From a virus, in the UHGV virus genome UHGV-0312576: a DNA stretch of 64,000 nucleotides. One strand, written 5' to 3'. Made by a program: the position numbers and the translations under genes. Under the pieces are notes generated by a model, which was not told the origin of the DNA, did no database searches, and worked only from the letters and a program-made list of their open reading frames with translations. This document shows positions 1-64,000 of this stretch, in pieces (within the stretch, counting starts at the first letter, position 1; the number at the start of each line of letters is the position of its first letter).

Positions 1-66
1 ACACGTAACTCGTTAAGTCTTTTTGCAAATGATGGTGGATAAAAGAAAAAAAACATAAAACACCTC

Positions 67-95
67 TTGACTTTCGCTTGCAAATGGCATACAAT
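67..95 (+). promoter_or_regulatory. candidate sigma-A type promoter
   Basis: TTGACT (67-72), 17-nt spacer, TACAAT (90-95). It lies ~300 nt upstream of the 395 CDS, so the target gene is uncertain. Confidence 0.3.
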
Positions 96-394
96 GGTTT
101 TGTATTCTAATAGCAAGCGAGTTTGGCTTAAGAATAGCGGCTCTGCTCCGACCAAAGAATAGAAGCCACTATTCAACATACTTGGATTAAATCCAGTCAA
201 GTACATTTTATCTTACTTTCTGGACTATTTCAAGTCATTTTTCCAAATTCCCGTACTTTGACAATTTGAATAGATTGACCACCTAAGATGGTTGATGTAA
301 TCGACTTGTAAAATTCTTAATAGTGTGCGATCAAAAATGGAGAATAAATCTATAGAACACTATTAACATAGTCTATGGAAAGGAAGATTATAGT

Positions 395-1324
395 ATGAGG
401 AGAACAAAGGAACAGGAAAAGATTGATAATATTATCTCTGATAGAAATATAAGGGATAAATGTGTAAGTCACTATGAGGTATTGGAAAGAGTAAAAGAAT
501 TATTCCTTTTACCAGATACAGATTTAATGTCAATCAATCAGGTGGCAGAATATTATGAAGTAAGCCCTCAGTGGATTAAGGACCTGTATACACAAAATAA
601 GAATGAGATTGACTCCGATGGTACAAAAATGATTAAAAGAAATCATTATGATGGAAGTCTTTTAAAAACTACTTCCGTTGAAAAGAAGCAAACTTCCGTT
701 ACATACATATTTGATAATGGACAGATTGTAACTATCAATAATAGAGGATTAAAAGCGTTTAGTAGGCGAGCTGTTTTGAGAATTGGAATGTTGTTACAAC
801 AGTCTGATGTGGCGAGAAGAGTAAGAGACGCATTGCTAGACATTGAAGAAAAAGCTTCGCCAGAAGTTAAAATCAAAGATATTGAAGAAGAGCAGAATCT
901 TATGATGGAGGTTGGCCGGGCTGTAGCAAGTGGAGATGCTAATGCTGTTGCCATTGCTTCAACCAATCTTATTGCTTTTAAGAATCGTCATATTGAAAAG
1001 CTGGAAAATGACAATAAAAGACTTGCTGGTGAGATATTAGAATGGTCCGATAGGAACAGACTTAATGCTGGAGTAAGAAAACTTGCTTCTGTGACCGGAA
1101 TTCATTTTAGTAAGATTTGGAATGAGTTATATAAGAATCTTCAGTACAAATATAGAATTTATCTAAAGCAGCGTGGCGGAACACCTTATATACAATGGAT
1201 TGATGAAGATGAGTGGAAGAATGTACTAAAAGTATTTTGCGCAATGTGTGAAGCATATAAGCAATCTCCCACAGAGATGTTCCAACAAACAACGCCAAAA
1301 GAAAATTTACATAATGCAAGTTAG
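395..1324 (+). CDS. phage regulatory protein, antirepressor-like (weak family call)
   Basis: 309-aa ORF with a GGAAAGGAAG RBS. Sits next to a divergent XRE repressor and is reminiscent of phage Ant/ORF6N-type proteins. No catalytic motif could be verified by eye. Confidence 0.35.
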   Translation: MRRTKEQEKIDNIISDRNIRDKCVSHYEVLERVKELFLLPDTDLMSINQVAEYYEVSPQWIKDLYTQNKNEIDSDGTKMIKRNHYDGSLLKTTSVEKKQTSVTYIFDNGQIVTINNRGLKAFSRRAVLRIGMLLQQSDVARRVRDALLDIEEKASPEVKIKDIEEEQNLMMEVGRAVASGDANAVAIASTNLIAFKNRHIEKLENDNKRLAGEILEWSDRNRLNAGVRKLASVTGIHFSKIWNELYKNLQYKYRIYLKQRGGTPYIQWIDEDEWKNVLKVFCAMCEAYKQSPTEMFQQTTPKENLHNAS

Positions 1325-1364
1325 AAATCTCCGGACAAAAGAATCGTTTAATAAAAGACGATAC

Positions 1365-1739
1365 CTAATCCGTATCGTCTTTTTCATGACGCGACTTTGA
1401 AGCTTTTTGCAATAAGTCAATATATCTAGCAAAACGTTCCTGTTGACGTAAATCAGAAAGCTTATCACAATTTCTTGATTCTAATATAATTGGAAGTAAT
1501 TCAGATGACAGTTTTTCGATTTCTATACTGTACCTAATATTCTTATCATCAGACACGATGATTTCATTTGGTGTACAGTCTAGTTCTCGACATATTGATT
1601 CTAGTATTTCCAATTTTATACTTGTTGAATTGCCGTTATATATTGATGTGATTGTAGGGTACGTCACACCAATACGTTTTGCTAATTCATAACGACTCAT
1701 GTTTTTAGATTCTAGTTTGTCTTTTATATTTAGCTTCAT
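1365..1739 (-). CDS. XRE-family helix-turn-helix transcriptional repressor (CI/Cro-like, no peptidase domain)
   Basis: MKLNIKDKLESKNMSRYELAKRIGVTYPTITSIYNG is a classic XRE HTH. The internal ATG at 1739 is preceded by a GAGGT RBS; the ORF-track start at 1781 is probably too early. Confidence 0.75.
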   Translation of the reverse strand: MKLNIKDKLESKNMSRYELAKRIGVTYPTITSIYNGNSTSIKLEILESICRELDCTPNEIIVSDDKNIRYSIEIEKLSSELLPIILESRNCDKLSDLRQQERFARYIDLLQKASKSRHEKDDTD

Positions 1740-1901
1740 TATATATACCTCACTATATATAAAGTATACCACGAATAGCAAATAAATAGTATATAAAAAA
1801 TATTTACTATATATGCTTGACTTTATATATAGATAAGTATATAATAAGAGGCATAGTATTAAGTAAGCGTAGGGCTACATAAGAGGAAGGGAGGTAAATA
1901 C
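1740..1901. promoter_or_regulatory. divergent promoter/operator region of the lysogeny-control locus
   Basis: AT-rich. TTGACT (1817-1822)-17-TATAAT (1840-1845) reads toward the mazF-like gene. Three copies of the ACTATATATA(G) motif (1752-1764, 1806-1817, 1823-1835) recur as inverted pairs at 29903-29950 and 44035-44080. Confidence 0.5.
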
Positions 1902-2270
1902 ATGGATATTAGATTCGGTGATGTTGTTCAAGTAGATTTTGGCAAGACTACTGGGTCTGTTCAAGGCAGCGTACGACCGTGTGCAGTTATTCAGAATGAT
2001 GTTGGAAACAAATATGGCCCTACTACAATAGTTATACCTTTCACGTCAGAATTGAAAAAAGTAAATATGCCAGTACATGACATTTTACATAAATCTGAAA
2101 ATAATGGCTTAAAAAACGATTCGCTGATTTTAGGAGAACAGGTGAGAGTCATAGATAAATCCATGGTATTATATAAATTAGGTTCTCTTAGTGAAGATGA
2201 ATGTAATAAAGTTATTGGAGTATATTTGAGAAATTTGCCAAAAAGGAGATTTGCAAATGGAACAGCATAG
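1902..2270 (+). CDS. mazF: MazF/EndoA (PemK) family endoribonuclease toxin
   Basis: Near-colinear match to B. subtilis EndoA/NdoA: GDVVQVDF..G(S)VQGSVRPCAVIQND.GNK.GPTTIV.P.TS...K..MP.H.......GL..DS.IL.EQ.R.IDK. GGAAGGGAGG RBS. Confidence 0.85.
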   Translation: MDIRFGDVVQVDFGKTTGSVQGSVRPCAVIQNDVGNKYGPTTIVIPFTSELKKVNMPVHDILHKSENNGLKNDSLILGEQVRVIDKSMVLYKLGSLSEDECNKVIGVYLRNLPKRRFANGTA

Positions 2271-2550
2271 AAGAATGACAAAAAGAGAACTTATAAATAT
2301 GATTGAAGAAGAATATGGAGAAGATACAAAATTTGATGTTCACACAATTAATTTTGATGCCGGGCAAAAAATATCTGATATAGATAAAGTGAGTAAAAAG
2401 AGGATTTGCTTAATTGCAAATGAGTCAAAGAGCATTATTTTTTCGGGAAATCAATACTTATCGCATGTTGACATCCATAGTGTCTTTCAGCCAAATATAT
2501 ATGATATTAAGCCTATGGGGGTGATGAAAACTATAATGTTACGGGAGTGA
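2257..2550 (+). CDS. hypothetical protein overlapping the 3' end of the mazF-like gene (candidate cognate antitoxin in reversed order)
   Basis: 97-aa ORF starting at ATG 2257, with an AAGGAG RBS inside the end of the toxin gene (14-nt overlap). No recognisable fold. Confidence 0.45.
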   Translation: MEQHRRMTKRELINMIEEEYGEDTKFDVHTINFDAGQKISDIDKVSKKRICLIANESKSIIFSGNQYLSHVDIHSVFQPNIYDIKPMGVMKTIMLRE

Positions 2551-2564
2551 AGCATAAAGAGAAC

Positions 2565-2615
2565 AGAACAAACGTTCTTTTTGAGGTTGACACGAACATA
2601 TGTTTGGATTATAAT
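2565..2615 (+). promoter_or_regulatory. SOS-regulated promoter: two LexA (Cheo-type) boxes overlapping a sigma-A promoter
   Basis: AGAACAAACGTTCT (2565-2578) and CGAACATATGTTTG (2593-2606) both fit GAAC-N4-GTTC. TTGACA (2587-2592)-17-TATAAT (2610-2615). The 20-mer TTGACACGAACATATGTTTG recurs exactly at 59590-59609 upstream of lexA. Confidence 0.7.
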
Positions 2616-2662
2616 AGCCATATAGCAAAAATATCTTCGAGTTAGCGAAGATACAAATAAAA

Positions 2663-2718
2663 AGACCCGTCCTCAAACGGTGTTGGTGCACCTCGGACGA
2701 GTCTCTTATATAATTTTT
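2663..2718 (+). terminator. intrinsic-terminator-like hairpin plus U-tract ~50 nt downstream of the SOS promoter
   Basis: AGACCCGTCC (2663-2672) pairs with GGACGAGTCT (2695-2704), one mismatch, then TTATATAATTTTTT. A second hairpin, ATCTTCG-AGTTAG-CGAAGAT (2633-2652), precedes it. Confidence 0.4.
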
Positions 2719-2846
2719 TCTAAAATGGCAGAAGCCACGCTTTATTATTACATAGTAGTATTTGTATTGTCAAGTATTTTGTTTTATATCTAAGCGATTC
2801 TGCTATTGTTCCGCGACCCAAAATTAAATAGAGAATATATCTTGAT

Positions 2847-2919
2847 AGGGCTATAGCCAAGAGGTTAAGGCATCGCACTTTGACTGCGAGACTCGTGCGT
2901 TCAAATCGCACTAGCCCCA
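2847..2919 (+). tRNA. tRNA-Gln (anticodon UUG)
   Basis: Manual fold: acceptor AGGGCUA/UAGCCCC (A1.C72 mismatch), D stem GCC/GGC, anticodon stem UCGCA/UGCGA with loop CUUUGAC, 5-nt variable loop, T arm GUGCG-UUCAAAU-CGCAC, discriminator A. No encoded CCA. Confidence 0.7.
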
Positions 2920-2994
2920 TTAACTTTTTGTACCCATTTTTAAAGAAAGGAATGATGAGACACGTATATTTTAACTAATGGTAAGGACTATATT

Positions 2995-3618
2995 ATGGAA
3001 AATCCAATGAGGTGTGGCGATTATAGGTCATCGACATCTCCCAACCATGCAAAGCAGTTTACTTTTAAGCAGGCCAGAAATTTACTTCGGATAAACAAAA
3101 AAGGGTTGTCGTGGATTCAATCGGGGCATTTTTACATGGTTGATATGGATAGTGGGGAAAAGGAGAGCCGTGTCCCTAAATACAGCAATGAGAGTATCTT
3201 TACAGACCAAAAGAGTATTGAGTTTGATAACTCTATATTGGATGAAGTAGGTTTAGAGGTTGGTGCAATTACTGGATTGGCTGCATGGGATATAACTCAG
3301 CTCAATGCATACAACGCAGCGTTAAAACAAGGACTATCATTTTACGATAGTGCACTATCCGATATTGATCATGCCAGGATGAACCGGAGGCCACCAGCTC
3401 ATGTGATGACCAAGGTGGATAGGATCAGAAATGAACTCAAGGAAAAGCGGCGAGACATTAAACAGTCGATGGTATACATAGAGGTTCTGACACGGGCATT
3501 GAAAGAGCAATGGTCAATAGGCAAGACCAAAATGGAACTCTCAAAATCCAAATATTCCTCCTACAAAGGGAGAACTAAATATTATGACATGATGGAGCAG
3601 CTTTTACGAGGTTATTAA
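2995..3618 (+). CDS. hypothetical protein; first protein gene downstream of the SOS promoter (candidate antirepressor)
   Basis: 207-aa ORF, no recognisable domain. Confidence 0.5.
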   Translation: MENPMRCGDYRSSTSPNHAKQFTFKQARNLLRINKKGLSWIQSGHFYMVDMDSGEKESRVPKYSNESIFTDQKSIEFDNSILDEVGLEVGAITGLAAWDITQLNAYNAALKQGLSFYDSALSDIDHARMNRRPPAHVMTKVDRIRNELKEKRRDIKQSMVYIEVLTRALKEQWSIGKTKMELSKSKYSSYKGRTKYYDMMEQLLRGY

Positions 3619-3645
3619 TACATAAATTGAGGGAGCTTATTTCTT

Positions 3646-4320
3646 ATGGACTTAACGAAGCAACAACAGTTATTTGCTGGTTTGACGCCACAACAACAAG
3701 ATACAATTAATTTTTATCATGATAACAATATGGCGATGCTTAGAAAGATTTGTGACCCTATAATTTATCGCAAAGGTGTATCACTCATGGACTATGATGA
3801 ACTGTATGATGTCGCGTCTGATACATTGCTGGAAAGTCTCGGAACCTATGATGAATCAAAGGGGAGTCAGTTTAGTACATATTTGAAAGGCAATATCAAC
3901 CGTGCCTTCTATGATTGGACAAGAGATAATCGTAGATTTAAGCGCTGTAATTTAACAGAGGAAAGAGATGAAAACGGAAACCTTGCAAAAGACAAGAATG
4001 GAAAGCAAAAATATGTAGTTATTGCAGACATTTCTATTGATGCTCCGATTGGAGATGATAGTGAGTCAACGCTTGCTGATATGCTTCCATCAGGTTTTGA
4101 TTTAGAAGCAGAGTTGGCTGAAGAAATTGGTATTTCGTCTGGAAGTAAGATGGAAAAATACCTTGAAAAGCTGTCCAAAAAGCAGAGGCAAGTTGTTGGT
4201 TATTTATCTGAAGGATATAAACCATCAGAGATAAAAGAATTGCTACATATTTCAGAGAAAGAATATTCGGATTGCATGATGGCAATCCGAGCTTATAAAA
4301 ACATAAAAATATTGTTATAG
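3646..4320 (+). CDS. sigma-70 family RNA polymerase sigma factor (phage-encoded, ECF-like size)
   Basis: Region-2-like DELYDVASDTLLESL...FSTYLKGNINRAFYDW and a region-4 HTH LSKKQRQVVGYLSEGYKPSEIKELLHISEKEYSDCMMAIRAYK. Confidence 0.7.
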   Translation: MDLTKQQQLFAGLTPQQQDTINFYHDNNMAMLRKICDPIIYRKGVSLMDYDELYDVASDTLLESLGTYDESKGSQFSTYLKGNINRAFYDWTRDNRRFKRCNLTEERDENGNLAKDKNGKQKYVVIADISIDAPIGDDSESTLADMLPSGFDLEAELAEEIGISSGSKMEKYLEKLSKKQRQVVGYLSEGYKPSEIKELLHISEKEYSDCMMAIRAYKNIKILL

Positions 4321-4340
4321 ATTATTGGGAGGATTTATAC

Positions 4341-5750
4341 ATGGTAGAACCTATTAGGGAGCACACTTATTCACTTTCTGCGTATTTAGACGCTACCAAG
4401 GAGGAAGATATTCGGGAAGACCAGGATGTCCAACGGCTATCGGGACAGTGGGATACAAGTATGATTAATGAGTTGGTCTATACGGTTCTTACCAGGGACT
4501 ACATTCTTCCAATTATTATCGGAGAAGAGGATTTGGAAGGTGGGATGACTCAGTTATGGCTGGTAGATGGTGTACAGAGGACATCTAGTTTCATTTTATT
4601 CCGCTTTGGAAATCACAAAATCACCTCTTCAATATCGGAAGCTCACAAGACTGTAGACTATCAGGTAAGAGCTATAGATGAAGATGGGGAATTTATTAAG
4701 GATGAAGATGGGAATTTTGTATATGAAACTAGAACATGTAATTTAGTAGGAAAAACTTTTGATACACTTCCAAAGGAGCTTCAGAAGGAATTTGATAGAT
4801 TTCAGATAAAGACAGTCATTCATCAGCATTGCACAATGGAGAAGATATCAGAATTAGTGCGTCGCTATAATAACCATAAGGCAATGAATGCTGCGCAAAC
4901 AGCATTTACATATGTTGACAAATTTGCGAGACGGATTAGAAATATTACAGAGCATAAATTTTTTACAGAGTGTGATGGATTTTCTGAAAAGGAAAAGAGA
5001 AGTGGTGTATATGAACGTGTTGTATGCGAAACAACTATGACTATGTTTCATTTAGATGATTGGCAGAAGCAAAGTAAAAAGATGGGAATGTATTTAAATG
5101 AACATGCCACTGACAATGAGTTTGATATAGTGAATAGGACTTTGGATAAAGCATTTGATATGGGGCTTGCGTCATATGATCAGATTTTTACTGCAAAAGA
5201 TGCGTTTATCTGGTTTGCATTATTTCAAAAATTCAACAATATTGAACCTAGTAGCGATAAATTCACAACATTTCTCGATGCCTTCGTAAATGAGTTACAC
5301 AGTAAAGTAGTAGATGGTGTATCATTTGATGAAATTAATACCAACAGAGCCACTAAGGATAAGGCGGTAATCAAAAGAAAACTGGTATTACTTGAAAAGT
5401 TGATGAGGGATTTCTTACATATTGAAGAAGTAGCATCAGAACAGTTTATAGCTGAAAATGTTGGACTGAACATCGAATCAGTTAGAAATGATATGGACTT
5501 TTATAACCAGATGCTTGACGACCTGGAGGATAGAACAATTAAAGATGGCTCAAAACTTTTGAATCCGGATAACAGATTATCATTGCTGACGCTTGTGGCT
5601 TATACAATTGAAAATGATATTGATTTAGATGATTGGATGTTAGAGTATGCAAAGAATAATGATACATATTTTATGGATCAGAAAAAGAATTATTTACATA
5701 TGAGACAGGAACTGGAGAAGTTTCTAAATAAGAAGGTGGTAGCTGCATGA
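4341..5750 (+). CDS. DUF262 (ParB/Srx-fold) protein without an HNH/DUF1524 partner domain
   Basis: N-terminal signature LPIIIGEEDLEGGMTQLWLVDGVQRTSS (DGQQR-type motif of GmrSD N-domains). No HNH motif in the C-terminal 300 aa. Confidence 0.6.
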   Translation: MVEPIREHTYSLSAYLDATKEEDIREDQDVQRLSGQWDTSMINELVYTVLTRDYILPIIIGEEDLEGGMTQLWLVDGVQRTSSFILFRFGNHKITSSISEAHKTVDYQVRAIDEDGEFIKDEDGNFVYETRTCNLVGKTFDTLPKELQKEFDRFQIKTVIHQHCTMEKISELVRRYNNHKAMNAAQTAFTYVDKFARRIRNITEHKFFTECDGFSEKEKRSGVYERVVCETTMTMFHLDDWQKQSKKMGMYLNEHATDNEFDIVNRTLDKAFDMGLASYDQIFTAKDAFIWFALFQKFNNIEPSSDKFTTFLDAFVNELHSKVVDGVSFDEINTNRATKDKAVIKRKLVLLEKLMRDFLHIEEVASEQFIAENVGLNIESVRNDMDFYNQMLDDLEDRTIKDGSKLLNPDNRLSLLTLVAYTIENDIDLDDWMLEYAKNNDTYFMDQKKNYLHMRQELEKFLNKKVVAA

Positions 5751-5905
5751 TTCATGATGATATTCGCTGCGAATGGTGTCGCAGTGGCTACTGTGAATGT
5801 TATGGTGATGCTGAAGAACAGGAACAGAGGGAGACAAATTGGCCGTGCATTGGCACAGAAGATGAGATGATTGCATGTGGACAGTTAGAACAGGAGGCAT
5901 TGTAA
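5747..5905 (+). CDS. small Cys-rich protein (52 aa)
   Basis: ATG overlaps the stop of the upstream gene (ATGA). Begins MIHDDIRCEWCRSGYCECYGD. Below the ORF-track size cutoff. Confidence 0.3.
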   Translation: MIHDDIRCEWCRSGYCECYGDAEEQEQRETNWPCIGTEDEMIACGQLEQEAL

Positions 5906-6111
5906 TGAAATTGTATATGGCAGTAACACCAGATAGATATGAGTTGCCTTTGGCTCCTCCTGATACCGCTAAAAATTTGGCTGAACTATTTGGTACTACT
6001 CCTAATAACATATGGGCACAGGTCAGCCATCAAAAATCAAGAGGAGAACGTAAAAGAGTTAATTATCACAATGATATTGGTGTACGATTTGTTTTGGTTG
6101 GAAATATTTGA
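5905..6111 (+). CDS. hypothetical small protein
   Basis: ATG 5905 is preceded by a CAGGAGG RBS; the ORF-track start at 5875 is an upstream alternative in the same frame. Confidence 0.45.
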   Translation: MKLYMAVTPDRYELPLAPPDTAKNLAELFGTTPNNIWAQVSHQKSRGERKRVNYHNDIGVRFVLVGNI

Positions 6112-6182
6112 TTAGAATGGGCAATGTGGTAATAAAACAAATCTCCCCTTAAGGCTGAAATACCTAAAGGGGAAAAAATTAG

Positions 6183-6527
6183 TTATGATGGGCGATACGG
6201 AAATCCATTCGCTGAATATGGTGTACCCTGCCAAGTAAATGCGATATTTGGTTGCCAAGCAGGAGGAACAGCAGCGAGAGCTGCGGTAACAGCTGCATTA
6301 CCAGCAGTCTCATAAAAATTTTTCTTCTCATCACTATCTCCATCGGAATAATTTGTATCATGATGAGGACTAGGATATAAGGGATATTCATACGATGCTA
6401 CAATCGGACTGCCGGCTGGTGGGGTGATATAAAATCCACGATTTCCGGGGCCATGATGTTTTTTACCTCCACCATACTGTATTTCTTTTACTGAGTAACC
6501 TGCCGTAGTAGTTGTTATAATTGGCAT
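6183..6527 (-). CDS. hypothetical Pro/Tyr-rich protein on the opposite strand (moron-like)
   Basis: 114-aa ORF with an AGGAGGTT RBS on the minus strand; low-complexity sequence. Confidence 0.45.
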   Translation of the reverse strand: MPIITTTTAGYSVKEIQYGGGKKHHGPGNRGFYITPPAGSPIVASYEYPLYPSPHHDTNYSDGDSDEKKNFYETAGNAAVTAALAAVPPAWQPNIAFTWQGTPYSANGFPYRPS

Positions 6528-6653
6528 ATAATAACCTCCTTTTTATTTGATAGACAAATTATAACACCTTAAAATAGCAAGATACACAAACTGTCATATA
6601 TAGCATCAATAATGGCATGGATGGTTAAACAACTAGCAATCAAGGAGAATAAG

Positions 6654-6782
6654 ATGGCGAAAGTAAAGATCAATATAGAGCAAGGTATAATCTATGAGTG
6701 CCCGGCCTGTGGGAATAATGTTGAACTTGGACAGTATTATTGCCAGGACTGCGGTGAGCCGCTGGAGTGGGTGGAAGAGTAA
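6654..6782 (+). CDS. small zinc-ribbon protein
   Basis: 42 aa, CPACG...CQDCG, RBS AAGGAGAA. Confidence 0.45.
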   Translation: MAKVKINIEQGIIYECPACGNNVELGQYYCQDCGEPLEWVEE

Positions 6783-6827
6783 CTAATAACTGAACTTTAG
6801 TATAATTCAAAAATGGAGGCACTGCAT

Positions 6828-6968
6828 ATGGAAGAGTTAGAAAAAGCACTGGAGGGTATCGACTTAACTGAAGAGGAAAGACAGTTAATTGAATGGATAT
6901 CAGGATGGGATCACTCTACTGTAACGCGATTTATTAAAATTATTAGAAAGTGTCGAAATCAGAAATGA
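6828..6968 (+). CDS. hypothetical small protein (46 aa)
   Basis: ATG after an AATGGAGG RBS. Confidence 0.35.
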   Translation: MEELEKALEGIDLTEEERQLIEWISGWDHSTVTRFIKIIRKCRNQK

Positions 6969-7060
6969 TGAAACAGAAATGGCCTGGTCGTATGGACCGG
7001 TGCCAGAAGAGTGATTGTAAAAAGTGTCATTGCTATTATTAAAACTTTGGAGGATAAAAA

Positions 7061-7240
7061 ATGAAGTGTAATTATTGCAAAGTCGAGATGAGGCGCGCAG
7101 CATATACTGACAACACTATTTATTCCACATCAGAAATCTATGATGTTTCCGAAGGAACTGATGTTGGAAAACGAAGATATGTAGGGAAAATATATTATTG
7201 TCCCCATTGCGGCAACCTACAAGTGAATCTGTTAGATTAG
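7061..7240 (+). CDS. small zinc-ribbon protein
   Basis: 59 aa, CNYC...CPHCG, RBS TTGGAGGA. Confidence 0.45.
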   Translation: MKCNYCKVEMRRAAYTDNTIYSTSEIYDVSEGTDVGKRRYVGKIYYCPHCGNLQVNLLD

Positions 7241-7255
7241 GATTTGGAGGAATAC

Positions 7256-7438
7256 ATGAAAGCGAAAGAATTGGCAGAAAAGTTGTTGGAGAATCCAGAA
7301 TTTGAGGTTAAGGCAATCCATTTATATCCGAGCATAGGTTGGGGATTGACCATGGAAAAATATAGTGTTAATGGTCTTGCTGACGTAGGATACAGTGATG
7401 GTGTGGCTGTTTTGGATTTAGAACGAGAAGAAGATTAG
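7256..7438 (+). CDS. hypothetical small protein
   Basis: ATG 7256 after a GGAGGAATAC RBS. Confidence 0.4.
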   Translation: MKAKELAEKLLENPEFEVKAIHLYPSIGWGLTMEKYSVNGLADVGYSDGVAVLDLEREED

Positions 7439-7464
7439 TAGCATTTAGGAAGGAGGAGACTAAA

Positions 7465-7593
7465 ATGTTTATAGTAACTACAGAGATGGGAACAAGAGAC
7501 GAGTGCTCAACAATTAACGAAGCCATAGAGGAAGCAAAAAGAATAGAGGCTAGTATACTACATCCGATAGCTTTTATTCATGAAGAAAATTAA
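7465..7593 (+). CDS. hypothetical small protein (42 aa)
   Basis: AGGAAGGAGGAG RBS. Confidence 0.35.
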   Translation: MFIVTTEMGTRDECSTINEAIEEAKRIEASILHPIAFIHEEN

Positions 7594-7620
7594 GGTTTTA
7601 AGAAAAAAAGAGGTGAAGAT

Positions 7621-7797
7621 ATGCCAGACAATACACAGAGGATTGATGATTGTGAGTGCATCTATTGCCATCACGTTTTTGATGGTAAGCAGGCTTGCAA
7701 CTCAAATATGGACGCTGGTGTCGTGGAGTGTCCAAAGTGTGGCAGGGAAATGGGCGTGAGTTTATCTATTGAGTATTTGTGTTATTCAGTAGATTAG
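7621..7797 (+). CDS. small zinc-ribbon protein
   Basis: 58 aa, CECIYC...CPKCG, RBS AGAGGTGAAG. Confidence 0.45.
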   Translation: MPDNTQRIDDCECIYCHHVFDGKQACNSNMDAGVVECPKCGREMGVSLSIEYLCYSVD

Positions 7798-7823
7798 GAT
7801 ATTCCGTAGAAAGCAGGTGAATT

Positions 7824-8150
7824 ATGTACGGAAATGAAGGCGAAAAATGGGTAATGATAACCGAGTTATCTATAAATGGATTAATGATTAATGAGGTCGG
7901 TACAGAATTTGAGATTGCCCCATATTACTCTGTACCACATGGGTATACATCCATCAAGTATGAGGGCATACTGCTTTTCATCCCAGATGATATATTTAAC
8001 GAGCATTTTGTAAAGCTGGAGAAATATAAACAATATTATCAACTGGGAGATGTTATTAAAATTAATGACAATGGAAATCTGAGTGAGTATATTATCGAGG
8101 ATATAACCGGTGATGGGCATTATGTGACGTTACATCTTGAACATAATTAA
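7824..8150 (+). CDS. hypothetical protein
   Basis: 108-aa ORF. Confidence 0.45.
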   Translation: MYGNEGEKWVMITELSINGLMINEVGTEFEIAPYYSVPHGYTSIKYEGILLFIPDDIFNEHFVKLEKYKQYYQLGDVIKINDNGNLSEYIIEDITGDGHYVTLHLEHN

Positions 8151-8169
8151 AACTTGCTAATAAATGTCA

Positions 8170-9660
8170 AGCAATTTTTGAAAAAAATTGGATCGTAAAA
8201 AAGGGTAACTTTAATAAACACCACAGTAGGTGATAAAAAAGAAGTGTAGGTTATTTATAAAGCTCCATCACTCTTGCATAGTAAATTCTCAAAAACTTAT
8301 TAACACCAGCCATTTTGGCTACAGTCTTGTGCTTACCTTCAGATTCTTTCTTGATGATGAACTGGTAAACAGGGTCATTCTCGGGCTTATGTACCTTGAG
8401 TGAGTGCATGACCTCATAGCAGGCTTTACGCAAGTAGGCTGAGCCACGTTTTGATATATGCCGATTGGTCCCTTCGAATTGCCCAGACTGATAAGGAGGT
8501 GCATCATTACCGGCGTAAGCATTAAGTGCTTTAGCACTGGTAAACCTCCGTACATCTCCAATCTCGGCAATCAGGATAGGGGCCAGGCGGTCTCCAACGC
8601 CATACATGGAACGGACAATGGAATACTCTGGCATTGTATAAGCGATAGACTGCATTTGTCGCAGTATCAAATCGGCTGAGGAGCTGGCTTGCTTTAACAT
8701 TAACAGGCACTGAGATAACGCAAGAGAAGTGGTAACATCGGGGCTGCGGGTGATAATGCCATCAGAGGCGGCTTGATAAATCGCAAGAGCTTTCTTTTGA
8801 GAACCCCTACATCGGTGTTTTTGGGCAAAAGCGATGTAACTATTTACAAACCGTTTTTCACCCATCTGAGAGATTTTTTCATAGCTCTGGTATTTTTCTA
8901 CGAAGTCGAAGAAAAGCGTGTTTTCCAGGTATCTGGATGAGATAGGAATGATATTTTGAATACCAGGCATGATATCATCTAACAGATTGGAGAGTTGGAC
9001 TCTGGCTTTGACTTTCATAGAAACGCTTTGACTGTATTGTCTGGACAGAAATTTTAGGTCCTCATACTTTTGGTCGGTAGGGCTGTAAGGCCTTAACTGA
9101 TATGACTTTTCTAACACAAAATGTGCAATGCGGACAGCATCCTTTTTATCAGTCTTTCCTTTTCTGATACTGTTGTCCATAAACTTTTTAACCAGGAATG
9201 GATTAATCACGAATACGGTGAATCCTGCTTCAAGCAGAGCTTTAAGAATGGGATAGTGGTAATGTCCAGTTGATTCCAAAGCGACTTTAGTCTCTTCTTG
9301 GTATGAATGAATTAAGGCTGTGAGTTGAGTAATATCGCTGATAGTATGTGAAAAGTCATGTGGCTTTGACAGAACAGTCCCATCAGAGCGAATAATTGCG
9401 ACAGTGCTTTTGGATTTAGATACATCAATACCTACAGCTAACATACGGGGTTCCTCCTTTGTGAATTAGTATGATTGGGTCCAGCACTCAGTTATCAATT
9501 CATTTTCGTTAGTTACCCGGAAGCGAATCCCAACTTGCTTAATCGAATTAGTGATAATGAGTGATGGTTAACACTTTTAATTTCGGGAGCTATGTCCCAC
9601 ATTTAGGCCGTTAACCAATCAGACTCATCATAACAAAAAAAATAAGAATAGGGGTTCTTT
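8170..9660 (-). mobile_element. IS110-family insertion sequence (ends approximate)
   Basis: Single transposase ORF plus a ~220-nt untranslated leader, as usual for IS110 elements. It interrupts the co-directional phage gene string. No terminal inverted repeats were found by eye. Confidence 0.55.
8251..9444 (-). CDS. IS110-family transposase (DEDD N-domain + Transposase_20 C-domain)
   Basis: MLAVGIDVSKSKSTVAII...ALESTGHYH N-terminal motif set and C-terminal YAGNDAPPYQSGQFEGTNRHISKRGSAYLRKA. Confidence 0.85.
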   Translation of the reverse strand: MLAVGIDVSKSKSTVAIIRSDGTVLSKPHDFSHTISDITQLTALIHSYQEETKVALESTGHYHYPILKALLEAGFTVFVINPFLVKKFMDNSIRKGKTDKKDAVRIAHFVLEKSYQLRPYSPTDQKYEDLKFLSRQYSQSVSMKVKARVQLSNLLDDIMPGIQNIIPISSRYLENTLFFDFVEKYQSYEKISQMGEKRFVNSYIAFAQKHRCRGSQKKALAIYQAASDGIITRSPDVTTSLALSQCLLMLKQASSSADLILRQMQSIAYTMPEYSIVRSMYGVGDRLAPILIAEIGDVRRFTSAKALNAYAGNDAPPYQSGQFEGTNRHISKRGSAYLRKACYEVMHSLKVHKPENDPVYQFIIKKESEGKHKTVAKMAGVNKFLRIYYARVMELYK

Positions 9661-9700
9661 CCCTACTCTTATATAGTACGACAATTTAGGAGGTGTATGT

Positions 9701-10030
9701 ATGAATAATAGATATTTATACAAGGCAAAGAAGATATATAAAGAGGAGTGGGTTGAAGGGTTTTATGTATTATGCAGAGGGCATCATTACATTCTTCCAG
9801 TATATGATCTTGATCACGGATTCGATGAGCGATATTCAGAATGGTTTGAGATAGAGCCATCTACTCTATGCCAGTGTACCGGAATGTGCGGTGATAAAAG
9901 CAGTGCATATATTCTCGATGGCAAGGAACTTAATGCAGACGAACTTATTATGGAATTAGCGGAGCGTGGAAAAATATTCTTAAATTTTGATAGGGATATA
10001 TCAAAATTTGGTGTAGAGGTAACTCTTTAA
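9701..10030 (+). CDS. YopX-family phage protein
   Basis: KEEWVEGFYV...EIEPSTLCQCTGMCGDKSSAYILDGKEL fits the YopX pattern EWVEGYY...I.P.T..Q.TG..DKNG..I.EGD. Confidence 0.5.
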   Translation: MNNRYLYKAKKIYKEEWVEGFYVLCRGHHYILPVYDLDHGFDERYSEWFEIEPSTLCQCTGMCGDKSSAYILDGKELNADELIMELAERGKIFLNFDRDISKFGVEVTL

Positions 10031-10294
10031 AATTACGAGATTTCCGGGAGAACCGGAGGAAGGAAAAGCGTATGGGAATTGATTTGAGTAGATTTAAGGT
10101 AATCCACGGAGACAAGGTATTAAATGCAGTGGCGCTTATGGAGATAAGGATGCCAGAAGGAACGTGGGAAGATAGAGAGACTATTATTACCTAAAACACT
10201 TGAAATTTTGGCTATTAATGAGGATGGGAACATTGTATCTATCATGGATGAGGCGTGGATGTTTCAGTTTCTTCCCATAGTCTCGAATTAGCAT

Positions 10295-10609
10295 TTGGCT
10301 GCCGACTGCCAAGTGTCGGAGAAAGCAGGAAATATGATTATAACAGGAATGAAACATTTTGAAAGTGTATGCAAAAGAAAACTTGTAGATTGGTATAACT
10401 GTGATGTGGAGACAAAAGGCACACGCATTGATTTGGATGATGTTTATATTGTATGGGCTTGCAAGACTTTACAGAACTACAAGTGTTTAGCTTCAACTTC
10501 GGTTAGTGGAGACGGTATTTATGCTGAGTATACGTATAATGGGGACAAACAGGAATTATACGAAGATGTATACAAAAAATTGACGAATACTTGCCATAGA
10601 GAAGAATAG
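10295..10609 (+). CDS. hypothetical protein
   Basis: ORF-track frame; a likely ATG start is at 10334. Confidence 0.4.
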   Translation: MAADCQVSEKAGNMIITGMKHFESVCKRKLVDWYNCDVETKGTRIDLDDVYIVWACKTLQNYKCLASTSVSGDGIYAEYTYNGDKQELYEDVYKKLTNTCHREE

Positions 10610-10670
10610 TTAAACTGAAATTTCGGAAACGAATCAACCCGTGATTTCAAGGGAGATTGGAGTTTGAAAT

Positions 10671-10892
10671 ATGTTTAAAGTTATTTATAAAAAAAGTAAA
10701 GAGCATTATCGAAGTCTATTAATAAAGGCATCCGAGATGGGAATACCTGAGGATTATATAAGACATGCTTTAGAAATAGAAATATACGGAGTAAAAGATG
10801 ATAAACATGGATATCCTACATTTTTGATTAGAAGTGATAATCGGTGGATTTGGAAAAGTGCAAAACATTTTATTCCAGTAGAAGAGATATAG
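10671..10892 (+). CDS. hypothetical protein
   Basis: 73-aa ORF. Confidence 0.4.
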   Translation: MFKVIYKKSKEHYRSLLIKASEMGIPEDYIRHALEIEIYGVKDDKHGYPTFLIRSDNRWIWKSAKHFIPVEEI

Positions 10893-11192
10893 ACGGATGA
10901 AACTCACATTTAGTCTGGTACTCTGTGAAGGGAGAAAAGAATGTTAGAGAAATTAATTGAATTATTGGGTGAAGACAATGTAAAGAAAATAGAGGATGGT
11001 ATCACTGAGATTATCTTAGATCGAATTAGGGCAGATGAAGTATCCAATTAAAGAGCGTGTGGCACGTATCGGAAATAGTGTAGTGCCGGTTATGGCTCAG
11101 GCATTAATCGAAGCTAATTGCCAAGAACTAATAGATGCATAATTCAATCAAAAGAGATTGAAATACAATTTTTATCCGTTAACACGGAGAAT

Positions 11193-11762
11193 ATGTTATT
11201 GGAGGTGATAATCATAGGACTAAATATAGGTTATTTAACATCAGACACAGAAGATAATGAGCTTTATACACCAGCATTCGCTGTAGATCCGATTATAAAA
11301 TATCTTCCAAAAGATAAAATAATGTGGCTACCATTTGATGATGAGTGGTCGATGTTTTACCAGAGATTGACTGAGGAGGGTTTTAAAGTAATTAGAAGTT
11401 CATTATCTGAAGGAAAGGACTTTTTTGAATATGAGCCGGATACCTGGGACTTCATTGTAAGTAATCCACCGTTCAGCATCAAAGATAAAGTGTTAGAACG
11501 TCTATATTCATTCAACAAACCTTTTGCGGTACTTCTTCCGCTAAACTCCCTTCAAGGTAAAACAAGATACAAATATTTTAGCCAGGGCATTCAGCTCCTC
11601 AGTTTTGATGCAAGAGTTTCTTATCATGACAGAGAACATATGGATAAGCCGGTTAAGGGGAGTCCATTCGCAACGGCATACTTTTGTAGAGATGTACTAC
11701 CAAGGGATTTGATTGTGGAGAAGTTGATTACGTATGATAGACCTTTGATAGAGAATAATTAA
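11193..11762 (+). CDS. putative amino-methyltransferase-like protein with NPPF motif (substrate unknown, DNA or RNA)
   Basis: Motif IV FIVSNPPFS is preceded by YTPAFAVDPI. A glycine-rich SAM loop is not evident. It sits directly upstream of the RNA ligase and kinase genes. Confidence 0.45.
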   Translation: MLLEVIIIGLNIGYLTSDTEDNELYTPAFAVDPIIKYLPKDKIMWLPFDDEWSMFYQRLTEEGFKVIRSSLSEGKDFFEYEPDTWDFIVSNPPFSIKDKVLERLYSFNKPFAVLLPLNSLQGKTRYKYFSQGIQLLSFDARVSYHDREHMDKPVKGSPFATAYFCRDVLPRDLIVEKLITYDRPLIENN

Positions 11763-11859
11763 CTGGACAGGAAATTTTCATTTCATGCCTTTTCAACACG
11801 AGATATAGATGAAAATAGAGGAAATTAACAAGATATAGTATAAAAAAACAGGAGGTAAT

Positions 11860-13029
11860 ATGGCAGAAAGAGCATTAGCACATATTGAAAAGGTGGAATG
11901 GGTAAATCCAATCGAAGGAGCTGATAATATCGAACTTATTGGTATATTAGGTTGGGTTTGTGTTGCAAAAAAGGAGGAGTTTAGGCCGGGAGATATTGCT
12001 GTTTACATTGAGATTGATAGTAAATGTCCGGAAAATGATGAGCGATTTGCTTTTTTGGCAGCTAAACACTATAAAGTGAAAACTATGAAGTTAGGAAAAT
12101 TCAAAGTAATCAGTCAGGGGCTTGCATTACCAATTACTTTATTCCCGGAGTTTGCTGGTAAGAAAATTGGCGATGATGTAACCAATGAACTGAAAATTAC
12201 ATACTCTTCTCAGGAAGATATTAAGAGAAAATCAAATGGAGTTGATCCGGAAGCCAAGTATAAAGCAATGGCTAACAGGAAGCCTAATTTGTTTAAGAAG
12301 CCATTAGTACGGAAGATAATGAGGTACAAATTTGGACGTAAGTTAATGTTTTTGCTTTTTGGCAGAAAGAAAGATAATCCGAAGAAATTTCCTGATTGGA
12401 TTGTGAAGACTGATGAAACAAGAATTGAGAATGCTCCGTTTTATTTAAATAGTACAGATAAATGGGTTAAAACAGAGAAGTGTGATGGGACTAGCTGTAC
12501 GTATGCTGTTGACAGATTAAAAAAAGGGAAAAATAAATTTGATTTTATTGTGTGTAGTAGAAATGTACGGCAAGCAGATAGAAACCAAGAAACTTATCAC
12601 GACTCAAATATTTATTGGGAACTGGCAGATAAATATGGGATTGAAAAGATTCTTACTGATTTTGCAACAGAGAATAATTATAGCAGAGTGGTATTACAGG
12701 GAGAGGGAGTTGGTTCTGTTCAAGGAAATCCATATAAATTGAAGGAGAATGTACTATATGTATTTAATCTCATTATTGATGGAGTGAGGGCTGGAACTGT
12801 GGAAATGTCTAACTTTTGCAAGGCACATAATTTAACAAGTGTTCCAATTATTGATACTGAATGTGTATTGCCGAAGACTATGGAAGAAATGAAGCTTGAG
12901 GCTGATGGATATAGTGAGTTAAATCCAAAGGTAAAGAGAGAAGGATTTGTATATAGGAGTGTTGATGGACAACAGAGTTTTAAAAATGTTTCAAGAGAGT
13001 ATTTGTTAAAACATAATGGTAAGGAGTAA
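11860..13029 (+). CDS. ATP-dependent RNA ligase (covalent nucleotidyltransferase superfamily, KxDG motif I)
   Basis: Lysine-adenylylation motif VKTEKCDGTS near residue 200; AGGAGGTAATATGG RBS. It is adjacent to a polynucleotide kinase gene, as in T4 pnk/rnlA healing-sealing pairs. Confidence 0.6.
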   Translation: MAERALAHIEKVEWVNPIEGADNIELIGILGWVCVAKKEEFRPGDIAVYIEIDSKCPENDERFAFLAAKHYKVKTMKLGKFKVISQGLALPITLFPEFAGKKIGDDVTNELKITYSSQEDIKRKSNGVDPEAKYKAMANRKPNLFKKPLVRKIMRYKFGRKLMFLLFGRKKDNPKKFPDWIVKTDETRIENAPFYLNSTDKWVKTEKCDGTSCTYAVDRLKKGKNKFDFIVCSRNVRQADRNQETYHDSNIYWELADKYGIEKILTDFATENNYSRVVLQGEGVGSVQGNPYKLKENVLYVFNLIIDGVRAGTVEMSNFCKAHNLTSVPIIDTECVLPKTMEEMKLEADGYSELNPKVKREGFVYRSVDGQQSFKNVSREYLLKHNGKE

Positions 13030-13034
13030 ACGAG

Positions 13035-14099
13035 ATGTCAATACCAATTTTTACAATGATGGTAGGTTTACCTGGTAGTGGTAAATCTACCTACGCAGAA
13101 AAACTATCAAAAGAACGCAGCGCAATAATTTGTAGTTCTGATAAAGTTAGAGAAGATTTGTATGGAGACGAAAACTCGCAAAGCAACAATGATGAGGTTT
13201 TTAAATTATTACATAAAAGAATTAAAGAACTTCTTAAAGCAGGCGAAAGTGTTATTTATGATGCGACGAATATCAATTCCAAAAGACGTAGAGCATTTTT
13301 ATCTGAATTGAGAAGTATTCCATGTAAAAAGATTTGCGTGATAATGGCAACTTCATTGAAGAAGTGTTGTAGACAGAATAATTCTAGGAGCAGGACAGTT
13401 CCATATGAAGTTATTGAGAGAATGTATAAGAACTGGAATACCCCGTATTGGTTTGAAGGATGGGATGAGATTAAAGTTGCTTCGGAATATAAATTACCAA
13501 ACCTAATTTTTTGTTGGTTGACGGATTATATGGATTTTAATCAACAAAATCCAAATCATACTTTAACACTTGGGAAACACTCTATTGAAGTAGGGGATTA
13601 CTTTCCAGAAAATAGTTTATTGCGAGATGCTGGATACCTTCATGACTGTGGAAAGCCGTTTACAAAATCTTTTAATAACTCAAAGGGAGAAGAAACAAAT
13701 GTGGCGCATTATTATCAACATCATTGTGTAGGAGCTTATGATAGTTTGTTTTATGACTATTCAGAAGGCGTTGATAGATTAGACGGCTCTATTCTAATTA
13801 ATTTGCACATGATGCCTTATTTTTGGGAGAAAGACAAAGAGTACGGGGAGAAGACAAGGTTGAAATATAAGAAGCTATGGGGTGAGGAACTATATAACAA
13901 TGTGATGAAACTGCATGAGGCTGTGGAGTGGTGCCAACAGCATGGTTTGGAATTTGATGCTATTAACGAGAATCTACCGGAGACACTAGAGTGGCTTGGC
14001 GGAACTGAAAGTAGGAAAATTCACGCAGATGTCTTTATTGATGACAAGGCTGTTAATAAGCCAAAATATTGTGTGCCATATAAGGAGTGTACCATGTAA
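13035..14099 (+). CDS. polynucleotide kinase (P-loop) fused to an HD-domain phosphoesterase (RNA end-healing enzyme)
   Basis: Walker A MMVGLPGSGKST. C-terminal HD signature HTLTLGKHS...GYLHDCGKP...HHC resembles the CCA-enzyme HD 2',3'-cyclic phosphodiesterase. Confidence 0.65.
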   Translation: MSIPIFTMMVGLPGSGKSTYAEKLSKERSAIICSSDKVREDLYGDENSQSNNDEVFKLLHKRIKELLKAGESVIYDATNINSKRRRAFLSELRSIPCKKICVIMATSLKKCCRQNNSRSRTVPYEVIERMYKNWNTPYWFEGWDEIKVASEYKLPNLIFCWLTDYMDFNQQNPNHTLTLGKHSIEVGDYFPENSLLRDAGYLHDCGKPFTKSFNNSKGEETNVAHYYQHHCVGAYDSLFYDYSEGVDRLDGSILINLHMMPYFWEKDKEYGEKTRLKYKKLWGEELYNNVMKLHEAVEWCQQHGLEFDAINENLPETLEWLGGTESRKIHADVFIDDKAVNKPKYCVPYKECTM

Positions 14100-14584
14100 T
14101 GGAGCAGCTGAATTACCTTAAACAAAAGATGATTCCTATTGTGAATCAATGTCTGAAGATACATGGCGGTGGAGAAAGCTATTTTGATGAATTAGACGGT
14201 CTGATTAAGAATGACATTGAGTTAATGGTTACATATCTTAAATATGCAGTAGAAAAAGAGAAGATTGAGAATGTGGTTGTATCTGGAGAAATTGGTCTTA
14301 TATTATCTAAGCTAATCAGCAAAAAGATTATTCCCATGGATGTTAATTTAATATGTCTGAATGGAGGGCTGCGTAAGGGGGAGGAGCCGGTGGGAACTAT
14401 CCCGCGTTACCAATCGTTCAAAGCCATCTTTTTCGATGACAGCTATTATAGTGGTAAGACGGCTATGGCAGTTCATGATTACATACATAAGTGTGGAGGA
14501 ACCATTGTGAAGAATTACGTTTTCTACGATGGTTGCTTAAAGAAACATGATGATGTGGATAGTCTATATCGGTATTACAAATAG
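14087..14584 (+). CDS. type I phosphoribosyltransferase (PRTase) domain protein
   Basis: PRPP-binding motif AIFFDDSYYSGKTA; overlaps the upstream gene by 13 nt. Confidence 0.55.
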   Translation: MYHVMEQLNYLKQKMIPIVNQCLKIHGGGESYFDELDGLIKNDIELMVTYLKYAVEKEKIENVVVSGEIGLILSKLISKKIIPMDVNLICLNGGLRKGEEPVGTIPRYQSFKAIFFDDSYYSGKTAMAVHDYIHKCGGTIVKNYVFYDGCLKKHDDVDSLYRYYK

Positions 14585-14624
14585 GCTGAAATTTCGGTTT
14601 CGTGTGAGGAGGTGGGTGGCGAAA

Positions 14625-14828
14625 ATGTCAATTTTGATGATTGAAGACCAGCTTGTAACGGTTAAGGGATCAGAAGTTCTGAAAGCGCAATTTGAGAATT
14701 ATTGTAGTTGGTGTTGGGGACACGGATACGGGAACTGTGATATGTGTAAAAGGGTTTATCACAGATATTATATTCCGATTAGAAAAAGAGAACTTCAAGA
14801 AAAATTGGGATTAAATGATATAAGATGA
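14625..14828 (+). CDS. small Cys-rich protein
   Basis: ATG 14625 after a GAGGAGGTG RBS; CSWCWGHGYGNCDMC. Confidence 0.4.
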   Translation: MSILMIEDQLVTVKGSEVLKAQFENYCSWCWGHGYGNCDMCKRVYHRYYIPIRKRELQEKLGLNDIR

Positions 14829-14869
14829 AAGTCGAGTTTCTTGTGCTAATAGAAATGGGGTGACAGAAA

Positions 14870-15205
14870 ATGGAGTGTCCATATTGTGGTAAAGAATTAA
14901 ACTGTGTAGACCATCATGGGACTGGAAGGCCGGAATGTTATTATGGAACGGCTGCTAACGGCATATATTATCCATCAACATATAACAAACTTGGTGACAT
15001 TTATAAATGCAGTAACTCTTTTGGGTTCAACAACAAAAGCGAAGCTATGGATTATATTAACGCTCAATCAGAAGCAGATTTAGAGAAATATATTAATGAT
15101 AATGAACTGGAAGACTGGATGGATATCGTCTGTGAGAGTGAAACATTTAATGAGAACTTCTACACAGACAATAATGAAAATTTATTTGAGGGTTATCCAT
15201 GTTAG
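14870..15205 (+). CDS. hypothetical protein with N-terminal CPYCG...C zinc-ribbon-like motif
   Basis: 111-aa ORF. Confidence 0.45.
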   Translation: MECPYCGKELNCVDHHGTGRPECYYGTAANGIYYPSTYNKLGDIYKCSNSFGFNNKSEAMDYINAQSEADLEKYINDNELEDWMDIVCESETFNENFYTDNNENLFEGYPC

Positions 15206-15213
15206 GAGGTTGA

Positions 15214-15612
15214 ATGAAAGAACTTAGAATTATCATAGCTGGTGGGAGAGATTTTGACGATTTTGAATTACTTTACAAAAGTGTTGAGAAAATTCAGCTT
15301 GATTATGTTGATAGATATTTTGATGAATTATCAAGAGTTTGCATTGTAAGTGGAAACGCAAGAGGAGCTGATAAACTTGGCGAATTATATGCGAAGAGAA
15401 TGGGATTGCACATTTATATATGTCCAGCAGCGTGGGATTTATACGGAAAGAGTGCTGGTTACAGAAGAAATGCTGAAATGGCAAAGTTTGCTTCTGAAGA
15501 TGGTAACATTGGCGTACTGATTGCATTCTGGGACGGTAAGAGTCGAGGAACTAAACATATGATTGATTTGGCGAAGAGATATGGACTGAAAGTACATGCG
15601 GTGAACTACTAG
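15214..15612 (+). CDS. SLOG-superfamily Rossmann protein (DUF2493 / DprA-LOG-like)
   Basis: IIIAGGRDF...IVSGNARGADKLGE...ICPAAWDLYGKSAGYRRNAEMA...VLIAFWDGKSRGT pattern. Confidence 0.5.
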   Translation: MKELRIIIAGGRDFDDFELLYKSVEKIQLDYVDRYFDELSRVCIVSGNARGADKLGELYAKRMGLHIYICPAAWDLYGKSAGYRRNAEMAKFASEDGNIGVLIAFWDGKSRGTKHMIDLAKRYGLKVHAVNY

Positions 15613-15628
15613 ATGGGAGAATATATAA

Positions 15629-15898
15629 ATGAAGAAAACAAAACAGATTGATACATATTATTGTGATTATTGCGGTAAAGAGTGTGAACAAACACCGGAA
15701 TATTTTATGCCAGAAATAAGAAAAGTACAATATACAAGCCGTTGCTCGAAAAATATTATTAGACCATCACAAAAGGATATTTGTCCAGTTTGCCAAAAGC
15801 AGATTGCGAAACTTATCAATCTCTTACATTATGCAGATTTTGTAGGTGATGATATGGAAAAAGTGGTATATGTGCTTTTGAAAAAGTCAAAGGCTTGA
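15629..15898 (+). CDS. small zinc-finger protein
   Basis: 89 aa, CDYCG...CPVC. Confidence 0.45.
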   Translation: MKKTKQIDTYYCDYCGKECEQTPEYFMPEIRKVQYTSRCSKNIIRPSQKDICPVCQKQIAKLINLLHYADFVGDDMEKVVYVLLKKSKA

Positions 15899-15953
15899 AA
15901 CTTTGGATTCGTGTGAAAGTGGGTGATTTAATATCATAAGAAATATAGATGAA

Positions 15954-16148
15954 ATGGCAGAAGATGAGTCATTGTGTGAATATTGTGATGCGGAACCTGG
16001 TTGGCATATGCCTGGTGGCGGTACTCCGTATTCTTGTGAAGGCGCATATTGTAAAGAAGCATATGAGTGCTATTTGAATGAATTGGGTATTTCCGATAGG
16101 GTTGTAAAGATTAAAAATAAAACAAAAGTGACGATAGAAAGGGATTAA
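15954..16148 (+). CDS. small Cys-rich protein
   Basis: 64 aa, CEYCD...C..AYC. Confidence 0.4.
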   Translation: MAEDESLCEYCDAEPGWHMPGGGTPYSCEGAYCKEAYECYLNELGISDRVVKIKNKTKVTIERD

Positions 16149-16149
16149 T

Positions 16150-16719
16150 ATGGGGCAGATTTTAAAGATAGAATACGATATGGAAGACATGGTTCTTGGT
16201 ATTAAAGAAGCGGTTAAAGAAGAATTGAAGCCTGAAATTGCTGAGGAAATCCGAGAGGAAATCAAGTCAGAAATTAAGTCAGAGATTATGAATAAGGTAA
16301 AAGAACAGATTCCAGAGGATACATCGGTTTGGCTCAAAGATATTATGAAAGAAATTTATGATACAGAAATCATCAGAGTCGGTGGTGGATGGAACGAAGA
16401 TGATAAAGAATATACATTGAGAGAATATGTAATTGAACAGATTAAGGACAGGATTGTAAACAATGATTGTGGTTCAAAAAAGAGTTATTCTTCAACGTCA
16501 TTTAATGAATGGTTTAGAGATAAATGTGTAGATACTGATATACAGAAAGTGATCGATAGAGAAATCAAGACAATTCGTGATGATGTAAATAGCAAAGTAA
16601 AAAGTATGTTTGATAGCAGCACAAAGCAAATGTTATCAGAAGCGGTTCTGAATGTACTTATGGCGAATGATACATATAAGAAAATCGAAAGCAATATTGG
16701 TAGTATAGCTTCAAAATAA
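16150..16719 (+). CDS. hypothetical protein with acidic EIKSEIKSEI repeat
   Basis: 189-aa ORF. Confidence 0.45.
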   Translation: MGQILKIEYDMEDMVLGIKEAVKEELKPEIAEEIREEIKSEIKSEIMNKVKEQIPEDTSVWLKDIMKEIYDTEIIRVGGGWNEDDKEYTLREYVIEQIKDRIVNNDCGSKKSYSSTSFNEWFRDKCVDTDIQKVIDREIKTIRDDVNSKVKSMFDSSTKQMLSEAVLNVLMANDTYKKIESNIGSIASK

Positions 16720-16761
16720 GGTTTGAAATCTTGGTTTCCTGTGTACGGGGAGGATAATAGT

Positions 16762-17010
16762 ATGGATCAAAATAAATCAGATTATGAAATATATCTATCG
16801 TTATTACAAAATGCAAATATTAAACATGTTACTACAAAGGGAGACTTCCCAGAGAGTTTATATGATAATTTGTATATCGCTACATATGCATCTTATAGCG
16901 ATAGTATAATAACTGTTCATCAATTTAAAGAGTCTGGTAAATTATGTGATATTTATATTGCAGATGCATGTAAAACTTTGGAAGAGTTTTTGAATTATAC
17001 ATCAGAATAA
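16762..17010 (+). CDS. hypothetical protein
   Basis: ATG 16762 after GGGGAGGATAATAGT. Confidence 0.4.
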   Translation: MDQNKSDYEIYLSLLQNANIKHVTTKGDFPESLYDNLYIATYASYSDSIITVHQFKESGKLCDIYIADACKTLEEFLNYTSE

Positions 17011-17084
17011 ACCATCGTTTCATGAGAAATAAAGGAGCGTGAAAAAGTAGTAAAAATCGGTTAGAAGAAAGGTGGTGAAAAGTA

Positions 17085-17459
17085 GTGCATCCGAGCAAAT
17101 TCTTTGAAGAGGTAGGTTGTCGGACTCACATGGATGTGTTTGAACAATATGATCCCTATATCAAGGAGCAGCTTAAAAATGTGCATCCTTTGAATTTCAT
17201 AAAAACCAGGGTTACACTTCCGGTTTTCAAGATTACAATTTCATATAGTACAATAAAAGGTAATCTTCGCCATACGGAAAAGTATATTGTTTTAGACAAC
17301 TCACATCTAGAATCATCAGACTCATTTAATTTATATGTTGAATCAAATGTGCAAATGGAATGTGATTCCTATAACTCGGCTCATCCAAAGAATCCGATGC
17401 TAGATTTTATGATAAATAAGATTGAATTCGTTTGTGACGCTGTGCTACCAATTGGGTAG
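17085..17459 (+). CDS. hypothetical protein
   Basis: 124-aa ORF, probable GTG start. Confidence 0.4.
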   Translation: MHPSKFFEEVGCRTHMDVFEQYDPYIKEQLKNVHPLNFIKTRVTLPVFKITISYSTIKGNLRHTEKYIVLDNSHLESSDSFNLYVESNVQMECDSYNSAHPKNPMLDFMINKIEFVCDAVLPIG

Positions 17460-17633
17460 GTTTTTACCAGATGTATTAAACGCCTTTAGTAGATAAAGGT
17501 TGTCACGAGATTATGAAGCTGGAACGCTGAGATAAATAATCGAAAAAGATATGCGGTAGTGACATAAAAAGACACCCGCTAAGTATGGCTTTGCCTCATG
17601 CAAGCGTAATAAATTGCGTGAGGAAAGTACATA

Positions 17634-18635
17634 TTGGTAGAAAGCAAATATACAGCAACAGACTTAAAGATTATGCAGTCCTGGCTCCTGGAAAGAAAAA
17701 TTCAGGTGAGTCAAACCAGGATATTAGAAACATATAACAGATATAATAACATGTGTTACGTCTCCTTTAGCGGAGGCAAGGATAGTAGCGTATTGGCTGA
17801 TTTAACAGCCAGAGTATGTAAAGTACTAAACTGTAAATTAGTTCTATGGTTCTCAGATACAGGTCTTGAATTTCCAGAAGTAAAAAAACATGTCAAAGAG
17901 TTTCCAACCTATTTAAGAAACAGATATGGTATTGAAGTTGAACTGATAGTAGATTATCCGAGAGATAAATCTGGTAAGCGTATATCATTTAGAGATGTGG
18001 TGTTGACTGAAGGATATCCGGTTATCTCTAAAACTGTCAGCCGCCAGGTTCGCGATGTAAAGAAGCTTGGTAAAAATTGCTGGGCTTACGGATGTTTCAA
18101 TGGCAGAGAGAAAGGTATCTATAATATGCTGCAATGGAAGTATCTTATTGATGCTCCATTCAAGGTATCCAATAAGTGCTGCCAAATCATGAAGAAGAAT
18201 CCAGCTAAGAGGTTCAATAAGAGTAGTGGAAGAATACCTATTATTGGGACCATGGCCTGTGAGAGTAAGCAGCGAAAAACAGAGCGGCTACATAATGGCT
18301 GTAATGCTTTCGATAAAGGGGAACCTAGCAGCCAACCGATTAGCTTTTGGACAGAAAATGATGTTCTGGAATATCTATACCGTTTTGATGTACCATATCC
18401 ATCAGTTTATGGAGAAATATGTATTGATGAGGATGGCAAATATTATTGTACAGGATATAGTAGAACGGGATGTGTATTTTGCGCTTTTGGGTGTCATCTG
18501 GAAAAGGATATTAATCGATTCCAGAGATTATTAAAGACTCATCCGAGGCTTTGGCTTTATTGTATGAAACCTGTAATGTATGGTGGTCTGGGAATGGCTA
18601 AGGTGCTTAGGTATATAGGCGTAAAGTATTTTTGA
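17634..18635 (+). CDS. PAPS-reductase family protein (PP-loop ATPase; phage DndC/DUF3440-like)
   Basis: PP-loop VSFSGGKDSSVLADL; C-terminal Cys cluster; probable TTG start. Confidence 0.65.
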   Translation: MVESKYTATDLKIMQSWLLERKIQVSQTRILETYNRYNNMCYVSFSGGKDSSVLADLTARVCKVLNCKLVLWFSDTGLEFPEVKKHVKEFPTYLRNRYGIEVELIVDYPRDKSGKRISFRDVVLTEGYPVISKTVSRQVRDVKKLGKNCWAYGCFNGREKGIYNMLQWKYLIDAPFKVSNKCCQIMKKNPAKRFNKSSGRIPIIGTMACESKQRKTERLHNGCNAFDKGEPSSQPISFWTENDVLEYLYRFDVPYPSVYGEICIDEDGKYYCTGYSRTGCVFCAFGCHLEKDINRFQRLLKTHPRLWLYCMKPVMYGGLGMAKVLRYIGVKYF

Positions 18636-18637
18636 AT

Positions 18638-19060
18638 TTATGAGGAACCTGGAATAAGTTTAATTAGAGTCTCCACATCGGCATTACTACTTTTATTGAG
18701 GAGTGTCACTGATTGTATTTTGGTTATTATTTCGGGGTAACTTGCAACGATGTCACCCATAAAGTTCACCCTAATTGTATCGCCAGTTTTTATGTCGCTC
18801 AAAGCAATTGTCTCTGAATCGGCGTTTTGTATTATGACATCATTGAGATGCATTTTAATTATTCGTATTTCATTTTCGCTATCAACTAAAATGTAATATT
18901 TATCTCTTGATTGCTGACCATTTACAATAACATATGTGCCTGTAAACTCAGCAGGATGATTGCCATATTCAAACTCTTTATTCTGGCATGAAAATGAGGT
19001 TGTGTTTATTGCAATCAGTAGTATAATTCCGAAGCCGATGATATACAGATATCTCCTCAT
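18638..19060 (-). CDS. secreted or lipoprotein-like protein on the opposite strand (moron)
   Basis: Signal peptide MRRYLYIIGFGIILLIAINTTSFSCQ. Convergent with the 17634-18635 gene. Confidence 0.5.
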   Translation of the reverse strand: MRRYLYIIGFGIILLIAINTTSFSCQNKEFEYGNHPAEFTGTYVIVNGQQSRDKYYILVDSENEIRIIKMHLNDVIIQNADSETIALSDIKTGDTIRVNFMGDIVASYPEIITKIQSVTLLNKSSNADVETLIKLIPGSS

Positions 19061-19246
19061 TCCAGTCTCCTTTCTATTTTACATTAAAAATACTACAATC
19101 AAAATAAAAAGTCAATCTGAATGCTGAATAGCATTCTAACGGTTTTGGTAACGGGGATGTTGGAGGTCCATTTAGAAGAGGTTTTGAGTTTGAATTGCAA
19201 GTGCTAAAGGTCGAGACAAATCATTCATGTGAGATGAGGTGATGGT

Positions 19247-19495
19247 ATGACAAATGTAGAGAAAATTGATTATATGATTCAGTCATTGCAGATAGCAAAA
19301 GAAGAGATATCATATGCTCAGAGGTGGGCAGAGAAGTATAAGATAGACACAGAGCATTGTTGGACGGAGCGGATTCCTAATGGAACAATAATTCGTGAGT
19401 CACTAAAGATGGTCGGTCGCATGGCAAATATCGTAGCGAATAATGTTGTTTTAAGTCCGTATTCCAAGGATGTGTTTAAACATGATGAATCATGA
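19247..19495 (+). CDS. hypothetical protein
   Basis: 82-aa ORF. Confidence 0.4.
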   Translation: MTNVEKIDYMIQSLQIAKEEISYAQRWAEKYKIDTEHCWTERIPNGTIIRESLKMVGRMANIVANNVVLSPYSKDVFKHDES

Positions 19496-19530
19496 ATTTC
19501 CTCTGTTAAATAAGGTAGGTATGAAAGTAT

Positions 19531-19800
19531 ATGACTATAAAGAAAATCCCATGTACATATGGAGAATATGAGTTTTATGAAACCATAAATAATACAGAAG
19601 TTAGAATTGCCTCATTAACAGGACAACTTGTGGGGCATTCAAAAATGTTCCTTACTATGTATTTTCCAGCAAGAGAATGTTCAGAAGTGATTCTTGATTT
19701 AAAGTATCATGCTTATGAAGAAGTGTTAGAAAAAGCAATGAGAATCATAAGGAAGAAGATGTATGTTGCAGCACAAGAAATATTAAATGGAATACGATAA
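19531..19800 (+). CDS. hypothetical protein
   Basis: 89-aa ORF. Confidence 0.4.
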   Translation: MTIKKIPCTYGEYEFYETINNTEVRIASLTGQLVGHSKMFLTMYFPARECSEVILDLKYHAYEEVLEKAMRIIRKKMYVAAQEILNGIR

Positions 19801-19839
19801 AATGCGACTTTCGAGCAAGGATAAAGGAGGAAAATTTAT

Positions 19840-20004
19840 ATGACAAGAATAACAGATAGAAACACCAATGGTTCCATAGATATTCTGGATGATTGGGGAA
19901 GATGTAGGTATACAATTCAAGGCAATGAGACTGGTTTGATTGCAGATATTGGTAGGAAACTTGCTGAATATGAAGATGATGCGGAAGTAATTGAGAATGA
20001 GTAA
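19840..20004 (+). CDS. hypothetical small protein (54 aa)
   Basis: ATG after an AAGGAGG RBS; below the ORF-track cutoff. Confidence 0.35.
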   Translation: MTRITDRNTNGSIDILDDWGRCRYTIQGNETGLIADIGRKLAEYEDDAEVIENE

Positions 20005-20209
20005 TATGACAGATTTAGAACGGTTTGAAGATGCTTTGGTAACAGTTGGTATTGAGTATAATAAGAGGATTTTCCAACCTAAAAATTTTCCCAAAGTGAT
20101 CGAACTTGATATAAATGAGAAATATATTTATATGTCATATAGTAATTCAGTAAGTATTAGATTTGATGAAGATGGGAAATTTACCTGTTTTGAAGCTTTT
20201 GGAGAATAA
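19997..20209 (+). CDS. hypothetical protein
   Basis: ATG overlapping the stop of the upstream ORF. Confidence 0.4.
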   Translation: MSNMTDLERFEDALVTVGIEYNKRIFQPKNFPKVIELDINEKYIYMSYSNSVSIRFDEDGKFTCFEAFGE

Positions 20210-20251
20210 GCAGTAAATGTAGGTTTCATGACGTGAAAAGGAGAGAAAAGA

Positions 20252-20683
20252 ATGAGACACAGAATTGGTGGATTAGAGAATGTATATATGGGATTAGGTG
20301 CAGATAATATTCCATATGAATTAGACAATACGTGGAGTGGACATAAGGAATTAGATACTGTGGCAGATAAAATGTTAGATGATGCGGTAGAAACACTATT
20401 TGCAGAAATCGGCGGCTTTGATTATAAGGTTACTTGCAACAATAATTCATTTAAGATTTTATTCGGAAGAGAACCAGCGTATAAGCACGACCCGTATCAG
20501 ATGTGTACAATAACCACTTTATATAATGAGTGCAATATTAAACGTGGAACAGCTAGAGGCTATTATGGTGAAGACGTTGAGATTGAATATGACAAAAATA
20601 TTTCAGATGCAGATTGTGATAAAGCATTTGTAGAATTTGTTAACAAGTGGCATCCACAACTGCTAGAGGCTATGAAGTGTTGA
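20252..20683 (+). CDS. hypothetical protein
   Basis: 143-aa ORF, RBS AAAGGAGAG. Confidence 0.45.
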   Translation: MRHRIGGLENVYMGLGADNIPYELDNTWSGHKELDTVADKMLDDAVETLFAEIGGFDYKVTCNNNSFKILFGREPAYKHDPYQMCTITTLYNECNIKRGTARGYYGEDVEIEYDKNISDADCDKAFVEFVNKWHPQLLEAMKC

Positions 20684-20700
20684 TTTCGAGAGGAGATGTT

Positions 20701-20973
20701 ATGGGAAGATTAATTGATTCAGATAAAGTGTCTACAAAGATATATTTGACTGGATGTCGTACTAATCAGATTGAAGAAGCGATTGACAATACAGAAACTG
20801 CATTTGATATGGATATGGTTCTGGAGCAGCTTGAAGACTATGGAAAGTTTAAGGGAGTACTTCGCTGCGAAGGTGAGAGCTTTGAAAACTACATACCAGT
20901 ATCAGTGGCAAAGCTGATTGTGAAGGGGCGTGGCCTGGGTGGAGTCCTGGGATATGTGGAAGAAAACTTATGA
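20701..20973 (+). CDS. hypothetical protein
   Basis: ATG 20701 after GAGAGGAGATGTT. Confidence 0.4.
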   Translation: MGRLIDSDKVSTKIYLTGCRTNQIEEAIDNTETAFDMDMVLEQLEDYGKFKGVLRCEGESFENYIPVSVAKLIVKGRGLGGVLGYVEENL

Positions 20974-21403
20974 GAAGAAGATTTATATAGAAATACCTTT
21001 GAAAAAGGTATCTAGTAATTCCCTGCTAAATACCTTTCACCTGAGTTTCTTCCATTACCTTGTCAATTTTTCTTCCGTGATTCAACGGTCACTTGGGAAC
21101 TGGACTTCGTCTCTTATTCGCTATATCCAGGGTAATATAGAGTTTTTAGACAAAACTTCGCAATTTATGGTATCAGGAACCTTAACAATAGATGTCCCAG
21201 CTACGAAGTTCGTGAAGTAATGGTGCAGGGCAAATTCAAAACTGCCTTCAAACTAGTGCCCTCCAGCTCATTAGATTTGCCCTAGAAGGAGCAAGATAAT
21301 TATACATAATTTTGAACAATATAATAACAATAAATTAGAGAAATTTTATGAAGTAAAAGCAACAGAATGAATTCTAGTTTTCATGTGAATTGCATAGAGG
21401 GGA

Positions 21404-21655
21404 GTGTTTAGATTGGATTTAGTGAAAGTTGATATTGACGAACTTAGGTATCGTATAAATAAATTTGAACAGTGCACAAATAAAGAAGCCTATCTTATTA
21501 TGAGCGGCAATACAATGAGTTGCTTGGAGAGTATATATCCATTTACTATATGGCATTCAGTAGAATATTCCAAAACAGGAATTGTCGCAGAATTTGACCA
21601 TAGAAAGATATTTATCGATAAAGATATTGCTTTTGGAAAAGTCGAAATACGATGA
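21404..21655 (+). CDS. small protein, paralog A of a pair (second copy at 24079-24339)
   Basis: Shares KVDI...AYL(I/F)MS.NTM...RK(I/V)F...FG(K/E)(V/I)EIR with paralog B. Start is GTG 21404 or TTG 21413. Confidence 0.45.
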   Translation: MFRLDLVKVDIDELRYRINKFEQCTNKEAYLIMSGNTMSCLESIYPFTIWHSVEYSKTGIVAEFDHRKIFIDKDIAFGKVEIR

Positions 21656-22269
21656 AGCACGTCTTTCATATTATTACAGGGGGGGGGGATGAAAAAATAA
21701 AACAAATAATAAAACTGATGAAAATATTAATATCTAAATATGAATTAAAACACCCAGAAAATGAATCACCAGTCTATATTTGTGAAAATATTAATACTCG
21801 AAACAGATATAAAAATGAAAGATATAAGATTCCAGAAGATCAACCTCAGTGTCCCGTTTATAAAGACAATCGTTGCTGTGGTGGGTGTAAGTTAGCTCCT
21901 GAATGTGAACATTGTGTTGATTGTGGTTGCTATGGTTTTACAAAAGTTCACATGGGAGGAACAGATAAGAATTACTATTTGCACAAGGCATCTAATAATT
22001 ATGGTATAGGACGAATAGGCAAAGACGGAAAATTTGATTGGAACTACTACTATTTTAATAAAAAGCGGAAAGAGCTTAAGGTTGGTAAATATATTTTACA
22101 GAACAATAAAATATATGAAATTAAGTCATCTCCAAGTCGCAACGGTAAGTTCACAGCCCTAGAAATTGGTACAGATAATTATGTGAGACTTAACATAAAT
22201 GAAATGGAAAATTATATGTCTACATACGATAGCAAAGAGCAACTTATGTTATACAATAAAATGACATGA
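21652..22269 (+). CDS. Cys-rich hypothetical protein with a G10 homopolymer in codons 10-12
   Basis: CPVYKDNRCCGGCKLAPECEHCVDCGCYGF; poly-G at 21679-21688 encodes GGG. Confidence 0.45.
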   Translation: MKHVFHIITGGGDEKIKQIIKLMKILISKYELKHPENESPVYICENINTRNRYKNERYKIPEDQPQCPVYKDNRCCGGCKLAPECEHCVDCGCYGFTKVHMGGTDKNYYLHKASNNYGIGRIGKDGKFDWNYYYFNKKRKELKVGKYILQNNKIYEIKSSPSRNGKFTALEIGTDNYVRLNINEMENYMSTYDSKEQLMLYNKMT

Positions 22270-22281
22270 AAAATCGGTTTC

Positions 22282-22683
22282 GTGTGGAAAGGAGAGAATC
22301 AGTTGCAGTTAGATAAAATAACAGAGGATAAGATTAGAGAACAATTTCGTTCATATGAATTTCAAAATTTTATGTTTGAAATGCTTGTTGGCAACTCAAG
22401 GGACGAAAATGGAGAATTATTTAAACATGTGTATAATTGCGAATTAGAGGAGACAGAAAACGAATTAATATATTTAATTGAATCGCATGTCAATCACAAT
22501 ATTTTACTAAATAGAAATACAATTATCTCGTTTATATTGAGACATGTTGTGACTGAGCTATTTAACAGTGATTTGAATTGTAATCATATTAAATTCTTTG
22601 CTTTATGTAATCAGCTTTATTATATGGTGTTTAAAGAAATACAAAAGTACTATAAACCTTTCATGCTTAAGGAGAATATATAA
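22282..22683 (+). CDS. hypothetical protein
   Basis: 133-aa ORF; a TTG at 22303 after AAGGAGAG is a likelier start. Confidence 0.4.
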   Translation: MWKGENQLQLDKITEDKIREQFRSYEFQNFMFEMLVGNSRDENGELFKHVYNCELEETENELIYLIESHVNHNILLNRNTIISFILRHVVTELFNSDLNCNHIKFFALCNQLYYMVFKEIQKYYKPFMLKENI

Positions 22684-23463
22684 ATGGCAATTATAGGAGC
22701 AATTTTAGGTGACATAGCTGGTTCCAGATGGGAGTTTCGTAGACCGAAAGGTTTAGACTGGGAACACATTGATTTATTTACAGATGATTGTTTCCTCACG
22801 GACGATACGGTTTTGACCGTAGCAACAAAATATGCTTTGCAGAATAATGTTTCATTCAAAGAAGCGTACCACAAGTTTGGAAATAAATATCCAAATTGCA
22901 GTTACGGCTGTGGCTTCGAGTCCTGGTTGGGGTCTAAGTGGAGCAAGCCGTACAATAGTTTTGGTAATGGTGCTGCTATGAGAGTATCACCTGTTGTAGA
23001 CTTATGTGAGTCACGATTAGAGGTAAGTTACGTTTCTAAAGAAAGTGCATTATGTACTCATAATCATCCAGAGGGAATTAAAGGAGCCAAGGTTACGGCA
23101 ACGTGTGCCTGGATGGCAAAGAGAGGCGCATCGAAGAAAGAAATTGAAGAATATGCCTGTAGAAAATATCCGTCTGATGAGTATATGTTTCCGGTGTCGA
23201 TGTCTTTAAAAGAATTAAGAGAAAAATATAGATGGAACGAAACTTGCCAAGGAAGTGTGCCAGTAGCAATCAGATGTTTTCTGGATAGTGAGGATTATGA
23301 GAGCTTCATCAGAAATGTGTTGAGTCTGCCATGTGATACCGATACATTGTGTGCTATTGGTGGAGGTATTGCTGAAGAATTTTATCATGGGACAGGCTTT
23401 AATGCGGACAAGTTGATGAGAGAATACTTGGATGAATATTTATATGAAATTGTGAAAGCGTAA
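22684..23463 (+). CDS. ADP-ribosylglycohydrolase (ARH/DraG family)
   Basis: Full signature set: MAIIGAILGDIAGS, FTDDT, GNGAAMR, HNHPEG, CDTDTLCAIGGGIAEEF. Confidence 0.8.
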   Translation: MAIIGAILGDIAGSRWEFRRPKGLDWEHIDLFTDDCFLTDDTVLTVATKYALQNNVSFKEAYHKFGNKYPNCSYGCGFESWLGSKWSKPYNSFGNGAAMRVSPVVDLCESRLEVSYVSKESALCTHNHPEGIKGAKVTATCAWMAKRGASKKEIEEYACRKYPSDEYMFPVSMSLKELREKYRWNETCQGSVPVAIRCFLDSEDYESFIRNVLSLPCDTDTLCAIGGGIAEEFYHGTGFNADKLMREYLDEYLYEIVKA

Positions 23464-23479
23464 AGGAGAATAAGAAACT

Positions 23480-23755
23480 ATGAAGAAGAAAATATTAAAT
23501 CTTTTATTAATGGGAATGATGCTGATGACCTTACTTACAGGTTGTCAAAGTGTAGCAAAGTCTATGGGCGGTTCCATGACACTGAAATTGGAATCAAATC
23601 AAAAGTTAGAGGAGATTACATGGAAAGATGATTCTCTTTGGTATTTGACCAGGCCGATGACGGAGAATGATATTGCAGAGACTCATACATTTCAACAATC
23701 TACTGATTTTGGGGTGTTTGAGGGTACAGTTACCATTGTAGAGACAAAGGAGTAA
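23480..23755 (+). CDS. lipoprotein
   Basis: MKKKILNLLLMGMMLMTLLTGC signal peptide with lipobox. Confidence 0.6.
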   Translation: MKKKILNLLLMGMMLMTLLTGCQSVAKSMGGSMTLKLESNQKLEEITWKDDSLWYLTRPMTENDIAETHTFQQSTDFGVFEGTVTIVETKE

Positions 23756-23770
23756 GAAGGGAATACATAT

Positions 23771-24070
23771 ACGAAGAAGTTATTTATCAGTCAGCCAATG
23801 AACGGCAAAACAGACGAATAAATTTTATCAGAAAGAGAAATTGCTATTACAAAAGCAAAGGAATTTGTTGGTGAAGAAGTAGAAATAATTGATACATTTT
23901 ATACGAATTTTTCTTCAGACGCAAAACCCCTTGAATATCTGGCTAGAAGTATTGCTGATTTAGCAAAAGCGGATGTAGCATATTTTGCAAAAGGTTGGGA
24001 TGAGAAGCGTGGCTGCAAGATTGAATATGAGTGTGCTACTCAATATGGAATTGCTACTATTACGGATTAG
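23771..24070 (+). pseudogene. disrupted DUF4406-like (nucleoside 2-deoxyribosyltransferase-fold) gene
   Basis: One frame gives KKLFISQPMNGKTDE then TAA. The +1 frame continues ILSEREIAITKAKEFVGEEVEII...YFAKGWDEKRGCKIEYECATQYGIATI, which carries the family C-terminal GW(E/D).(S/K)RG..(I)E(H/Y)E motif. No start codon lies between the upstream stop and the first residue. Confidence 0.5.
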
Positions 24071-24078
24071 GAGAAAAT

Positions 24079-24339
24079 ATGAAAGTTGATATTTCAAAGA
24101 AAATTATTACTTTAGATAATCAAAAACTATCTGATGAAATTGAGAAATATGAGTGTATTAGCAATCAGACAGCGTACTTATTTATGAGTCAGAACACAAT
24201 GAAAGCGTTGACTGATTTAATAGCAACGAGAATTCCATTTATGGAAATTAATACAGATGATTGTATTCTTGCTAAATATAAGGAAAGAAAAGTATTTCAG
24301 AACGATGAGCTGGAATTTGGTGAAATAGAAATCCGATAA
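24079..24339 (+). CDS. small protein, paralog B (first copy at 21404-21655)
   Basis: MKVDISKK...AYLFMSQNTM...RKVF...FGEIEIR; ATG after GGAGAAAAT. Confidence 0.45.
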   Translation: MKVDISKKIITLDNQKLSDEIEKYECISNQTAYLFMSQNTMKALTDLIATRIPFMEINTDDCILAKYKERKVFQNDELEFGEIEIR

Positions 24340-24442
24340 AACTTCGATTTCCTGTGAAAAATTGGAGAATAAAATAATGTAACAAGGTAGTAATACCTAA
24401 AATATAAAATTCAAAATCAAAGATTAAAAGGAGAAAATAACT

Positions 24443-25084
24443 ATGACGACAGAAAAAATGACGGTACATAAAGCCCTGGCAGAACTGAAAATTATTGATG
24501 ACAGAATTATTTCTGCAATTAACGGAGGAACATACTGTGTAGCAAATAAGCACTCTAACGAAAAAATTAAAGGTGTTTCAGTTGACGAATACAAAGGTGT
24601 AATACAAGGCTACTACGACAAAGCAACAGATTTAATTAGGCGTAGAAACGCAATTAAGAGAGCGGTTGTTTTATCAAATTCTACAACAAAAGTTTCTATA
24701 AATGGAGAAGAATACACAAGAGCCGAAGCTATTGAAATGAAGAATCACGGTGTAGAGTTTGATGAGAGAATGCTTGAAATGCTTAATAAACAGTATAACA
24801 AGGCACAGGCAGAAATTCTCAAACAAAACGGCGATGACCTTGAAAAGCGGGCAGAGCAGTACGTTATTGGAATTTATGGTTCTAAAGAAGGAAAAACCAA
24901 CACAGATGATTTTGAGAAAACCAAAAAGGATTTTATGACGGCTAATGCCTTTGAACTGGTAGATCCGATTAAAATTCTGGACAAAATTAATGCCCTCGAA
25001 GATAAAATTGCCTCTTTCAAGGCTGAGGTTGACGCAGCATTGTCGGTCAGTAATGCAATTACTGAAATAGAGATTAGCTATTAG
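24443..25084 (+). CDS. hypothetical protein
   Basis: 213-aa ORF, RBS AAAGGAGAAAATAACT. Confidence 0.5.
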   Translation: MTTEKMTVHKALAELKIIDDRIISAINGGTYCVANKHSNEKIKGVSVDEYKGVIQGYYDKATDLIRRRNAIKRAVVLSNSTTKVSINGEEYTRAEAIEMKNHGVEFDERMLEMLNKQYNKAQAEILKQNGDDLEKRAEQYVIGIYGSKEGKTNTDDFEKTKKDFMTANAFELVDPIKILDKINALEDKIASFKAEVDAALSVSNAITEIEISY

Positions 25085-25329
25085 CGAATAGTTAATTAAG
25101 ATTATTCACTGTTTACTGAAAACTTAAAACTACAACTCATTAGACTTTTGCAGATATAGTCTCATGTAAAGCGAAAAAGAAATCTGTAAATATAATGCAA
25201 ATATTATCAAATGAAATTAAAATCTATGATAAATATTTGTATAATTTCACAAGTAAAACAGTACATATAACTTGGCATAAAATGGTGCGACCATTAGCTA
25301 AGTACATGTAAGTATTATGAAATTATACT

Positions 25330-25480
25330 ACTATACTATAAATTATTGCTTCCAGATGCGAGAAGCGTGTACTGTAAAGCTTAAAGTTATAAGGCTCAAA
25401 AAGTAAAGCTGAAAATTCAAAGTTTAAATCATGAGTCAAAGTTGAAATAGTAAATAGTAAAGATATAAAGTTTTATCAAA
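25330..25480. repeat. AAAG(Y)T-rich iteron-like repeats in an ORF-free region upstream of the tRNA cluster
   Basis: At least eight (G/C/T)(T)AAAG(C/T)T units within ~110 bp, inside a ~480-bp stretch with no ORF. Confidence 0.4.
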
Positions 25481-25563
25481 TCCTTGATATACAGTTTAGC
25501 ATAGTTGTACTTGGCTATAAGCATCTGCAAGGCTGGTAAATAGTGAGTAATCTATAAAAATAA

Positions 25564-25637
25564 TGGGCATTCGCCAAGCGGTTAAGGCACAGGACTTTGA
25601 CTCCTGCATTACGTTGGTTCGAATCCAACATGCCCAG
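25564..25637 (+). tRNA. tRNA-Gln (anticodon UUG), second copy
   Basis: Acceptor UGGGCAU/AUGCCCA (U1-A72), D stem GCC/GGC, anticodon stem CAGGA/UCCUG with loop CUUUGAC, T arm GUUGG-UUCGAAU-CCAAC, discriminator G. Confidence 0.7.
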
Positions 25638-25709
25638 TTCTCACCATAGTTAGTCCCATTAGCTAACACAGCTAAACCGCCAGGGACGGCGGTGGCTATG
25701 GTGATACCA

Positions 25710-25783
25710 GGATCATTAGCTCAGTTGGTCAGAGCATCCGGCTCATAACCGGACGGTCATCTGTTCGAGTCAGATATGATCCA
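25710..25783 (+). tRNA. tRNA-Met (anticodon CAU; elongator or possibly Ile2)
   Basis: Acceptor GGAUCAU/AUGAUCC fully paired, U8, D stem GCUC/GAGC, anticodon stem UCCGG/CCGGA with loop CUCAUAA, T arm AUCUG-UUCGAGU-CAGAU, discriminator A. Confidence 0.7.
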
Positions 25784-25787
25784 TAAG

Positions 25788-25858
25788 GCCGGTTCGACTC
25801 CGGCTCAATAGCAGAGGGCATGGTGCGACGGGGTGATGGTTCGACTCCATCTGATTTG
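25788..25858 (+). other. two orphan tRNA 3'-half-like hairpins (T-arm plus acceptor-like tail), not part of complete tRNAs
   Basis: GCCGG-TTCGACT-CCGGC (25788-25804) and GATGG-TTCGACT-CCATC (25835-25851). No matching 5' acceptor, D or anticodon arms upstream. Confidence 0.4.
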
Positions 25859-26169
25859 TCTTTCAGAAGTGACGTGTCTGGGAGTAACCTGGGTAGGACA
25901 AGACTCATCCGCATGGTAAGGTGGATGTAAAACTGTCAAAGATTCCAGTTCAAAAGAGAATAAAATGAGGGAGGTATTATGTTTATATAAGGAGTTTATA
26001 ATGTTTATACAGCCGACGATGAAGATCCAAAATGTATAAGATGTGACAACGTTAATAATGATACTATTTGTATCACTCGCTGTGGTGAAAAACATGGATG
26101 GAATGGATATGAGAGAAGAGAATCAATAATGCAGAAGAATAAAAGATAAATGTTTGCTTTCCTAGGGAG

Positions 26170-26436
26170 GTGAGTGTAATAGATAAAACAGAAATAAGAT
26201 CAGAGATAATTAAACGGAGAATACATTATTTCTACTGTGATAATTGCGGTGAATATCTGGGCGCTGTTGAAGAATGTGATGATGGATATTACCATAGTCC
26301 AGGAGAATATAATTTGCCTATTCGTGTGGATAGTGTATGGTTTAGATATAATCAGCAATTGTGCGAAGAATGTAGAAAACAATTTATTGATACATTGAAA
26401 AATACATTGATTAATTTGGGATTTAAACCGGAATAA
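26170..26436 (+). CDS. small zinc-finger protein
   Basis: 88 aa, CDNCG...CEEC; start codon uncertain (GTG inside the RBS). Confidence 0.4.
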   Translation: MSVIDKTEIRSEIIKRRIHYFYCDNCGEYLGAVEECDDGYYHSPGEYNLPIRVDSVWFRYNQQLCEECRKQFIDTLKNTLINLGFKPE

Positions 26437-26476
26437 ACCCACGTTTCATAGGAGGTGATTTAATATAGCGAAGGAT

Positions 26477-26770
26477 TTGATTAGTAGAAAAGAGCTGTTG
26501 AAAAAAGTTACTATTGATTGTAATGGGAAAAGAATCCCAGAAACAGATATTGACAATTTTCCTATTACATTAACCATCAGAGAAATTAAGGATTTGATTA
26601 GAAAAGAACCTTTGGCTTATGATGTGGATAAAGTTATAGGACAGTTAGAGGAATGTAAGTCAATTATGTTAAGCCCAACAACAATGGATTGTTTTGGAAC
26701 AAACTGTGAGCATAATGACTGTCTTGCATGTGTATTTGAAAAGGCAATCGAGATTGTAAAAAATGGTTAA
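26477..26770 (+). CDS. hypothetical protein
   Basis: 97-aa ORF. Confidence 0.4.
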   Translation: MISRKELLKKVTIDCNGKRIPETDIDNFPITLTIREIKDLIRKEPLAYDVDKVIGQLEECKSIMLSPTTMDCFGTNCEHNDCLACVFEKAIEIVKNG

Positions 26771-26791
26771 TAAAATGAGGGTGAAAAAATA

Positions 26792-26947
26792 ATGTGGAAT
26801 AGTGCTAAAAAAGAACCATTCGTAGACGATGTATATACTTGTATAGTCGAGTTTTATAAGGAACCATTTGATGTCCAGATTGTAGACTGCGAATATTACG
26901 GCGAGTGGAAAATTAATGAAACATGGAATCTTCTTTTGTGGAAGTGA
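26792..26947 (+). CDS. hypothetical small protein (51 aa)
   Basis: ATG after GAGGGTGAAAAAATA; below the ORF-track cutoff. Confidence 0.3.
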   Translation: MWNSAKKEPFVDDVYTCIVEFYKEPFDVQIVDCEYYGEWKINETWNLLLWK

Positions 26948-27038
26948 AAGATGTTGGAGTAAAAAAAGTTGGGAGAGAGGAGAATAGTAGAATAGAGGTG
27001 AATACATCATTAGTAAAGAACTAAAATATCCAAAAGAT

Positions 27039-27293
27039 ATGTATACAGACTGTGGATTATATGATGGTGATATGGATAGCGAAGAAATTTCTTGTTATAA
27101 AGAGAAGTTAGTAAAGTGTAGAAAGCCACACAAATGTAATGCTTGTGATAAAGATATTCCTATAGGTGATTATGCACTTAATGAGTCGGGATTTATGGAT
27201 GACCATGCAATATCCTGTTATACCTGTACAGATTGTATTGAGGACTGGTTGGAAGAATCTGGACAGGTAGATACAGAAGATGATGGAGAATAG
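27039..27293 (+). CDS. Cys-rich hypothetical protein
   Basis: 84 aa, CRKPHKCNACD...CYTCTDC. Confidence 0.4.
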   Translation: MYTDCGLYDGDMDSEEISCYKEKLVKCRKPHKCNACDKDIPIGDYALNESGFMDDHAISCYTCTDCIEDWLEESGQVDTEDDGE

Positions 27294-27361
27294 CGATTGA
27301 AAATCTTATTTCAAATCGATAATTAAAAAAATATTATACATAAAAAGGAGAATATAACACT

Positions 27362-27685
27362 ATGGAGAAAATTTTAGAATTGTTAGCAAGTAACCCGGAG
27401 TTAGTTATGCCAGTGGTAAGAGAGTACATTGCCAAGTATAAGCCTATGGCTTATGAACTGGCTCATGAAGTGATGGAGATTTATAAGGACTATGCAAATA
27501 ACACAGAGTACCCTTCTGTAATTGCAAAGACAAAGAAGAATCTCTACGATGCATATGTGGAAGTTGGATTTACTGGCGACCAGGCATTAGCACTCATGAT
27601 TAATGATAATATTCAGCTTCTGAAGAATCTTAAACAAATCTCTACTAATAACAGCAAATCTACTAAGAAATCACAGACTTTTTAA
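27362..27685 (+). CDS. hypothetical protein
   Basis: 107 aa, RBS AAAAGGAGAATATAACACT. Confidence 0.45.
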   Translation: MEKILELLASNPELVMPVVREYIAKYKPMAYELAHEVMEIYKDYANNTEYPSVIAKTKKNLYDAYVEVGFTGDQALALMINDNIQLLKNLKQISTNNSKSTKKSQTF

Positions 27686-27730
27686 CTGAAATAAAATTCC
27701 TATTTTATGTGATTATGTGAGGTGAAAACA

Positions 27731-27886
27731 ATGGAAGATTTACCGCTAACGTGTGACTGTGGCTCCGAAAGTACAATACATAAAAATCCTTATTACGATG
27801 AGATTGGAGAAGTGGAGTATGATTTACACTGCGCAAAGTGTGATAAGTATTTAGGGCACTTTGTATATGGGTGTTGGGAATATTAA
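27731..27886 (+). CDS. small zinc-ribbon protein (51 aa)
   Basis: CDCGS...CAKCDKY; RBS GAGGTGAAAACA. Confidence 0.35.
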   Translation: MEDLPLTCDCGSESTIHKNPYYDEIGEVEYDLHCAKCDKYLGHFVYGCWEY

Positions 27887-27896
27887 TTGAGAAAGG

Positions 27897-28256
27897 GTGA
27901 GAAAAATAAGAACAGAACTACCATGTTTACCACTTATCCAAGAGAGATTTTGGAATGAGGTAAAAAATAAAGAAGAATATGGGAGAGGTAATTGTTGTTG
28001 GCCAGAGTTTGAATTCTATATGTTTCCTCAAGTATGGGGAGATACATCATTAGGCTTCGGCGGCATTGGTGGTCAGGCTATGACATCTGCCTATACAACG
28101 GTCATAGTTGATAACTGTACTGGCTGGTGTGGAGTGTTTTTTGGAGAAAGACTGGCATATACAATTCTAAATCCTAATCAGGCGTTTTATGATGATTTAC
28201 ATAATGGTCGGATGGAGAGTGTTAGTAAATCGGGGAAATATTTGAGGAAAGAGTGA
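27897..28256 (+). CDS. hypothetical protein
   Basis: 119-aa ORF. Confidence 0.4.
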   Translation: MRKIRTELPCLPLIQERFWNEVKNKEEYGRGNCCWPEFEFYMFPQVWGDTSLGFGGIGGQAMTSAYTTVIVDNCTGWCGVFFGERLAYTILNPNQAFYDDLHNGRMESVSKSGKYLRKE

Positions 28257-28464
28257 GGTAAAAATTTGGGATTAATTTGTAAGCCGATTGGCAATTTCGC
28301 AAGCGTAATGAGAAGAATGGAGAATAAGTTAGCAGCGGAGAAGATAGAGAATAAGGTAAAGAATGAACGCAAGAGAACAAAAGAATTGGGTGCAGTCTAA
28401 TTCTATCAAAATAGAAATACAGCAATAGCTGTACAAAATATAAATTAAAAAGGAGATCATTATT

Positions 28465-29439
28465 ATGACAGACATTAACGCAAAGAGCACAAAGGCAGAA
28501 ATCATGGAGGCTTATATGGCCCAGAAGAAGCAACTTGATAAGTTGATGGCAGCAAAGGACGATCCGGTTGCCCAGGAGAAATTAAAAAAGCAGAAGCTGA
28601 CTCTTGATTCGGCAGCGGAGATTGCGGGTGCGGGTATTCTGAATGATTCAATTGTTAAGCAGTACAATGACATCTGTGAGGCAGTTGATATTAAAAAGGC
28701 AGAATTATGCGAATTATATGATATTGAAACAGAGTTGAACACACTTGTTGCCCTGGTAAACGCGCATAAAGACAAGGCTCATGAGTTGGATGAACAGTAT
28801 AAGCTGGTTAAAGCTGAAGCAGAGAAAAATCTTCAGGACACAAAGGCCGCTATTAAAGATGAGATTGATGCTCTCAACAAAGAAAAGGCTGAAGCACTGG
28901 CCATAATTAGAAAAGAAGCCGCAGATTTAAAAGCACAGTTAAAACAGGAACGGCAGCGTGAAGAAGAGGAATATACATATAATCGTGATAGAGCAAGAAA
29001 GATTGCCGAAGACAAATGGGCAGATGAAGAAGCTGTGAAGCGTAAAGAGTTGGAAGCGTGGAATAATTCTATTGAAGAAAGAGAATTATCTGTTATTGCA
29101 CAGGAGAACCACATTGGTGACCTTGAGCAGAAGGTAGCTGAAATCCCTTCGTTGATTGAATCTGCAACAACTGAAGGCTATGAGAAGGGGAAGTCCGATG
29201 CCGGGAAGTCTTGGGGTTTTGAAAAGAGGGCTATCGAGCAGAAGAATGAATATGAGCAGAAAGCGCTGCATGATAAGGTAGAACGTCTTGAGACGGATTT
29301 ATCAGATGCTAAGAATACTATTGTTACATTACAGAATAAGCTGGATTCAGCTTATGCTCAGATGAGAGAACTTGCTACTGACACTGTTAAGAGTAATGGC
29401 GGAGTGAAGATTTTGGACAGGGAGACTTCCGGGAAGTAA
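28465..29439 (+). CDS. coiled-coil hypothetical protein
   Basis: 324 aa, K/E/A-rich heptad-like sequence; RBS AAAAGGAGATCATTATT. Confidence 0.5.
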   Translation: MTDINAKSTKAEIMEAYMAQKKQLDKLMAAKDDPVAQEKLKKQKLTLDSAAEIAGAGILNDSIVKQYNDICEAVDIKKAELCELYDIETELNTLVALVNAHKDKAHELDEQYKLVKAEAEKNLQDTKAAIKDEIDALNKEKAEALAIIRKEAADLKAQLKQERQREEEEYTYNRDRARKIAEDKWADEEAVKRKELEAWNNSIEERELSVIAQENHIGDLEQKVAEIPSLIESATTEGYEKGKSDAGKSWGFEKRAIEQKNEYEQKALHDKVERLETDLSDAKNTIVTLQNKLDSAYAQMRELATDTVKSNGGVKILDRETSGK

Positions 29440-29447
29440 GGTGCTAA

Positions 29448-29789
29448 ATGGATTTATCAAGAGATTTTATACAATATGAGATAGACAATCCGCATAATGT
29501 AGCTTTTAAAAGTTTAGTGAGTTATGAAAACAGAGAAGATACCATTGAAGGATTTAGGAAGCTGCTTGATGGTACTGGTGGAGGTTGGATTTTGTGCAAA
29601 GACAACCTGCCAGACGATGGTGTAGAGGTTTTGTTTAAAGCAAAACTTGATGGGAGGAAGTATGTGGGACATAAGCATACACATATTTACCATGATGGAG
29701 AAAAACGGATTGAGTATCATTATTTAACGGTTAGGGGAAGTACACGAATTGGGTTGAAACCTATTGCATGGATGCCGCTACCAGAATAG
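29448..29789 (+). CDS. DUF551-like phage protein
   Basis: C-terminal IAWMPLPE matches the W.PLPE end typical of DUF551. Confidence 0.4.
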   Translation: MDLSRDFIQYEIDNPHNVAFKSLVSYENREDTIEGFRKLLDGTGGGWILCKDNLPDDGVEVLFKAKLDGRKYVGHKHTHIYHDGEKRIEYHYLTVRGSTRIGLKPIAWMPLPE

Positions 29790-29902
29790 TTTAATTAATT
29801 TCTTATTCAATGGTCATTTCTGACCGAGTTTCCACAAATAAAAACAATTGAACAGAGAATATTTGTTTAGGCAAGATACAGCCTGCCTATGGTGTATTTA
29901 TG

Positions 29903-29950
29903 CAACTATATATAGATGAGACGGTGCCTGGTGCATACTATATATAGTTG
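29903..29950. promoter_or_regulatory. 13-bp inverted repeat CAACTATATATAG / CTATATATAGTTG in the intergenic region before the replication module
   Basis: Perfect 13-bp arms (29903-29915 and 29938-29950) separated by 22 nt. The same CTATATATAG core occurs at 1752-1835 and 44035-44080. Confidence 0.45.
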
Positions 29951-30090
29951 TTAAATCGCCATGAAAGAGCTGTTTCATCATAGATTTTCATATAGAGTGA
30001 CTTTCTATGTTCCAGTCTGCGAAGGCTGTTGATGTTATATAAGATGTAAAAATATATGAATAATTTTATTTACAGGAGGACATTCAATTA

Positions 30091-31158
30091 ATGACAGAAA
30101 CAAAGAAAAAAGGAAGACTATTCGATTTACCTGAGACAAAAGGATCATTCCAGTTGAAAGGTATTGTTAGTGGTGTAGAGAAGGAAAACTTCTATAAGGA
30201 AATTAAGACCAAGAGCAATAAAGATATGAGAATGATTAACTTTGGAGTCGGATACGCTGAAGGCAGCACACTCTATGTTAATTTACAGGGTATGGAACAG
30301 GACAATGTTTACTACTCTAAGAAAGCAGAAAAGAAAGGCGAAAAAGGCGAAACTGTTAAAGTTCCTTGGGCAGACAGATTCACTTATAACCGTGAGGGAT
30401 TCAGACTTATCGGTAAGAACATTGGCGTAAAGAAGAAAGTTGATGAGACTGGTAAGACTGTAAATGATAAGAAGGTTATGACAGACTTCGATGCTTGTAA
30501 GGAAGTAAATGAAAACCTTAAGGATGGTGCAAGCGTATTTATCAGAGGAACACTTGATTATAGCAGTTTCTTAGATAACAACGGCAACAAGAAGTCTTCC
30601 ACAAAGTTAGTCCCTAATCAGATTTCCCTCTGTGCAGATGTTGTTTTTGATGATGATAACTTCACTCAGCAGAACGACTTCAATCAGGTAATTATCTTTA
30701 TGGGAATTGGGCAGGAAAAGGTAGATGATAAGCCTACTGGTAGATTCGTAGTTGCTGCAAAGATTGTTACATATAGCACAATTGAAGATGTTGAGTTTAT
30801 TGTGGAGAATAAGGATTTAGCTTCTAAATTTAAGAAATCTCTCAAGCCTTACAACGCAATCAAGGTTAATGGTCATATGGTTTCTTCTGTACAGACTGAG
30901 ACTGTAGTTGATGATGACGACAATTGGGGCGAAGAAGACGCTATGGAAAAGGTATCTGCTCCTGTCAAGAGAGAGTTCATCATTACTGGTGCAAAGGGTT
31001 CTACTATCGACAAGGAACTTTATACGGAAGCAAATATTGCTGAAGCAATCGCAAAGATTAACAAGGCTAATAAGGCAGAAAATGACTTTGGTAGTGATGA
31101 TGGTGATGATTGGGGAGAAGCTGATTTAGATTCTGATGAAGATGAAGCATGGGACTAA
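30091..31158 (+). CDS. putative ssDNA-binding protein with acidic C-terminal tail
   Basis: First gene of the replication block. C-terminus DDGDDWGEADLDSDEDEAWD resembles SSB/gp2.5-type acidic tails. The OB fold is inferred only. Confidence 0.35.
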   Translation: MTETKKKGRLFDLPETKGSFQLKGIVSGVEKENFYKEIKTKSNKDMRMINFGVGYAEGSTLYVNLQGMEQDNVYYSKKAEKKGEKGETVKVPWADRFTYNREGFRLIGKNIGVKKKVDETGKTVNDKKVMTDFDACKEVNENLKDGASVFIRGTLDYSSFLDNNGNKKSSTKLVPNQISLCADVVFDDDNFTQQNDFNQVIIFMGIGQEKVDDKPTGRFVVAAKIVTYSTIEDVEFIVENKDLASKFKKSLKPYNAIKVNGHMVSSVQTETVVDDDDNWGEEDAMEKVSAPVKREFIITGAKGSTIDKELYTEANIAEAIAKINKANKAENDFGSDDGDDWGEADLDSDEDEAWD

Positions 31159-31161
31159 TTA

Positions 31162-31917
31162 ATGGGTAAAGATAACCAATTAAAAGATAGAACAGGCGAG
31201 GTGTCATACACCAAGTATGGCACTAAAGCCACTACCGTCCAGTATATCAATAATAAAGATGTGCTTGTTGAATTTAATGATGATTATAGATTTCAGTATC
31301 ACACAACATATATCAATTTTAAAAATGGAAGATTAACAAATCCATACGACAAAAGTATCTACAGAATTGGTTTTATCGGAATTGGAGATTATGATTCAAA
31401 ACATATATCATATCCAGCTTGGTTCAATATGATTAAACGTTGTTACAAAAAACAAAAGAGTTATGATGATGAGTCCTATGATGATTGCATTGTCGATAAG
31501 GAATGGCACAACTTTCAGAATTTTGCAAAATGGTATGAAGAAAATATGTATGTGTGTGATGAACGTTTAGTGATAGATAAGGACATTAAATTGCATGGGA
31601 ACAGAATGTATTCAAAAGAGTATTGTATGTTATTACCAGAAAAAATAAACCTACTATTCATTAAAGAAAAGGCAAGACGAGGCGACTTGCCTATGGGAGT
31701 GCATTTCCATAAGGAAAGAGATAATTATGTAGCAATGTGTTCTGTAGATGGAAAAACAAAATATATTGGCTCATATTCAAATCCTCAAATTGCATTTAAT
31801 CATTATAAAGAGTTTAAAGAAAAGCATATTAAAAAGGTTTTAGAAAATTACATTGGTATTTTGCCAAGTGATATTTATAAAGCAGTTGAGAATTACAAAA
31901 TAGAAATTACAGATTAA
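31162..31917 (+). CDS. free-standing homing-endonuclease-like protein (HNH_3/AP2-type family)
   Basis: YPAWFNMIKRCY...DKEWHNFQNFAKW...LVIDKDIKLHGNRMYSKEYCMLLP matches the Y..W..M..RC...W..F.NF..W....DRID..GNY.P.NC pattern. The C-terminal GVHFHKERDNYVAMCSVDGKTKYIGSY is AP2-like. Confidence 0.45.
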   Translation: MGKDNQLKDRTGEVSYTKYGTKATTVQYINNKDVLVEFNDDYRFQYHTTYINFKNGRLTNPYDKSIYRIGFIGIGDYDSKHISYPAWFNMIKRCYKKQKSYDDESYDDCIVDKEWHNFQNFAKWYEENMYVCDERLVIDKDIKLHGNRMYSKEYCMLLPEKINLLFIKEKARRGDLPMGVHFHKERDNYVAMCSVDGKTKYIGSYSNPQIAFNHYKEFKEKHIKKVLENYIGILPSDIYKAVENYKIEITD

Positions 31918-31931
31918 CGGAGGTAAATATA

Positions 31932-33098
31932 TTGAAGACAAGAGCAGCAAATAAAATTCAGACAAAGTTAGTTACATTATTATATGGTGCAACCTTTAGT
32001 GGAAAGACAACACTTGGATTACAGCTTGCAGATTTTAAGCGAAATGATGGCAAGCCTTTTAGAGTAGCAGTTGTTGATGCAGAAGGTGGCGGTGTAGATG
32101 ACGCAGTTGAAGATTTAGAAGCAAGAGGTGTAGATACAAGAAATATTCATATTTTCTATACACAGAGCCTTCAGGAATTAATAACTATTCTTGATAAAAT
32201 TAAAAACCATGACACATTCTACGAGTATGATGAAGAAGGTAATGAAACCGATGAGCCTATTTTAGACGCAGATGGTGAAGAATTCTTCCCTGACGCACTT
32301 CTTATTGATGGTACATCAATTTTCAGACTGACAAGTGAACAGGGATTACTTGAATTGTCTAAGAAGAGAAATACTATTAAGGCAGATAAAGATGGTCTTG
32401 TTGGTGCAGAAAGATTCGTTAAAATTCAGGGTGCAGACCTTGAATTTAAGGATTACAAAAAGCTGAATTACTCTGGACAGAATTTAGTTCTTGACCTTAT
32501 GGCAATTGGTATTAATGTTGTACTTACTGCAAGAGAGAAAGATGAAACAGTTCAGAAGATGGACAAGAACGGTCAGCAGGTTTCAGTATCTACTGGTAAA
32601 AAGGTGCACGATAGCTTTAAGGGAATCGACTACAACGTAAAGACTATTTTACATATGTATCAAGATAGCGAAACTGGTCAGATTTGTGCAGAAGTTGTAA
32701 AGGATAGAACTAAGGTGCATAAGGCTGGTGACATTATTGAAGACCCTACATTACTTGATTGGCAGACAATCATTGATAGAAACTCTGATAGAAAAGAATT
32801 TGTATTGAAAAATGACTTAGATAAGGCTGTTGAAACAGAGCAGAAGATGTATGAGAAAGAAGCAATGGAATTACACAATTCATTAAAGGGTAATACAATA
32901 ACTCCTGATACATCTAATAATGAAAAAACAAGCAATATTGAAGAAATGAAGACTGATATTCGTGCCAAGGTTAACGCTTTACCACCTGTTAAGAAGAAAG
33001 AAATGAAAGAAAAGTTAGAGAGAGCAGGGCTTCCCACAGTATTTAAGAACGTGACAGATGCGGCTGTTTTGCAGAAAGTTCTTGATATGTTCAAGTAA
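31932..33098 (+). CDS. Sak4-like (AAA_24) RecA-fold ATPase, recombination/annealing-associated
   Basis: Walker A LLYGATFSGKTTLGL at the N-terminus; probable TTG start. Confidence 0.6.
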   Translation: MKTRAANKIQTKLVTLLYGATFSGKTTLGLQLADFKRNDGKPFRVAVVDAEGGGVDDAVEDLEARGVDTRNIHIFYTQSLQELITILDKIKNHDTFYEYDEEGNETDEPILDADGEEFFPDALLIDGTSIFRLTSEQGLLELSKKRNTIKADKDGLVGAERFVKIQGADLEFKDYKKLNYSGQNLVLDLMAIGINVVLTAREKDETVQKMDKNGQQVSVSTGKKVHDSFKGIDYNVKTILHMYQDSETGQICAEVVKDRTKVHKAGDIIEDPTLLDWQTIIDRNSDRKEFVLKNDLDKAVETEQKMYEKEAMELHNSLKGNTITPDTSNNEKTSNIEEMKTDIRAKVNALPPVKKKEMKEKLERAGLPTVFKNVTDAAVLQKVLDMFK

Positions 33099-33126
33099 TA
33101 TAAATTTTCGCATAGAAGGATAAAAT

Positions 33127-33990
33127 ATGAGAGCGACAAGAAAAGAAGGATGTATATGTCGAGTATGTGCTTGCTGCAATCAGTCCTTTTATATAGGTAA
33201 AGATAATATCAGTGATGCAATTTACTATGATAAAAAAACTTATCATAGTAATTGCTTTATTGATAAGCAAGTTAGCTCTTTTGCACCAAAAGAATTTAAA
33301 AATTCAAAGACAATGCCTAAAAACGATCAACTATTAGAATATTGTATAGATGTTCAAAAATATAAAAATGGTCGAAGGTATATTCCTAATGGAAAAGATA
33401 AAATAATACATGATTTTAATGAAGCAAAAAAGAAACGATATGAAGAGCAACTAATTGATTTTCACAATCGAGTAAATGATATAACCAATAATATATTGAA
33501 CAGCGAAGAATTTATTCAATTAAAGAGAAATTCATATAATCATTTTTTGCGCTCGATAGAAAAGCAATGTGTGTATGACTTCATTTTAGAAGTTTATGAT
33601 TTGAATATTATTCCTACTAATATTTGGGAAAAGATTACTGAGATTTATAATGGTACATATAAGGGGATGTCTATTGGGATACCTCCAGAACATTTACTTG
33701 ATATGTGGAAAAGAAAAATTGATATGTTAAATGGTGTTGCAGAGAGAAATGAAATTAAGGGAATCAAAATGTCGGCAGACCAAAGATTAAATTACGACTT
33801 GTCAATTTTGGTTAATAAATATGACAGCTATTTAAAATGGCTTGAAAAACAGAAAATTATAGCATCAGAAAAAGAAATAGAAAAAAGTGAAAATATTGTT
33901 TGTAAAAGCATTGGATATACTTCATCAAATAAAGCTGAAAAAAATGATTCAGATGATATATCTGCCTTGGTTGATGATATTTTCGGATGA
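33127..33990 (+). CDS. hypothetical protein with N-terminal Cys cluster (CICRVCACC)
   Basis: 287-aa ORF between the Sak4-like and helicase genes. Confidence 0.5.
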   Translation: MRATRKEGCICRVCACCNQSFYIGKDNISDAIYYDKKTYHSNCFIDKQVSSFAPKEFKNSKTMPKNDQLLEYCIDVQKYKNGRRYIPNGKDKIIHDFNEAKKKRYEEQLIDFHNRVNDITNNILNSEEFIQLKRNSYNHFLRSIEKQCVYDFILEVYDLNIIPTNIWEKITEIYNGTYKGMSIGIPPEHLLDMWKRKIDMLNGVAERNEIKGIKMSADQRLNYDLSILVNKYDSYLKWLEKQKIIASEKEIEKSENIVCKSIGYTSSNKAEKNDSDDISALVDDIFG

Positions 33991-34007
33991 TTGGTGGTGG
34001 TAATTGA

Positions 34008-35555
34008 TTGACGGAAGAACATAGTGCTTCAAACATCCAAGCTGAGATATGCTTCGTAGGCGCACTACTCAAAGACCCTGATTCATTTGTTAATTATGGA
34101 AATTTTATGAGAAGTAAGTACGACTTCTCTGATCCGGCAGTAAAGTTCTTTTATGACAGCTTTGAAACCTATTATTTGACTTTCTCACAGACAGTAGATG
34201 AGACAAAGGTGAATGTGTTTATGAGTCAAAATCCAGAGAGATTAAGCACATATAAACAATATAAAGGCTGGAAAACTATTCAACAATATATGAATCTTGC
34301 TGATGAAAATGATTGTAAAAATTATTTTGATACAGTGAAGAAATATTCTCTTGTTAGGGAGTATGGTAGAAATGGATTTCCTGTTGATAAAATAATAGCC
34401 CATAATAACTTTGATAAAATGTCTCCTAATGATATTTACAGAATCATTCGTACAAAGGCAGACAAAATACATACCGTTATCAATGCTGGTGAAGAAGCAG
34501 TAGAACTTACTGACAATAATACATCTCAAATTGACAAATATCTTGAAAAACCAAATTTCGGTTTGCCTTTTCCTTGGTATATGTATAATGAATATTTTCT
34601 TGGCATGAGAGAAACGAAGTTATTATTTGAAGGTTTCTTATCTAATGAGGGTAAAACGAGAAAATTGGTATTGTTAGCTGCTTATGTTGCATTAGTTCAA
34701 AATGAGAATTTCTTCTTAATGAGTAATGAGATGGACGAAGAAGACCTGCGTAGTTGTTTAATTACAACGGTTATCAACAACAAAGACTTTCAAGAATTGC
34801 ATGGAGTTGTCCTTGAAAAGCCGGAAAAAGAGATTGTCTTAGGCGTTTATCATGACCGAAAAGGAGAAATTATTAGAAGAAAGATAGATGATTTTGGTAT
34901 CTATATTGAATCTAATGAAGATTATATCAAACGAGTTCAGTCTGAATCAGATGAATATTGGCAAGTAAGAAAAGTAACAGAATGGATTGATAGTCTAGAT
35001 AGAAAAGGCAAGGTAATGTTTAAGGATGTCGGCAATGATTATAGTCCTGAACAAATTGAATTTGAATTGCGTAAAGCAAAGATGGTTCAGAATATCAAAT
35101 ACTTTGGGTATGACACTCTAAAAGGCTACAACACTGATGATTGGTCACAGATTAAACAGTTTGCAACAAGATTAAAAGAACTCACAAAAGAGTTGCGAAT
35201 GAGTGGATATGCAGTATTTCAGTTAAGTGATGATACAGTATTTACTGATATTTTTAGTCTAAGCAGTAATAATATTGCCAATGCAAAACAGATTAAACAT
35301 GTTGCTGACATATTGAACATTGGTAAGAAACTCAATAAAGATGAATATCACAAGTATCAAATGGTGGCAGAGAATGATAGTTGGGGAGAGCCAGTAACAG
35401 AAGATTTAGATTTAAAGAAACAATACTTTTGCATTAAACCAGATAAGAATAGAGCTGGTAGCAAAGATAAAATCATGTTATTCGAGATAGACCTTAACTT
35501 AAATGTTTGGAGAAATATAGGTTATATCATTAAAAGACCTAAAAATTCAGAGTAA
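34008..35555 (+). CDS. DnaB-like replicative helicase
   Basis: N-terminal AEICFVGALLKDPDSFVNY resembles the DnaB N-domain. Degenerate Walker A GFLSNEGKTRKLVLLAAYVAL. Probable TTG start. Confidence 0.5.
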   Translation: MTEEHSASNIQAEICFVGALLKDPDSFVNYGNFMRSKYDFSDPAVKFFYDSFETYYLTFSQTVDETKVNVFMSQNPERLSTYKQYKGWKTIQQYMNLADENDCKNYFDTVKKYSLVREYGRNGFPVDKIIAHNNFDKMSPNDIYRIIRTKADKIHTVINAGEEAVELTDNNTSQIDKYLEKPNFGLPFPWYMYNEYFLGMRETKLLFEGFLSNEGKTRKLVLLAAYVALVQNENFFLMSNEMDEEDLRSCLITTVINNKDFQELHGVVLEKPEKEIVLGVYHDRKGEIIRRKIDDFGIYIESNEDYIKRVQSESDEYWQVRKVTEWIDSLDRKGKVMFKDVGNDYSPEQIEFELRKAKMVQNIKYFGYDTLKGYNTDDWSQIKQFATRLKELTKELRMSGYAVFQLSDDTVFTDIFSLSSNNIANAKQIKHVADILNIGKKLNKDEYHKYQMVAENDSWGEPVTEDLDLKKQYFCIKPDKNRAGSKDKIMLFEIDLNLNVWRNIGYIIKRPKNSE

Positions 35556-35569
35556 ACGGAGGGTGGCAA

Positions 35570-36595
35570 TTGGATGCCAAAGAACTAAAGAATTACATAT
35601 ATGAGAATAGATATGTTGAGCAGATATTAGAGTCCATCGGTTGCCACCATATTAAGTATCATGCTTCAAATGCCTATTGGACTTGTGCAAATGCTAATGG
35701 AGACAATAATGGAGCAATTGTCTTGTATAACAATGAATATTTAATGTGCCTGAATTATACAAGACAGATGATAAAAGGTGATCGAAAGACTGATATTGTT
35801 GATTTAGTTTGTTATACAAAAGATTTAACTTTTCCAGAAGGATTGAAATTTATATGTGAAGAAATTGGAATGTCATATTATCACGATTTTGATGAGGATA
35901 TTCCTGATAGTTTTAAAATTCTAAAAATTATTGATGATATGAACTCCAATTCCTTAGAAGAAAAAGAAAAGCCATTAAAGCCAATTAGCGAACGAATTCT
36001 TTCCTATTATAAAGAGTACGTCAATGACTTATTCTATGAAGATAATATTGATTATTCTACCCAAAAAGAGTTTGAGATTGGCTTTGATGAAGAAAGCAAC
36101 AGATACACAATACCTATTCGTTCAGAAATTGGTGATTTAGTCGGTGTCAAAGGTAGGTATTTTGATAGAAAAGTTCCAGAAGGAGAGAATAAATATATAT
36201 ACCTTGAGCCTTGTGCGAAGTCAAAAATAATATATGGGCTTTATAAAACATTAGAATATATCAAGGCGAAAGGCAGAATTTATGTAGGAGAAGCTGAAAA
36301 ATTTCCACTCCAATTGTGGAGTTATGGCTATAGAAATAGCGGTAGTACAGGTGGTAAAGAATTATCGCAGTATCAAATTGATATGTTAGTAAGATTGGGT
36401 GTCGATATCGTGTTGTGCTTCGACAAAGACGTAACTAAAGAAGAATACGAAGAAATAGCTGAGAGATTTCCAGATGGTGTTCCGCTTTTTTATATGTTTG
36501 ATGAAGACAACATCTTAGAGGAACATGAGTCTCCTTCAGATACCCCTACAAAGTGGCAGTATATGGTAGAACACAATATTTACAAACTGAGATAG
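35570..36595 (+). CDS. DNA primase (TOPRIM domain)
   Basis: TOPRIM glutamate in IYVGEAEKFPL and DxD in VLCFDKDVTKEE; probable TTG start. Confidence 0.5.
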   Translation: MDAKELKNYIYENRYVEQILESIGCHHIKYHASNAYWTCANANGDNNGAIVLYNNEYLMCLNYTRQMIKGDRKTDIVDLVCYTKDLTFPEGLKFICEEIGMSYYHDFDEDIPDSFKILKIIDDMNSNSLEEKEKPLKPISERILSYYKEYVNDLFYEDNIDYSTQKEFEIGFDEESNRYTIPIRSEIGDLVGVKGRYFDRKVPEGENKYIYLEPCAKSKIIYGLYKTLEYIKAKGRIYVGEAEKFPLQLWSYGYRNSGSTGGKELSQYQIDMLVRLGVDIVLCFDKDVTKEEYEEIAERFPDGVPLFYMFDEDNILEEHESPSDTPTKWQYMVEHNIYKLR

Positions 36596-36601
36596 TGAGG
36601 T

Positions 36602-38410
36602 GTGAATTTGCAATACAAATTATATGAAAATGGAAATAATGATACTTCTAATGTGTTAGCAGAAGTTCTTAAAAATAGAGGAATAGATGATTACAACAGA
36701 TATTTAAACTTAGACGAGAGTGTTGTTGAACCATATCGAAACTTAGACAATATTGAAGAAGCAGTTAGTTTATTCATGAAACATTTCAATCAAAAAAATA
36801 AAATTGGAATATTAGTTGATGAAGATCCAGATGGGTTTTGCTCCGCTGCAATGATGTATTCGTACATAAAACAAATGGATAGTGATTATCCAGTTGATTA
36901 CATTTTACATGGAAGAGCAAAAGCACATGGGCTATCAGATGATGTAAAGATTTTAAGTGATATTGATTTGTTAATTATTCCTGATGCTGGAACAAATGAT
37001 AAAAATGAAATTAAACATATTAATGAAGATGGAATAGACATTTTGATATTAGACCATCATGAATTAGAAGGAAAAAATAAGCAAGAGGATTTAATATTTG
37101 ATGACGCTTTAAATGGAACGATATACGAAACGGTAATTGTCAATAATCAAATGAGTAACAATTATTCCAATAAAAATCTGTGTGGCGCTGGTGTGGTATA
37201 TCGTTTTTTACAGGCATTGGATGAAGAAAATTGGAATGAGTTTGCAGATGATTATTTGGATTTATGTGCATTGGCGAACATTAGTGACGTAATGGATATG
37301 CGTTCTTTTGAGACACGGTATTTTACAGATATGGGATTATTAAATATACAAAATAAATGTTTTAAAGCTCTTGTGGATGCACAGGATTATAGTATGGGTG
37401 GCAAGATAAATATTCATAATGTTCAATGGTATATTACTCCCATTTTAAACGGAATGATCAGGATTGGCTCGTCAGAAGAAAAGGAATTATTATTTAGGGC
37501 ATTTATTGAACAGGATGAATTCTTTGAATATAAGAAACGTAAGCCTGCTGAAACAATTCAAGAAAGCATATATGACAGAGCAGCTAGGTTATGTAAAAAT
37601 GCAAAAAGTAGGCAAGACAAACAAAAAGAAAAATGTGTATCTCAAATTGCAGAGATTGCACAACATATTCCACAGGAAAATAAAGTGGTTATGATTGATA
37701 CTTCTGATATTCTTGATAATGGTTTGACTGGCGTTGTTGCTATTAAGATTGCTGAAATGTTCAATAAGCCATGTATTCTACTAAATAAATTTTTAGATAA
37801 GAAAACAGGGAAGATTACATATGGTGGCAGTGCAAGAAATATTGATAACAGTCCTATTGATAGTTTCAAGGATATAGTAAACAGCACAAATATATTAGAT
37901 GGTAGAGGTCATGCCAACGCCTTCGGTATTGTTGGTTTAGAGATAGATAAAAAAGATGACGCATTAAACAGGCTCAATGATATTTTACAGGATGTTGAGT
38001 ATGATTCTACATACAGAGTTGATTTCATTGTGGACATTGATGATGTGACCGTTAAGATTGTTACTGATTTAGCAAGGCTTGAAGATATTATCGGACAAGG
38101 CATCGAGGAACCGATGCTTGCAATTGAAAATATCAGTCTTACAAAAGAACAATTTGAGATATTTGGAAAGAATGAAGATACTATTAGTTTTATGATTGAT
38201 GAGATTAAATATATCCAATTCAAATGTAAAGAAGGAAACCAACTGTATGACTGGCTACAAAATGCCTGGGACGAAAATGATAGCGTGGTCTTTAATATTG
38301 TAGGAAAACCATCAATTAACGAATATAACGGAGTTAGAACACCACAAATAATTATAGAAGATGTTGTTGTGGTAAGTACAAATAATTCAGATAATGAGGA
38401 AGAATGGTAG
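36602..38410 (+). CDS. RecJ-like DHH/DHHA1 family exonuclease
   Basis: DHH motifs VDEDPDGFCSAAMM, IIPDAGTND, ILDHHE and DHHA1 GRGHANAFG; GTG start. Confidence 0.7.
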   Translation: MNLQYKLYENGNNDTSNVLAEVLKNRGIDDYNRYLNLDESVVEPYRNLDNIEEAVSLFMKHFNQKNKIGILVDEDPDGFCSAAMMYSYIKQMDSDYPVDYILHGRAKAHGLSDDVKILSDIDLLIIPDAGTNDKNEIKHINEDGIDILILDHHELEGKNKQEDLIFDDALNGTIYETVIVNNQMSNNYSNKNLCGAGVVYRFLQALDEENWNEFADDYLDLCALANISDVMDMRSFETRYFTDMGLLNIQNKCFKALVDAQDYSMGGKINIHNVQWYITPILNGMIRIGSSEEKELLFRAFIEQDEFFEYKKRKPAETIQESIYDRAARLCKNAKSRQDKQKEKCVSQIAEIAQHIPQENKVVMIDTSDILDNGLTGVVAIKIAEMFNKPCILLNKFLDKKTGKITYGGSARNIDNSPIDSFKDIVNSTNILDGRGHANAFGIVGLEIDKKDDALNRLNDILQDVEYDSTYRVDFIVDIDDVTVKIVTDLARLEDIIGQGIEEPMLAIENISLTKEQFEIFGKNEDTISFMIDEIKYIQFKCKEGNQLYDWLQNAWDENDSVVFNIVGKPSINEYNGVRTPQIIIEDVVVVSTNNSDNEEEW

Positions 38411-38418
38411 GTGATTGA

Positions 38419-41400
38419 TTGTTTACACTTTTACATATACATACAACTAAAGGTTCTCTGCTGGATTCCATATTGACTGTTGAAGAAGCTGTTAAATTTG
38501 CAAGTGAAAACGGTATGAAAGCTATGGCTTTAACTGATCATGGAAGTATGGCTTCATTTGTGGATTTTGTTAAAGAATGTAATAAATATAATATCAAGTC
38601 CATAATCGGCAATGAGATTTATGAAGTAGATGATATGTGGGAAAAGGCAGACACAAAAGAGTACACTCAACCACGCTACCATCTGATTTTATTAGCAAGA
38701 ACACAAGAGGGATATAAAAATCTCATTAAGATTACATCCGTATCAAGAACAGAAGGATTATATAAGAAACCAAGAATTGATATTAAATACATTAAAGAAA
38801 ATGGGCTTGGCAGGGGAATTATTTGTTTAACTGCTTGTCAAGCAGGTAGGTTAAGCAGATACCTTACTAATGGGAAGTATGACGAAGCAGAACAATTTGT
38901 TAGTCGTTTACAAAATACTTTTGATTATGTGGTATGTGAGCTTCAGTCTCATAATACAGAAGACCAGGCAAATGCTAACAAATTGATTTATGAATTTTCT
39001 CAGAAGCATAATTTACCATATACCATTACGACAGACGCGCATATGTTAAGTGATTCTTTAAAAGATTCACATGCAATGTTTGTTGAAATTGGAGAAGGTA
39101 GAGAAGTAGGAGAGAGTTATACAGACTGCTATTTGCAAACGGAAGATGAGATTTATGAAAAATTATCTGATCAGTTCTCGGAAGAAGTAATTAAAAAAGG
39201 TATTGAAGAATCTATAAATATTGCTGACATTGTAGAGAATGTTGATATTGGCTTAAACAAAGGAAATATCATGCCAAAGATTAACATTGAAAATGGCTAC
39301 GATAGTCACGAAGATTATCTAAGATATTTAGTGTTTAAGACCTTTGATGAAAAGTTTGGTCATATGTCAAAAGAAGACCAAGAGATAAGAAGACAAAGAC
39401 TTGAAACAGAATTGCCAGTATTATATGTAGTTGATTATACAGACTACTTCATTATGCTATATATGCTTGCAAAAGAAGCACGAAAAAGACATATTCCATT
39501 AGGTTATTCCAGAGGTTCAGGTGCAAACTGCTTGTGTTTATTTATGCTAAATGTAACACAGATTGATAGCGTAAGATGGGATTTAGACTTTTCTCGTTTT
39601 GCTAATCTTGGAAGAAAGTCTATGGCAGACTTTGATTGGGATATTTCAAAACGTAGAAGAAAAGAAATGGTTGAGATTTCCGAAGAGTTGTTTGGAAAAG
39701 AGAATGTCGCACCAATTGCAACATTCAATACATTAAGTACAAAGGTTGCTATCCGTGATATTGGTAAAGTTCTGGATGAGAAAGAAGATTCTCCTTACTA
39801 TAAGCAGATCCCTTATAAGCTGCGTGATGAAGTTGCAAAAATGATTCCTACAATTAAAACTCTGAATGATTTAGGAGAAGAGGAAGAAAAAGATGTGCTT
39901 CTAAAAGATATTCTTAATAAGAATGAAAAACTGAAAGAAGTACATGATAAGTTCCCATTATGGTTCAAATACGTTATGGATGTTGAGGGATTGCCCAAAT
40001 CAATGGGTAGACATGCAGCCGGTACTCTTATTACACCCACACCAGTTACAGATTATTGTCCATTATGTTATGACTCAGAGAAGAATATTATGATTGAGTT
40101 AGAAATGCATAATGCAATGGATGATTTGGGTCTTGTCAAAATGGATTACCTTGGCTTGGAAACACTTGATATTATTGACGATACTCTCAAAATGGCAGGT
40201 ATCACTTGGGAAGATGTAGATATTAACCACTTAGACCTTAATGATAAAGCAGTATTTGACACTGTATATAAGAATGGTAATACAGTAGGTATTTTCCAGA
40301 TGGAGTCAGCAGAAGCAAGACGAATGTGTATTGAAGCCAAAGCGGATAACGTAGAGGATATCATTGTTGTGAATGCTGCGAATCGACCAGGTACTAAAGA
40401 GAGTTTTCCTACATATTGTCAGAATAAGTTACATCCTGAAAGTGTAGAGGTTTTACACGATGATTTAAGAGAATTATTTGGTAAGACGCACTTTATCTTG
40501 TTATATCAGGAACAAGCATTACAACTTTTTAGACATGCTGGTTTCCCAGAAGACCAAGTAGATAATGCGAGACGTGCTATGGGTAAGAAAATCAAAGCAG
40601 TTATGGAAGGTTTAGAGACTGACTTTAGAAAAGGACTTACTGAAAAGGGTTGGAACAATGAACAGTTAATTGAGATTTGGCAGTTAATGTTAAAGCAATC
40701 TGAGTACTGTTTCAATCGAGGTCATGCAGTTGCCTACGGTCTGTTATCTTACTTAACAGCATACCTAAAAACGCACTACACAATCTATTTTATGGCTTCA
40801 TTACTTACTTCAAAGAGTGATAAGGTTCAGAAAATCAGCATTGTAATCAATGATTGCAAGCGATTAGGTATTAAGGTATCGCAACCAAACGTTAATAAAT
40901 CTGATATGAAATTCACAGCATTACCAGAAAAGAATGAAATTCTGTTTGGTTTGTTGGCAGTAAAAGGTCTTGGAGAGTCAATCGTTTATAAGATTATTGA
41001 AAACAGACCATATCAGAGTATGAATGACTTTGTTGAAAGAGTGGCAGATAAGACTGCAATCATTACTTTGATTAAAGCAGGTGCTATTCCTACTAAGGAT
41101 AAAATGCTTTTGTTGAAGAAGTATGCAAATAGTTTGTTTGAGAAGAAAGATTATAAGCCTGTAACAACAGTTCCATCACCATATTCTAAACTCATTCCTT
41201 TTGGATTAGATGTAGAAGATTATAGAGATGGCAAAAAGGTTGATAAAGACAGATTGTTGGCAGATTACAACAAAGCAAAAGAGAAGATATATATTGAAGA
41301 ACAAAGTCAGAAGTATAAGAAACATATGATGGAGTTCAAAGAGAAATATGCAAAAGATGAATATATGTGGGAATTTGATACGTTGTCAATGTTCTTAACT

Positions 41401-41736
41401 AATGACCCATTAAAAGATGCGTATAAGTTTACAAAGACCGATTGGGATATGGTTGAAGATGGTGATAAGACCACATTGTTCTGTGTAATTGTTGATATTA
41501 AGAGAAAGAAAGATAAGAACAGCAATCAGTTTGCATATTTAGATTTGTATACACCATTTGGAATTATTGAATCAACAATATGGTCAAGCCAGTTAAAACA
41601 GTTTAGTGATGATGTAAAGAAGGGTAATTGTCTTGCTATTCTTGGTAGAAAGCGAGAAGAACATTTCTTTGTAGAGAAGATTAAACCATATAACACTTGG
41701 CTTGAACAGATGAGAAAGAAAGGAGTGGCAGTATAA
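38419..41736 (+). CDS. DNA polymerase III alpha-type (DnaE/PolC family) replicative polymerase
   Basis: N-terminal PHP domain FTLLHIHTTKGSLLDS...AMALTDHGSMASFVDF; 1105 aa; TTG start. Confidence 0.8.
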   Translation: MFTLLHIHTTKGSLLDSILTVEEAVKFASENGMKAMALTDHGSMASFVDFVKECNKYNIKSIIGNEIYEVDDMWEKADTKEYTQPRYHLILLARTQEGYKNLIKITSVSRTEGLYKKPRIDIKYIKENGLGRGIICLTACQAGRLSRYLTNGKYDEAEQFVSRLQNTFDYVVCELQSHNTEDQANANKLIYEFSQKHNLPYTITTDAHMLSDSLKDSHAMFVEIGEGREVGESYTDCYLQTEDEIYEKLSDQFSEEVIKKGIEESINIADIVENVDIGLNKGNIMPKINIENGYDSHEDYLRYLVFKTFDEKFGHMSKEDQEIRRQRLETELPVLYVVDYTDYFIMLYMLAKEARKRHIPLGYSRGSGANCLCLFMLNVTQIDSVRWDLDFSRFANLGRKSMADFDWDISKRRRKEMVEISEELFGKENVAPIATFNTLSTKVAIRDIGKVLDEKEDSPYYKQIPYKLRDEVAKMIPTIKTLNDLGEEEEKDVLLKDILNKNEKLKEVHDKFPLWFKYVMDVEGLPKSMGRHAAGTLITPTPVTDYCPLCYDSEKNIMIELEMHNAMDDLGLVKMDYLGLETLDIIDDTLKMAGITWEDVDINHLDLNDKAVFDTVYKNGNTVGIFQMESAEARRMCIEAKADNVEDIIVVNAANRPGTKESFPTYCQNKLHPESVEVLHDDLRELFGKTHFILLYQEQALQLFRHAGFPEDQVDNARRAMGKKIKAVMEGLETDFRKGLTEKGWNNEQLIEIWQLMLKQSEYCFNRGHAVAYGLLSYLTAYLKTHYTIYFMASLLTSKSDKVQKISIVINDCKRLGIKVSQPNVNKSDMKFTALPEKNEILFGLLAVKGLGESIVYKIIENRPYQSMNDFVERVADKTAIITLIKAGAIPTKDKMLLLKKYANSLFEKKDYKPVTTVPSPYSKLIPFGLDVEDYRDGKKVDKDRLLADYNKAKEKIYIEEQSQKYKKHMMEFKEKYAKDEYMWEFDTLSMFLTNDPLKDAYKFTKTDWDMVEDGDKTTLFCVIVDIKRKKDKNSNQFAYLDLYTPFGIIESTIWSSQLKQFSDDVKKGNCLAILGRKREEHFFVEKIKPYNTWLEQMRKKGVAV

Positions 41737-41738
41737 GT

Positions 41739-44009
41739 TTGTTTGATAATGAAGAAGAAATTTTAAAGTTCAAAGCAACCATAACTTACTGTAGATACTA
41801 CAATGAAGACTCAACGTGGGGAGTTTACGGATTTGCCACTGAAGATGAAATACCGCATTTTACAACAGAAACAAAGATAGACTTGCCTTTTGAAGATAAA
41901 AAGGCAGGCAATCCTAACAGAAAATTAAGTTCATTAGCAGGAAAGATGCAAGAGTTGGTTGTCGGTGGAGAATATATGATTAAGGCAACATATAAATGTG
42001 ACAAGACTTATGGACACCAATACAATCCAATCTCTGTGTATGCATTGATTCCACAAACAAGAGAGTCACAGTTGATGTTCTTACAGTCAATTATCTCGCC
42101 TTGGTTGGCAGAAAACTTAATTAATGCATACCCAAATGTAGTAAATGATGTGGCAAATGGGACTTTAAAAGAGATTGATTATGACTTAGTTAAGGGCGTA
42201 AGAGAATTTACATGGAATAAGATAAAAGAAAAAATCATTAATAACTATCTTATTTCAGACATTATTACAATGCTTAAACCGTTAGGTGTCACATATACAA
42301 TGATAAAAAAGTTACTGTTCGATGAACCAAATCCTGTACTGTTAAAGCAACAGCTAGAGGATAACCCATATCTACTTACAAAAATTAATGGGTTAGGTTT
42401 TAAAAAAGTAGACAATCTTGCATTAAAGCTAAAGCCGGAGTTTATTAATTCTACTGAAAGACTTGTGGCATTTATAAAGTATTATTTTACAGATTTGGGA
42501 GATAGCAAAGGTCATACATGGTGTTCTGTAAAAATATTGAAATCAGCAATTAGTAATAATGTTCCTGAATGTGTTGATAAAGTAGATTGGTTATTAGAGA
42601 ACAATGAGTTTTTACATATTGAAGACGATAAAGTAGGCTTGAAATATTACTATGACATTGAAATGCAGATATATAATTTGCTGCTTGAAAAGTCTAAGAA
42701 ACAGACAGATATCAATATTTCAGATGAAAAAATTGAGCAAGCAATCAAACATGCAGAAGAAGAACAAGGATTTGAGTATGTCATTGAGCAATTAGATACG
42801 ATAAAAAAGAGTTTACATAGAACAATTAGTTTGATAACTGGGAAAGCTGGAACAGGCAAGACATCAATTATGAGGGCAATTGTTAAGGCTTATACGGAGA
42901 ATCAATTTACATTAACTGCGTCAGCTCTGTCGGCAATGGCTGCGCAAAGAATAACGGAAGCGACATCATTTCCTGCAATGACAATTCATAGAACATTAGG
43001 ATGTATGGGGTTGAATGAGTTTAGCTTTAATAAAGACAACCATATGATTACAAGCGTAGCTTTTCTTGATGAAGGAAGTATGGTAAATGCAAGTTTATTT
43101 TTACATTGGTTAGAAGCTATTGATGACAACACAAGAATTATTATATCTGGTGATCATAAACAGTTGCCGCCTATCGGATTTGGCAATGTATTTTCAGATT
43201 TGATTGAAATGTTTGATGATTCAGTGGTTAGCAAGTTAGTAAAACCTATGAGACAAGCTGAGAAATCGGGAATATTGGTAGATGCAAACTTGATTAGAGA
43301 GAACATAAATCCTATTACGGAAAAGTTGCAACCAAGAATTATTCATGGCGAACTACAAGATATGTATTATATGTTCCGTAATAATAGACAGTCATTATTT
43401 GATATTGCAGTAAAAACATTCTTAAAGTCTGTTGATTCAGATGGTATCGACAATGTAGTTATTGCAGTTCCAAGAAGAAAAGATTGTCTGAATAGTACAA
43501 ACGAGTTAAATAAGGTTATTCAAGAAAAGCTGTTGGGCGATGTATTGCAGAGTATTTCAGGTTTTGAGAATGAATTCAAACTTGGTGCTAAAGTAATGCA
43601 GACTGTAAATGATTATGATAAAAACGTGTTCAATGGAGAAATAGGATATATAACAGAAATTAGTGAGCGTTATGAGGGTAAAAAGAAAGAAGAATATTGT
43701 GTAGTAACTTATACAGATATTTTTGGTAAAGATAAATTGATTGAGTATACGAAGAAGGAACTTGCTGCTCTGGATCTTGCTTATGCAATGACAGTACACA
43801 AGTTACAGGGAGCCGGTAGAAAGATTGTTATTGGCATTATTGATAACACACACCATCAACTTTTAGACAACTGTATGTTATACACATTACTGACAAGAGC
43901 AAAGAAGAGATGTTTATTGTTGGCAGAACCACAAGCATTTTTACAGTGTATTCGTACAAGTCACAATAAACGGAACACATGGATGATGTTAGAAGAAAAA
44001 GAAGCATAA
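41739..44009 (+). CDS. RecD-like superfamily-1 DNA helicase
   Basis: Walker A LITGKAGTGKTSIM, Walker B FLDEGSMV, motif VI AMTVHKLQGAGRKIVIGII; TTG start. Confidence 0.7.
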   Translation: MFDNEEEILKFKATITYCRYYNEDSTWGVYGFATEDEIPHFTTETKIDLPFEDKKAGNPNRKLSSLAGKMQELVVGGEYMIKATYKCDKTYGHQYNPISVYALIPQTRESQLMFLQSIISPWLAENLINAYPNVVNDVANGTLKEIDYDLVKGVREFTWNKIKEKIINNYLISDIITMLKPLGVTYTMIKKLLFDEPNPVLLKQQLEDNPYLLTKINGLGFKKVDNLALKLKPEFINSTERLVAFIKYYFTDLGDSKGHTWCSVKILKSAISNNVPECVDKVDWLLENNEFLHIEDDKVGLKYYYDIEMQIYNLLLEKSKKQTDINISDEKIEQAIKHAEEEQGFEYVIEQLDTIKKSLHRTISLITGKAGTGKTSIMRAIVKAYTENQFTLTASALSAMAAQRITEATSFPAMTIHRTLGCMGLNEFSFNKDNHMITSVAFLDEGSMVNASLFLHWLEAIDDNTRIIISGDHKQLPPIGFGNVFSDLIEMFDDSVVSKLVKPMRQAEKSGILVDANLIRENINPITEKLQPRIIHGELQDMYYMFRNNRQSLFDIAVKTFLKSVDSDGIDNVVIAVPRRKDCLNSTNELNKVIQEKLLGDVLQSISGFENEFKLGAKVMQTVNDYDKNVFNGEIGYITEISERYEGKKKEEYCVVTYTDIFGKDKLIEYTKKELAALDLAYAMTVHKLQGAGRKIVIGIIDNTHHQLLDNCMLYTLLTRAKKRCLLLAEPQAFLQCIRTSHNKRNTWMMLEEKEA

Positions 44010-44034
44010 AAATTGTCTATATATAGCGGCTTGT

Positions 44035-44080
44035 AAAATAAAAAACTACTATATATAGACTGAATGAGGCAATGAAATAG
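44035..44080. promoter_or_regulatory. inverted repeat GTCTATATATAG / CTATATATAGAC before the methyltransferase gene
   Basis: 12-bp arms (44035-44046 and 44069-44080); same CTATATATAG core as at 29903-29950 and 1752-1835. Confidence 0.45.
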
Positions 44081-44184
44081 GACTTTCTTCGGAGTACTGT
44101 CATAAAAATTATAGGAGGTATTAAGATATAGATACGATATTAAATACAAGTAGTGGAGCAATAATAAAAGGTGACAATTTAGAA

Positions 44185-45288
44185 GTGTTAGATACGATTG
44201 AAAAAAGTTCAGTCGATAGTTGTATTTCTGATTTCCCATACGATTTGTCATTTATGGGGAAGAAGTGGGATAACACAGGTGATTTTTATGAATGGAATAA
44301 AAAAAGAGCAGAAAAATTAATAGAAGCGCTTAAACCTGGTGGTTATGCGGCGATCTTTGGACATCCTAAAACAAATCATAGGATGAAGTGTGCTTTCGAG
44401 GACTCTGGATTTAGAATAGTTGAAGAAATTGATTGGATTTATCTAACAGGTATGCCAAAGAGTCAAGATATTGGAAAACTGTTTACTAAATCTGAAAAAA
44501 ACGATTTAGCAAAAAAGTGGAGTGGTTGGAGAACATCAGGCTTAAAACCAGCGCATGAACCAATAACAATTTTTCAGAAACCGTTAGATGGTGCATATGT
44601 TCAGAACATCGAAAAATATAATTGTGGTGCTATGTATATAGATGGTTGTAGAGTTCCCATATCAAAATCAGACATAGATATGCTCAATGCAAAAGCATCT
44701 AAAAATCCAACACATAATTATTCTGATAAAGACGATAAGATTTACGGTTCGTATGCCGAAGACAAAGCAATGCCTCCAAATGAATTAGGCCGTTTTCCTG
44801 GCAACATCATTTTAGACGAATTTACTGCAATAATATTGGATGAACAGACTGGTATTACAAAATCTAGTGGTGGCTTTAGAGTAAAGAGTAGAGGGGGAGC
44901 TGGAAAGAATATTTATGGAAAATATGCAAATGAAGATTTATTCGCCAATGCTGGTGGTTTGGGAGACGTAGGTGGAGGCAGTAAAAATTTCATAGTCATA
45001 AAATATCAAACAAAGGTTTCACCTTCAGAACGGAAGCTGCCTAATGGAGAACGTAATCCTCATGTAACATTAAAACCTGTAGAATTGATTAAGTGGTTGA
45101 TTAAGTTACTGACACCACCAAACGGTACAACTATTGACATCACTGCTGGAAGCTGTACACATGCAGTAGCATGTGAAGAACTAAATAAAAATGAGGGATA
45201 TGGTTTGAAATACATAGACGTAGAGTTATTGGATACTGAAAAAGAACCCTATTGTACTGTGGGAGAAATGAGAGTAAGGGCGGTCTGA
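44185..45288 (+). CDS. DNA methyltransferase, beta-class N6-adenine/N4-cytosine (D12/ParB-MTase type)
   Basis: Motif IV SDFPY and SAM motif NPHVTLKPVELIKWLIKL. The conserved N-terminus AIIKGDNLEVL lies upstream of the first canonical start (frame open back to 44125). Confidence 0.8.
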   Translation: MLDTIEKSSVDSCISDFPYDLSFMGKKWDNTGDFYEWNKKRAEKLIEALKPGGYAAIFGHPKTNHRMKCAFEDSGFRIVEEIDWIYLTGMPKSQDIGKLFTKSEKNDLAKKWSGWRTSGLKPAHEPITIFQKPLDGAYVQNIEKYNCGAMYIDGCRVPISKSDIDMLNAKASKNPTHNYSDKDDKIYGSYAEDKAMPPNELGRFPGNIILDEFTAIILDEQTGITKSSGGFRVKSRGGAGKNIYGKYANEDLFANAGGLGDVGGGSKNFIVIKYQTKVSPSERKLPNGERNPHVTLKPVELIKWLIKLLTPPNGTTIDITAGSCTHAVACEELNKNEGYGLKYIDVELLDTEKEPYCTVGEMRVRAV

Positions 45289-45347
45289 TACGTAATGAAA
45301 CGTATGTTTCTTCCGAGATTGTGAGGTGATGAATTATAGAAAATTTT

Positions 45348-45716
45348 ATGTATAGTATTTTAAAAAATATAAAGGATTTGAACACTATAGCAATTTTTTA
45401 TCCAAAAGAATTCCGTAATCATCCTATACTTCAAGAAAATATGAAGAATCTCAACTCTAATCTAAATACATGGATAAATGCTAAAGAAACGTATGAAAGA
45501 GAAAAAAGATTTATGGATTCATTACATTTCGATTCTGAGATAAATAAACAAAGAGAAATAATTAAGAACACGGAGATAGACTTGAAAAAAGCTGATGAGA
45601 AACTCAACAAAGAAATATCTCCGTATAAATGGAGAGTCATAGAGAGATTCGTAACGTGTATTGAGGGGCAAGATATAAGAGCAGATTATGCATTGTTTTT
45701 AGAGGATAAGCGATGA
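45348..45716 (+). CDS. hypothetical protein
   Basis: 122-aa ORF. Confidence 0.45.
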   Translation: MYSILKNIKDLNTIAIFYPKEFRNHPILQENMKNLNSNLNTWINAKETYEREKRFMDSLHFDSEINKQREIIKNTEIDLKKADEKLNKEISPYKWRVIERFVTCIEGQDIRADYALFLEDKR

Positions 45717-45931
45717 AGATTAAATTCAAAAATGGCTCCTCAATAGAAAGTATTGGTGACGAATCAGATGTAAAGCGTTCTCAAAGAGTAGAGGAACAAA
45801 TTGCCAGAATGTTAAAGCGAATCCAATATTGGCAGTATAATCCAGATAAATATATAGAATTTATTACTGGTGTAAAGTTGTCCTGGTATCAAAAAGCGTG
45901 GGTGAAATTATGGAGGAAAAATAAGAAATGA
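45713..45931 (+). CDS. hypothetical protein
   Basis: 72-aa ORF overlapping its neighbours (ATGA junctions). Confidence 0.4.
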   Translation: MKIKFKNGSSIESIGDESDVKRSQRVEEQIARMLKRIQYWQYNPDKYIEFITGVKLSWYQKAWVKLWRKNKK

Positions 45932-46269
45932 ATTTACTAATTAAAGACAGAGCAAGCGGAAAGACAACAGGATTAATCTACACGAGTGAAGCAACACAAT
46001 ATCCTATTGTTACATTCAACAGAATGTCGATTAACTACATAAAAGAAAAGGCAAAAGATATGGGGTGTTTAATCCCGGAGCCGTTATGCATTGCCGATCT
46101 TAAAAGTAATTCGGCAATGGGGAGAATACTTCCTGATAATGTATTATTAGACGAAGCGGGTGGGATTATTGGGGATGCATTAAAAGCATATCTTAGAACA
46201 AATATTGTTGCCGCAACTATGACAGATTCATTAAGAGAACATTATGACAGGATGAAGAAAGCGGAGTAA
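45928..46269 (+). CDS. small P-loop NTPase
   Basis: Walker A LIKDRASGKTTGL and Walker B-like VLLDEAGG. Confidence 0.45.
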   Translation: MNLLIKDRASGKTTGLIYTSEATQYPIVTFNRMSINYIKEKAKDMGCLIPEPLCIADLKSNSAMGRILPDNVLLDEAGGIIGDALKAYLRTNIVAATMTDSLREHYDRMKKAE

Positions 46270-46295
46270 AGGGCAGTTTCAAGAGAGGATTAATA

Positions 46296-46490
46296 ATGGA
46301 AGAAACAGATAAATTGATATTAAAGTTTAGCTATACAGATATGTATAATAATGAAACCAACTTATATAAAACTATTAGCTCTTGTGCAGTAGATGATAGT
46401 TCAGAATATGACATTTTGGTTAGTGAATTTAGAAATTTTCTAGTGTCGTGCGGTTTTACTGAAGAGGTTGTTAAAAGTAGAATAATGTAA
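46296..46490 (+). CDS. hypothetical protein
   Basis: 64-aa ORF. Confidence 0.4.
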   Translation: MEETDKLILKFSYTDMYNNETNLYKTISSCAVDDSSEYDILVSEFRNFLVSCGFTEEVVKSRIM

Positions 46491-46858
46491 TTAAAGGAGT
46501 AAACCTTTCTTTCATCCCAGAAAAAACATATTGAGGTATAAATGGCAAAGATATTTTATAAGAAAAAGTTGTATGGTTTTGAAAAAGATTGCGAAGATGA
46601 GTTCGGCAAATATCGCTGGTATTTTAGAATTTATAGATGTTTTTCCATTGAGGGTATTAGTTACTCAGCCGAGACATCGGATATGTTCACCAACCAGAAA
46701 AACTAAAAGATTGTATGAATACGGTATTAGAGCATCTTGAAAAAGATAACCCACGATATTACAGACTAAAAGAAAATGTTATAAGCAAGGGGCTACATAA
46801 TAAGTTGTGGTAATCACAATGAAAGAGTAGCTTTATCTGCTCAGGGAGGAATAATGCA

Positions 46859-47170
46859 GTGAAAAAATTCAAATGTACAGTAACCAGAGAGACAACCATG
46901 GAAATTGAAATAGATGACTCTGTTTGGACTCCTGATGCTATACGGGCATGGAGTAAATCATTCTATGATGCAGATGATTTAAAGGGTGTGGTGGAACATG
47001 TGGCTAGGCTGAAATCAAAGTATGAAGATGGAGAGTTCATTGAAGGATTCGGCATTCCGATGATAGATGGAAAGAAACCATATCCATACATAGAAGATAA
47101 TCAGATGGCAAAAGATATAAATATCTGTAATCAATCTGTTTACTCAGATATTGATGTAGAGGAACTATGA
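46859..47170 (+). CDS. hypothetical protein
   Basis: 103-aa ORF, GTG start. Confidence 0.4.
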   Translation: MKKFKCTVTRETTMEIEIDDSVWTPDAIRAWSKSFYDADDLKGVVEHVARLKSKYEDGEFIEGFGIPMIDGKKPYPYIEDNQMAKDINICNQSVYSDIDVEEL

Positions 47171-47251
47171 GAAATATAGTATATGACTTTTTTATGGGGC
47201 TGATTTGTGTTTTGCTTGTATTAACTATGATAGGCATTTTAGTTCTGCCTG

Positions 47252-47941
47252 ATGTTCTTGGAATATGGTCACATGGCAGGAAATGAAGTAGCTACGTGGC
47301 TGGATAAAGGAGTGTGTAATTTGAGAAAAGATATTTTGGGTAGAGAGCTGCACGATGGAGATGTTTGTGTTGGTAAAGGCACAGGAAGATATGTTGTAGG
47401 TATGGATGTTGGAGTATGGAGCGGTAAATCTATTGCTTTTAGAGGTGGCGGAAAACGTTCTATGGGAGATGTTTTTTTAGTTGTAAATCCATCTAAAGAA
47501 GAACTAGAAATAAAAGAAGAGATAGAAAAATCATTATCCGAAAGTGAAGCAAAGCGTAAAGAAAAAGAATCCATATCTACTATACCCCTGAGTAACTTAC
47601 AGGTAGGTGGAGTATATAAGTGCAATAATGGGCAAACCTATATCTATTTAGGAAAACGAAAAGTAATATTGGATGATTGTTATAGATCTCATGACGATAT
47701 TGCAGAAGGGCATTGCTTTGTCTACGTTAATGAAAAATGGTCAGATGATGAAATAAAAGAGAATATATTGTATGTAAATACATATCGTGGAACGCATAAT
47801 ATTGATGTTTTAAAAGGGAATAAGAAATTGACAGAACTAATACGCGGTGTAGATTTAACATTCCCTATGATAAATGAAGTTAAGCGAGAGGGATATAATC
47901 GCTATTGCGGTGAGAATCATTATAAATTAACTGTTGAATAA
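47252..47941 (+). CDS. hypothetical protein
   Basis: 229-aa ORF. Confidence 0.45.
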   Translation: MFLEYGHMAGNEVATWLDKGVCNLRKDILGRELHDGDVCVGKGTGRYVVGMDVGVWSGKSIAFRGGGKRSMGDVFLVVNPSKEELEIKEEIEKSLSESEAKRKEKESISTIPLSNLQVGGVYKCNNGQTYIYLGKRKVILDDCYRSHDDIAEGHCFVYVNEKWSDDEIKENILYVNTYRGTHNIDVLKGNKKLTELIRGVDLTFPMINEVKREGYNRYCGENHYKLTVE

Positions 47942-47988
47942 GCGGAAGAAACAGTGGTTTTAAGTCATCAGAAAGGAAATAGAGAATA

Positions 47989-48288
47989 ATGAATAAAATA
48001 TTAAAGAAGTATAGAAGTATTGTAGTTATTGGAACCGCGTTAGTATTCAATTTAGTTAGTAGCTTATTAGTGTATCATCCTGATGGGAAGCTGTTCAATA
48101 TTCATCCAATGACAATAACTGAATGGGTATGTGATATTATTGCGATTATTGGCTGTTTTACTGGATTTGTAATGATGTTGTTTGACGCAAATAGGGATAC
48201 AAAGGATAAAATCAAAGAAGCTTTTTTAGAAGCTAACGAAGAACTGAAAAAGGACAAAGATAGGGCATTTGAAGCAACAAGAGACTAA
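47989..48288 (+). CDS. small membrane protein (two predicted TM helices, charged C-terminus; holin-like topology)
   Basis: Hydrophobic stretches IVVIGTALVFNLVSSLLVY and VCDIIAIIGCFTGFVMMLF. Not adjacent to a lysin gene. Confidence 0.35.
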   Translation: MNKILKKYRSIVVIGTALVFNLVSSLLVYHPDGKLFNIHPMTITEWVCDIIAIIGCFTGFVMMLFDANRDTKDKIKEAFLEANEELKKDKDRAFEATRD

Positions 48289-48335
48289 ACGAGTATTTCT
48301 TCGTCTATAACAAAACAGAGTGGCATTATATTATT

Positions 48336-48533
48336 TTATATCTTAAATTTCATAGGTTCATTTTCAAAGACAGGTCTGATAATAATCTGATTTTCGTAGA
48401 CTTCAGCTGCGAGTAATCTTCCAGGGAAAAAGGTTGTTTCATAAAGATAAGTTCCTTCGAGTTTGATAGATGGAATGGTTTCATTGGATTGCATTTTGAA
48501 TAGATTTATTACTTTTGGATCTCGATTAGTCAT
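48336..48533 (-). CDS. hypothetical small protein on the opposite strand
   Basis: 65-aa ORF with an AAAGGA RBS on the minus strand. Confidence 0.35.
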   Translation of the reverse strand: MTNRDPKVINLFKMQSNETIPSIKLEGTYLYETTFFPGRLLAAEVYENQIIIRPVFENEPMKFKI

Positions 48534-48616
48534 AATGGGTCCTTTCTGCCACTCTAGGACCTATTTTACCATAGAGTGTTGGAAATGGCTATGTTCGCTA
48601 AATTGAGTAGGAGGTA

Positions 48617-48841
48617 GTGCTAATGCATTATGATGATGAATGGGAAAAGTATTATGGGAAATATGATAAAACTCAGGAAGCAAATGCTGCTAGAGAGAAG
48701 ATGATATTGGAATTATCTGTGGAGGAGAAAATCAATATTATGTTTGATGATTTTCTGCGGTCAAAAGAGAATTACCAGGTAATAGGATTAGCCAAGAGAT
48801 ATTGCGAGAAAGAGGAGGGTGTAATTGAAGGAAGTAATTGA
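48617..48841 (+). CDS. hypothetical protein
   Basis: 74-aa ORF, RBS GAGTAGGAGGTAGTGCTA. Confidence 0.4.
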   Translation: MLMHYDDEWEKYYGKYDKTQEANAAREKMILELSVEEKINIMFDDFLRSKENYQVIGLAKRYCEKEEGVIEGSN

Positions 48842-50108
48842 TATTTTTAAACAAATTCAAGACACAAGCAGTCTGAATGATAAAAAGAAGATAATCGGTT
48901 CCAATAAAGACAACAAACTATTTAAGAAGTATCTGGTGTTTTTATTAGATAATAACATCGTGACAGGCATAAGCGATAAAAAAATTAGTAAACCAGATGC
49001 TAATACATGCCAGCAATGTAAAACTGTAAATTTAAATACCTTTGAGGATGTTATGGATTATCTGAAGGAACATAATTCTGGACGAGATGAGGATGTCGCC
49101 AACGTTAAAGGATTTATCTATGACCATTACATAGAAAATGATTATGAGTTTATGTTTTATGTCCAGATGGTCACTAAAAAGTTTAGACTTGGCTGTGATG
49201 CAAAAGTGATTAATAAGGTTATTCCGGGCCTGATTCCAACCTTTGATGTTATGCTTGGAACTCCAATTGATAAAGCAAAGGTGCCGGAGAATACGTGGTT
49301 CTCCTTAAGCCAGAAATTAAATGGAAACAGATGTATTTATTATGATGGGAAATTTTATACGCGTCAAGGTAAGGAGTATTATGGGCTTGATCATATAAAG
49401 CATGACATTGAAAAAATTGTGAATGCAAGAGATTATGTTTTTGACGGGGAACTTACATATAAAAATCTGGAGGGGTTAACTGATTCTGAAGCATTCCAAA
49501 AGGGAACAGGAATCGCCCAGAGTAAAACAGAATCAAAAGAAGAATTAAAATTGGTTTTATTTGATGTGTTACCAAGGTATGAGTTTGATATTGGAAAATC
49601 AAAAGATACATATAGAAATCGGAAACAAAAACTTCTTGCGCTAAAAGCGTTCATTACTGGCAATCTTGAAATCGTAACTATGTTCTATGAAGGAATTGAT
49701 CAATCCCAAATCTGGAAATGGCTAGACTATGCAGAGACACATGATATGGAAGGGTTAATGCTGTCATTAGATGCACCATATGAGTGCAAGCGTACTAAAA
49801 CTTTATTAAAAGTTAAGAAGTTCTATTCTTGTGATATTCGGTGTATCGGAGTTGAAGAAGGGAGCGGACGCAATAAAGGAACATTAGGAGCATTAATTTG
49901 CGATTATAAAGGAAATCGAGTAAATGTCGGATCAGGATTCTCCGATGCAGATAGGAAACATCTTTGGTTGAATCCAAACAATGTTGTTGGGCATATTATT
50001 TCGGTTAAGTATAAAGAGGAAACTAAGAATAAGGATGGAGGAATATCTATTCAATTCCCTGTTTTCGAATGCGTAAGATTCGACAAGGATGAGCCAAGTT
50101 ATAATTAG
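48825..50108 (+). CDS. ATP-dependent polynucleotide ligase (DNA-ligase-like motif set; motif I is KLNGNR, KxNG)
   Basis: Motif I SQKLNGNRCIY, III VFDGELTY, IV MEGLMLS, V LLKVKKF; ~160-aa N-terminal extension; TTG start. Confidence 0.6.
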   Translation: MKEVIDIFKQIQDTSSLNDKKKIIGSNKDNKLFKKYLVFLLDNNIVTGISDKKISKPDANTCQQCKTVNLNTFEDVMDYLKEHNSGRDEDVANVKGFIYDHYIENDYEFMFYVQMVTKKFRLGCDAKVINKVIPGLIPTFDVMLGTPIDKAKVPENTWFSLSQKLNGNRCIYYDGKFYTRQGKEYYGLDHIKHDIEKIVNARDYVFDGELTYKNLEGLTDSEAFQKGTGIAQSKTESKEELKLVLFDVLPRYEFDIGKSKDTYRNRKQKLLALKAFITGNLEIVTMFYEGIDQSQIWKWLDYAETHDMEGLMLSLDAPYECKRTKTLLKVKKFYSCDIRCIGVEEGSGRNKGTLGALICDYKGNRVNVGSGFSDADRKHLWLNPNNVVGHIISVKYKEETKNKDGGISIQFPVFECVRFDKDEPSYN

Positions 50109-50120
50109 GAGGAATAACCA

Positions 50121-50387
50121 TTGAACAGAATAAAAATTAAATTAGAGTCGCCTGAGCAAGTAACGGGCTTTATTAATCTTTGCTCAAAATACAATAACGA
50201 CATCAATCTATATGACGGTAGCATGGTTATAGATGCAAAATCTGTCATAGGGGTATTTGGAATCCAGATGGGTAAAGAAATTGAGGTTGAGATGCTTGGA
50301 GCGCACAAGAATGAGATTATAAATTTTATGGAAGAAATCAGAGGATATGAGGTACATAATGAAAACTATATTCAATACAATTCTTGA
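50121..50387 (+). CDS. HPr-family phosphocarrier-like protein of the Crh type (Gln in place of His15, Ser46 conserved)
   Basis: Aligns to B. subtilis HPr/Crh: SKYNNDINLYDG vs SKYDADVNLEYNG, KSVIGVF vs KSIMGVM, GKEIEVEM vs GAEITISA, GAHKNEIINFMEEI vs GADENDALNALEETM. The His15 position reads PEQVTG. Confidence 0.55.
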   Translation: MNRIKIKLESPEQVTGFINLCSKYNNDINLYDGSMVIDAKSVIGVFGIQMGKEIEVEMLGAHKNEIINFMEEIRGYEVHNENYIQYNS

Positions 50388-50976
50388 TGATTGGAAAAGG
50401 GTAAAGAATCATTGTAGAACTACTGACAATAAAGATTTTACGGAAAATAATGTAAATGACGAATTTAAGAAAAAGCTTTTGATTTCAGAACATTCACCGA
50501 TTCGTCTGCTTGAATTTGATTGGTCGTGGAAGGGTATAAAATATTGGGTATCAACGGAGTGGTCGCGTCATCGCTTTGAAAAATTTATTAGCAGCCAGAG
50601 AGATGACCGCTTAAAAGATGGTACATCAAGAGATAAGAAAACTCAGGATGCTCTAGTTAACTTTGATGGGTACGCTAATATGCAAAATCTTATTGATACA
50701 TGGAGGAAGCGTTTGTGTTTTCAGGCCACAAGAGAGGCAAGAGAACTGGCAGAAGATTTTAAATGCGAACTACAAAAAACTCATCCGTTGGAAGCTAATG
50801 TTTTGGTTCCGAATTGTATATATCGCTTAGGGTGTCCAGAATTTAAACCATGTGGACTTTATGATGAATTTTACACCTGGTGTTTTGAAAATAGAGAAAA
50901 GTCTGTAGGCGATATGACAATACAGGAACGATACGACCTATATAATATTTTCTATAATATGAAGGCGGGTGATTAA
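50347..50976 (+). CDS. ThyX-like (flavin-dependent thymidylate synthase family) protein, divergent
   Basis: WSRHRFEKFISSQR resembles the ThyX motif RHR-X7-S-x-R but is one residue short; a W-R-x5-R segment lies later. The nucleotide-metabolism neighbourhood supports the call. Confidence 0.35.
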   Translation: MRYIMKTIFNTILDDWKRVKNHCRTTDNKDFTENNVNDEFKKKLLISEHSPIRLLEFDWSWKGIKYWVSTEWSRHRFEKFISSQRDDRLKDGTSRDKKTQDALVNFDGYANMQNLIDTWRKRLCFQATREARELAEDFKCELQKTHPLEANVLVPNCIYRLGCPEFKPCGLYDEFYTWCFENREKSVGDMTIQERYDLYNIFYNMKAGD

Positions 50977-51558
50977 ATGTTAACAATAATTACTGGGAAA
51001 TCAGGAGCGGGAAAGTCAACAATTGTAAAAGAGTTGGAGAAATACGGCTTTCACCCAGTCTTGACTACAACCACCAGACCTAAGAGGGAGAAAGAAATAC
51101 AGAATGTTGATTATCATTTTGTATCCGAAGAAGAATTTTTAGAGAAAATTGATCAGAATTACTTTGCTGAATATAAGGTTTATAAAACAGAATTAGGAAT
51201 ATGGTATTACGGGTCAGCTAGAGAAAATATAGAGAGTGCTGGCGAAAAGGATATTATCATACTTACGCCAGAAGGTTATAGAGATGTGGTTAAAGAGTAT
51301 CCCAGCTTGGAGTACCGATTGGTCTATATCTATGCCAATAATCAGACCATTAAAAATCGACTGATGAAACGTGGAGACAAAAAAGAAGAAGTTGATCGGC
51401 GGCTCCGCCAAGACTACGAAGACTTTAAGGGAGTGGAAAATTTAGCACATAGAATTGTTTACAACAATGAGAATGATAAACTGTGTGATGTTGTAAACAA
51501 GATCAGAAAGTATTTAGAGGTAAATTTTGAACATGCAGAAACCAAAACTAATTCTTGA
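50977..51558 (+). CDS. guanylate-kinase-like nucleoside monophosphate kinase
   Basis: P-loop IITGKSGAGKST, TTTRPKREKE (GK TTRPPR motif) and VDYHFVSEEEF. Confidence 0.65.
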   Translation: MLTIITGKSGAGKSTIVKELEKYGFHPVLTTTTRPKREKEIQNVDYHFVSEEEFLEKIDQNYFAEYKVYKTELGIWYYGSARENIESAGEKDIIILTPEGYRDVVKEYPSLEYRLVYIYANNQTIKNRLMKRGDKKEEVDRRLRQDYEDFKGVENLAHRIVYNNENDKLCDVVNKIRKYLEVNFEHAETKTNS

Positions 51559-52108
51559 TTTCGATGGTTGCATAGTAAATTCAATCAAGGCCATTGTAGA
51601 TTTATACAATGAAGATTTTCACTATTACGATAACTATAAGTTTGTTAATTGGTGGGATATAAATACATGGGAATTTTCTGAATGTAGTTGCGCAAGTGGT
51701 GAATACATAAACCAATATTTTAATCAAGAACGTTTTTTTGATAGACTTGAATTTATGCCTTGGGCAAAAGAAGTAATTACAGTACTTGAAAAGATATATG
51801 ATATAACGATAGTTTCACATGGATATCCGCCCAATTTAATTCTGAAGCAATTCTGGATCGAATCAAACTTTTCTGATCTAAAGTTTATTGGAGTTGACTT
51901 AAATAAATGCAATGACAAATCTTGTATTGATATGACTGGAGCCTCTTTTTTGGATGATAATGCTAAGAATTTGTATAGTAGCAATGCTAAGCATAAGATT
52001 TGTTTTGGAGAAGAATATGAGTGGAATCGTAATTGGAAAAATGAACGATTAGTTAATTGGTGTGATGTTTATAGAAAGTTTGTAGGAGGTGAGATAAGAG
52101 AATTTTGA
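51533..52108 (+). CDS. HAD-superfamily 5'(3')-deoxyribonucleotidase-like protein
   Basis: HAD motif I LILDFDGCIVNS at the N-terminus. Confidence 0.5.
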   Translation: MQKPKLILDFDGCIVNSIKAIVDLYNEDFHYYDNYKFVNWWDINTWEFSECSCASGEYINQYFNQERFFDRLEFMPWAKEVITVLEKIYDITIVSHGYPPNLILKQFWIESNFSDLKFIGVDLNKCNDKSCIDMTGASFLDDNAKNLYSSNAKHKICFGEEYEWNRNWKNERLVNWCDVYRKFVGGEIREF

Positions 52109-52293
52109 TTACAACAAGCGGTATGTTAGCACGAGAGCTACATAAAGATGATGATTCCTTTCTGACGGTAATGTTAGAAGGTAGAGAATATATTATTGAA
52201 AGTATTGGTAGGGTGCCAGATTTTGTTGATGCTCCTACATCACATAAGTGCCTAAATATTCGTGACGGCGGAGAGGGGCATATTAAACGATGA
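52105..52293 (+). CDS. hypothetical small protein
   Basis: 62-aa ORF. Confidence 0.35.
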   Translation: MITTSGMLARELHKDDDSFLTVMLEGREYIIESIGRVPDFVDAPTSHKCLNIRDGGEGHIKR

Positions 52294-52440
52294 TCAGAGA
52301 AGATAAAAAGCTACTCATTGAATTGATATGTAATGAACAGACAAAAATGATAGTAAAGGACCATACAAAATATGAGTCTGATAAGTATAAGCACCTGGAG
52401 GAACTGAAGGTTAGAATAAAAAATATGTGAGGTAGATAAA

Positions 52441-54684
52441 ATGGTAAAAGTTTTAAAAAGAGATTGTTCAGAGGTGGATTTTGATAAAGCTAAAATCTCA
52501 AGAGCAATCATGAAAGCAATGAAAAATGGTGGTGTAATACAACCAAAGATTGCAGATACCATAGCAGATGAAATTGAGAAATCTTGCTATAACGACGAAA
52601 TGATAAGTATTTATGATATCGAGAATATGGTTTTCCAGAAGCTGATAGACAAAAAAGCTGTACTTACGGCACAAGCGTATGAAGGATACCGAAAGACCAG
52701 AGAATTTCAGCGAGAAATGTCTAATACAACTGATGAAGAAATTCAAGAATTATTAGGTGGAATCAACGATTACTGGAATAGCGAAAATTCAAATAAAAAT
52801 CCAAGGTTGGTTACTACACAGCGTGACTATATGGCGGGCATTGTTAGTAAAGATATATCAAGGAGATTTTTACTCCCTCCAGAAATTGTCCAGGCTCATG
52901 AAGAAGCGATACTTCATTTCCATGATATGGATTATTTTGCCCAGGCTACGCATAATTGTGATTTGCTAAATTTGGAAGATATGCTTCAGAATGGCACAGT
53001 TATCAGTGAAACATTAATAGAGAAACCGCATAGCTTTTCTACGGCATGTAATATTGCAACTCAGATTATTGCCCAGGTTGCATCGTCACAGTATGGAGGG
53101 CAAAGCATTTCCTTAGCACACTTGGCACCATTTGTTGATATTAGTAGACAGAAAATTAGAAAAAAAGTAGAGCATGAAGTGGATGCGTTACTCAAGTCAA
53201 ATTCTGTTCGTAGCTATTTTAATTATCCTGATTATGTAGAAACGGTTACGAATGAACGCTTGATGGATGAGATTAAGAAAGGAATCCAGACCATCCAATA
53301 TCAGGTCATTACTTTGATGACTACCAATGGTCAGGCACCATTTTTAACGGTATATTTATATCTTAATGAAGCTAAGGATAAGCAAGAAAAGGCTGATTTG
53401 GCCTTACTTATTGAAGAAACATTAAAGCAACGTTGCCAAGGTGTGAAAAATGAACAAGGTATATGGATCACACCAGCATTCCCTAAACTGATTTATGTCC
53501 TAGAGGAAGACAATGTTTCGGAAGATAGTAAGTATTGGTATTTGACTGAATTAGCCGCAAAATGTACAGCAAAGCGTATGGTTCCGGATTATGTCTCTGA
53601 AAAAGTAATGCTTGAACTGAAGGGAGATGTCTATACCCCAATGGGATGTAGGAGTTTCCTTACTCCAGACCGCTTCACAGAAAAAGGTGTCGGGAATATT
53701 GCAAAAGCAATGAATTATGAAGAAGGAAAACATAAATACTATGGCCGATTTAATCAGGGTGTAGTAACAATTAATCTGCCAGACATAGCCTTATCTTCGG
53801 GTGGCGATTTTGATAAATTCTGGGAACTATTTGAGGAAAGAACAGAACTTTGCCATAAAGCACTTCGTATTAGACACGAACACTTAAAAGGAACACCTTC
53901 AGATGTTGCTCCTATTCTTTGGAGATACGGGGCATTAGCACGATTAGACAAAGGTGAAACTATAGATAATCTTTTATATTATGGTTATTCAACTATTTCC
54001 TTAGGATATGCCGGATTATACGAATGTGTAAAGTATATGACTGGGAAGAGTCATAGTGATGAAGGTGAAGGAGAGGCTTTCGGACTTGCGGTAATGCAAG
54101 CTCTAAACGATAAATGTAACCACTGGAAAGAGAATGAAAATATTGATTATAGTGTTTATGGAACTCCATTGGAATCTACTACGTACAAATTTGCGCAAAA
54201 ACTTCAGGAGCGTTTTGGTGTAATAGAAGGAATTACAGATAGAGATTATGTCACTAATTCTTATCATATTCCAGTATTTGAAAAGATTGATCCTTTTGAG
54301 AAATTACGTTTAGAGGCCAAATTTCAGAAATTAAGTCCTGGAGGAGCTATTTCATATATTGAAACATGCAATATGCAAGATAATATTCCTGCTGTGTTGG
54401 AGATTCTTAAGTTTATCTATAACAACATTATGTATGCTGAATTAAATACAAAGAGTGATTATTGTCAAGTATGTGGATACGATGGTGAAATCCAGTTATT
54501 AGATATCGATGGAAAACTTGGTTGGAGATGCCCAAATTGTGGTAATGAGGATACTAATAAAATGAACGTTGCAAGACGTACCTGCGGATATATTGGAACT
54601 GCAACAAATGGGTGGAACCAAGGACGATTAGATGAATTTCAGAATAGGTATGTTCATGTAGATGATCATGCAATAGAGAATTAG
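52441..54684 (+). CDS. nrdD: anaerobic ribonucleoside-triphosphate reductase (class III RNR)
   Basis: N-terminal ATP-cone VLKRDCSEVDFDKAKISRAI, C-terminal Zn ribbon CQVCGY...CPNCG and glycyl-radical motif RRTCGYIGT. Confidence 0.9.
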   Translation: MVKVLKRDCSEVDFDKAKISRAIMKAMKNGGVIQPKIADTIADEIEKSCYNDEMISIYDIENMVFQKLIDKKAVLTAQAYEGYRKTREFQREMSNTTDEEIQELLGGINDYWNSENSNKNPRLVTTQRDYMAGIVSKDISRRFLLPPEIVQAHEEAILHFHDMDYFAQATHNCDLLNLEDMLQNGTVISETLIEKPHSFSTACNIATQIIAQVASSQYGGQSISLAHLAPFVDISRQKIRKKVEHEVDALLKSNSVRSYFNYPDYVETVTNERLMDEIKKGIQTIQYQVITLMTTNGQAPFLTVYLYLNEAKDKQEKADLALLIEETLKQRCQGVKNEQGIWITPAFPKLIYVLEEDNVSEDSKYWYLTELAAKCTAKRMVPDYVSEKVMLELKGDVYTPMGCRSFLTPDRFTEKGVGNIAKAMNYEEGKHKYYGRFNQGVVTINLPDIALSSGGDFDKFWELFEERTELCHKALRIRHEHLKGTPSDVAPILWRYGALARLDKGETIDNLLYYGYSTISLGYAGLYECVKYMTGKSHSDEGEGEAFGLAVMQALNDKCNHWKENENIDYSVYGTPLESTTYKFAQKLQERFGVIEGITDRDYVTNSYHIPVFEKIDPFEKLRLEAKFQKLSPGGAISYIETCNMQDNIPAVLEILKFIYNNIMYAELNTKSDYCQVCGYDGEIQLLDIDGKLGWRCPNCGNEDTNKMNVARRTCGYIGTATNGWNQGRLDEFQNRYVHVDDHAIEN

Positions 54685-54696
54685 GGGGAAACTACA

Positions 54697-55269
54697 TTGC
54701 GCTTTGCTCAGATACGCAACATGGACATCAGCAATGGAGAGGGTATAGGTGTTGCCCTCTTCGTCCAGGGTTGTCATTTTCATTGTCACAATTGTTTTAA
54801 TTTTGAAACATGGGATTTTAAGGGTGGATCAGAATGGACCAAAGAAACAAAATTACAGTTTTTAGACCTTATTAGCAAACCATTTGTTAAAAGGGTCAGT
54901 ATTCTTGGTGGTGAACCATTGGCAGATGAAAATGTAGATGAAATTTGTATGTTGTTAAATGAAATCCGCTATACTTTTCGAGATAAAATCATTTGGTTGT
55001 ATACAGGCTATACCTTCGAAGAATCATTTGATTATAGCTGGCAAGAAAAAGCAGACCTAAGGTTTAGTGAAAATCCTTTAGAACGCAGATCGGATTTAAT
55101 TAAAACATGTAGGCAAAATACCATTAAATTATGTGATGTGCTTATAGATGGAAAATATATGGACGATGAGCGAGATTTAAATCTTAAATGGTGTGGCAGT
55201 AAGAATCAAAGAGTTATTGATGTTCAAAAATCACTTCTTAACGGAGAAATAGTTTTATGGACAGCATGA
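54697..55269 (+). CDS. nrdG: anaerobic RNR activating protein (radical SAM)
   Basis: CHFHCHNC (CxxxCxxC) cluster at the N-terminus, directly downstream of nrdD; TTG start. Confidence 0.8.
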   Translation: MRFAQIRNMDISNGEGIGVALFVQGCHFHCHNCFNFETWDFKGGSEWTKETKLQFLDLISKPFVKRVSILGGEPLADENVDEICMLLNEIRYTFRDKIIWLYTGYTFEESFDYSWQEKADLRFSENPLERRSDLIKTCRQNTIKLCDVLIDGKYMDDERDLNLKWCGSKNQRVIDVQKSLLNGEIVLWTA

Positions 55270-55439
55270 ATCAGAACTGTATGGCGTATTTCCAAGAGGA
55301 GGTACGCCAATATAAGATAATGTTAGATGGAGTATTAAGTAAAGAGTATAGAGAATATCTAATTAGGAAGTTACTTATGTTCCAGTATGTTATAAATCTA
55401 TTGAAGGAGTGTGGGAATGATAATACTAAAACTACATAA
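55257..55439 (+). CDS. hypothetical small protein
   Basis: 60-aa ORF. Confidence 0.35.
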   Translation: MDSMNQNCMAYFQEEVRQYKIMLDGVLSKEYREYLIRKLLMFQYVINLLKECGNDNTKTT

Positions 55440-55776
55440 TGATGTGACACCAGAGAAATTAATCAAGGCAGGATTTCGGCAGCAATCAGAAAATAAGCTG
55501 CTCTTTAGAATGAGGGATCGACTTTATAAGGATACAATTTCACTATCAATCAAAATAGATTTGTCAAAGGAACCAGATGAACAGATTGAGTGGTATGTGA
55601 TTGATAACAATACTGGTATGAGCTATAGTACATTCTATTTTACACCAAATTCATGTAAGGATCTGGTAAGAGATACGGTATATAGAACATTTCGTGAGGT
55701 ATTAAACGAGTTAGATAAAAGAGAAGTATTGTATATGGATGGTGACGAAAATGGAAACAAGAATAGCAAAATTTGA
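55411..55776 (+). CDS. hypothetical protein
   Basis: 121-aa ORF, GTG at 55411 or ATG at 55417. Confidence 0.4.
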   Translation: MGMIILKLHNDVTPEKLIKAGFRQQSENKLLFRMRDRLYKDTISLSIKIDLSKEPDEQIEWYVIDNNTGMSYSTFYFTPNSCKDLVRDTVYRTFREVLNELDKREVLYMDGDENGNKNSKI

Positions 55777-56290
55777 AAAGGTATCAAGAGAACAATTTTA
55801 TAAAGATATGGTTGAGTCTTTTGGTGTTCAATACGGATTACCTGAAGATGGATTTCTTGATGAAATTTACGAGAGAATCAAACTACCACAAAGAGCCACA
55901 ATGGGTTCGGCTGGATATGATATTTTTACACCAGTACATATTATACTGGAGCCAGGTAAGACAATTAAAGTGCCGACTGGTATCAGATGTAGTATTAATC
56001 CGGGATGGTTTCTTGGTATTTTACCTCGTTCTGGCCATGGATTTAAATATGGAGTACGCCTTGCGAATACTTTTGGAATAATTGACTGTGACTATTTTTC
56101 ATCTGATAATGAGGGACATATTTTTGTAAAGCTAGTCAATGATTCATGTATCTGTAAAACTGTAGACATACCAACATGGCAGGGGATGGCTCAGGGTATC
56201 TTTCTACCATTTGGAATCACTGTAGATGATGAGAGTAATACAGTACGAAATGGTGGTTTCGGGTCAACCGACAGACATACTCCACAATAA
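55739..56290 (+). CDS. dut: dUTP diphosphatase (trimeric dUTPase)
   Basis: Motifs SAGYDIF, LPRSGHG and FGIIDCDYFS. Confidence 0.75.
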   Translation: MVTKMETRIAKFEKVSREQFYKDMVESFGVQYGLPEDGFLDEIYERIKLPQRATMGSAGYDIFTPVHIILEPGKTIKVPTGIRCSINPGWFLGILPRSGHGFKYGVRLANTFGIIDCDYFSSDNEGHIFVKLVNDSCICKTVDIPTWQGMAQGIFLPFGITVDDESNTVRNGGFGSTDRHTPQ

Positions 56291-56315
56291 AAAATAGGGT
56301 AATAATAACCCTATT

Positions 56316-56729
56316 TTACTGTTCAACTGATGATTTCTTCTGCAATTTTATATAGCTGTTAAGTTCTTTAGTCATAGTTTTAAAACTTCCTAGTCCAACC
56401 TGATAGCCATCTTTATCAATTATCCTAGCCATACTAGATAATGAATTTTTTTGAAGTACCCATCCATCAGTTTCACATAAAGTAAACCAATTTCCACCAT
56501 TTACATCAACTTTTTTTCTTCTGGTAGGCATTTTGAATTTTACATTTTTTATGTTTTTAAGACTATCCGAGTTTTTTATGGCTATATTTTTAACTAGCTT
56601 GCCAATATTTGATGATAAAGAAGTTTTCATGGCAATTTCACAAGTTCTTTTCATCAAAGGAATACCTGTTGAAGCAGTAAATTTACCAGTTTCTTTTATC
56701 ATATACCATCCAAGTCCAATATGTCCCAT
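56316..56729 (-). CDS. opposite-strand hypothetical protein with weak LAGLIDADG-like motifs (possible truncated homing endonuclease)
   Basis: HIGLGWYMIKETGKF near the N-terminus and ARIIDKDGYQVGLGSF ~90 residues later (xAxxIDxDG); 137 aa is short for a two-motif enzyme. Confidence 0.35.
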   Translation of the reverse strand: MGHIGLGWYMIKETGKFTASTGIPLMKRTCEIAMKTSLSSNIGKLVKNIAIKNSDSLKNIKNVKFKMPTRRKKVDVNGGNWFTLCETDGWVLQKNSLSSMARIIDKDGYQVGLGSFKTMTKELNSYIKLQKKSSVEQ

Positions 56730-56803
56730 AATATCCCCCTTCTTTCATATATTATAACATATAAAGAGAAATATTAAAATAAAAAAGTAACAAAGGAGTA
56801 TGT

Positions 56804-57493
56804 ATGAGTAGATTATTAACTACAGGGATAATCGCTTTATCTCTATCTTTAATCACGCCCATGGTAGCATGGGCAGAAGAAATTATAGAAACCGTTTCTA
56901 TAACGGCACAGGTTGAAACAATGAAAGAAGCATTTACTGAGGCTTTAGAATCTAAAACAATGTATGCAAACAAAGCCGGAGTCAATATCCGGGAGAAGCC
57001 TGATATAGAATCAAGAATTATTGACCAGACCATGTTGAATACCTCGTTCGAAGTAATTGGCGAATATGACGGATGGTCCATGATAACCACAGAAGATGGT
57101 TATGCATATGTCAAATCTGAGTATCTTTCTGATACAGAAATTGAACCCCCACAATATACGGAAAAAGATTTATATATACTGGCTCATGTGATATGTGGCG
57201 AAGCACAGGGCTATTCTGGTGAGGAACAGCGCTATGTAGGCTCAGTTGTTATAAATAGAGTAAACCATCCCGAATTTCCAAACTCTATTGAGGATGTGGT
57301 ATTCCAGAGAGGTCAGTATGCATGTGTAAGCGATGGAAATTACTATCGAGAGCCAACACCACAAAATTGGGCCAATGCGCAATGGCTGTTAGAAAACGGT
57401 AGTGTTTTGCCTAATAGTGTGATATGGCAATCAAAGGGAGAACAAGGGAGTGGGGTGTACCTAAAAACGAAATGGCATAGCTATTGCTATTAA
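56804..57493 (+). CDS. secreted cell-wall hydrolase, SleB/CwlJ family, with SH3b-like domain
   Basis: Signal peptide MSRLLTTGIIALSLSLITPMVAWA; SH3b-like KAGVNIREKPDIESRIIDQTMLNTSFEVIGEYDGWSMI; catalytic DLYILAHVICGEAQGYSGEEQRYVGSVVINRVNHPEFP. Confidence 0.7.
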   Translation: MSRLLTTGIIALSLSLITPMVAWAEEIIETVSITAQVETMKEAFTEALESKTMYANKAGVNIREKPDIESRIIDQTMLNTSFEVIGEYDGWSMITTEDGYAYVKSEYLSDTEIEPPQYTEKDLYILAHVICGEAQGYSGEEQRYVGSVVINRVNHPEFPNSIEDVVFQRGQYACVSDGNYYREPTPQNWANAQWLLENGSVLPNSVIWQSKGEQGSGVYLKTKWHSYCY

Positions 57494-57590
57494 TTATAGA
57501 AGAAAGAGGATTGTTTATAGCTATAATAATATGATAAGAAATAAAATAATGGAAGGTACTTGGCTACTGTAATTTGATTAAAAAGTGGTG

Positions 57591-58949
57591 ATGAGGATAA
57601 AAAAGAAAAAGTCTGAAATTATCGACCCATTGTCTTTTGATTCTTCAAGTGCTATGATAAACAGTATAGATAATATACAGATATTATTAGCTAATATGAA
57701 AAAAGAAGAGGAATTAAGACAAAGGGCTAAGTATCTGCATGAACAACATTACAAAATATCAACATCCAAAACAGGAAGCGTCATGACTTGGGTTTTTGAC
57801 CCAAGTAAGGAGAATAACAGAAGAAAAATAAAAAAAACAACAATGGACGCTTTACTGGACGAATTAGTATCTATTTATATAAAGGAAGGTGAGGCAGAGG
57901 ATTATGTAGAAGAGCATCATGATATAATTGATGCACATTCCCAAGCTCAAAAAGAAGATACAAAACATAAGACAATAACATTCCGGGAGTTTTATTCTGA
58001 ATGGTTAAGTTATCAAGGGCTAGACCATGATGGGGCTACCATAGTAAGATATGATGTTGATTGGAATAAGTATTACGTCAATGAACCTCTATCAAAGGAT
58101 ATCATTGATAATCCGATCAAGGATATTAAGCCAATCCAAATTAAAGTATGGGCGTATAAGCTTATTGAAAAGTACAAAATGACATCAACTAAGTATTATA
58201 ATGTCTCAACAATACTTCGTCAGGGATTAGCTTTCGCTGCTTCTGAGGACATTGGAATTATTGACACATCACCTTTTAAAGTGATAATCAAGAAGTCAGA
58301 TAAAAAATTCAAGCATGCGAAAAAGCCTGAAAACAAAACTCAGGTATTTAATTTGGCGGTTCTAAAAAAATTAATTGACTTATGTTGGGAAGATTACAAT
58401 GATAAGGATAAACAATATCTAACACCACTTGCAATATTATTTATGATAGAGACTGGGGTTAGGATAGGAGAGCTGTTGGGATTGTTTTGGAATGATGTTG
58501 AAGCTGATACTGTAAACATTAAACGACAGTATGGGCGTATTTATGATAATGGGGTTCTAGCTGGATACGATTTAAAAGAGTATACAAAATCTGAAGCGGG
58601 TGAACGTTCCATTCCATTGACCAATGAGGCAATCAAAATTCTTCAAGAAATTCGCAAGTATTATTTAAGGAAAGGTATCATTACGGAACGGATATTTGAG
58701 AAAGTTGGTTACTCGGCAACCAGAAATAAACTTTATAGGTATTGTGACAAGATGAACGAAATAAGAAAATCCAATCACAAAATCCGGAAGACATATGTTT
58801 CTCGCTTGCTTTACAACGGCCTATCAATAAATGATGTGAGAGAATTGGCCGGACATAACAGTGAGCAGACAACGTTGCGTAACTATACTTTCGGCGTTGA
58901 GACTGATGAAGAATTGAAAACTCATGTCAAGGAAGCCTTAGCTTTATAA
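57591..58949 (+). CDS. int: tyrosine-type site-specific integrase
   Basis: C-terminal catalytic region HKIRKTYVSRLLYNGLSINDVRELAGHNSEQTTLRNYTF (H-x-x-R ... Y). Directly abuts an att-like repeat cluster. Confidence 0.85.
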   Translation: MRIKKKKSEIIDPLSFDSSSAMINSIDNIQILLANMKKEEELRQRAKYLHEQHYKISTSKTGSVMTWVFDPSKENNRRKIKKTTMDALLDELVSIYIKEGEAEDYVEEHHDIIDAHSQAQKEDTKHKTITFREFYSEWLSYQGLDHDGATIVRYDVDWNKYYVNEPLSKDIIDNPIKDIKPIQIKVWAYKLIEKYKMTSTKYYNVSTILRQGLAFAASEDIGIIDTSPFKVIIKKSDKKFKHAKKPENKTQVFNLAVLKKLIDLCWEDYNDKDKQYLTPLAILFMIETGVRIGELLGLFWNDVEADTVNIKRQYGRIYDNGVLAGYDLKEYTKSEAGERSIPLTNEAIKILQEIRKYYLRKGIITERIFEKVGYSATRNKLYRYCDKMNEIRKSNHKIRKTYVSRLLYNGLSINDVRELAGHNSEQTTLRNYTFGVETDEELKTHVKEALAL

Positions 58950-58973
58950 AAAACGTACCCAAACGTACCCAAA
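58949..58973 (+). repeat. 25-bp direct repeat, copy 1 (putative integrase arm site)
   Basis: Identical to 59147-59171. Confidence 0.6.
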
Positions 58974-59146
58974 CTTTTGGTTTGGGGTGGGTACAGGACA
59001 TTGGGAAAATGTTGAAAAAGTACGTAAATACGTTGTTTTTGAGTCTAGAAATGCGGATATGGAGCACGGGTTCGAATCCCGTATGCTCCATTGAAAAAAG
59101 TACGTAAAATGGAGGTTTTCTGTATATTATCTAAGCCGCATTTTTG

Positions 59147-59171
59147 AAAAACGTACCCAAACGTACCCAAA
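59147..59171 (+). repeat. 25-bp direct repeat, copy 2 (putative integrase arm site)
   Basis: Identical to 58949-58973. Confidence 0.6.
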
Positions 59172-59320
59172 GATTTTAATCGGACTTTTAGCTTTTAAAG
59201 TAGCCTTAAATGGCTACTTTTTTTGTCATAAAATTTTTTATTTAGGCATATACTGGAAATATATGGACATACTAATCATATCCATAGCAAATAGTATATA
59301 CGTAAAAGGAGAACATAATT

Positions 59321-59566
59321 ATGGCACGAGGAGTAAGAAAAACACCACTTGAAAAATTACAGGCAGAGTTATTAGAAGTACAGGCAACCATCGTACAGTA
59401 TGAGAACTGCCTGAAAACGATGAAGGAAAAAGAAAAGTCCATTCAAGAACAGATTGAATTAGAAGAATTTAAGGAATTTAAATCCATGCTAGGCGACCAG
59501 GGGATGACCATGGATGACATCAAAGAATTAGTATCTTCACAGAATGATATTCAGCAGAGCGCTTAA
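59321..59566 (+). CDS. hypothetical coiled-coil small protein
   Basis: 81-aa ORF, RBS AAAAGGAGAACATAATT. Confidence 0.45.
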   Translation: MARGVRKTPLEKLQAELLEVQATIVQYENCLKTMKEKEKSIQEQIELEEFKEFKSMLGDQGMTMDDIKELVSSQNDIQQSA

Positions 59567-59586
59567 TGGCGCTCTGTATTTTTTTA
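59555..59586 (+). terminator. rho-independent terminator
   Basis: CAGAGCGC-TTAATG-GCGCTCTG followed by TATTTTTTT; the stop codon of the 59321 ORF sits in the loop. Confidence 0.65.
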
Positions 59587-59589
59587 CCA

Positions 59590-59618
59590 TTGACACGAAC
59601 ATATGTTTGTGGTACCAT
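59590..59618 (+). promoter_or_regulatory. lexA promoter with LexA box (autoregulation)
   Basis: TTGACA (59590-59595) immediately followed by CGAACATATGTTTG (59596-59609); a -10-like TACCAT at 59613-59618. The 20-mer is identical to 2587-2606. Confidence 0.7.
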
Positions 59619-59664
59619 ATGATTAAGAAAAGAACAAGTGTTCTGATTGGATGGAGGGTTCTGT

Positions 59665-60276
59665 ATGCCAAGCATTACAAATAAGCAACTGGAGATTTTG
59701 GAATACATTAAAAATACAATATTAAGTGAAGGATATCCACCTGCCTTGCGGGAGATTTGTGAAGCAGTCCATTTAAGGTCTACTTCTTCCGTTCATGCTC
59801 ATTTGGCTACTTTGGAGAAAAATGGGTATATACGGCGTGACCCTGCAAAACCCAGAACCATTGAGATTTTAGATGACTTGTTCAATTTTAGTACACGAGA
59901 AATGGTCAATATCCCAGTTGTCGGAACGGTAGCAGCCGGAGAACCTATATTAGCTGAAGAACGGGTTGAAGACTATTTTCCATTCCCTGCCGAGGTACTC
60001 CATACAGATAAAGAAGTATTTATGTTGCGAGTCAAAGGTGAGAGTATGATTAATGCTGGAATAAAACCTGGCGATAAAATCATGGTGGAACAGCAGGACA
60101 CAGCTGAAAATGGTGAGATTGTGGTAGCATTAATAGAAGATTCGGCTACAGTAAAACGTTTCTATAAAGAACAAGACCATTACCGATTACAGCCTGAAAA
60201 CGATACAATGGAGCCGATAATTGTAAGCGATGTACAAATACTGGGTAAAGTAGTTGGATTGATAAGAATGATGTGA
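59665..60276 (+). CDS. lexA: LexA repressor (S24 peptidase, transcriptional repressor of the SOS response)
   Basis: N-terminal LexA winged-helix MPSITNKQLEILEYIKNTILSEGYPPALREICEAVHLRSTSSVHAHLATLEKNGYIRR, cleavage site VAAGEP, catalytic GESM and VKRF; ATG 59665 after GGAGGG. Confidence 0.9.
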   Translation: MPSITNKQLEILEYIKNTILSEGYPPALREICEAVHLRSTSSVHAHLATLEKNGYIRRDPAKPRTIEILDDLFNFSTREMVNIPVVGTVAAGEPILAEERVEDYFPFPAEVLHTDKEVFMLRVKGESMINAGIKPGDKIMVEQQDTAENGEIVVALIEDSATVKRFYKEQDHYRLQPENDTMEPIIVSDVQILGKVVGLIRMM

Positions 60277-60363
60277 GGGATGGTATGGATGTAACTTGTG
60301 TTACTGATATTTTTAAATTTATGCATCGCGTTATGAATCTGGAAGTGGACGAGATAGAATATT

Positions 60364-60666
60364 GTGATGATGAATCATATGATATGCCTACAGACGAGGA
60401 GGTGTCACCATTATATGAAGATAACGAGGGATAATCTTAATGAGGTCATGTTTGAAAATCATGATGCACGTTTGCTTATTGAGGATGTAGTTACTCATAC
60501 CAGTGCCAATCTCTATTATTATCATGATATAGAGATAACAGTGCAGAAGGCTTTGGAGATTTGGCAAAAGGCACAGTCCGCAGATGAAGATGAAATTGAA
60601 GGGCAATATAGTGTATCATTCCTTGACTTTTCAAAAGAACGTATACCAGAATTACTTTGTTCATAA
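60364..60666 (+). CDS. hypothetical protein between lexA and the Y-family polymerase gene
   Basis: ORF-track frame; the likely start is ATG 60415 (MKITRDNLNEV...). Confidence 0.4.
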   Translation: MMMNHMICLQTRRCHHYMKITRDNLNEVMFENHDARLLIEDVVTHTSANLYYYHDIEITVQKALEIWQKAQSADEDEIEGQYSVSFLDFSKERIPELLCS

Positions 60667-60710
60667 GATGGGAACCAGAAGAACGGTTCCCTATAATTTC
60701 CACTATAAAC

Positions 60711-60731
60711 CGAACATACATTCGATTATAA
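60711..60731 (+). promoter_or_regulatory. LexA-box-like operator plus -10 element upstream of the Y-family polymerase gene
   Basis: CGAACATACATTCG (60711-60724; one mismatch to GAAC-N4-GTTC in the right half) abuts TATAAT at 60726-60731. Confidence 0.5.
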
Positions 60732-60753
60732 TAAAACTAGAAGAGGTGATTAT

Positions 60754-62031
60754 GTGGAAAGAGTTATATTTCATGTAGATGTAAATTCAGCGTTTCTTAG
60801 TTGGGAAGCGACATATCGAGTACATCATTTGGGAGCAAAATTGGATTTACGTGATATTCCAAGCGTGGTAGGTGGCGATCAAGAGAAACGGCATGGTATT
60901 ATCCTGGCTAAATCCATACCAGCTAAGAAGTATAAAATCCAAACAGGAGAACCAGTAATAGACGCAAAGCGTAAATGTCCTGAGCTTGTTGTAGTTCCAC
61001 CCAATTATAATCTATACCAACGGTCTTCAAATGCGTTACTGTCAATTCTACGACGCTATACGGACAAAATAGAGCAGTATAGCATTGACGAAGCGTTCAT
61101 GGATATGACAGGAACTAAAGTATTTGGAAAACCAGAGGAAGTGGCAAATGAGATCCGGGAGACGGTTTATCGAGAATTAGGCTTTACAGTAAATATTGGA
61201 GTATCCTATAACAAGATTCTGGCTAAGATGGCATCGGATTTCCAAAAGCCCAATAGGGTTCATACCCTCTGGCCGGATGAGATACCAATTAAAATGTGGC
61301 CTTTGCCAGTGAGGGATTTATTTTTTGTCGGTCATGCAACAGAGAATAAATTATTAAACTTAGGAATCAGGACAATAGGAGAAATCGCAACATTTGATCC
61401 ATATATTTTAAAGTCACATATGCATAAACATGGCGTGACAATTTGGAAATTTGCGCACGGAATTGATGTGTCAGAGGTGATTGACACACCACCGCCAAAT
61501 AAAGGGTATGGTAATAGTACTACAATAGCCTTTGATGTGACCGATACAAAGACTGCTAAATTGGTTCTATTGTCTTTGGCAGAGACAGTAAGTGCAAGGC
61601 TCCGAGCTGATGGAGTCAAGATTGGTGTTGTATCTATAAGCATTCGTGACTGCAATTTGCAATTTTATGGTCATCAAATTACGTTGGATGTATCTACTGA
61701 TTTAACAACGGAAATTTATGATGCAGCTTGCCGATGTTTTGATGAACTTTGGAATGGGATACCAATACGACATTTAGGTATCCATACAGAGCGCGTAAAT
61801 GGCTCAGAATGCCGCCAAATGAGTTTGTTCGACGGAACGGACTACGAGAAACAAAAATGCGTAGAAATGGCCGTAGATGCGCTAAGAAAACGATTTGGGA
61901 TTGACAGTATCAAAAGAGCATCGTTCATTGAATCTCCAAACAGGGATAAAGAAAATTTGATTGACCATATGAGTGGTGGAATCAGTCGTGAAAAGCGCAC
62001 TGTGGATTATGAAAAGGAAATTATTATTTAA
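60754..62031 (+). CDS. Y-family (UmuC/DinB/UvrX-like) translesion DNA polymerase
   Basis: N-terminal IFHVDVNSAFLSWE and catalytic SIDEAFMDMTG Y-family palm motifs; 425 aa; GTG start. Confidence 0.8.
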   Translation: MERVIFHVDVNSAFLSWEATYRVHHLGAKLDLRDIPSVVGGDQEKRHGIILAKSIPAKKYKIQTGEPVIDAKRKCPELVVVPPNYNLYQRSSNALLSILRRYTDKIEQYSIDEAFMDMTGTKVFGKPEEVANEIRETVYRELGFTVNIGVSYNKILAKMASDFQKPNRVHTLWPDEIPIKMWPLPVRDLFFVGHATENKLLNLGIRTIGEIATFDPYILKSHMHKHGVTIWKFAHGIDVSEVIDTPPPNKGYGNSTTIAFDVTDTKTAKLVLLSLAETVSARLRADGVKIGVVSISIRDCNLQFYGHQITLDVSTDLTTEIYDAACRCFDELWNGIPIRHLGIHTERVNGSECRQMSLFDGTDYEKQKCVEMAVDALRKRFGIDSIKRASFIESPNRDKENLIDHMSGGISREKRTVDYEKEIII

Positions 62032-62045
62032 GGAGTTGAGTAGTT

Positions 62046-62360
62046 ATGTCTATCTTTGGCATAGGGACGAATTCGCAAGAAACGGATAATGGAGAATTAA
62101 AGGGACAAATGTATCATATTGCATGTATGGCATGGTTTCCCGCTTACAGTAAAGACCCTATTCCTGTGAGTTTTAAATTTATGGGTGATGATGGATCATG
62201 CCAGAGAGTAAGTGATATTTCGGTAATGGAAGATGAAGAAAAAAATTACGCTGGAATACCAAGCCGCGAATACAAATGTAAAGCATTTATTGGTGGATTG
62301 GAACAGATCTTTAAATTAGTGTACTTTACGGAGGAATATAAATGGGTAATGGTAATTTGA
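62046..62360 (+). CDS. hypothetical protein
   Basis: 104-aa ORF, RBS AAGGAGTTGAGTAGTT. Confidence 0.45.
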   Translation: MSIFGIGTNSQETDNGELKGQMYHIACMAWFPAYSKDPIPVSFKFMGDDGSCQRVSDISVMEDEEKNYAGIPSREYKCKAFIGGLEQIFKLVYFTEEYKWVMVI

Positions 62361-62563
62361 CAGCTAAAGAAGACATATCTATTGAGAACTTATATAATTT
62401 TATTCGTGCTTCACTGGTGGCGCTACAACCTACAGATGGATTTGGCGAAGCTGATTTTACTTGCCCCATTTGTGGCTCTCAAGCACACATCAGGAGAGAT
62501 AAGGGTGAAATATATAATAATGGAGATATATCGTGCCGGTGCGGGTATTCCTTTCATTTCTAG
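62342..62563 (+). CDS. small zinc-ribbon protein
   Basis: 73 aa, CPICGS...CRCGYSF. Confidence 0.4.
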   Translation: MGNGNLTAKEDISIENLYNFIRASLVALQPTDGFGEADFTCPICGSQAHIRRDKGEIYNNGDISCRCGYSFHF

Positions 62564-62629
62564 CTTGTGTCACGATTAATAACATGATAAGATAGTGAAC
62601 AGATTTGCAAAGGATGTGGTATATAACTG

Positions 62630-62944
62630 ATGAATCATGAACTTACTGTACAGGCTGTACATATTAAAACAACGATATTTAATCCGCCAGCACGATTAAT
62701 CAACTGTAAGGAATTATGTTGTGCTTTTGGATTTGCATATAAACAGGCAGGACTTCAATGCCCAAATATTCAAGAAGGTGCGCAAATAGAAGAGAGTATC
62801 AAAAGTTGTCTGGGAGATATTGAAGGTAAGGACATTGATGAAAAAGTGAGGGAAATAATATCTAGCTATATTTTAAAGCCAGATGAAGTAATTAATGAAG
62901 ATGCACTTACTATTTTGAAGATGGGCTATGAAATAGGAAGATGA
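62630..62944 (+). CDS. hypothetical protein
   Basis: 104-aa ORF. Confidence 0.45.
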   Translation: MNHELTVQAVHIKTTIFNPPARLINCKELCCAFGFAYKQAGLQCPNIQEGAQIEESIKSCLGDIEGKDIDEKVREIISSYILKPDEVINEDALTILKMGYEIGR

Positions 62945-63010
62945 AAATGGTAAATATTACCAGTGGTTTTTTGAAAGTTTAGAGTTAAAATTAAATCAGG
63001 GGTGGCGCTT

Positions 63011-63190
63011 ATGGATAAAGATAAGAATTCCAATGAGCCTGATTTTAATGAAGTCAATATGACAGATGAGGAACTGTTGGACGAATTTGAACGTGCGAAA
63101 AGGATAATCTGTGATGAGATACCTAAAGCCCCGCCAGATGAATTTGAAATCATTTGGCAAAGGATTATGAGAGAGGAGGATGAAAAATAG
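63011..63190 (+). CDS. hypothetical small acidic protein
   Basis: ATG 63011 after AGGGGTGG. Confidence 0.4.
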   Translation: MDKDKNSNEPDFNEVNMTDEELLDEFERAKRIICDEIPKAPPDEFEIIWQRIMREEDEK

Positions 63191-63210
63191 ATTTCATAGC
63201 TAAAAGTAAA

Positions 63211-63255
63211 AAATAGGATGACCGAGCAACATACTCAGTCATCCTATTTGCTTTT
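63211..63255 (+). terminator. rho-independent terminator
   Basis: Perfect 12-bp stem AAATAGGATGAC / GTCATCCTATTT with a 15-nt loop, then GCTTTTG. Confidence 0.6.
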
Positions 63256-63412
63256 GAAAAACTAAAAAAGCTTTAAAAACAGCTAAAAACCTTTGAAAAC
63301 CTTATAAAAGTTTAAAATATATAAAAATGCACTAATTTATTTACAAAATCGTCAATCTGTGTTATAATCCTTCTTATGAAAGTGGAATATAAAGAAAAGG
63401 AGAAGAAAATCT

Positions 63413-63883
63413 ATGTTTGTTGTAAATCATAGGCTATTTGATTCTAAAAATGCTGATGTTATATATGACGCATTAGAAGATTGCATTCAGGTATCTATTA
63501 ACAGTTATTATGTTTTAAACAATTACAGGAGAACTACAAAGGGTCAATATGATATTGTGAAAAAATACTATTCCATAACACTTGATTTGGAAACGGCTAA
63601 ATTTAAGACAATAGAAAAAATGAAGAATGAGAAATTGAGCAGTATTCAAATAGAGAAAAGAATTGCAGAAAATGAGGAAATACTTCGCTCAATAGTGTAT
63701 TACGCTTTAAATAATAAAAGCAAAGCAATTACTTACAGTGAGCCATTTGATAAAGCCATATTGCAATCAGGATATACTGATGAAACTTGTCAGAAGGGAC
63801 TCACATATGTGATTAGAACAAATGCAAGACAGGAGATAGATGATAGTGTTTCTTATACAGACATTACTCTTGATGCATATTAA
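63413..63883 (+). CDS. hypothetical protein
   Basis: 156-aa ORF preceded by an A-tract-rich region and an extended -10 TGTTATAAT (63354-63362); RBS AAAAGGAGAAGAAAATCT. Confidence 0.5.
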   Translation: MFVVNHRLFDSKNADVIYDALEDCIQVSINSYYVLNNYRRTTKGQYDIVKKYYSITLDLETAKFKTIEKMKNEKLSSIQIEKRIAENEEILRSIVYYALNNKSKAITYSEPFDKAILQSGYTDETCQKGLTYVIRTNARQEIDDSVSYTDITLDAY

Positions 63884-64000
63884 AAGAGAGATTTTGCGCG
63901 ACCGTCCAAAGTTTTAGCAAAATCTCCCCCTCATGGAATTGTGCTTATACATAGCAAAAACCACTTTCATTTTAGCATGATTCCATGTGATAGTCAAATA

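What the first reader, a model, noticed from the sequence alone, without database searches (positions are those of the whole stretch)
11193..15612. Phage RNA healing-and-sealing cassette: NPPF methyltransferase-like protein, RNA ligase, kinase-HD phosphoesterase, PRTase, SLOG protein
Five consecutive, tightly packed genes. A KxDG RNA ligase (KTEKCDGTS) is directly followed by a P-loop polynucleotide kinase fused to an HD domain; the HD domain resembles the 2',3'-cyclic phosphodiesterase of CCA-adding enzymes. Together they can convert 5'-OH / 2',3'>p tRNA breaks into ligatable ends, the T4 Pnkp/Rnl1 logic for defeating anticodon nucleases (PrrC/RloC, colicin-like tRNases). The kinase-HD fusion differs from the classic kinase-DxDGT phosphatase. 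The upstream NPPF methyltransferase-like gene recalls the bacterial Pnkp/Hen1 system, where a methyltransferase marks the repaired junction against recleavage; that methyltransferase link is speculative. A type I PRTase and a SLOG (DUF2493) protein immediately downstream may belong to the same module.
Basis: partly seen in the sequence, partly recalled or inferred. Interest (0 to 1): 0.7.

Follow-up and report, generated by a model that had tools for sequence, protein, structure and literature searches.

The report
Phage RNA-repair gene pair, one clipped

Summary
The genes are real and at the stated coordinates, but the module is two genes, not five. The core is an Rnl5-type RNA ligase (11860-13029; NgrRnl E=1e-35, all catalytic residues kept) followed 6 nt later by a polynucleotide kinase fused to a CCA-enzyme-type HD phosphoesterase (Pnk-HD). 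Ligase and Pnk-HD lie together in 72 of 88 related loci, with the ligase family swapped (Rnl5-type, a 435-aa OB+ligase type, Rnl1-like). They are annotated as "RNA ligase" and "polynucleotide kinase" in cultured Bacillus phages, so this is a known kind of end-healing and sealing system.

New here: ORF 13035-14099 is a chimera. A relative 99.9% identical on both sides shows the window lacks 5.41 kb, deleted between two copies of GAAACTnnATGAGGCTG. The deletion removed the last five Pnk-HD codons, including an Asp kept in 119 of 119 homologues. It fused the gene to the back half of a BT0820-type HAD phosphatase, whose tail AlphaFold predicts to be disordered. The cyclic-phosphodiesterase step is therefore probably impaired in this copy.

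The NPPF methyltransferase lies outside the conserved block, looks like a DNA adenine methylase, and does not resemble Hen1. The PRTase fold is confirmed, and 8 of 11 lineages of this family sit beside RNA-repair-type genes, which is an open lead. The SLOG link is weak.

The parts
11772..13923 (+). Conserved two-gene block (97-nt leader, ligase, Pnk-HD core) that moves as a unit between mosaic phages
   Evidence: 99.6% identical to L009 4738-6889 (IMG/VR UViG_3300045988_164015), while both flanks differ. The block starts 10 nt after the MTase-like stop codon.
11860..13029 (+). Rnl5-type ATP-dependent RNA ligase, 389 aa: N-terminal OB domain, ~60-aa basic linker, nucleotidyltransferase domain
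   Evidence: PF21189 6.9e-23 (aa 6-92) and PF09414 1.3e-17 (aa 201-375). NgrRnl 5cot 1.1e-35. TIGR02306 RNA_lig_DRB0094 5.7e-26. R4, D53, R188, K207, D209, E282, E361 and K375 align with NgrRnl R4, D53, R149, K170, D172, E227, E312 and K326.
13035..13484 (+). 5'-OH polynucleotide kinase domain of Pnk-HD (aa 1-150): P-loop GLPGSGKS 11-18, D36, R39, D76, R118, R120
   Evidence: AAA_33 8.9e-25. CthPnkp kinase 4gp7 1.7e-12. Foldseek top hits are polynucleotide kinases: CthPnkp, mammalian PNKP, T4 Pnkp, Pnkp1. The listed residues are invariant in alignment A1.
13485..13922 (+). HD phosphoesterase domain (aa ~151-296), truncated: H175, H203-D204, H229, H258 and H294 kept; the terminal invariant Asp and His (ADKxAH) lost
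   Evidence: Alignment A1. 119 of 119 other top homologues end in xD(K)xxH. Intact homologues match Pfam HD positions 4-112/116 above threshold (9 of 9), while the window matches only 4-67/116 at 15.8 bits, below the cutoff of 22. tRNA_CCA_actino 5e-5 and HDIG 4e-4.
13902..13923 (.). Deletion junction: surviving hybrid copy of the imperfect direct repeat GAAACTnnATGAGGCTG
   Evidence: L137 1-9889 equals window 4035-13923 (99.93%) and L137 15278-18906 equals window 13902-17531 (99.56%). The two matches overlap by 22 nt, and 5.41 kb of L137 is absent from the window. The same left breakpoint is seen against L009.
13924..14099 (+). In-frame remnant of a BT0820-family HAD phosphatase gene (codons ~55-117); lacks the DxDGT nucleophile motif
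   Evidence: NF046079 HAD_phos_BT0820 3.2e-12, profile positions 47-97/137. PDB 2obb 3.9e-7. 81% identical to residues 55-117 of the intact 117-aa gene in L009, which carries DFDGT. AF2 pLDDT below 35 for aa 305-354.
14099..14584 (+). PRTase-like protein, 161 aa, a divergent type I phosphoribosyltransferase fold; neighbour whose link to RNA repair is open
   Evidence: No Pfam, PHROG or NCBIfam hit. AF2 pLDDT 88.8. The top 50 Foldseek PDB hits listed are PRTase-fold proteins (OPRT, purine PRT, APRT, PyrR and PRTase-related/unnamed entries), E ~1e-5. The DDSYYSGKT PRPP-loop motif is conserved. Context survey.
11193..11762 (+). NPPF amino-methyltransferase, 189 aa; flanking gene, probably a DNA N6-adenine methylase, not part of the cassette
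   Evidence: phrog_799 'DNA methyltransferase' 1.3e-29. Weak matches to EcoRI_methylase, N6_Mtase and Eco57I, and fusions to ParB_N, HTH and D12 Dam among relatives. PDB profile best hit is the DNA adenine MTase 7vru at 1.3e-3. Lies outside the shared block.
14637..14828 (+).
   Evidence: Called in identical contigs. No family hit. Absent from relatives L002 and L095.
14870..15205 (+).
   Evidence: No family hit.
15214..15612 (+). YAcAr-family SLOG protein (DUF2493), 132 aa; neighbour
   Evidence: PF10686 4.4e-12, 46.1 bits against a cutoff of 28.2. phrog_289 2e-29. Found within 6 kb of Pnk-HD in only 11 of 88 loci.

Best explanation
The functional unit is a two-gene RNA end-healing and sealing cassette carried by a ~155-160-kb temperate phage or prophage of Enterocloster bolteae (Lachnospiraceae). 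Gene 1 is an Rnl5-type ATP-dependent RNA ligase with an N-terminal OB domain and an adenylyltransferase domain. Gene 2 is Pnk-HD: an N-terminal P-loop 5'-OH polynucleotide kinase joined to a C-terminal HD phosphoesterase of the kind found in CCA-adding enzymes.

Inferred mechanism. [quoted passage not shown] The ligase, via K207-AMP, then seals the 3'-OH/5'-PO4 break. Because Rnl5 enzymes are nick sealers, the break is probably held in a duplex or stem context.

In this particular genome a 5.41-kb deletion between two short direct repeats removed the last five Pnk-HD codons, a block of cargo genes and the first ~54 codons of a HAD phosphatase gene. This created the 354-aa chimeric ORF. The chimera has lost the terminal Asp, the canonical last metal ligand of HD domains. 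The 3'-end healing step is therefore probably weakened or dead here, while the kinase and ligase look intact.

The upstream NPPF methyltransferase is a neighbouring, probably DNA-directed, methylase. The downstream PRTase-like and SLOG genes belong to the phage backbone beyond a cargo hotspot and were brought next to Pnk-HD by the deletion.

Status of each step. Shown: gene families, conserved residues, synteny, the deletion and its junction, and loss of the invariant Asp. Inferred: RNA (tRNA or rRNA) as substrate, the anti-defence role, and loss of HD activity.
For: Ligase family and residues. Kinase: and invariant residues. HD.

Synteny: 72 of 88 loci have a ligase nearby, mostly abutting or overlapping, and three ligase types are exchanged against a constant Pnk-HD. 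A 2.15-kb ligase+Pnk-HD block is 99.6% identical between phages whose flanks differ. Bacillus phages Thrax1 and Kirov carry adjacent genes annotated 'RNA ligase' and 'polynucleotide kinase'. Other RNA-repair-type genes (RlaP-like NTase in 33 of 88 loci, Band-7, Thg1) recur in these neighbourhoods.

The phage has a separate ATP-dependent DNA ligase at 48825-50108, so the Rnl5-type enzyme is not needed for DNA joining.

Deletion. Invariant terminal Asp. Pfam HD coverage lost. Tail disordered. The fused form is identical to WP_002572313.1 of E. bolteae; 143 contigs carry the fused form and 134 carry the intact form.

Literature: phage heal-and-seal logic, including HD-type phosphatases (PMC7824862); Runella HD-Pnk clustered with a ligase (PMC6097658); Rnl5 enzymes as nick sealers (PMC4408790, PMC5397189).
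Against: No biochemistry exists for this Pnk-HD architecture or for these proteins. The substrate (tRNA, rRNA, mRNA or RNA-DNA junctions) is unknown. Characterised Rnl5 enzymes seal duplex nicks and have not been shown to repair anticodon loops. The D. radiodurans Rnl5 knockout phenotype is radiation sensitivity, which suggests genome-damage repair.

The similarity of the HD domain to CCA-enzyme HD domains is weak (E 0.02 to 5e-5). The fused variant is as common as the intact one (143 vs 134 contigs), so the truncation is not strongly selected against. Either the HD domain still works (E298 and H303 lie near the lost Asp and His positions) or it is dispensable in the prophage state. One relative has a nonsense codon in the ligase, which hints that the cassette may be decaying in this lineage. 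No anticodon nuclease was looked for in the host.
Confidence: 0.72

Rival explanations
1. One reading: a five-gene module in which the NPPF methyltransferase acts like Hen1 to mark the repaired junction, and the PRTase and SLOG proteins are integral parts.
For: MTase-like homologues lie within 6 kb of Pnk-HD in 21 of 88 loci, and directly next to it in L068-L073. NCBI names some family members 'tRNA (adenine-N(6)-)-methyltransferase'. PRT, SLOG and the cassette lie together in this lineage.
Against: The NPPF motif marks amino (N6-A, N4-C) methyltransferases, not 2'-O-methyltransferases. No Hen1 chain reached E<=1 in the PDB profile search, and the best hit is a DNA adenine MTase. Relatives are fused to ParB_N, HTH and D12 Dam domains. 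The MTase lies just outside the shared mosaic block. That flank holds unrelated DNA MTase families in L005, L007 and L009. Position and strand vary among loci. PRT is absent from 84 of 88 Pnk-HD loci and SLOG from 77 of 88. The PRT adjacency here was created by a deletion.
Confidence: 0.05
2. The ligase and Pnk-HD repair nucleic-acid breaks in the phage genome or at RNA-DNA junctions (ribonucleotide-terminated nicks, damaged replication intermediates) rather than host tRNA or rRNA cut by defence nucleases.
For: Rnl5 enzymes seal duplex nicks whose 3'-OH strand is RNA, and loss of DraRnl sensitises D. radiodurans to radiation (PMC5397189, PMC4408790). Runella HD-Pnk is described as a DNA/RNA end-healing enzyme (title cited). 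The cassette sits in the replication and nucleotide-metabolism arm of the phage.
Against: The phage encodes its own ATP-dependent DNA ligase. In related phages the same Pnk-HD is paired with Rnl1-like ligases, the tRNA-repair family (PF09511). It also travels with tRNA-oriented enzymes: RlaP-like NTase and Thg1.
Confidence: 0.15
3. The chimeric 354-aa protein is fully functional. The HD domain tolerates the loss of the terminal Asp and His because E298 and H303 of the grafted HAD sequence substitute for them, so this copy still carries out complete healing.
For: The graft continues the helix (AF2 helix 271-303) and supplies an acidic residue one position later and a His two positions later: LHEAVEWCQQH against LHEADKxAH. 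The fused form is identical in 143 contigs and about as frequent as the intact form.
Against: Asp at that position is invariant in 119 of 119 homologues. It matches the C-terminal 'AD' metal-ligand motif covered by Pfam HD positions up to 112/116. A one-residue shift on a helix points the side chain about 100 degrees away. Prevalence may simply reflect clonal spread of a prophage in E. bolteae.
Confidence: 0.2
4. The PRTase-like protein, with the HAD phosphatase (intact in relatives) and perhaps the SLOG protein, forms a separate nucleotide-derivative pathway. It would make or break a nucleoside-like signal in the style of the Ter system's PRTase+HAD biosynthetic pair, and would be unrelated to RNA repair.
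For: HAD and PRT are adjacent backbone genes in all undeleted relatives. In L009/L095 they follow a P-type ATPase, three TerD genes and a PspA-like gene, and in L099/L100 PRT directly precedes the same kind of cluster. The Ter system is described as including PRTases and HAD phosphoesterases that make a nucleoside or nucleotide derivative (PMC7824862). YAcAr SLOG domains are predicted to act on NAD+ or nucleotides (PMC7824862).
Against: The cargo between Pnk-HD and HAD-PRT is interchangeable: an ABC transporter, PspA-like and NMT1-OmpA set in L136-L140 against the Ter set in L009. Ter genes are therefore cargo, not fixed partners. HAD is next to PRT only in this lineage. 8 of 11 PRT lineages sit beside RNA-repair-type genes instead.
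Confidence: 0.3

Closest known systems
Runella slithyformis HD-Pnk with its adjacent ATP-dependent ligase (Munir & Shuman 2017, as described in PMC6097658)
   Same: One polypeptide combines an HD 2',3'-phosphoesterase with a P-loop 5'-OH polynucleotide kinase. Its gene abuts or overlaps a polynucleotide ligase gene (window gap 6 nt).
   Different: The domain order is reversed: kinase N-terminal and HD C-terminal here. The element is a phage, not a bacterial chromosome. The ligase is Rnl5-type. There is no Tpt1 or MTase-HIT partner. In this copy the HD domain is truncated.
T4 Pnkp + Rnl1 tRNA repair pathway
   Same: The logic is the same: a kinase and a 3'-phosphoesterase heal the ends and an ATP-dependent ligase seals them. 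The kinase domain is structurally related (Foldseek hits 2ia5 and 1ly1).
   Different: The phosphoesterase is HD-type, not HAD (DxDGT). The HAD fragment present is an accidental graft without the nucleophile motif. The ligase is not Rnl1 (no PF09511 match), although some related phages do pair Pnk-HD with an Rnl1-like ligase.
Rnl5 family: Deinococcus radiodurans DraRnl and Naegleria gruberi NgrRnl
   Same: An N-terminal OB domain precedes the nucleotidyltransferase domain. All catalytic residues mapped in NgrRnl are conserved. E=1e-35 to 5cot.
   Different: There is a basic linker of about 60 aa between the two domains, where NgrRnl has about 15 aa. The score is below NCBIfam's equivalog cutoff (91 vs 151 bits). 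It is operonic with an end-healing enzyme, whereas DraRnl and NgrRnl have no known healing partner.
RNA ligase plus 'polynucleotide kinase' pair of large Bacillus siphophages (vB_BanS-Thrax1, Kirov, Tsamsa group)
   Same: The same Pnk-HD architecture (31-34% identity over aa 4/6-296 of the 296-aa core query) lies directly downstream of an RNA ligase. A DUF2493/SLOG gene and a nucleotidyltransferase gene lie a few kb away.
   Different: Those copies are intact. The host clade differs. No PRTase-like gene of this family was seen next to them.
Bacterial Pnkp/Hen1 RNA repair-and-modification system
   Same: The kinase domain is related to that of CthPnkp, and a methyltransferase gene lies next door.
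   Different: The phosphoesterase is not calcineurin-type. The ligase is a separate Rnl5-type gene. The methyltransferase is an NPPF amino-MTase with no similarity to Hen1.

Membership tests
Rnl5 RNA ligases (DraRnl/NgrRnl) | N-terminal OB domain followed by the nucleotidyltransferase domain (order reversed relative to DNA ligases) | tested here: met
   PF21189 OB domain at aa 6-92 (6.9e-23) and PF09414 at aa 201-375 (1.3e-17). Two-segment alignment to NgrRnl 5cot, E=1.1e-35.
Rnl5 RNA ligases (DraRnl/NgrRnl) | Catalytic residues: motif I Lys and Asp, motif III Glu, motif IV Glu, motif V Lys, the Arg that contacts the gamma phosphate, and OB-domain Arg4 and Asp53 | tested here: met
   K207, D209, E282, E361, K375, R188, R4 and D53 align with NgrRnl K170, D172, E227, E312, K326, R149, R4 and D53.
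Rnl5 RNA ligases (DraRnl/NgrRnl) | Score above NCBIfam equivalog threshold (TIGR02306 RNA_lig_DRB0094) | tested here: not met
   91.2 bits against a cutoff of 151.15, E=5.7e-26. This places it as a divergent member, not an equivalog.
Rnl5 RNA ligases (DraRnl/NgrRnl) | Seals 3'-OH(RNA)/5'-PO4 nicks in duplexes | not testable with these tools
   Needs an enzyme assay.
Rnl1 (T4 RnlA) tRNA ligases | Match to the RNA_lig_T4_1 domain (PF09511) | tested here: not met
   No PF09511 hit for the window ligase. PF09511 ligases do occur next to Pnk-HD in L005 and L065-L073.
T4-type Pnkp (kinase + HAD phosphatase) | P-loop 5'-kinase domain with a catalytic Asp and Arg | tested here: met
   GLPGSGKS, D36, R39, D76, R118 and R120 are invariant. 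T4 Pnkp matches by sequence at 5.8e-4 and by fold.
T4-type Pnkp (kinase + HAD phosphatase) | DxDGT acyl-phosphatase (HAD) domain | tested here: not met
   Only HAD profile positions 47-97/137 are present. Motif I (DFDGT, seen in the intact L009 gene) is deleted, and the tail is predicted disordered.
HD-Pnk (Runella type) | HD phosphoesterase and Pnk in one polypeptide, encoded next to a ligase | tested here: met
   for the domains; for ligase adjacency.
HD-Pnk (Runella type) | Domain order: HD N-terminal, kinase C-terminal | tested here: not met
   The kinase occupies aa 1-150 and the HD domain aa ~170-296.
HD superfamily metal-dependent phosphohydrolases (CCA-enzyme type) | Complete H...HD...D metal-ligand set | tested here: not met
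   H175 and H203-D204 are present, but the terminal Asp is replaced by Val297. That Asp is kept in 119 of 119 homologues. The Pfam HD score is 15.8 bits against a cutoff of 22, whereas intact homologues pass in 9 of 9 cases.
HD superfamily metal-dependent phosphohydrolases (CCA-enzyme type) | Specific similarity to the HD domain of class II CCA/A-adding enzymes | tested here: inconclusive
   TIGR02692 tRNA_CCA_actino 5.3e-5 over aa 174-235. A. aeolicus A-adding enzyme 3wfp E=0.02 with shared HDxGKP, YxH and HxxPxF motifs. The matches are weak but consistent.
Hen1 RNA 3'-terminal 2'-O-methyltransferase | Sequence similarity to Hen1 methyltransferase domains | tested here: not met
   A family profile (40 sequences) searched against PDB sequences at E<=1 returned no chain named Hen1 or from the 4xrp/4xru Pnkp1/Rnl/Hen1 entries. 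The best hit is the DNA adenine MTase 7vru at 1.3e-3. The NPPF motif at aa 91-94 is the amino-MTase motif.
N6-adenine DNA methyltransferases (gamma-like, EcoRI/type I M family) | Motif X (YTP) and motif IV (NPPF/Y), with family-level matches | tested here: inconclusive
   LYTP at aa 24 and NPPF at aa 91. phrog_799 1.3e-29. The Pfam EcoRI_methylase match is only 0.013 for the window protein; 7 of 40 relatives match at up to 2.3e-6. Whether the substrate is DNA or RNA is untested.
Type I phosphoribosyltransferases | PRTase fold | tested here: met
   AF2 pLDDT 88.8. The top 50 Foldseek PDB matches are all PRTase-fold proteins, E ~1e-5, TM 0.45-0.59.
Type I phosphoribosyltransferases | PRPP-binding loop (hydrophobic strand, then DD-x3-[ST]-G-x-T) | tested here: met
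   IFFDDSYYSGKT at aa 109-121, with D113, D114, S118, G119 and T121 invariant in 20 of 20 sequences.
Type I phosphoribosyltransferases | Pfam Pribosyltran (PF00156) gathering score | tested here: not met
   No hit for the window protein. Only the most distant relatives give sub-threshold PF00156 hits.
YAcAr SLOG family (PF10686 / DUF2493) | Pfam gathering score | tested here: met
   46.1 bits against a cutoff of 28.2, E=4.4e-12.
Ter (tellurite-resistance-like) system | TerD, TerB, TerC or TelA components next to a PRTase+HAD pair | tested here: not met
   No TerD, P-type ATPase or PspA-like match anywhere in the 64-kb window. They are present as cargo in the relative L009/L095.

The most novel reading that the evidence does not exclude
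The small, unannotated PRTase-fold family represented by 14099-14584 is a previously unrecognised accessory of phage RNA-repair systems. In 8 of 11 independent lineages it lies within 3 kb of Rnl5-type ligase, Pnk-HD, RlaP, Thg1, Band-7/SPFH or TROVE genes, and it is often the immediate neighbour. It might use its PRPP or ribose-5-phosphate pocket on RNA-related substrates, for example to salvage bases for the nucleotide-adding repair enzymes, to bind 5'-phosphorylated ends, or to act on base-damaged RNA.
Probability: 0.3. Interest if true: 0.6.

Novelty: new member of a known kind. Interest (0 to 1): 0.35.

Why it matters
RNA heal-and-seal cassettes are how phages undo tRNA- and rRNA-cutting defences, and this one shows that the system is common in large temperate phages of human-gut Lachnospiraceae. 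The Pnk-HD architecture (kinase first, CCA-type HD second) appears to be biochemically uncharacterised. It pairs with at least three ligase families, which makes it a good test case for how healing and sealing modules are mixed.

The natural pair of alleles in E. bolteae, intact 301-aa and clipped 354-aa, is a ready-made experiment on whether the HD step matters. The finding is also a caution: a tidy 'kinase-HD' ORF read from sequence alone was in fact a deletion chimera, and gene adjacency here was made by that deletion. The recurrent placement of an unannotated PRTase-fold family beside RNA-repair genes is a modest new lead.

Tried and rejected
(1) Hen1-like role for the NPPF methyltransferase: rejected.

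(2) Rnl1 or Rnl2 assignment of the ligase: rejected in favour of Rnl5.

(3) The C-terminal 57 aa as a real third (HAD) healing domain, which would have made a kinase-HD-HAD enzyme: rejected. Only the back half of the HAD fold is present, it is predicted disordered, and the undeleted parent sequence exists.

(4) Assembly artefact as the origin of the chimera: rejected. The identical protein is in RefSeq (WP_002572313.1) and on 143 contigs.

(5) Ter genes as fixed partners of HAD-PRT: weakened. The same site holds an ABC-transporter/PspA/OmpA cargo in closer relatives.

(6) Promoter and terminator scan of 10500-17200: no more sites than in shuffled sequence, so uninformative.

(7) Nucleotide search of GenBank phages: only short matches.

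(8) PDB sequence searches for the SLOG protein and for the single MTase sequence: nothing significant.

(9) The Foldseek search of the whole Pnk-HD model was dominated by the kinase domain and gave no information on the HD domain.

(10) Burroughs & Aravind 2016 and Munir & Shuman 2017 could not be read because they are not held. Their content is cited only as quoted in other papers.

(11) The genome-contig scan gave only three loci (Lachnospiraceae MAG, Roseburia, Sarcina), and no search for host anticodon nucleases was possible.

Full report
OBSERVATION

The motif KTEKCDGTS is at ligase residues 204-212.

- They are not strictly consecutive. Two small Cys-rich ORFs (14637-14828 and 14870-15205) sit between the PRTase-like gene and the SLOG gene.
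- The start at 13035 for the kinase-HD ORF is supported by the conserved N-terminus MS.P.F.MMVGL in homologues.
- The PRTase-like gene most likely starts at the ATG at 14099 (homologues start MxQLN).

WHAT EACH GENE IS

Ligase (11860-13029)
- Pfam finds an N-terminal PHA02142-type OB domain (aa 6-92, 6.9e-23) and RNA_ligase PF09414 (aa 201-375, 1.3e-17).
- The only solved relatives are the Naegleria gruberi RNA ligase structures (E=1.1e-35). NCBIfam's best model is RNA_lig_DRB0094, the Deinococcus DraRnl family (5.7e-26, below the equivalog cutoff).
- Using the alignment and the residue roles given in PMC7261155, R4, D53, R188, K207, D209, E282, E361 and K375 correspond to NgrRnl R4, D53, R149, K170, D172, E227, E312 and K326.
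- This is therefore an Rnl5-type ligase, not Rnl1 or Rnl2. Characterised Rnl5 enzymes seal 3'-OH(RNA)/5'-PO4 nicks in duplexes (PMC4408790, PMC5397189).
- The protein has a ~60-aa Lys/Arg-rich linker between its two domains, where NgrRnl has ~15 aa.

Kinase-HD (13035-14099)
- Residues 1-150 form a P-loop polynucleotide kinase: AAA_33 8.9e-25 and Clostridium thermocellum Pnkp kinase domain 1.7e-12. Foldseek hits on the AlphaFold model are polynucleotide kinases: CthPnkp, mammalian PNKP, T4 Pnkp, Pnkp1. The P-loop, D36, R39, D76, R118 and R120 are invariant.
- Residues ~170-296 carry H175, H203-D204, H229, H258 and H294.
- NCBIfam gives tRNA_CCA_actino 5.3e-5 and HDIG 3.8e-4 for aa 173-235.
- A profile of the HD region of nine intact homologues finds the Aquifex A-adding enzyme as its best solved relative (E=0.02), with matching HDxGKP, YxH and HxxPxF motifs.

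THE ORF IS A CHIMERA

- Of 2130 homologues, the best 120 are almost all ~303 aa and cover only 84% of the query. They end in ...LHEADKxAH, whereas the window protein diverges after KLHEA.
- Its last 57 residues match the C-terminal half of BT0820-family HAD phosphatases: NF046079 3.2e-12, profile positions 47-97/137, and PDB 2obb 3.9e-7.
- A metagenome contig (L137, 161.9 kb) is 99.93% identical to window 4035-13923 and 99.56% identical to window 13902-17531. The two matches overlap by 22 nt in the window, and 5.41 kb of L137 is missing from the window.
- The junction is an imperfect direct repeat: GAAACTGCATGAGGCTG at the end of Pnk-HD and GAAACTTTATGAGGCTG inside the HAD gene. The same left breakpoint is seen against a second relative, L009.
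- The deletion removed three things: the last five codons and stop of Pnk-HD; a cargo block (ABC permease, ABC ATPase, a PspA-like protein, an NMT1+OmpA protein and small ORFs); and the first ~54 codons of the 117-aa HAD gene, including its DFDGT nucleophile motif.
- AlphaFold predicts the grafted tail (aa 305-354) as disordered, with pLDDT below 35.
- This is not an assembly error. The 354-aa protein is identical to RefSeq WP_002572313.1 of Enterocloster bolteae and was seen on 143 contigs. The intact 301-aa allele (RHC48495.1, E. bolteae) was seen on 134 contigs.

CONSEQUENCE FOR THE HD DOMAIN

- Every one of the other 119 top homologues has Asp at the position now occupied by Val297, and nearly all have His four residues further on.
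- Intact homologues match Pfam HD across profile positions 4-112 of 116 and pass the threshold (9 of 9, best 9.7e-9). The window protein matches only positions 4-67, at 15.8 bits against a cutoff of 22.
- From general knowledge of HD domains (H...HD...D, with the last Asp a metal ligand, as in the 'ADRLHN' motif of Rel/SpoT hydrolases; my own knowledge, not tested here), the lost Asp is the fourth metal ligand.
- I therefore infer that the phosphoesterase is impaired in this copy.
- Caveats: the graft supplies E298 and H303 close by, and the clipped allele is as common as the intact one.

IS THE LIGASE + PNK-HD PAIR A REAL UNIT?

Yes.
- Among 88 loci that encode a Pnk-HD homologue (8 from metagenomes and genomes, 80 from IMG/VR), 72 have an RNA ligase within 6 kb, mostly ending within a few nucleotides of, or overlapping, the Pnk-HD start.
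- The ligase family varies: Rnl5-type as here (17 loci); a 435-aa OB+PF09414 type (44); Rnl1-like PF09511 (10); and sometimes an extra Rnl2-like gene.
- In 33 loci a ~270-aa protein with a GS...DxD nucleotidyltransferase signature sits between ligase and Pnk-HD. This fits the RlaP-type 'ligase-associated Pol-beta NTase' theme (PMC12776372; PMC7824862), although that protein itself has no Pfam hit.
- A 2.15-kb segment comprising the leader, the ligase and the Pnk-HD core (window 11772-13923) is 99.6% identical in phage L009, whose flanks on both sides are different. The pair therefore moves as a unit.
- Cultured Bacillus phages vB_BanS-Thrax1 and Kirov have the same adjacent pair, annotated 'RNA ligase' and 'polynucleotide kinase'.
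- The window phage also has its own ATP-dependent DNA ligase at 48825-50108.
- The literature already describes phage RNA repair as ligase + kinase + phosphatase, and notes HD-like phosphatases in a minority of phages (PMC7824862). It also describes a bacterial HD-Pnk next to a ligase (PMC6097658).
- No paper in the library uses 'Pnk-HD'. I found no biochemical study of this domain order.

THE METHYLTRANSFERASE

- The 189-aa protein has LYTP and NPPF motifs, a strong PHROG match to 'DNA methyltransferase' (1.3e-29) and only a weak Pfam match to EcoRI_methylase.
- It lies just outside the block shared with L009, whose corresponding flank holds N6_N4 and D12 DNA methylases. L005 and L007 have yet other DNA methylases there.
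- Among 40 diverse relatives, seven match EcoRI_methylase, two match N6_Mtase and one matches Eco57I. Individual members are fused to ParB_N, HTH domains or a D12 Dam methylase. These are DNA-related partners.
- A family profile finds a type I DNA adenine methylase as the best solved relative (1.3e-3), and no Hen1 chain reached E<=1.
- Some database entries call the family 'tRNA (adenine-N(6)-)-methyltransferase'. No curated NCBIfam model matches, so the substrate remains formally untested.
- Homologues occur within 6 kb of Pnk-HD in 21 of 88 loci, but at varying positions and on either strand.
- I read it as one of many anti-restriction methylases in a counter-defence region, not as a Hen1 analogue.

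THE PRTASE-LIKE GENE

- It has no family hit in Pfam, PHROGs or NCBIfam and only 131 homologues.
- It folds confidently (pLDDT 88.8). Its 50 best PDB matches are all PRTase-fold proteins, and it keeps a PRPP-loop motif, DDSYYSGKT.
- Its position next to Pnk-HD is a result of the deletion. In undeleted relatives the order is Pnk-HD, 5-6 kb of cargo, HAD, PRT, (small ORFs), SLOG.
- The cargo differs between relatives: ABC transporter, PspA-like and NMT1-OmpA in L136-L140, against a P-type ATPase, three TerD genes and a PspA-like gene in L009/L095. The site is therefore a cargo hotspot.
- Two readings remain open.
  - (a) HAD+PRT as a nucleoside-derivative pair of the kind described for Ter systems (PMC7824862). 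PRT also abuts a P-type ATPase/TerD cluster in L099/L100.
  - (b) A link to RNA repair. When PRT loci are clustered at 80% identity, 8 of 11 lineages have an RNA-repair-type gene within 3 kb. These are Thg1 overlapping upstream (L093 group), Band-7 directly upstream (L102/L104, L123), RlaP 0.3-1 kb downstream (L091, L096, L123), TROVE 0.6 kb downstream (L124), an Rnl5-type ligase 0.7 kb upstream (L125), and Rnl5 + Pnk-HD 2-3 kb upstream (L101 group).
- I did not run a matched-control enrichment, so this is a lead, not a result.

SLOG AND SMALL ORFS

- The 132-aa protein is a clear YAcAr SLOG. That family is predicted to act on NAD+ or nucleotides (PMC7824862).
- It follows PRT in this lineage but lies within 6 kb of Pnk-HD in only 11 of 88 loci. 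In Bacillus phages it is ~4 kb from the pair.
- The two small ORFs have no matches and are absent in close relatives.

CONTEXT

- The window is the replication and accessory arm of a large temperate phage: DnaB-like helicase, RecJ-like exonuclease, DNA polymerase, ExoV/Dda-like helicase, DNA ligase, NrdD and an integrase. It also has YorF/SPbeta-like genes, three tRNAs and a RAGATH-27 RNA, and an IS110 transposase.
- Hosts indicated are Enterocloster bolteae and other Lachnospiraceae.
- No RlaP, Thg1, Band-7, TROVE or second RNA ligase is present in the 64 kb.

VERDICT

- This is a real but ordinary two-gene RNA heal-and-seal cassette, a new member of a known kind.
- The five-gene module and the Hen1 analogy are not supported. 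The PRTase-family association with RNA-repair neighbourhoods is the only part with some novelty potential.
- Mechanistic steps (substrate, anti-defence role, loss of HD activity) are inferences that need the assays listed under next steps.

Noticed in passing
window 13902-13923; L137 9890-15299; L009 6907-12493: The site between Pnk-HD and the HAD-PRT backbone genes is a cargo hotspot. It holds an ABC transporter, a PspA-like gene and an NMT1+OmpA block in L136-L140. It holds a P-type ATPase, three TerD genes and a PspA-like gene in L009. It is empty (deleted) in the window. Both cargos include a PspA/IM30-like protein.
   Followed up: partly
proteins P0093 and P0095 (481 aa), homologues of window 13035-13922: Some Pnk-HD homologues carry a ~180-aa insertion with NUMOD4/HNH_3 homing-endonuclease domains. 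The insertion lies inside the HD domain, between the HDCGKP motif and the YYQHH motif, in frame.
   Followed up: no
L026 5173-5994, L019 5190-5996 and 31 other loci: A ~270-aa protein with a GSQNY...SD[VI]DSK nucleotidyltransferase-like signature sits between the RNA ligase and Pnk-HD in 33 of 88 loci. It has no Pfam hit. It is presumably an RlaP-like NTase and is absent from the window.
   Followed up: partly
L138 7826-8995 (relative of window 11860-13029): In one otherwise near-identical relative the ligase has a nonsense codon at position 30 (TTA to TAA) and a D53G change. This is either pseudogenisation or a sequencing error, and it hints that the cassette can decay in the prophage state.
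   Followed up: partly
window 12202-12384 (ligase aa 115-175): A ~60-aa Lys/Arg-rich linker lies between the OB and nucleotidyltransferase domains of the ligase, where NgrRnl has ~15 residues. It may be an extra RNA-binding element.
   Followed up: no
window 25105-25188: RAGATH-27 RNA motif (93.7 bits against a gathering score of 76.1), just upstream of tRNA-Gln(UUG) at 25564-25637 and tRNA-Met at 25710-25783. A second tRNA-Gln(UUG) is at 2846-2920.
   Followed up: no
window 8251-9444 (- strand): An IS110-family transposase (DEDD_Tnp_IS110 + Transposase_20) is inserted in the otherwise + strand phage arm. It is present in most but not all close relatives (absent in L138).
   Followed up: no
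window 17634-18635 and 22684-23463: A PAPS-reductase-like protein and an ADP-ribosylglycohydrolase lie a few kb downstream. Together with the SLOG and PRTase-like genes they suggest a nucleotide/NAD-centred counter-defence region.
   Followed up: no
window 48825-50108, 57585-58949, 30091-31158: The window encodes a separate ATP-dependent DNA ligase, an integrase and a YorF (SPbeta-like) homologue. The element looks like a large SPbeta-like temperate phage of Enterocloster bolteae.
   Followed up: partly
L128 5531-6904, L129 5956-7968, L130 5929-7398: The most distant relatives of the PRTase-like protein are 457-670-aa multidomain proteins. Each has the PRT domain at the N-terminus, and a second PRT-like gene follows 0-0.8 kb downstream. 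The rest of each protein has no Pfam match.
   Followed up: no
L131 (Bacillus phage Thrax1) 11487-14969; L132 (Kirov) 10514-12960: In Bacillus phages the RNA ligase/Pnk-HD pair lies ~4 kb upstream of genes annotated PRPP synthetase and nicotinamide or nicotinate phosphoribosyltransferase. This may be an NAD+ reconstitution pair.
   Followed up: no

What the first reader, a model, noticed from the sequence alone, without database searches (positions are those of the whole stretch)
58949..59171. Intact attP-like architecture next to the integrase
Immediately after the integrase stop codon is a 25-bp perfect direct repeat, itself a tandem ACGTACCCAA x2, repeated again 198 bp later. A second repeated 14-mer, AAAAAGTACGTAAA, lies inside. 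In the middle is a stem-loop that is exactly a tRNA T-arm plus acceptor 3' strand (ACGGG-TTCGAAT-CCCGT-ATGCTCC-A), with no 5' half. Arm-type repeats on both sides of a tRNA-3'-end core are the signature of an unrecombined attP. That would mean the sequence is a free, circular or circularly permuted phage genome with its lexA/Y-polymerase module also phage-borne, not an attR junction. The alternative is that 59172 onward is host DNA and the right-hand repeat is coincidental.
Basis: partly seen in the sequence, partly recalled or inferred. Interest (0 to 1): 0.6.

Follow-up and report, generated by a model that had tools for sequence, protein, structure and literature searches.

The report
Intact attP of a large phage
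The repeats and half-tRNA beside the integrase gene are the unrecombined attachment site (attP) of a roughly 165-kb temperate phage of the gut bacterium Enterocloster bolteae, which inserts into a tRNA-Ala gene; it is a well-built but ordinary example of a known mechanism.

Summary
The 25-mer (58949-58973, 59147-59171), the 14-mer (59015, 59095) and a 3' tRNA fragment (59065-59090) are each unique in the window and absent from shuffles.

The fragment is the 3' end of tRNA-Ala(GGC). Public contigs of Enterocloster bolteae supply all four att sites:
- **Empty attB:** hydrolase, tRNA-Ala, then an MBL-hydrolase gene, with no arm repeats.
- **attL:** tRNA-Ala, then the window's right flank with lexA and the Y-polymerase gene.
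- **attR:** integrase, the left arm and the core, then the MBL gene.
- **attP:** the window, and independently L122.

attP and attB share 31 identical bases (29 in one strain). One 99-kb contig links the lexA block to the phage's left part. The element is therefore single, about 165 kb and SPbeta-like.

A relative whose integrase is 70% identical keeps tandem TACCCAA decamers just after its integrase stop codon. The integrase model shows the three parts expected of a lambda-type enzyme.

Whether the molecule was free, tandem or mis-joined is unresolved. This is a new member of a known kind, of low interest.

The parts
57585..58949 (+). Tyrosine integrase gene (454 aa from GTG; 452 aa from the ATG two codons later)
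   Evidence: PF00589 matches at E 5e-15. Eight homologues share invariant R293, H398, R401, H424 and Y434. The predicted fold matches Tn1549 and lambda integrases best. The identical protein sits next to attR in L121.
58949..58973 (+). P-arm pair of tandem decamers (ACGTACCCAA x2): putative arm-type integrase sites
   Evidence: A phage whose integrase is 70% identical has AGTTACCCAA AGATACCCAA at the same place, right after its integrase stop codon, while the spacer has diverged.
58986..58994 (-). Degenerate inverted copy of the decamer core (GTACCCACC); it can pair with the second decamer. Significance uncertain.
   Evidence: read directly from the sequence.
59012..59043 (+). Left 17-mer TTGAAAAAGTACGTAAA, overlapping the palindrome ACGTAAATACGT (59022-59033). 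The block AAATACGTTGTTTTTGAG is conserved in the relative. Putative accessory-protein or secondary integrase site.
   Evidence: The relative L165 keeps GGAAATACGTTGTTTTTGAG, with its own inverted repeat CAACG/CGTTG.
59065..59095 (+). Common core: 31 bp identical between attP and attB. It comprises the last 26 nt of tRNA-Ala(GGC) (59065-59090) plus TTGAA. The T-stem halves 59066-59070 and 59078-59082 flank the 7-nt T-loop 59071-59077, the inferred crossover region.
   Evidence: Four-way alignment of attP, attB, attL and attR. In one strain the host reads TTGTA, which limits the identity to 59065-59093.
59091..59135 (+). P'-proximal region: the right 18-mer TTGAAAAAAGTACGTAAA, then sequence about 70% similar to the host tRNA trailer (B')
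   Evidence: Megablast of attR contigs against the window runs on to 59127.
59147..59171 (+). P'-arm pair of tandem decamers, identical to the P-arm pair and in the same orientation
   Evidence: Present in attL (L123-L128) and attP (window, L122). Absent from empty attB and from attR.
59197..59230 (+). Intrinsic terminator. In the lysogen it lies about 110 nt downstream of the rebuilt tRNA-Ala and replaces the host terminator hairpin.
   Evidence: Terminator scan. The host hairpin gcgaatggcttaggccattcgc follows the tRNA in empty attB.
59321..62031 (+). First genes of the phage's left end: an 81-aa ORF (59321-59566), lexA (59665-60276, with SOS boxes at 59596 and 59631) and a Y-family polymerase (60754-62031, with an SOS box at 60711)
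   Evidence: Pfam and PHROG matches. SOS boxes. These genes lie between tRNA-Ala and the MBL gene only in lysogens and are linked to the rest of the phage on one contig.

Best explanation
Window 58949-59171 is the genuine, unrecombined attP (P arm, core, P' arm) of a temperate phage of Enterocloster bolteae. The phage is about 165 kb and SPbeta-like in gene content.

**How it works.**
- The adjacent 454-aa tyrosine integrase recombines the 31-bp core with the identical 3' end of the host tRNA-Ala(GGC) gene. The core is the last 26 nt of that tRNA plus TTGAA.
- Integration gives attL: an intact tRNA-Ala, the P' arm, a phage terminator, then lexA and the Y-polymerase gene.
- It also gives attR: integrase, the P arm, the core, the host trailer, then the MBL-hydrolase gene.

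**Shown.** The four att sites, the extent of the core, the restoration of the tRNA, and the single-element linkage.

**Inferred.**
- The tandem TACCCAA decamers, one pair about 116 bp left of the core and one about 57 bp right of the tRNA end, are arm-type sites. They would be bound by the integrase's N-terminal beta-beta-beta-alpha domain, as in lambda and mycobacteriophage L5.
- Strand exchange occurs in the 7-nt T-loop, between the inverted T-stem halves.
- The 17-mers are extra integrase or accessory-factor sites.

The window comes from a molecule in which the two phage ends are joined. Most likely this is excised circular, replicating or circularly permuted phage DNA.
For: **Repeats and core are real and non-random**.

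**The core is a tRNA-Ala 3' end**.

**Empty attB exists in E. bolteae** without arm repeats or lexA:
- L140, L141 and L144 carry a complete tRNA-Ala(GGC).

**attL:** an intact tRNA-Ala is followed by sequence about 96% identical to window 59060-64000.

**attR:** homology to the window ends at 59095-59127, then the MBL gene follows.

**The same attP junction occurs in an independent Logan assembly.** L122 is 99.4% identical over 50754-64000, and two similar places were not shown.

**The element is single.**
- The lexA block and a phage-left gene lie on one 99,148-nt contig, in a consistent orientation.
- In scaffold_54 the attR core lies at 164.9 kb, which matches my composite size estimate of about 164.7 kb.
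- No second core or arm pair was found in any internal locus.

**The decamer pair is conserved** after the integrase stop codon of a 70%-identical relative that uses the same attB.

**The integrase model has three parts:** beta-beta-beta-alpha at about 59-110, a helical domain at 122-219 and a catalytic domain at 257-453. Its best structural matches are the Tn1549 and lambda integrases.

**Published precedent:** pairs of directly repeated arm-type sites flanking a tRNA/tmRNA-derived core are described for the attP sites of mycobacteriophages CrimD, Pixie, L5 and Giles (PMC3203893).
Against: - No binding or recombination data exist. The arm-site and crossover assignments rest on anatomy and analogy.
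- The N-terminal 260 aa match no Pfam family. The beta-beta-beta-alpha element has only moderate confidence (pLDDT 63-82), from an 8-sequence alignment.
- The relative's P' arm could not be retrieved, so conservation is shown for one arm only.
- No excisionase was identified.
- Among the 24 longest contigs that carry the neighbouring phage hydrolase, every place shown is attR. The joined form is therefore the minority in assemblies.
- The physical state of the window's molecule cannot be read from the sequence.
- The phage is absent from the phage, plasmid and IMG/VR collections, so no deposited free genome confirms the circle.
Confidence: 0.88

Rival explanations
1. This is an attR junction of an integrated prophage. 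Everything right of the core (59091 onward, including lexA and the Y-polymerase gene) is host chromosome, and the right-hand repeats are coincidental.
For: At first sight, contigs L123-L128 show the same right flank directly after an intact tRNA-Ala, with host genes (PFOR, CMAS) upstream and no integrase.
Against: - True empty sites in the same species put the MBL-hydrolase gene directly after the tRNA-Ala. They have a different trailer, no decamers and no lexA.
- The integrase side abuts that MBL gene in many contigs.
- The lexA block is linked to the phage on one contig.
- A 25-mer repeated by chance has 0 occurrences in 100 shuffles.
Confidence: 0.02
2. The lexA/Y-polymerase block is a separate resident integrative element with its own P' arm. 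The window would then show the phage integrated in tandem beside it, making a hybrid attP-like junction.
For: - The first 12 kb of the lexA block share no DNA or protein similarity with the 59 kb of phage in the window, apart from the arm repeat and an IS110.
- tRNA genes are known sites for tandem accretion of elements (general knowledge).
Against: - Lysogens show the order tRNA, lexA ... integrase, MBL. The window shows integrase followed by lexA. Both orders follow simply from one circular element.
- A single 99-kb contig joins the two parts.
- No internal core or arm pair was found in any locus between them.
- Neither part was seen alone at the site.
- The insertion length in scaffold_54 matches the sum of the parts.
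Confidence: 0.03
3. The sequence is a real attP in composition, but the window does not come from free phage DNA. It is either the internal junction of a tandem double lysogen or an assembler's mis-join of attR and attL through the shared 31-bp core.
For: - Many contigs break exactly at the core (L127, L143, L151, L153), so the site is a branch point in assembly graphs.
- Most long contigs show the integrated form.
Against: - The same junction occurs in at least one independent assembly (L122, plus two similar places).
- The exact repeat is only 31 bp, shorter than ordinary reads, so a mis-join is not expected.
- Spontaneous excision in lysogen cultures and gut samples is common (general knowledge).
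Confidence: 0.2

Closest known systems
Mycobacteriophage attP sites with paired arm-type sites around a tRNA/tmRNA-derived core (L5, Giles, CrimD, Pixie; PMC3203893)
   Same: - A tyrosine integrase gene lies next to attP.
- The common core is identical to the 3' part of a host tRNA-type gene near the T-arm.
- Pairs of 10-11 bp arm-type repeats sit on both sides of the core. In L5, Giles and Pixie they are in direct orientation.
- The arm-site sequence drifts between related integrases.
- A terminator lies beside the core.
   Different: - The host phylum differs (Bacillota, not Actinomycetota).
- The integrase is unrelated at the sequence level.
- The decamer consensus (TACCCAA) and the target (tRNA-Ala) differ.
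- Binding is not demonstrated here.
Phage lambda attP and Int (heterobivalent integrase; PMC4880445; PDB 1Z1B, 1Z1G, 5J0N)
   Same: - The integrase model has three parts.
- The layout is arms plus core.
- The reaction converts attP x attB into attL + attR.
- Lambda integrase structures are among the best fold matches.
   Different: - Lambda's core is 15 bp in an intergenic site, not in a tRNA.
- Lambda's arm sites number five, with IHF, Xis and Fis sites between them. No such factor sites or excisionase are identified here.
- Structure-based sequence identity is about 13-15%.
tRNA-gene-targeting integrative elements that carry the tRNA 3' end in attP (for example P4, P22, HP1, mv4; general knowledge, and the mv4 preprint 10.1101/2023.11.06.565760 listed)
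   Same: attP carries the 3' segment of the tRNA, so integration rebuilds an intact gene. This was verified here: ARAGORN finds a complete tRNA-Ala in attL.
   Different: - The identity starts at the last base before the T-stem, so it covers only the T-arm and the acceptor 3' strand.
- The homology runs on imperfectly for about 40 nt into the tRNA trailer.
Bacillus phage SPbeta and other large temperate phages (from my own knowledge)
   Same: - A large temperate genome.
- A replication and nucleotide-metabolism module: DnaB, primase, RecJ-like exonuclease, PolIII-alpha-like polymerase, ligases, ThyX, NrdDG and dUTPase.
- A phage-borne Y-family polymerase.
- Long arrays of small ORFs.
   Different: - SPbeta integrates with a serine recombinase into spsM, not with a tyrosine integrase into a tRNA.
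- There is no detectable DNA similarity to any deposited phage.

Membership tests
Lambda-type (arm plus core) tyrosine-integrase attP | An adjacent tyrosine recombinase with the catalytic R..H-x-x-R..H..Y residues | tested here: met
   PF00589 matches at E 5e-15. R293, H398, R401, H424 and Y434 are invariant in 8 homologues. The fold matches Tn1549 and lambda integrases at E 1e-13 to 1e-10.
Lambda-type (arm plus core) tyrosine-integrase attP | A core identical to a host attB, with reciprocal attL and attR junctions found in lysogens | tested here: met
   A 31-bp identity (29 bp in one strain). All four sites were recovered and aligned.
Lambda-type (arm plus core) tyrosine-integrase attP | Repeated arm-type sites on both arms, distinct in sequence from the core | tested here: met
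   Two identical pairs of tandem decamers at 58949-58973 and 59147-59171. They are unique in the window and absent from attB. The P-arm pair is conserved in a 70% relative. That they are bound by the integrase is inferred.
Lambda-type (arm plus core) tyrosine-integrase attP | The integrase has a separate N-terminal arm-binding domain | tested here: inconclusive
   The model shows beta-beta-beta-alpha at about 59-110, followed by a disordered linker. pLDDT is 63-82 from a shallow alignment. The motif YKI..G.W.T.V.D is conserved among homologues. There is no Pfam match for residues 1-260.
Lambda-type (arm plus core) tyrosine-integrase attP | An excisionase (directionality factor) and bending-protein sites in the arms | not tested
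   No candidate was identified. The 81-aa ORF next to attP has no family match. The 17-mers and the palindrome at 59022-59033 are only candidates.
tRNA-3'-end-targeting integrative elements | attP carries the tRNA 3' segment, so the gene is intact after integration | tested here: met
   ARAGORN finds a complete tRNA-Ala(GGC) in attL loci L123-L126 and L128, and in the empty sites L140, L141 and L144. It finds none at attP or attR.
tRNA-3'-end-targeting integrative elements | Strand exchange within a symmetric tRNA arm (here the T-loop between the T-stem halves) | not testable with these tools
   The crossover can only be bounded to 59065-59093 from the identity block and the TTGTA host variant.
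Prophage-host junction (attR or attL) | One flank is host DNA that is also present at the unoccupied site | tested here: not met
   Neither flank of the window's site occurs at the empty attB. The right flank is replaced there by a different trailer and the MBL gene.

The most novel reading that the evidence does not exclude
The attP belongs to an undescribed lineage of temperate phages, about 165 kb and SPbeta-like, that is widespread in E. bolteae. Three further ideas go with this reading:
- The phage's own LexA homologue, through SOS boxes at lexA, at the Y-polymerase gene and at an early region near 2.6 kb, acts as the phage's SOS-sensing switch.
- The phage can persist with its ends joined, as an episome, as well as integrated.
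- The P' arm has co-opted about 40 nt of host tRNA trailer and supplies a replacement terminator for the tRNA.
Probability: 0.25. Interest if true: 0.45.

Novelty: new member of a known kind. Interest (0 to 1): 0.22.

Why it matters
**Annotation.** The result fixes how this window should be annotated. All 64 kb are phage. The lexA/Y-polymerase module is phage cargo, not the host SOS locus. The ends of the prophage in E. bolteae genomes can now be placed to the base, at tRNA-Ala(GGC) between a cell-wall hydrolase gene and an MBL-hydrolase gene.

**A defined recombination system.** It provides an integrase with its attP and attB for a common gut Clostridia species, which could be turned into an integration vector.

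**An undeposited phage.** It flags a very large temperate phage, seen in hundreds of gut assemblies, that is absent from the phage collections searched here.

**Mechanism.** Nothing departs from the lambda/L5 paradigm.

Tried and rejected
1. **Resident-island hypothesis.** I dropped it after three results:
   - The listing of cluster members showed both flanks are E. bolteae genes.
   - The MBL-gene look-up produced true empty sites.
   - One contig linked the lexA block to the phage.
2. **Hydrolase coincidence.** The phage hydrolase at 56804-57493 is 56% identical to the host hydrolase next to attB. I considered a deletion or recombination origin for the 'empty' sites. I rejected it because PFOR and CMAS context flanks the host copy, and the tRNA has its own promoter.
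3. **Searches that found nothing useful.**
   - Phage collection, distant mode with the att region: only weak lexA hits.
   - Phage collection, near mode with 30-45 kb: none.
   - Plasmid collection: none.
   - IMG/VR, exact arm 20-mer: 0 hits.
   - IMG/VR, integrase: 0 relatives.
   - IMG/VR, degenerate TACCCAANNNTACCCAA: 120 hits, none with the core, so all are chance matches.
4. **Other dead ends.**
   - Pfam on the integrase N-terminus gave no hit.
   - Representatives P0001 and P0002 of the host hydrolase cluster sit on contigs too short to reach the tRNA.
   - The P0165 look-up did not show the 493,689-nt contig I wanted.
   - The C. clostridioforme prophage paper and the SPbeta + C. bolteae literature search gave nothing on this phage.
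5. **Not achieved.** I could not retrieve the relative's P' arm or the start of scaffold_54, because the look-ups were exhausted.

Full report
**1. Observation**

- The integrase ORF ends with TAA at 58947-58949.
- From 58949 runs AAAAACGTACCCAAACGTACCCAAA. The same 25-mer recurs at 59147-59171.
- The 20-mer core of this repeat has only these two matches in 64 kb, even with 3 mismatches, and none in 100 shuffles.
- All four exact ACGTACCCAA units in the window lie here.
- AAAAAGTACGTAAA occurs only at 59015 and 59095.
- ACGGGTTCGAATCCCGTATGCTCCA (59066-59090) is unique, and ARAGORN calls no tRNA there.
- The order is mirror-symmetric but every site points the same way: 25-mer, 17-mer, core, 17-mer, 25-mer. 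That pattern fits protein-binding sites around a core, not a segmental duplication.

**2. What the half-tRNA is**

The 25-mer is the exact 3' end of tRNA-Ala(GGC or CGC) genes in more than 120 genomes of Lachnospiraceae and relatives. Identity to those genes starts one base before the T-stem and stops a few bases after the discriminator.

**3. The four att sites**

The exact integrase is also encoded on an NCBI contig, L121. That contig is identical to the window up to CCATTGAA. It then continues into a different sequence and an MBL-hydrolase gene.

The exact Y-family polymerase is on hundreds of contigs. In most of these (L123-L126, L128) the window's right flank, including the right 14-mer and 25-mer, directly follows a complete tRNA-Ala(GGC). 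Host genes (PFOR, CMAS and a cell-wall hydrolase) lie upstream, and there is no integrase. Taken alone, this looked like an empty site, which would have made the window an attR.

Two results changed that reading.
- Both flanking host proteins belong to Enterocloster bolteae.
- Looking up the MBL hydrolase gave contigs L140, L141 and L144, plus about 19 similar places. In these the MBL gene, tRNA-Ala(GGC), a 96-aa gene and the hydrolase are adjacent. The tRNA trailer there matches the one in L121, and there are no decamers.

The sites are therefore:
- **attB:** L140-type loci.
- **attL:** L123-type loci.
- **attR:** L121, L136, L138, L142 and L287-L290.
- **attP:** the window.

The four-way alignment gives a 31-bp common core, CACGGGTTCGAATCCCGTATGCTCCATTGAA (59065-59095). 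One host variant reads TTGTA, which reduces the core to 29 bp. To the right of the core, P' and B' stay about 70% similar for about 40 nt.

Megablast shows the same break points.
- attR contigs match the window up to 59127.
- attL contigs match from 59060.
- L122, an independent Logan assembly, is colinear through the junction at 99.4% identity over 50754-64000.

**4. One element or two?**

The first 12 kb after lexA share nothing with the phage part of the window, so a tandem arrangement of two elements had to be considered. Several results argue against it.
- Contig SRR27226150_1575 (99,148 nt) carries the lexA/Y-polymerase block at one end. It carries a gene of the phage's left region 92 kb away, in a consistent orientation.
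- Adding the distance from that gene to window position 1 gives about 164.7 kb from the core back round to the core. Window position 1 corresponds to L129 position 9607.
- In scaffold_54 of ERZ28600867 the attR core lies at 164,932. This agrees with that scaffold spanning the whole prophage.
- No second core or decamer pair occurs in any internal locus.

The interior also looks like a phage.
- The window's 11-50 kb region encodes RNA ligase, PNK, DnaB, primase, a RecJ-like exonuclease, a 1105-aa polymerase, an exoV/Dda helicase, DNA ligase, ThyX, NrdDG and dUTPase.
- Tail-fibre and baseplate genes lie in the part outside the window.
- This is the gene content of a large SPbeta-like temperate phage.

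**5. Mechanism**

*Shown:*
- Insertion at the tRNA-Ala 3' end rebuilds the gene.
- The phage supplies a terminator (59197-59220 plus a T-run) in place of the host hairpin.

*Inferred:*
- **Arm-type sites.** The decamer pairs are arm-type sites. In support, a phage whose integrase is 70% identical uses the same attB. It has AGTTACCCAA AGATACCCAA immediately after its stop codon, while the surrounding spacer has diverged. Within this phage's own population, substitutions fall in spacers and not in the repeats.
- **Integrase architecture.** The integrase model has a beta-beta-beta-alpha element (about 59-110), a linker, a helical domain and the catalytic domain. Its best fold matches are the Tn1549 and lambda integrases. 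The N-terminus matches no Pfam family, so the arm-binding domain is probable, not proven.
- **Crossover.** The likely crossover is the 7-nt T-loop between the inverted T-stem halves. The data only bound it to 59065-59093.
- **Excisionase.** None was identified.

**6. Comparison with known systems**

The architecture matches published attP sites of mycobacteriophages. There, pairs of 10-11 bp arm-type sites flank a core derived from a tRNA or tmRNA, and the arm sequences drift among related integrases (PMC3203893). It also matches the lambda paradigm (PMC4880445, listed). Nothing tested departs from that family. The integrase family itself is small, with 7 database clusters at E below 1e-20. 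The phage is not in the phage, plasmid or IMG/VR collections.

**7. Verdict**

This is an intact attP, and the lexA/Y-polymerase module is phage-borne.

Three qualifications apply.
- The window is a 64-kb slice of a genome of about 165 kb, so its two ends are not neighbours.
- The free-circle state is inferred. Contigs often break at this core, and most long contigs show the integrated form. A tandem lysogen or a mis-join therefore keeps about 0.2 probability.
- The roles of the repeats are assigned by analogy.

It is a new member of a well-known kind, and interest is low (0.22). The surrounding phage is more noteworthy than its attachment site.

Noticed in passing
window 59596-59609, 59631-59644, 60711-60724, 2565-2578, 2593-2606: Firmicute-type SOS boxes (GAAC-N4-GTTC) sit on the phage lexA promoter and 43 nt before the Y-polymerase start. 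A second pair lies near 2.6 kb, upstream of tRNA-Gln, a 207-aa ORF and a sigma-like gene. The 14-mer CGAACATATGTTTG is identical at 2593 and 59596. The phage LexA may control an early region as well as its own module.
   Followed up: partly
whole window plus L129-L162: The element is a temperate phage of about 165 kb with an SPbeta-like replication and nucleotide module. It carries its own tRNAs: tRNA-Gln at 2846 and 25564, and tRNA-Met at 25710. It occurs in hundreds of E. bolteae-containing assemblies but is absent from the phage, plasmid and IMG/VR collections.
   Followed up: partly
L145 10472-17012 (also L151-L157): A 331-aa XerC/D-like tyrosine recombinase is embedded among minus-strand tail-fibre and BppU baseplate genes. 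The small ORFs around it differ between contigs. This may be a tail-fibre inversion (shufflon-like) system.
   Followed up: no
L129 1708-5007; L162 12019-13113: The phage carries further tyrosine recombinases. One is a 272-aa protein next to a DUF6551 gene, with a separate 101-aa SAM-like fragment nearby. One variant has a 364-aa integrase among the small early ORFs. Their roles are unknown; dimer resolution or episomal maintenance are possibilities.
   Followed up: no
window 56804-57493 versus L124 6766-7461: The phage's secreted SH3_3 + Hydrolase_2 protein, just upstream of the integrase gene, is 56% identical to the host cell-wall hydrolase that lies just upstream of attB. Homologous genes therefore sit beside both partners of the recombination.
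   Followed up: partly
window 59096-59135 versus L140 10928-10890 (minus strand): The core-proximal P' arm is about 70% similar to the host tRNA-Ala trailer for about 40 nt beyond the exact core. This suggests attP was originally captured from such a locus. The host trailer is itself polymorphic (TTGAAGAG, TTGAACAG, TTGTAGAG).
   Followed up: partly
window 8251-9444 (minus strand); L122 15811-17022: IS110-family transposase copies lie inside the phage, at different places in different copies. Several metagenomic contigs end near the first one.
   Followed up: no
L158 3751-8124; L125 13386-14555; L156 9144-9608: A variable cargo spot lies beside an Apyc1-like MBL gene in the phage's left end. 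One variant carries a 1457-aa LRR/Roc-COR protein, and another carries an Abi_alpha gene.
   Followed up: no
window 1365-2270: An XRE-type HTH gene on the minus strand faces a PemK/MazF-like toxin gene and a 309-aa ORF (395-1324). This may be a lysogeny-control or toxin-antitoxin region, about 106 kb from attP on the prophage map.
   Followed up: no
L030 and L064 (genome loci): Two other genomes have the same tRNA-Ala 3' 25-mer preceded by sequence that is not tRNA. These are probably att junctions of other elements that use this tRNA.
   Followed up: no
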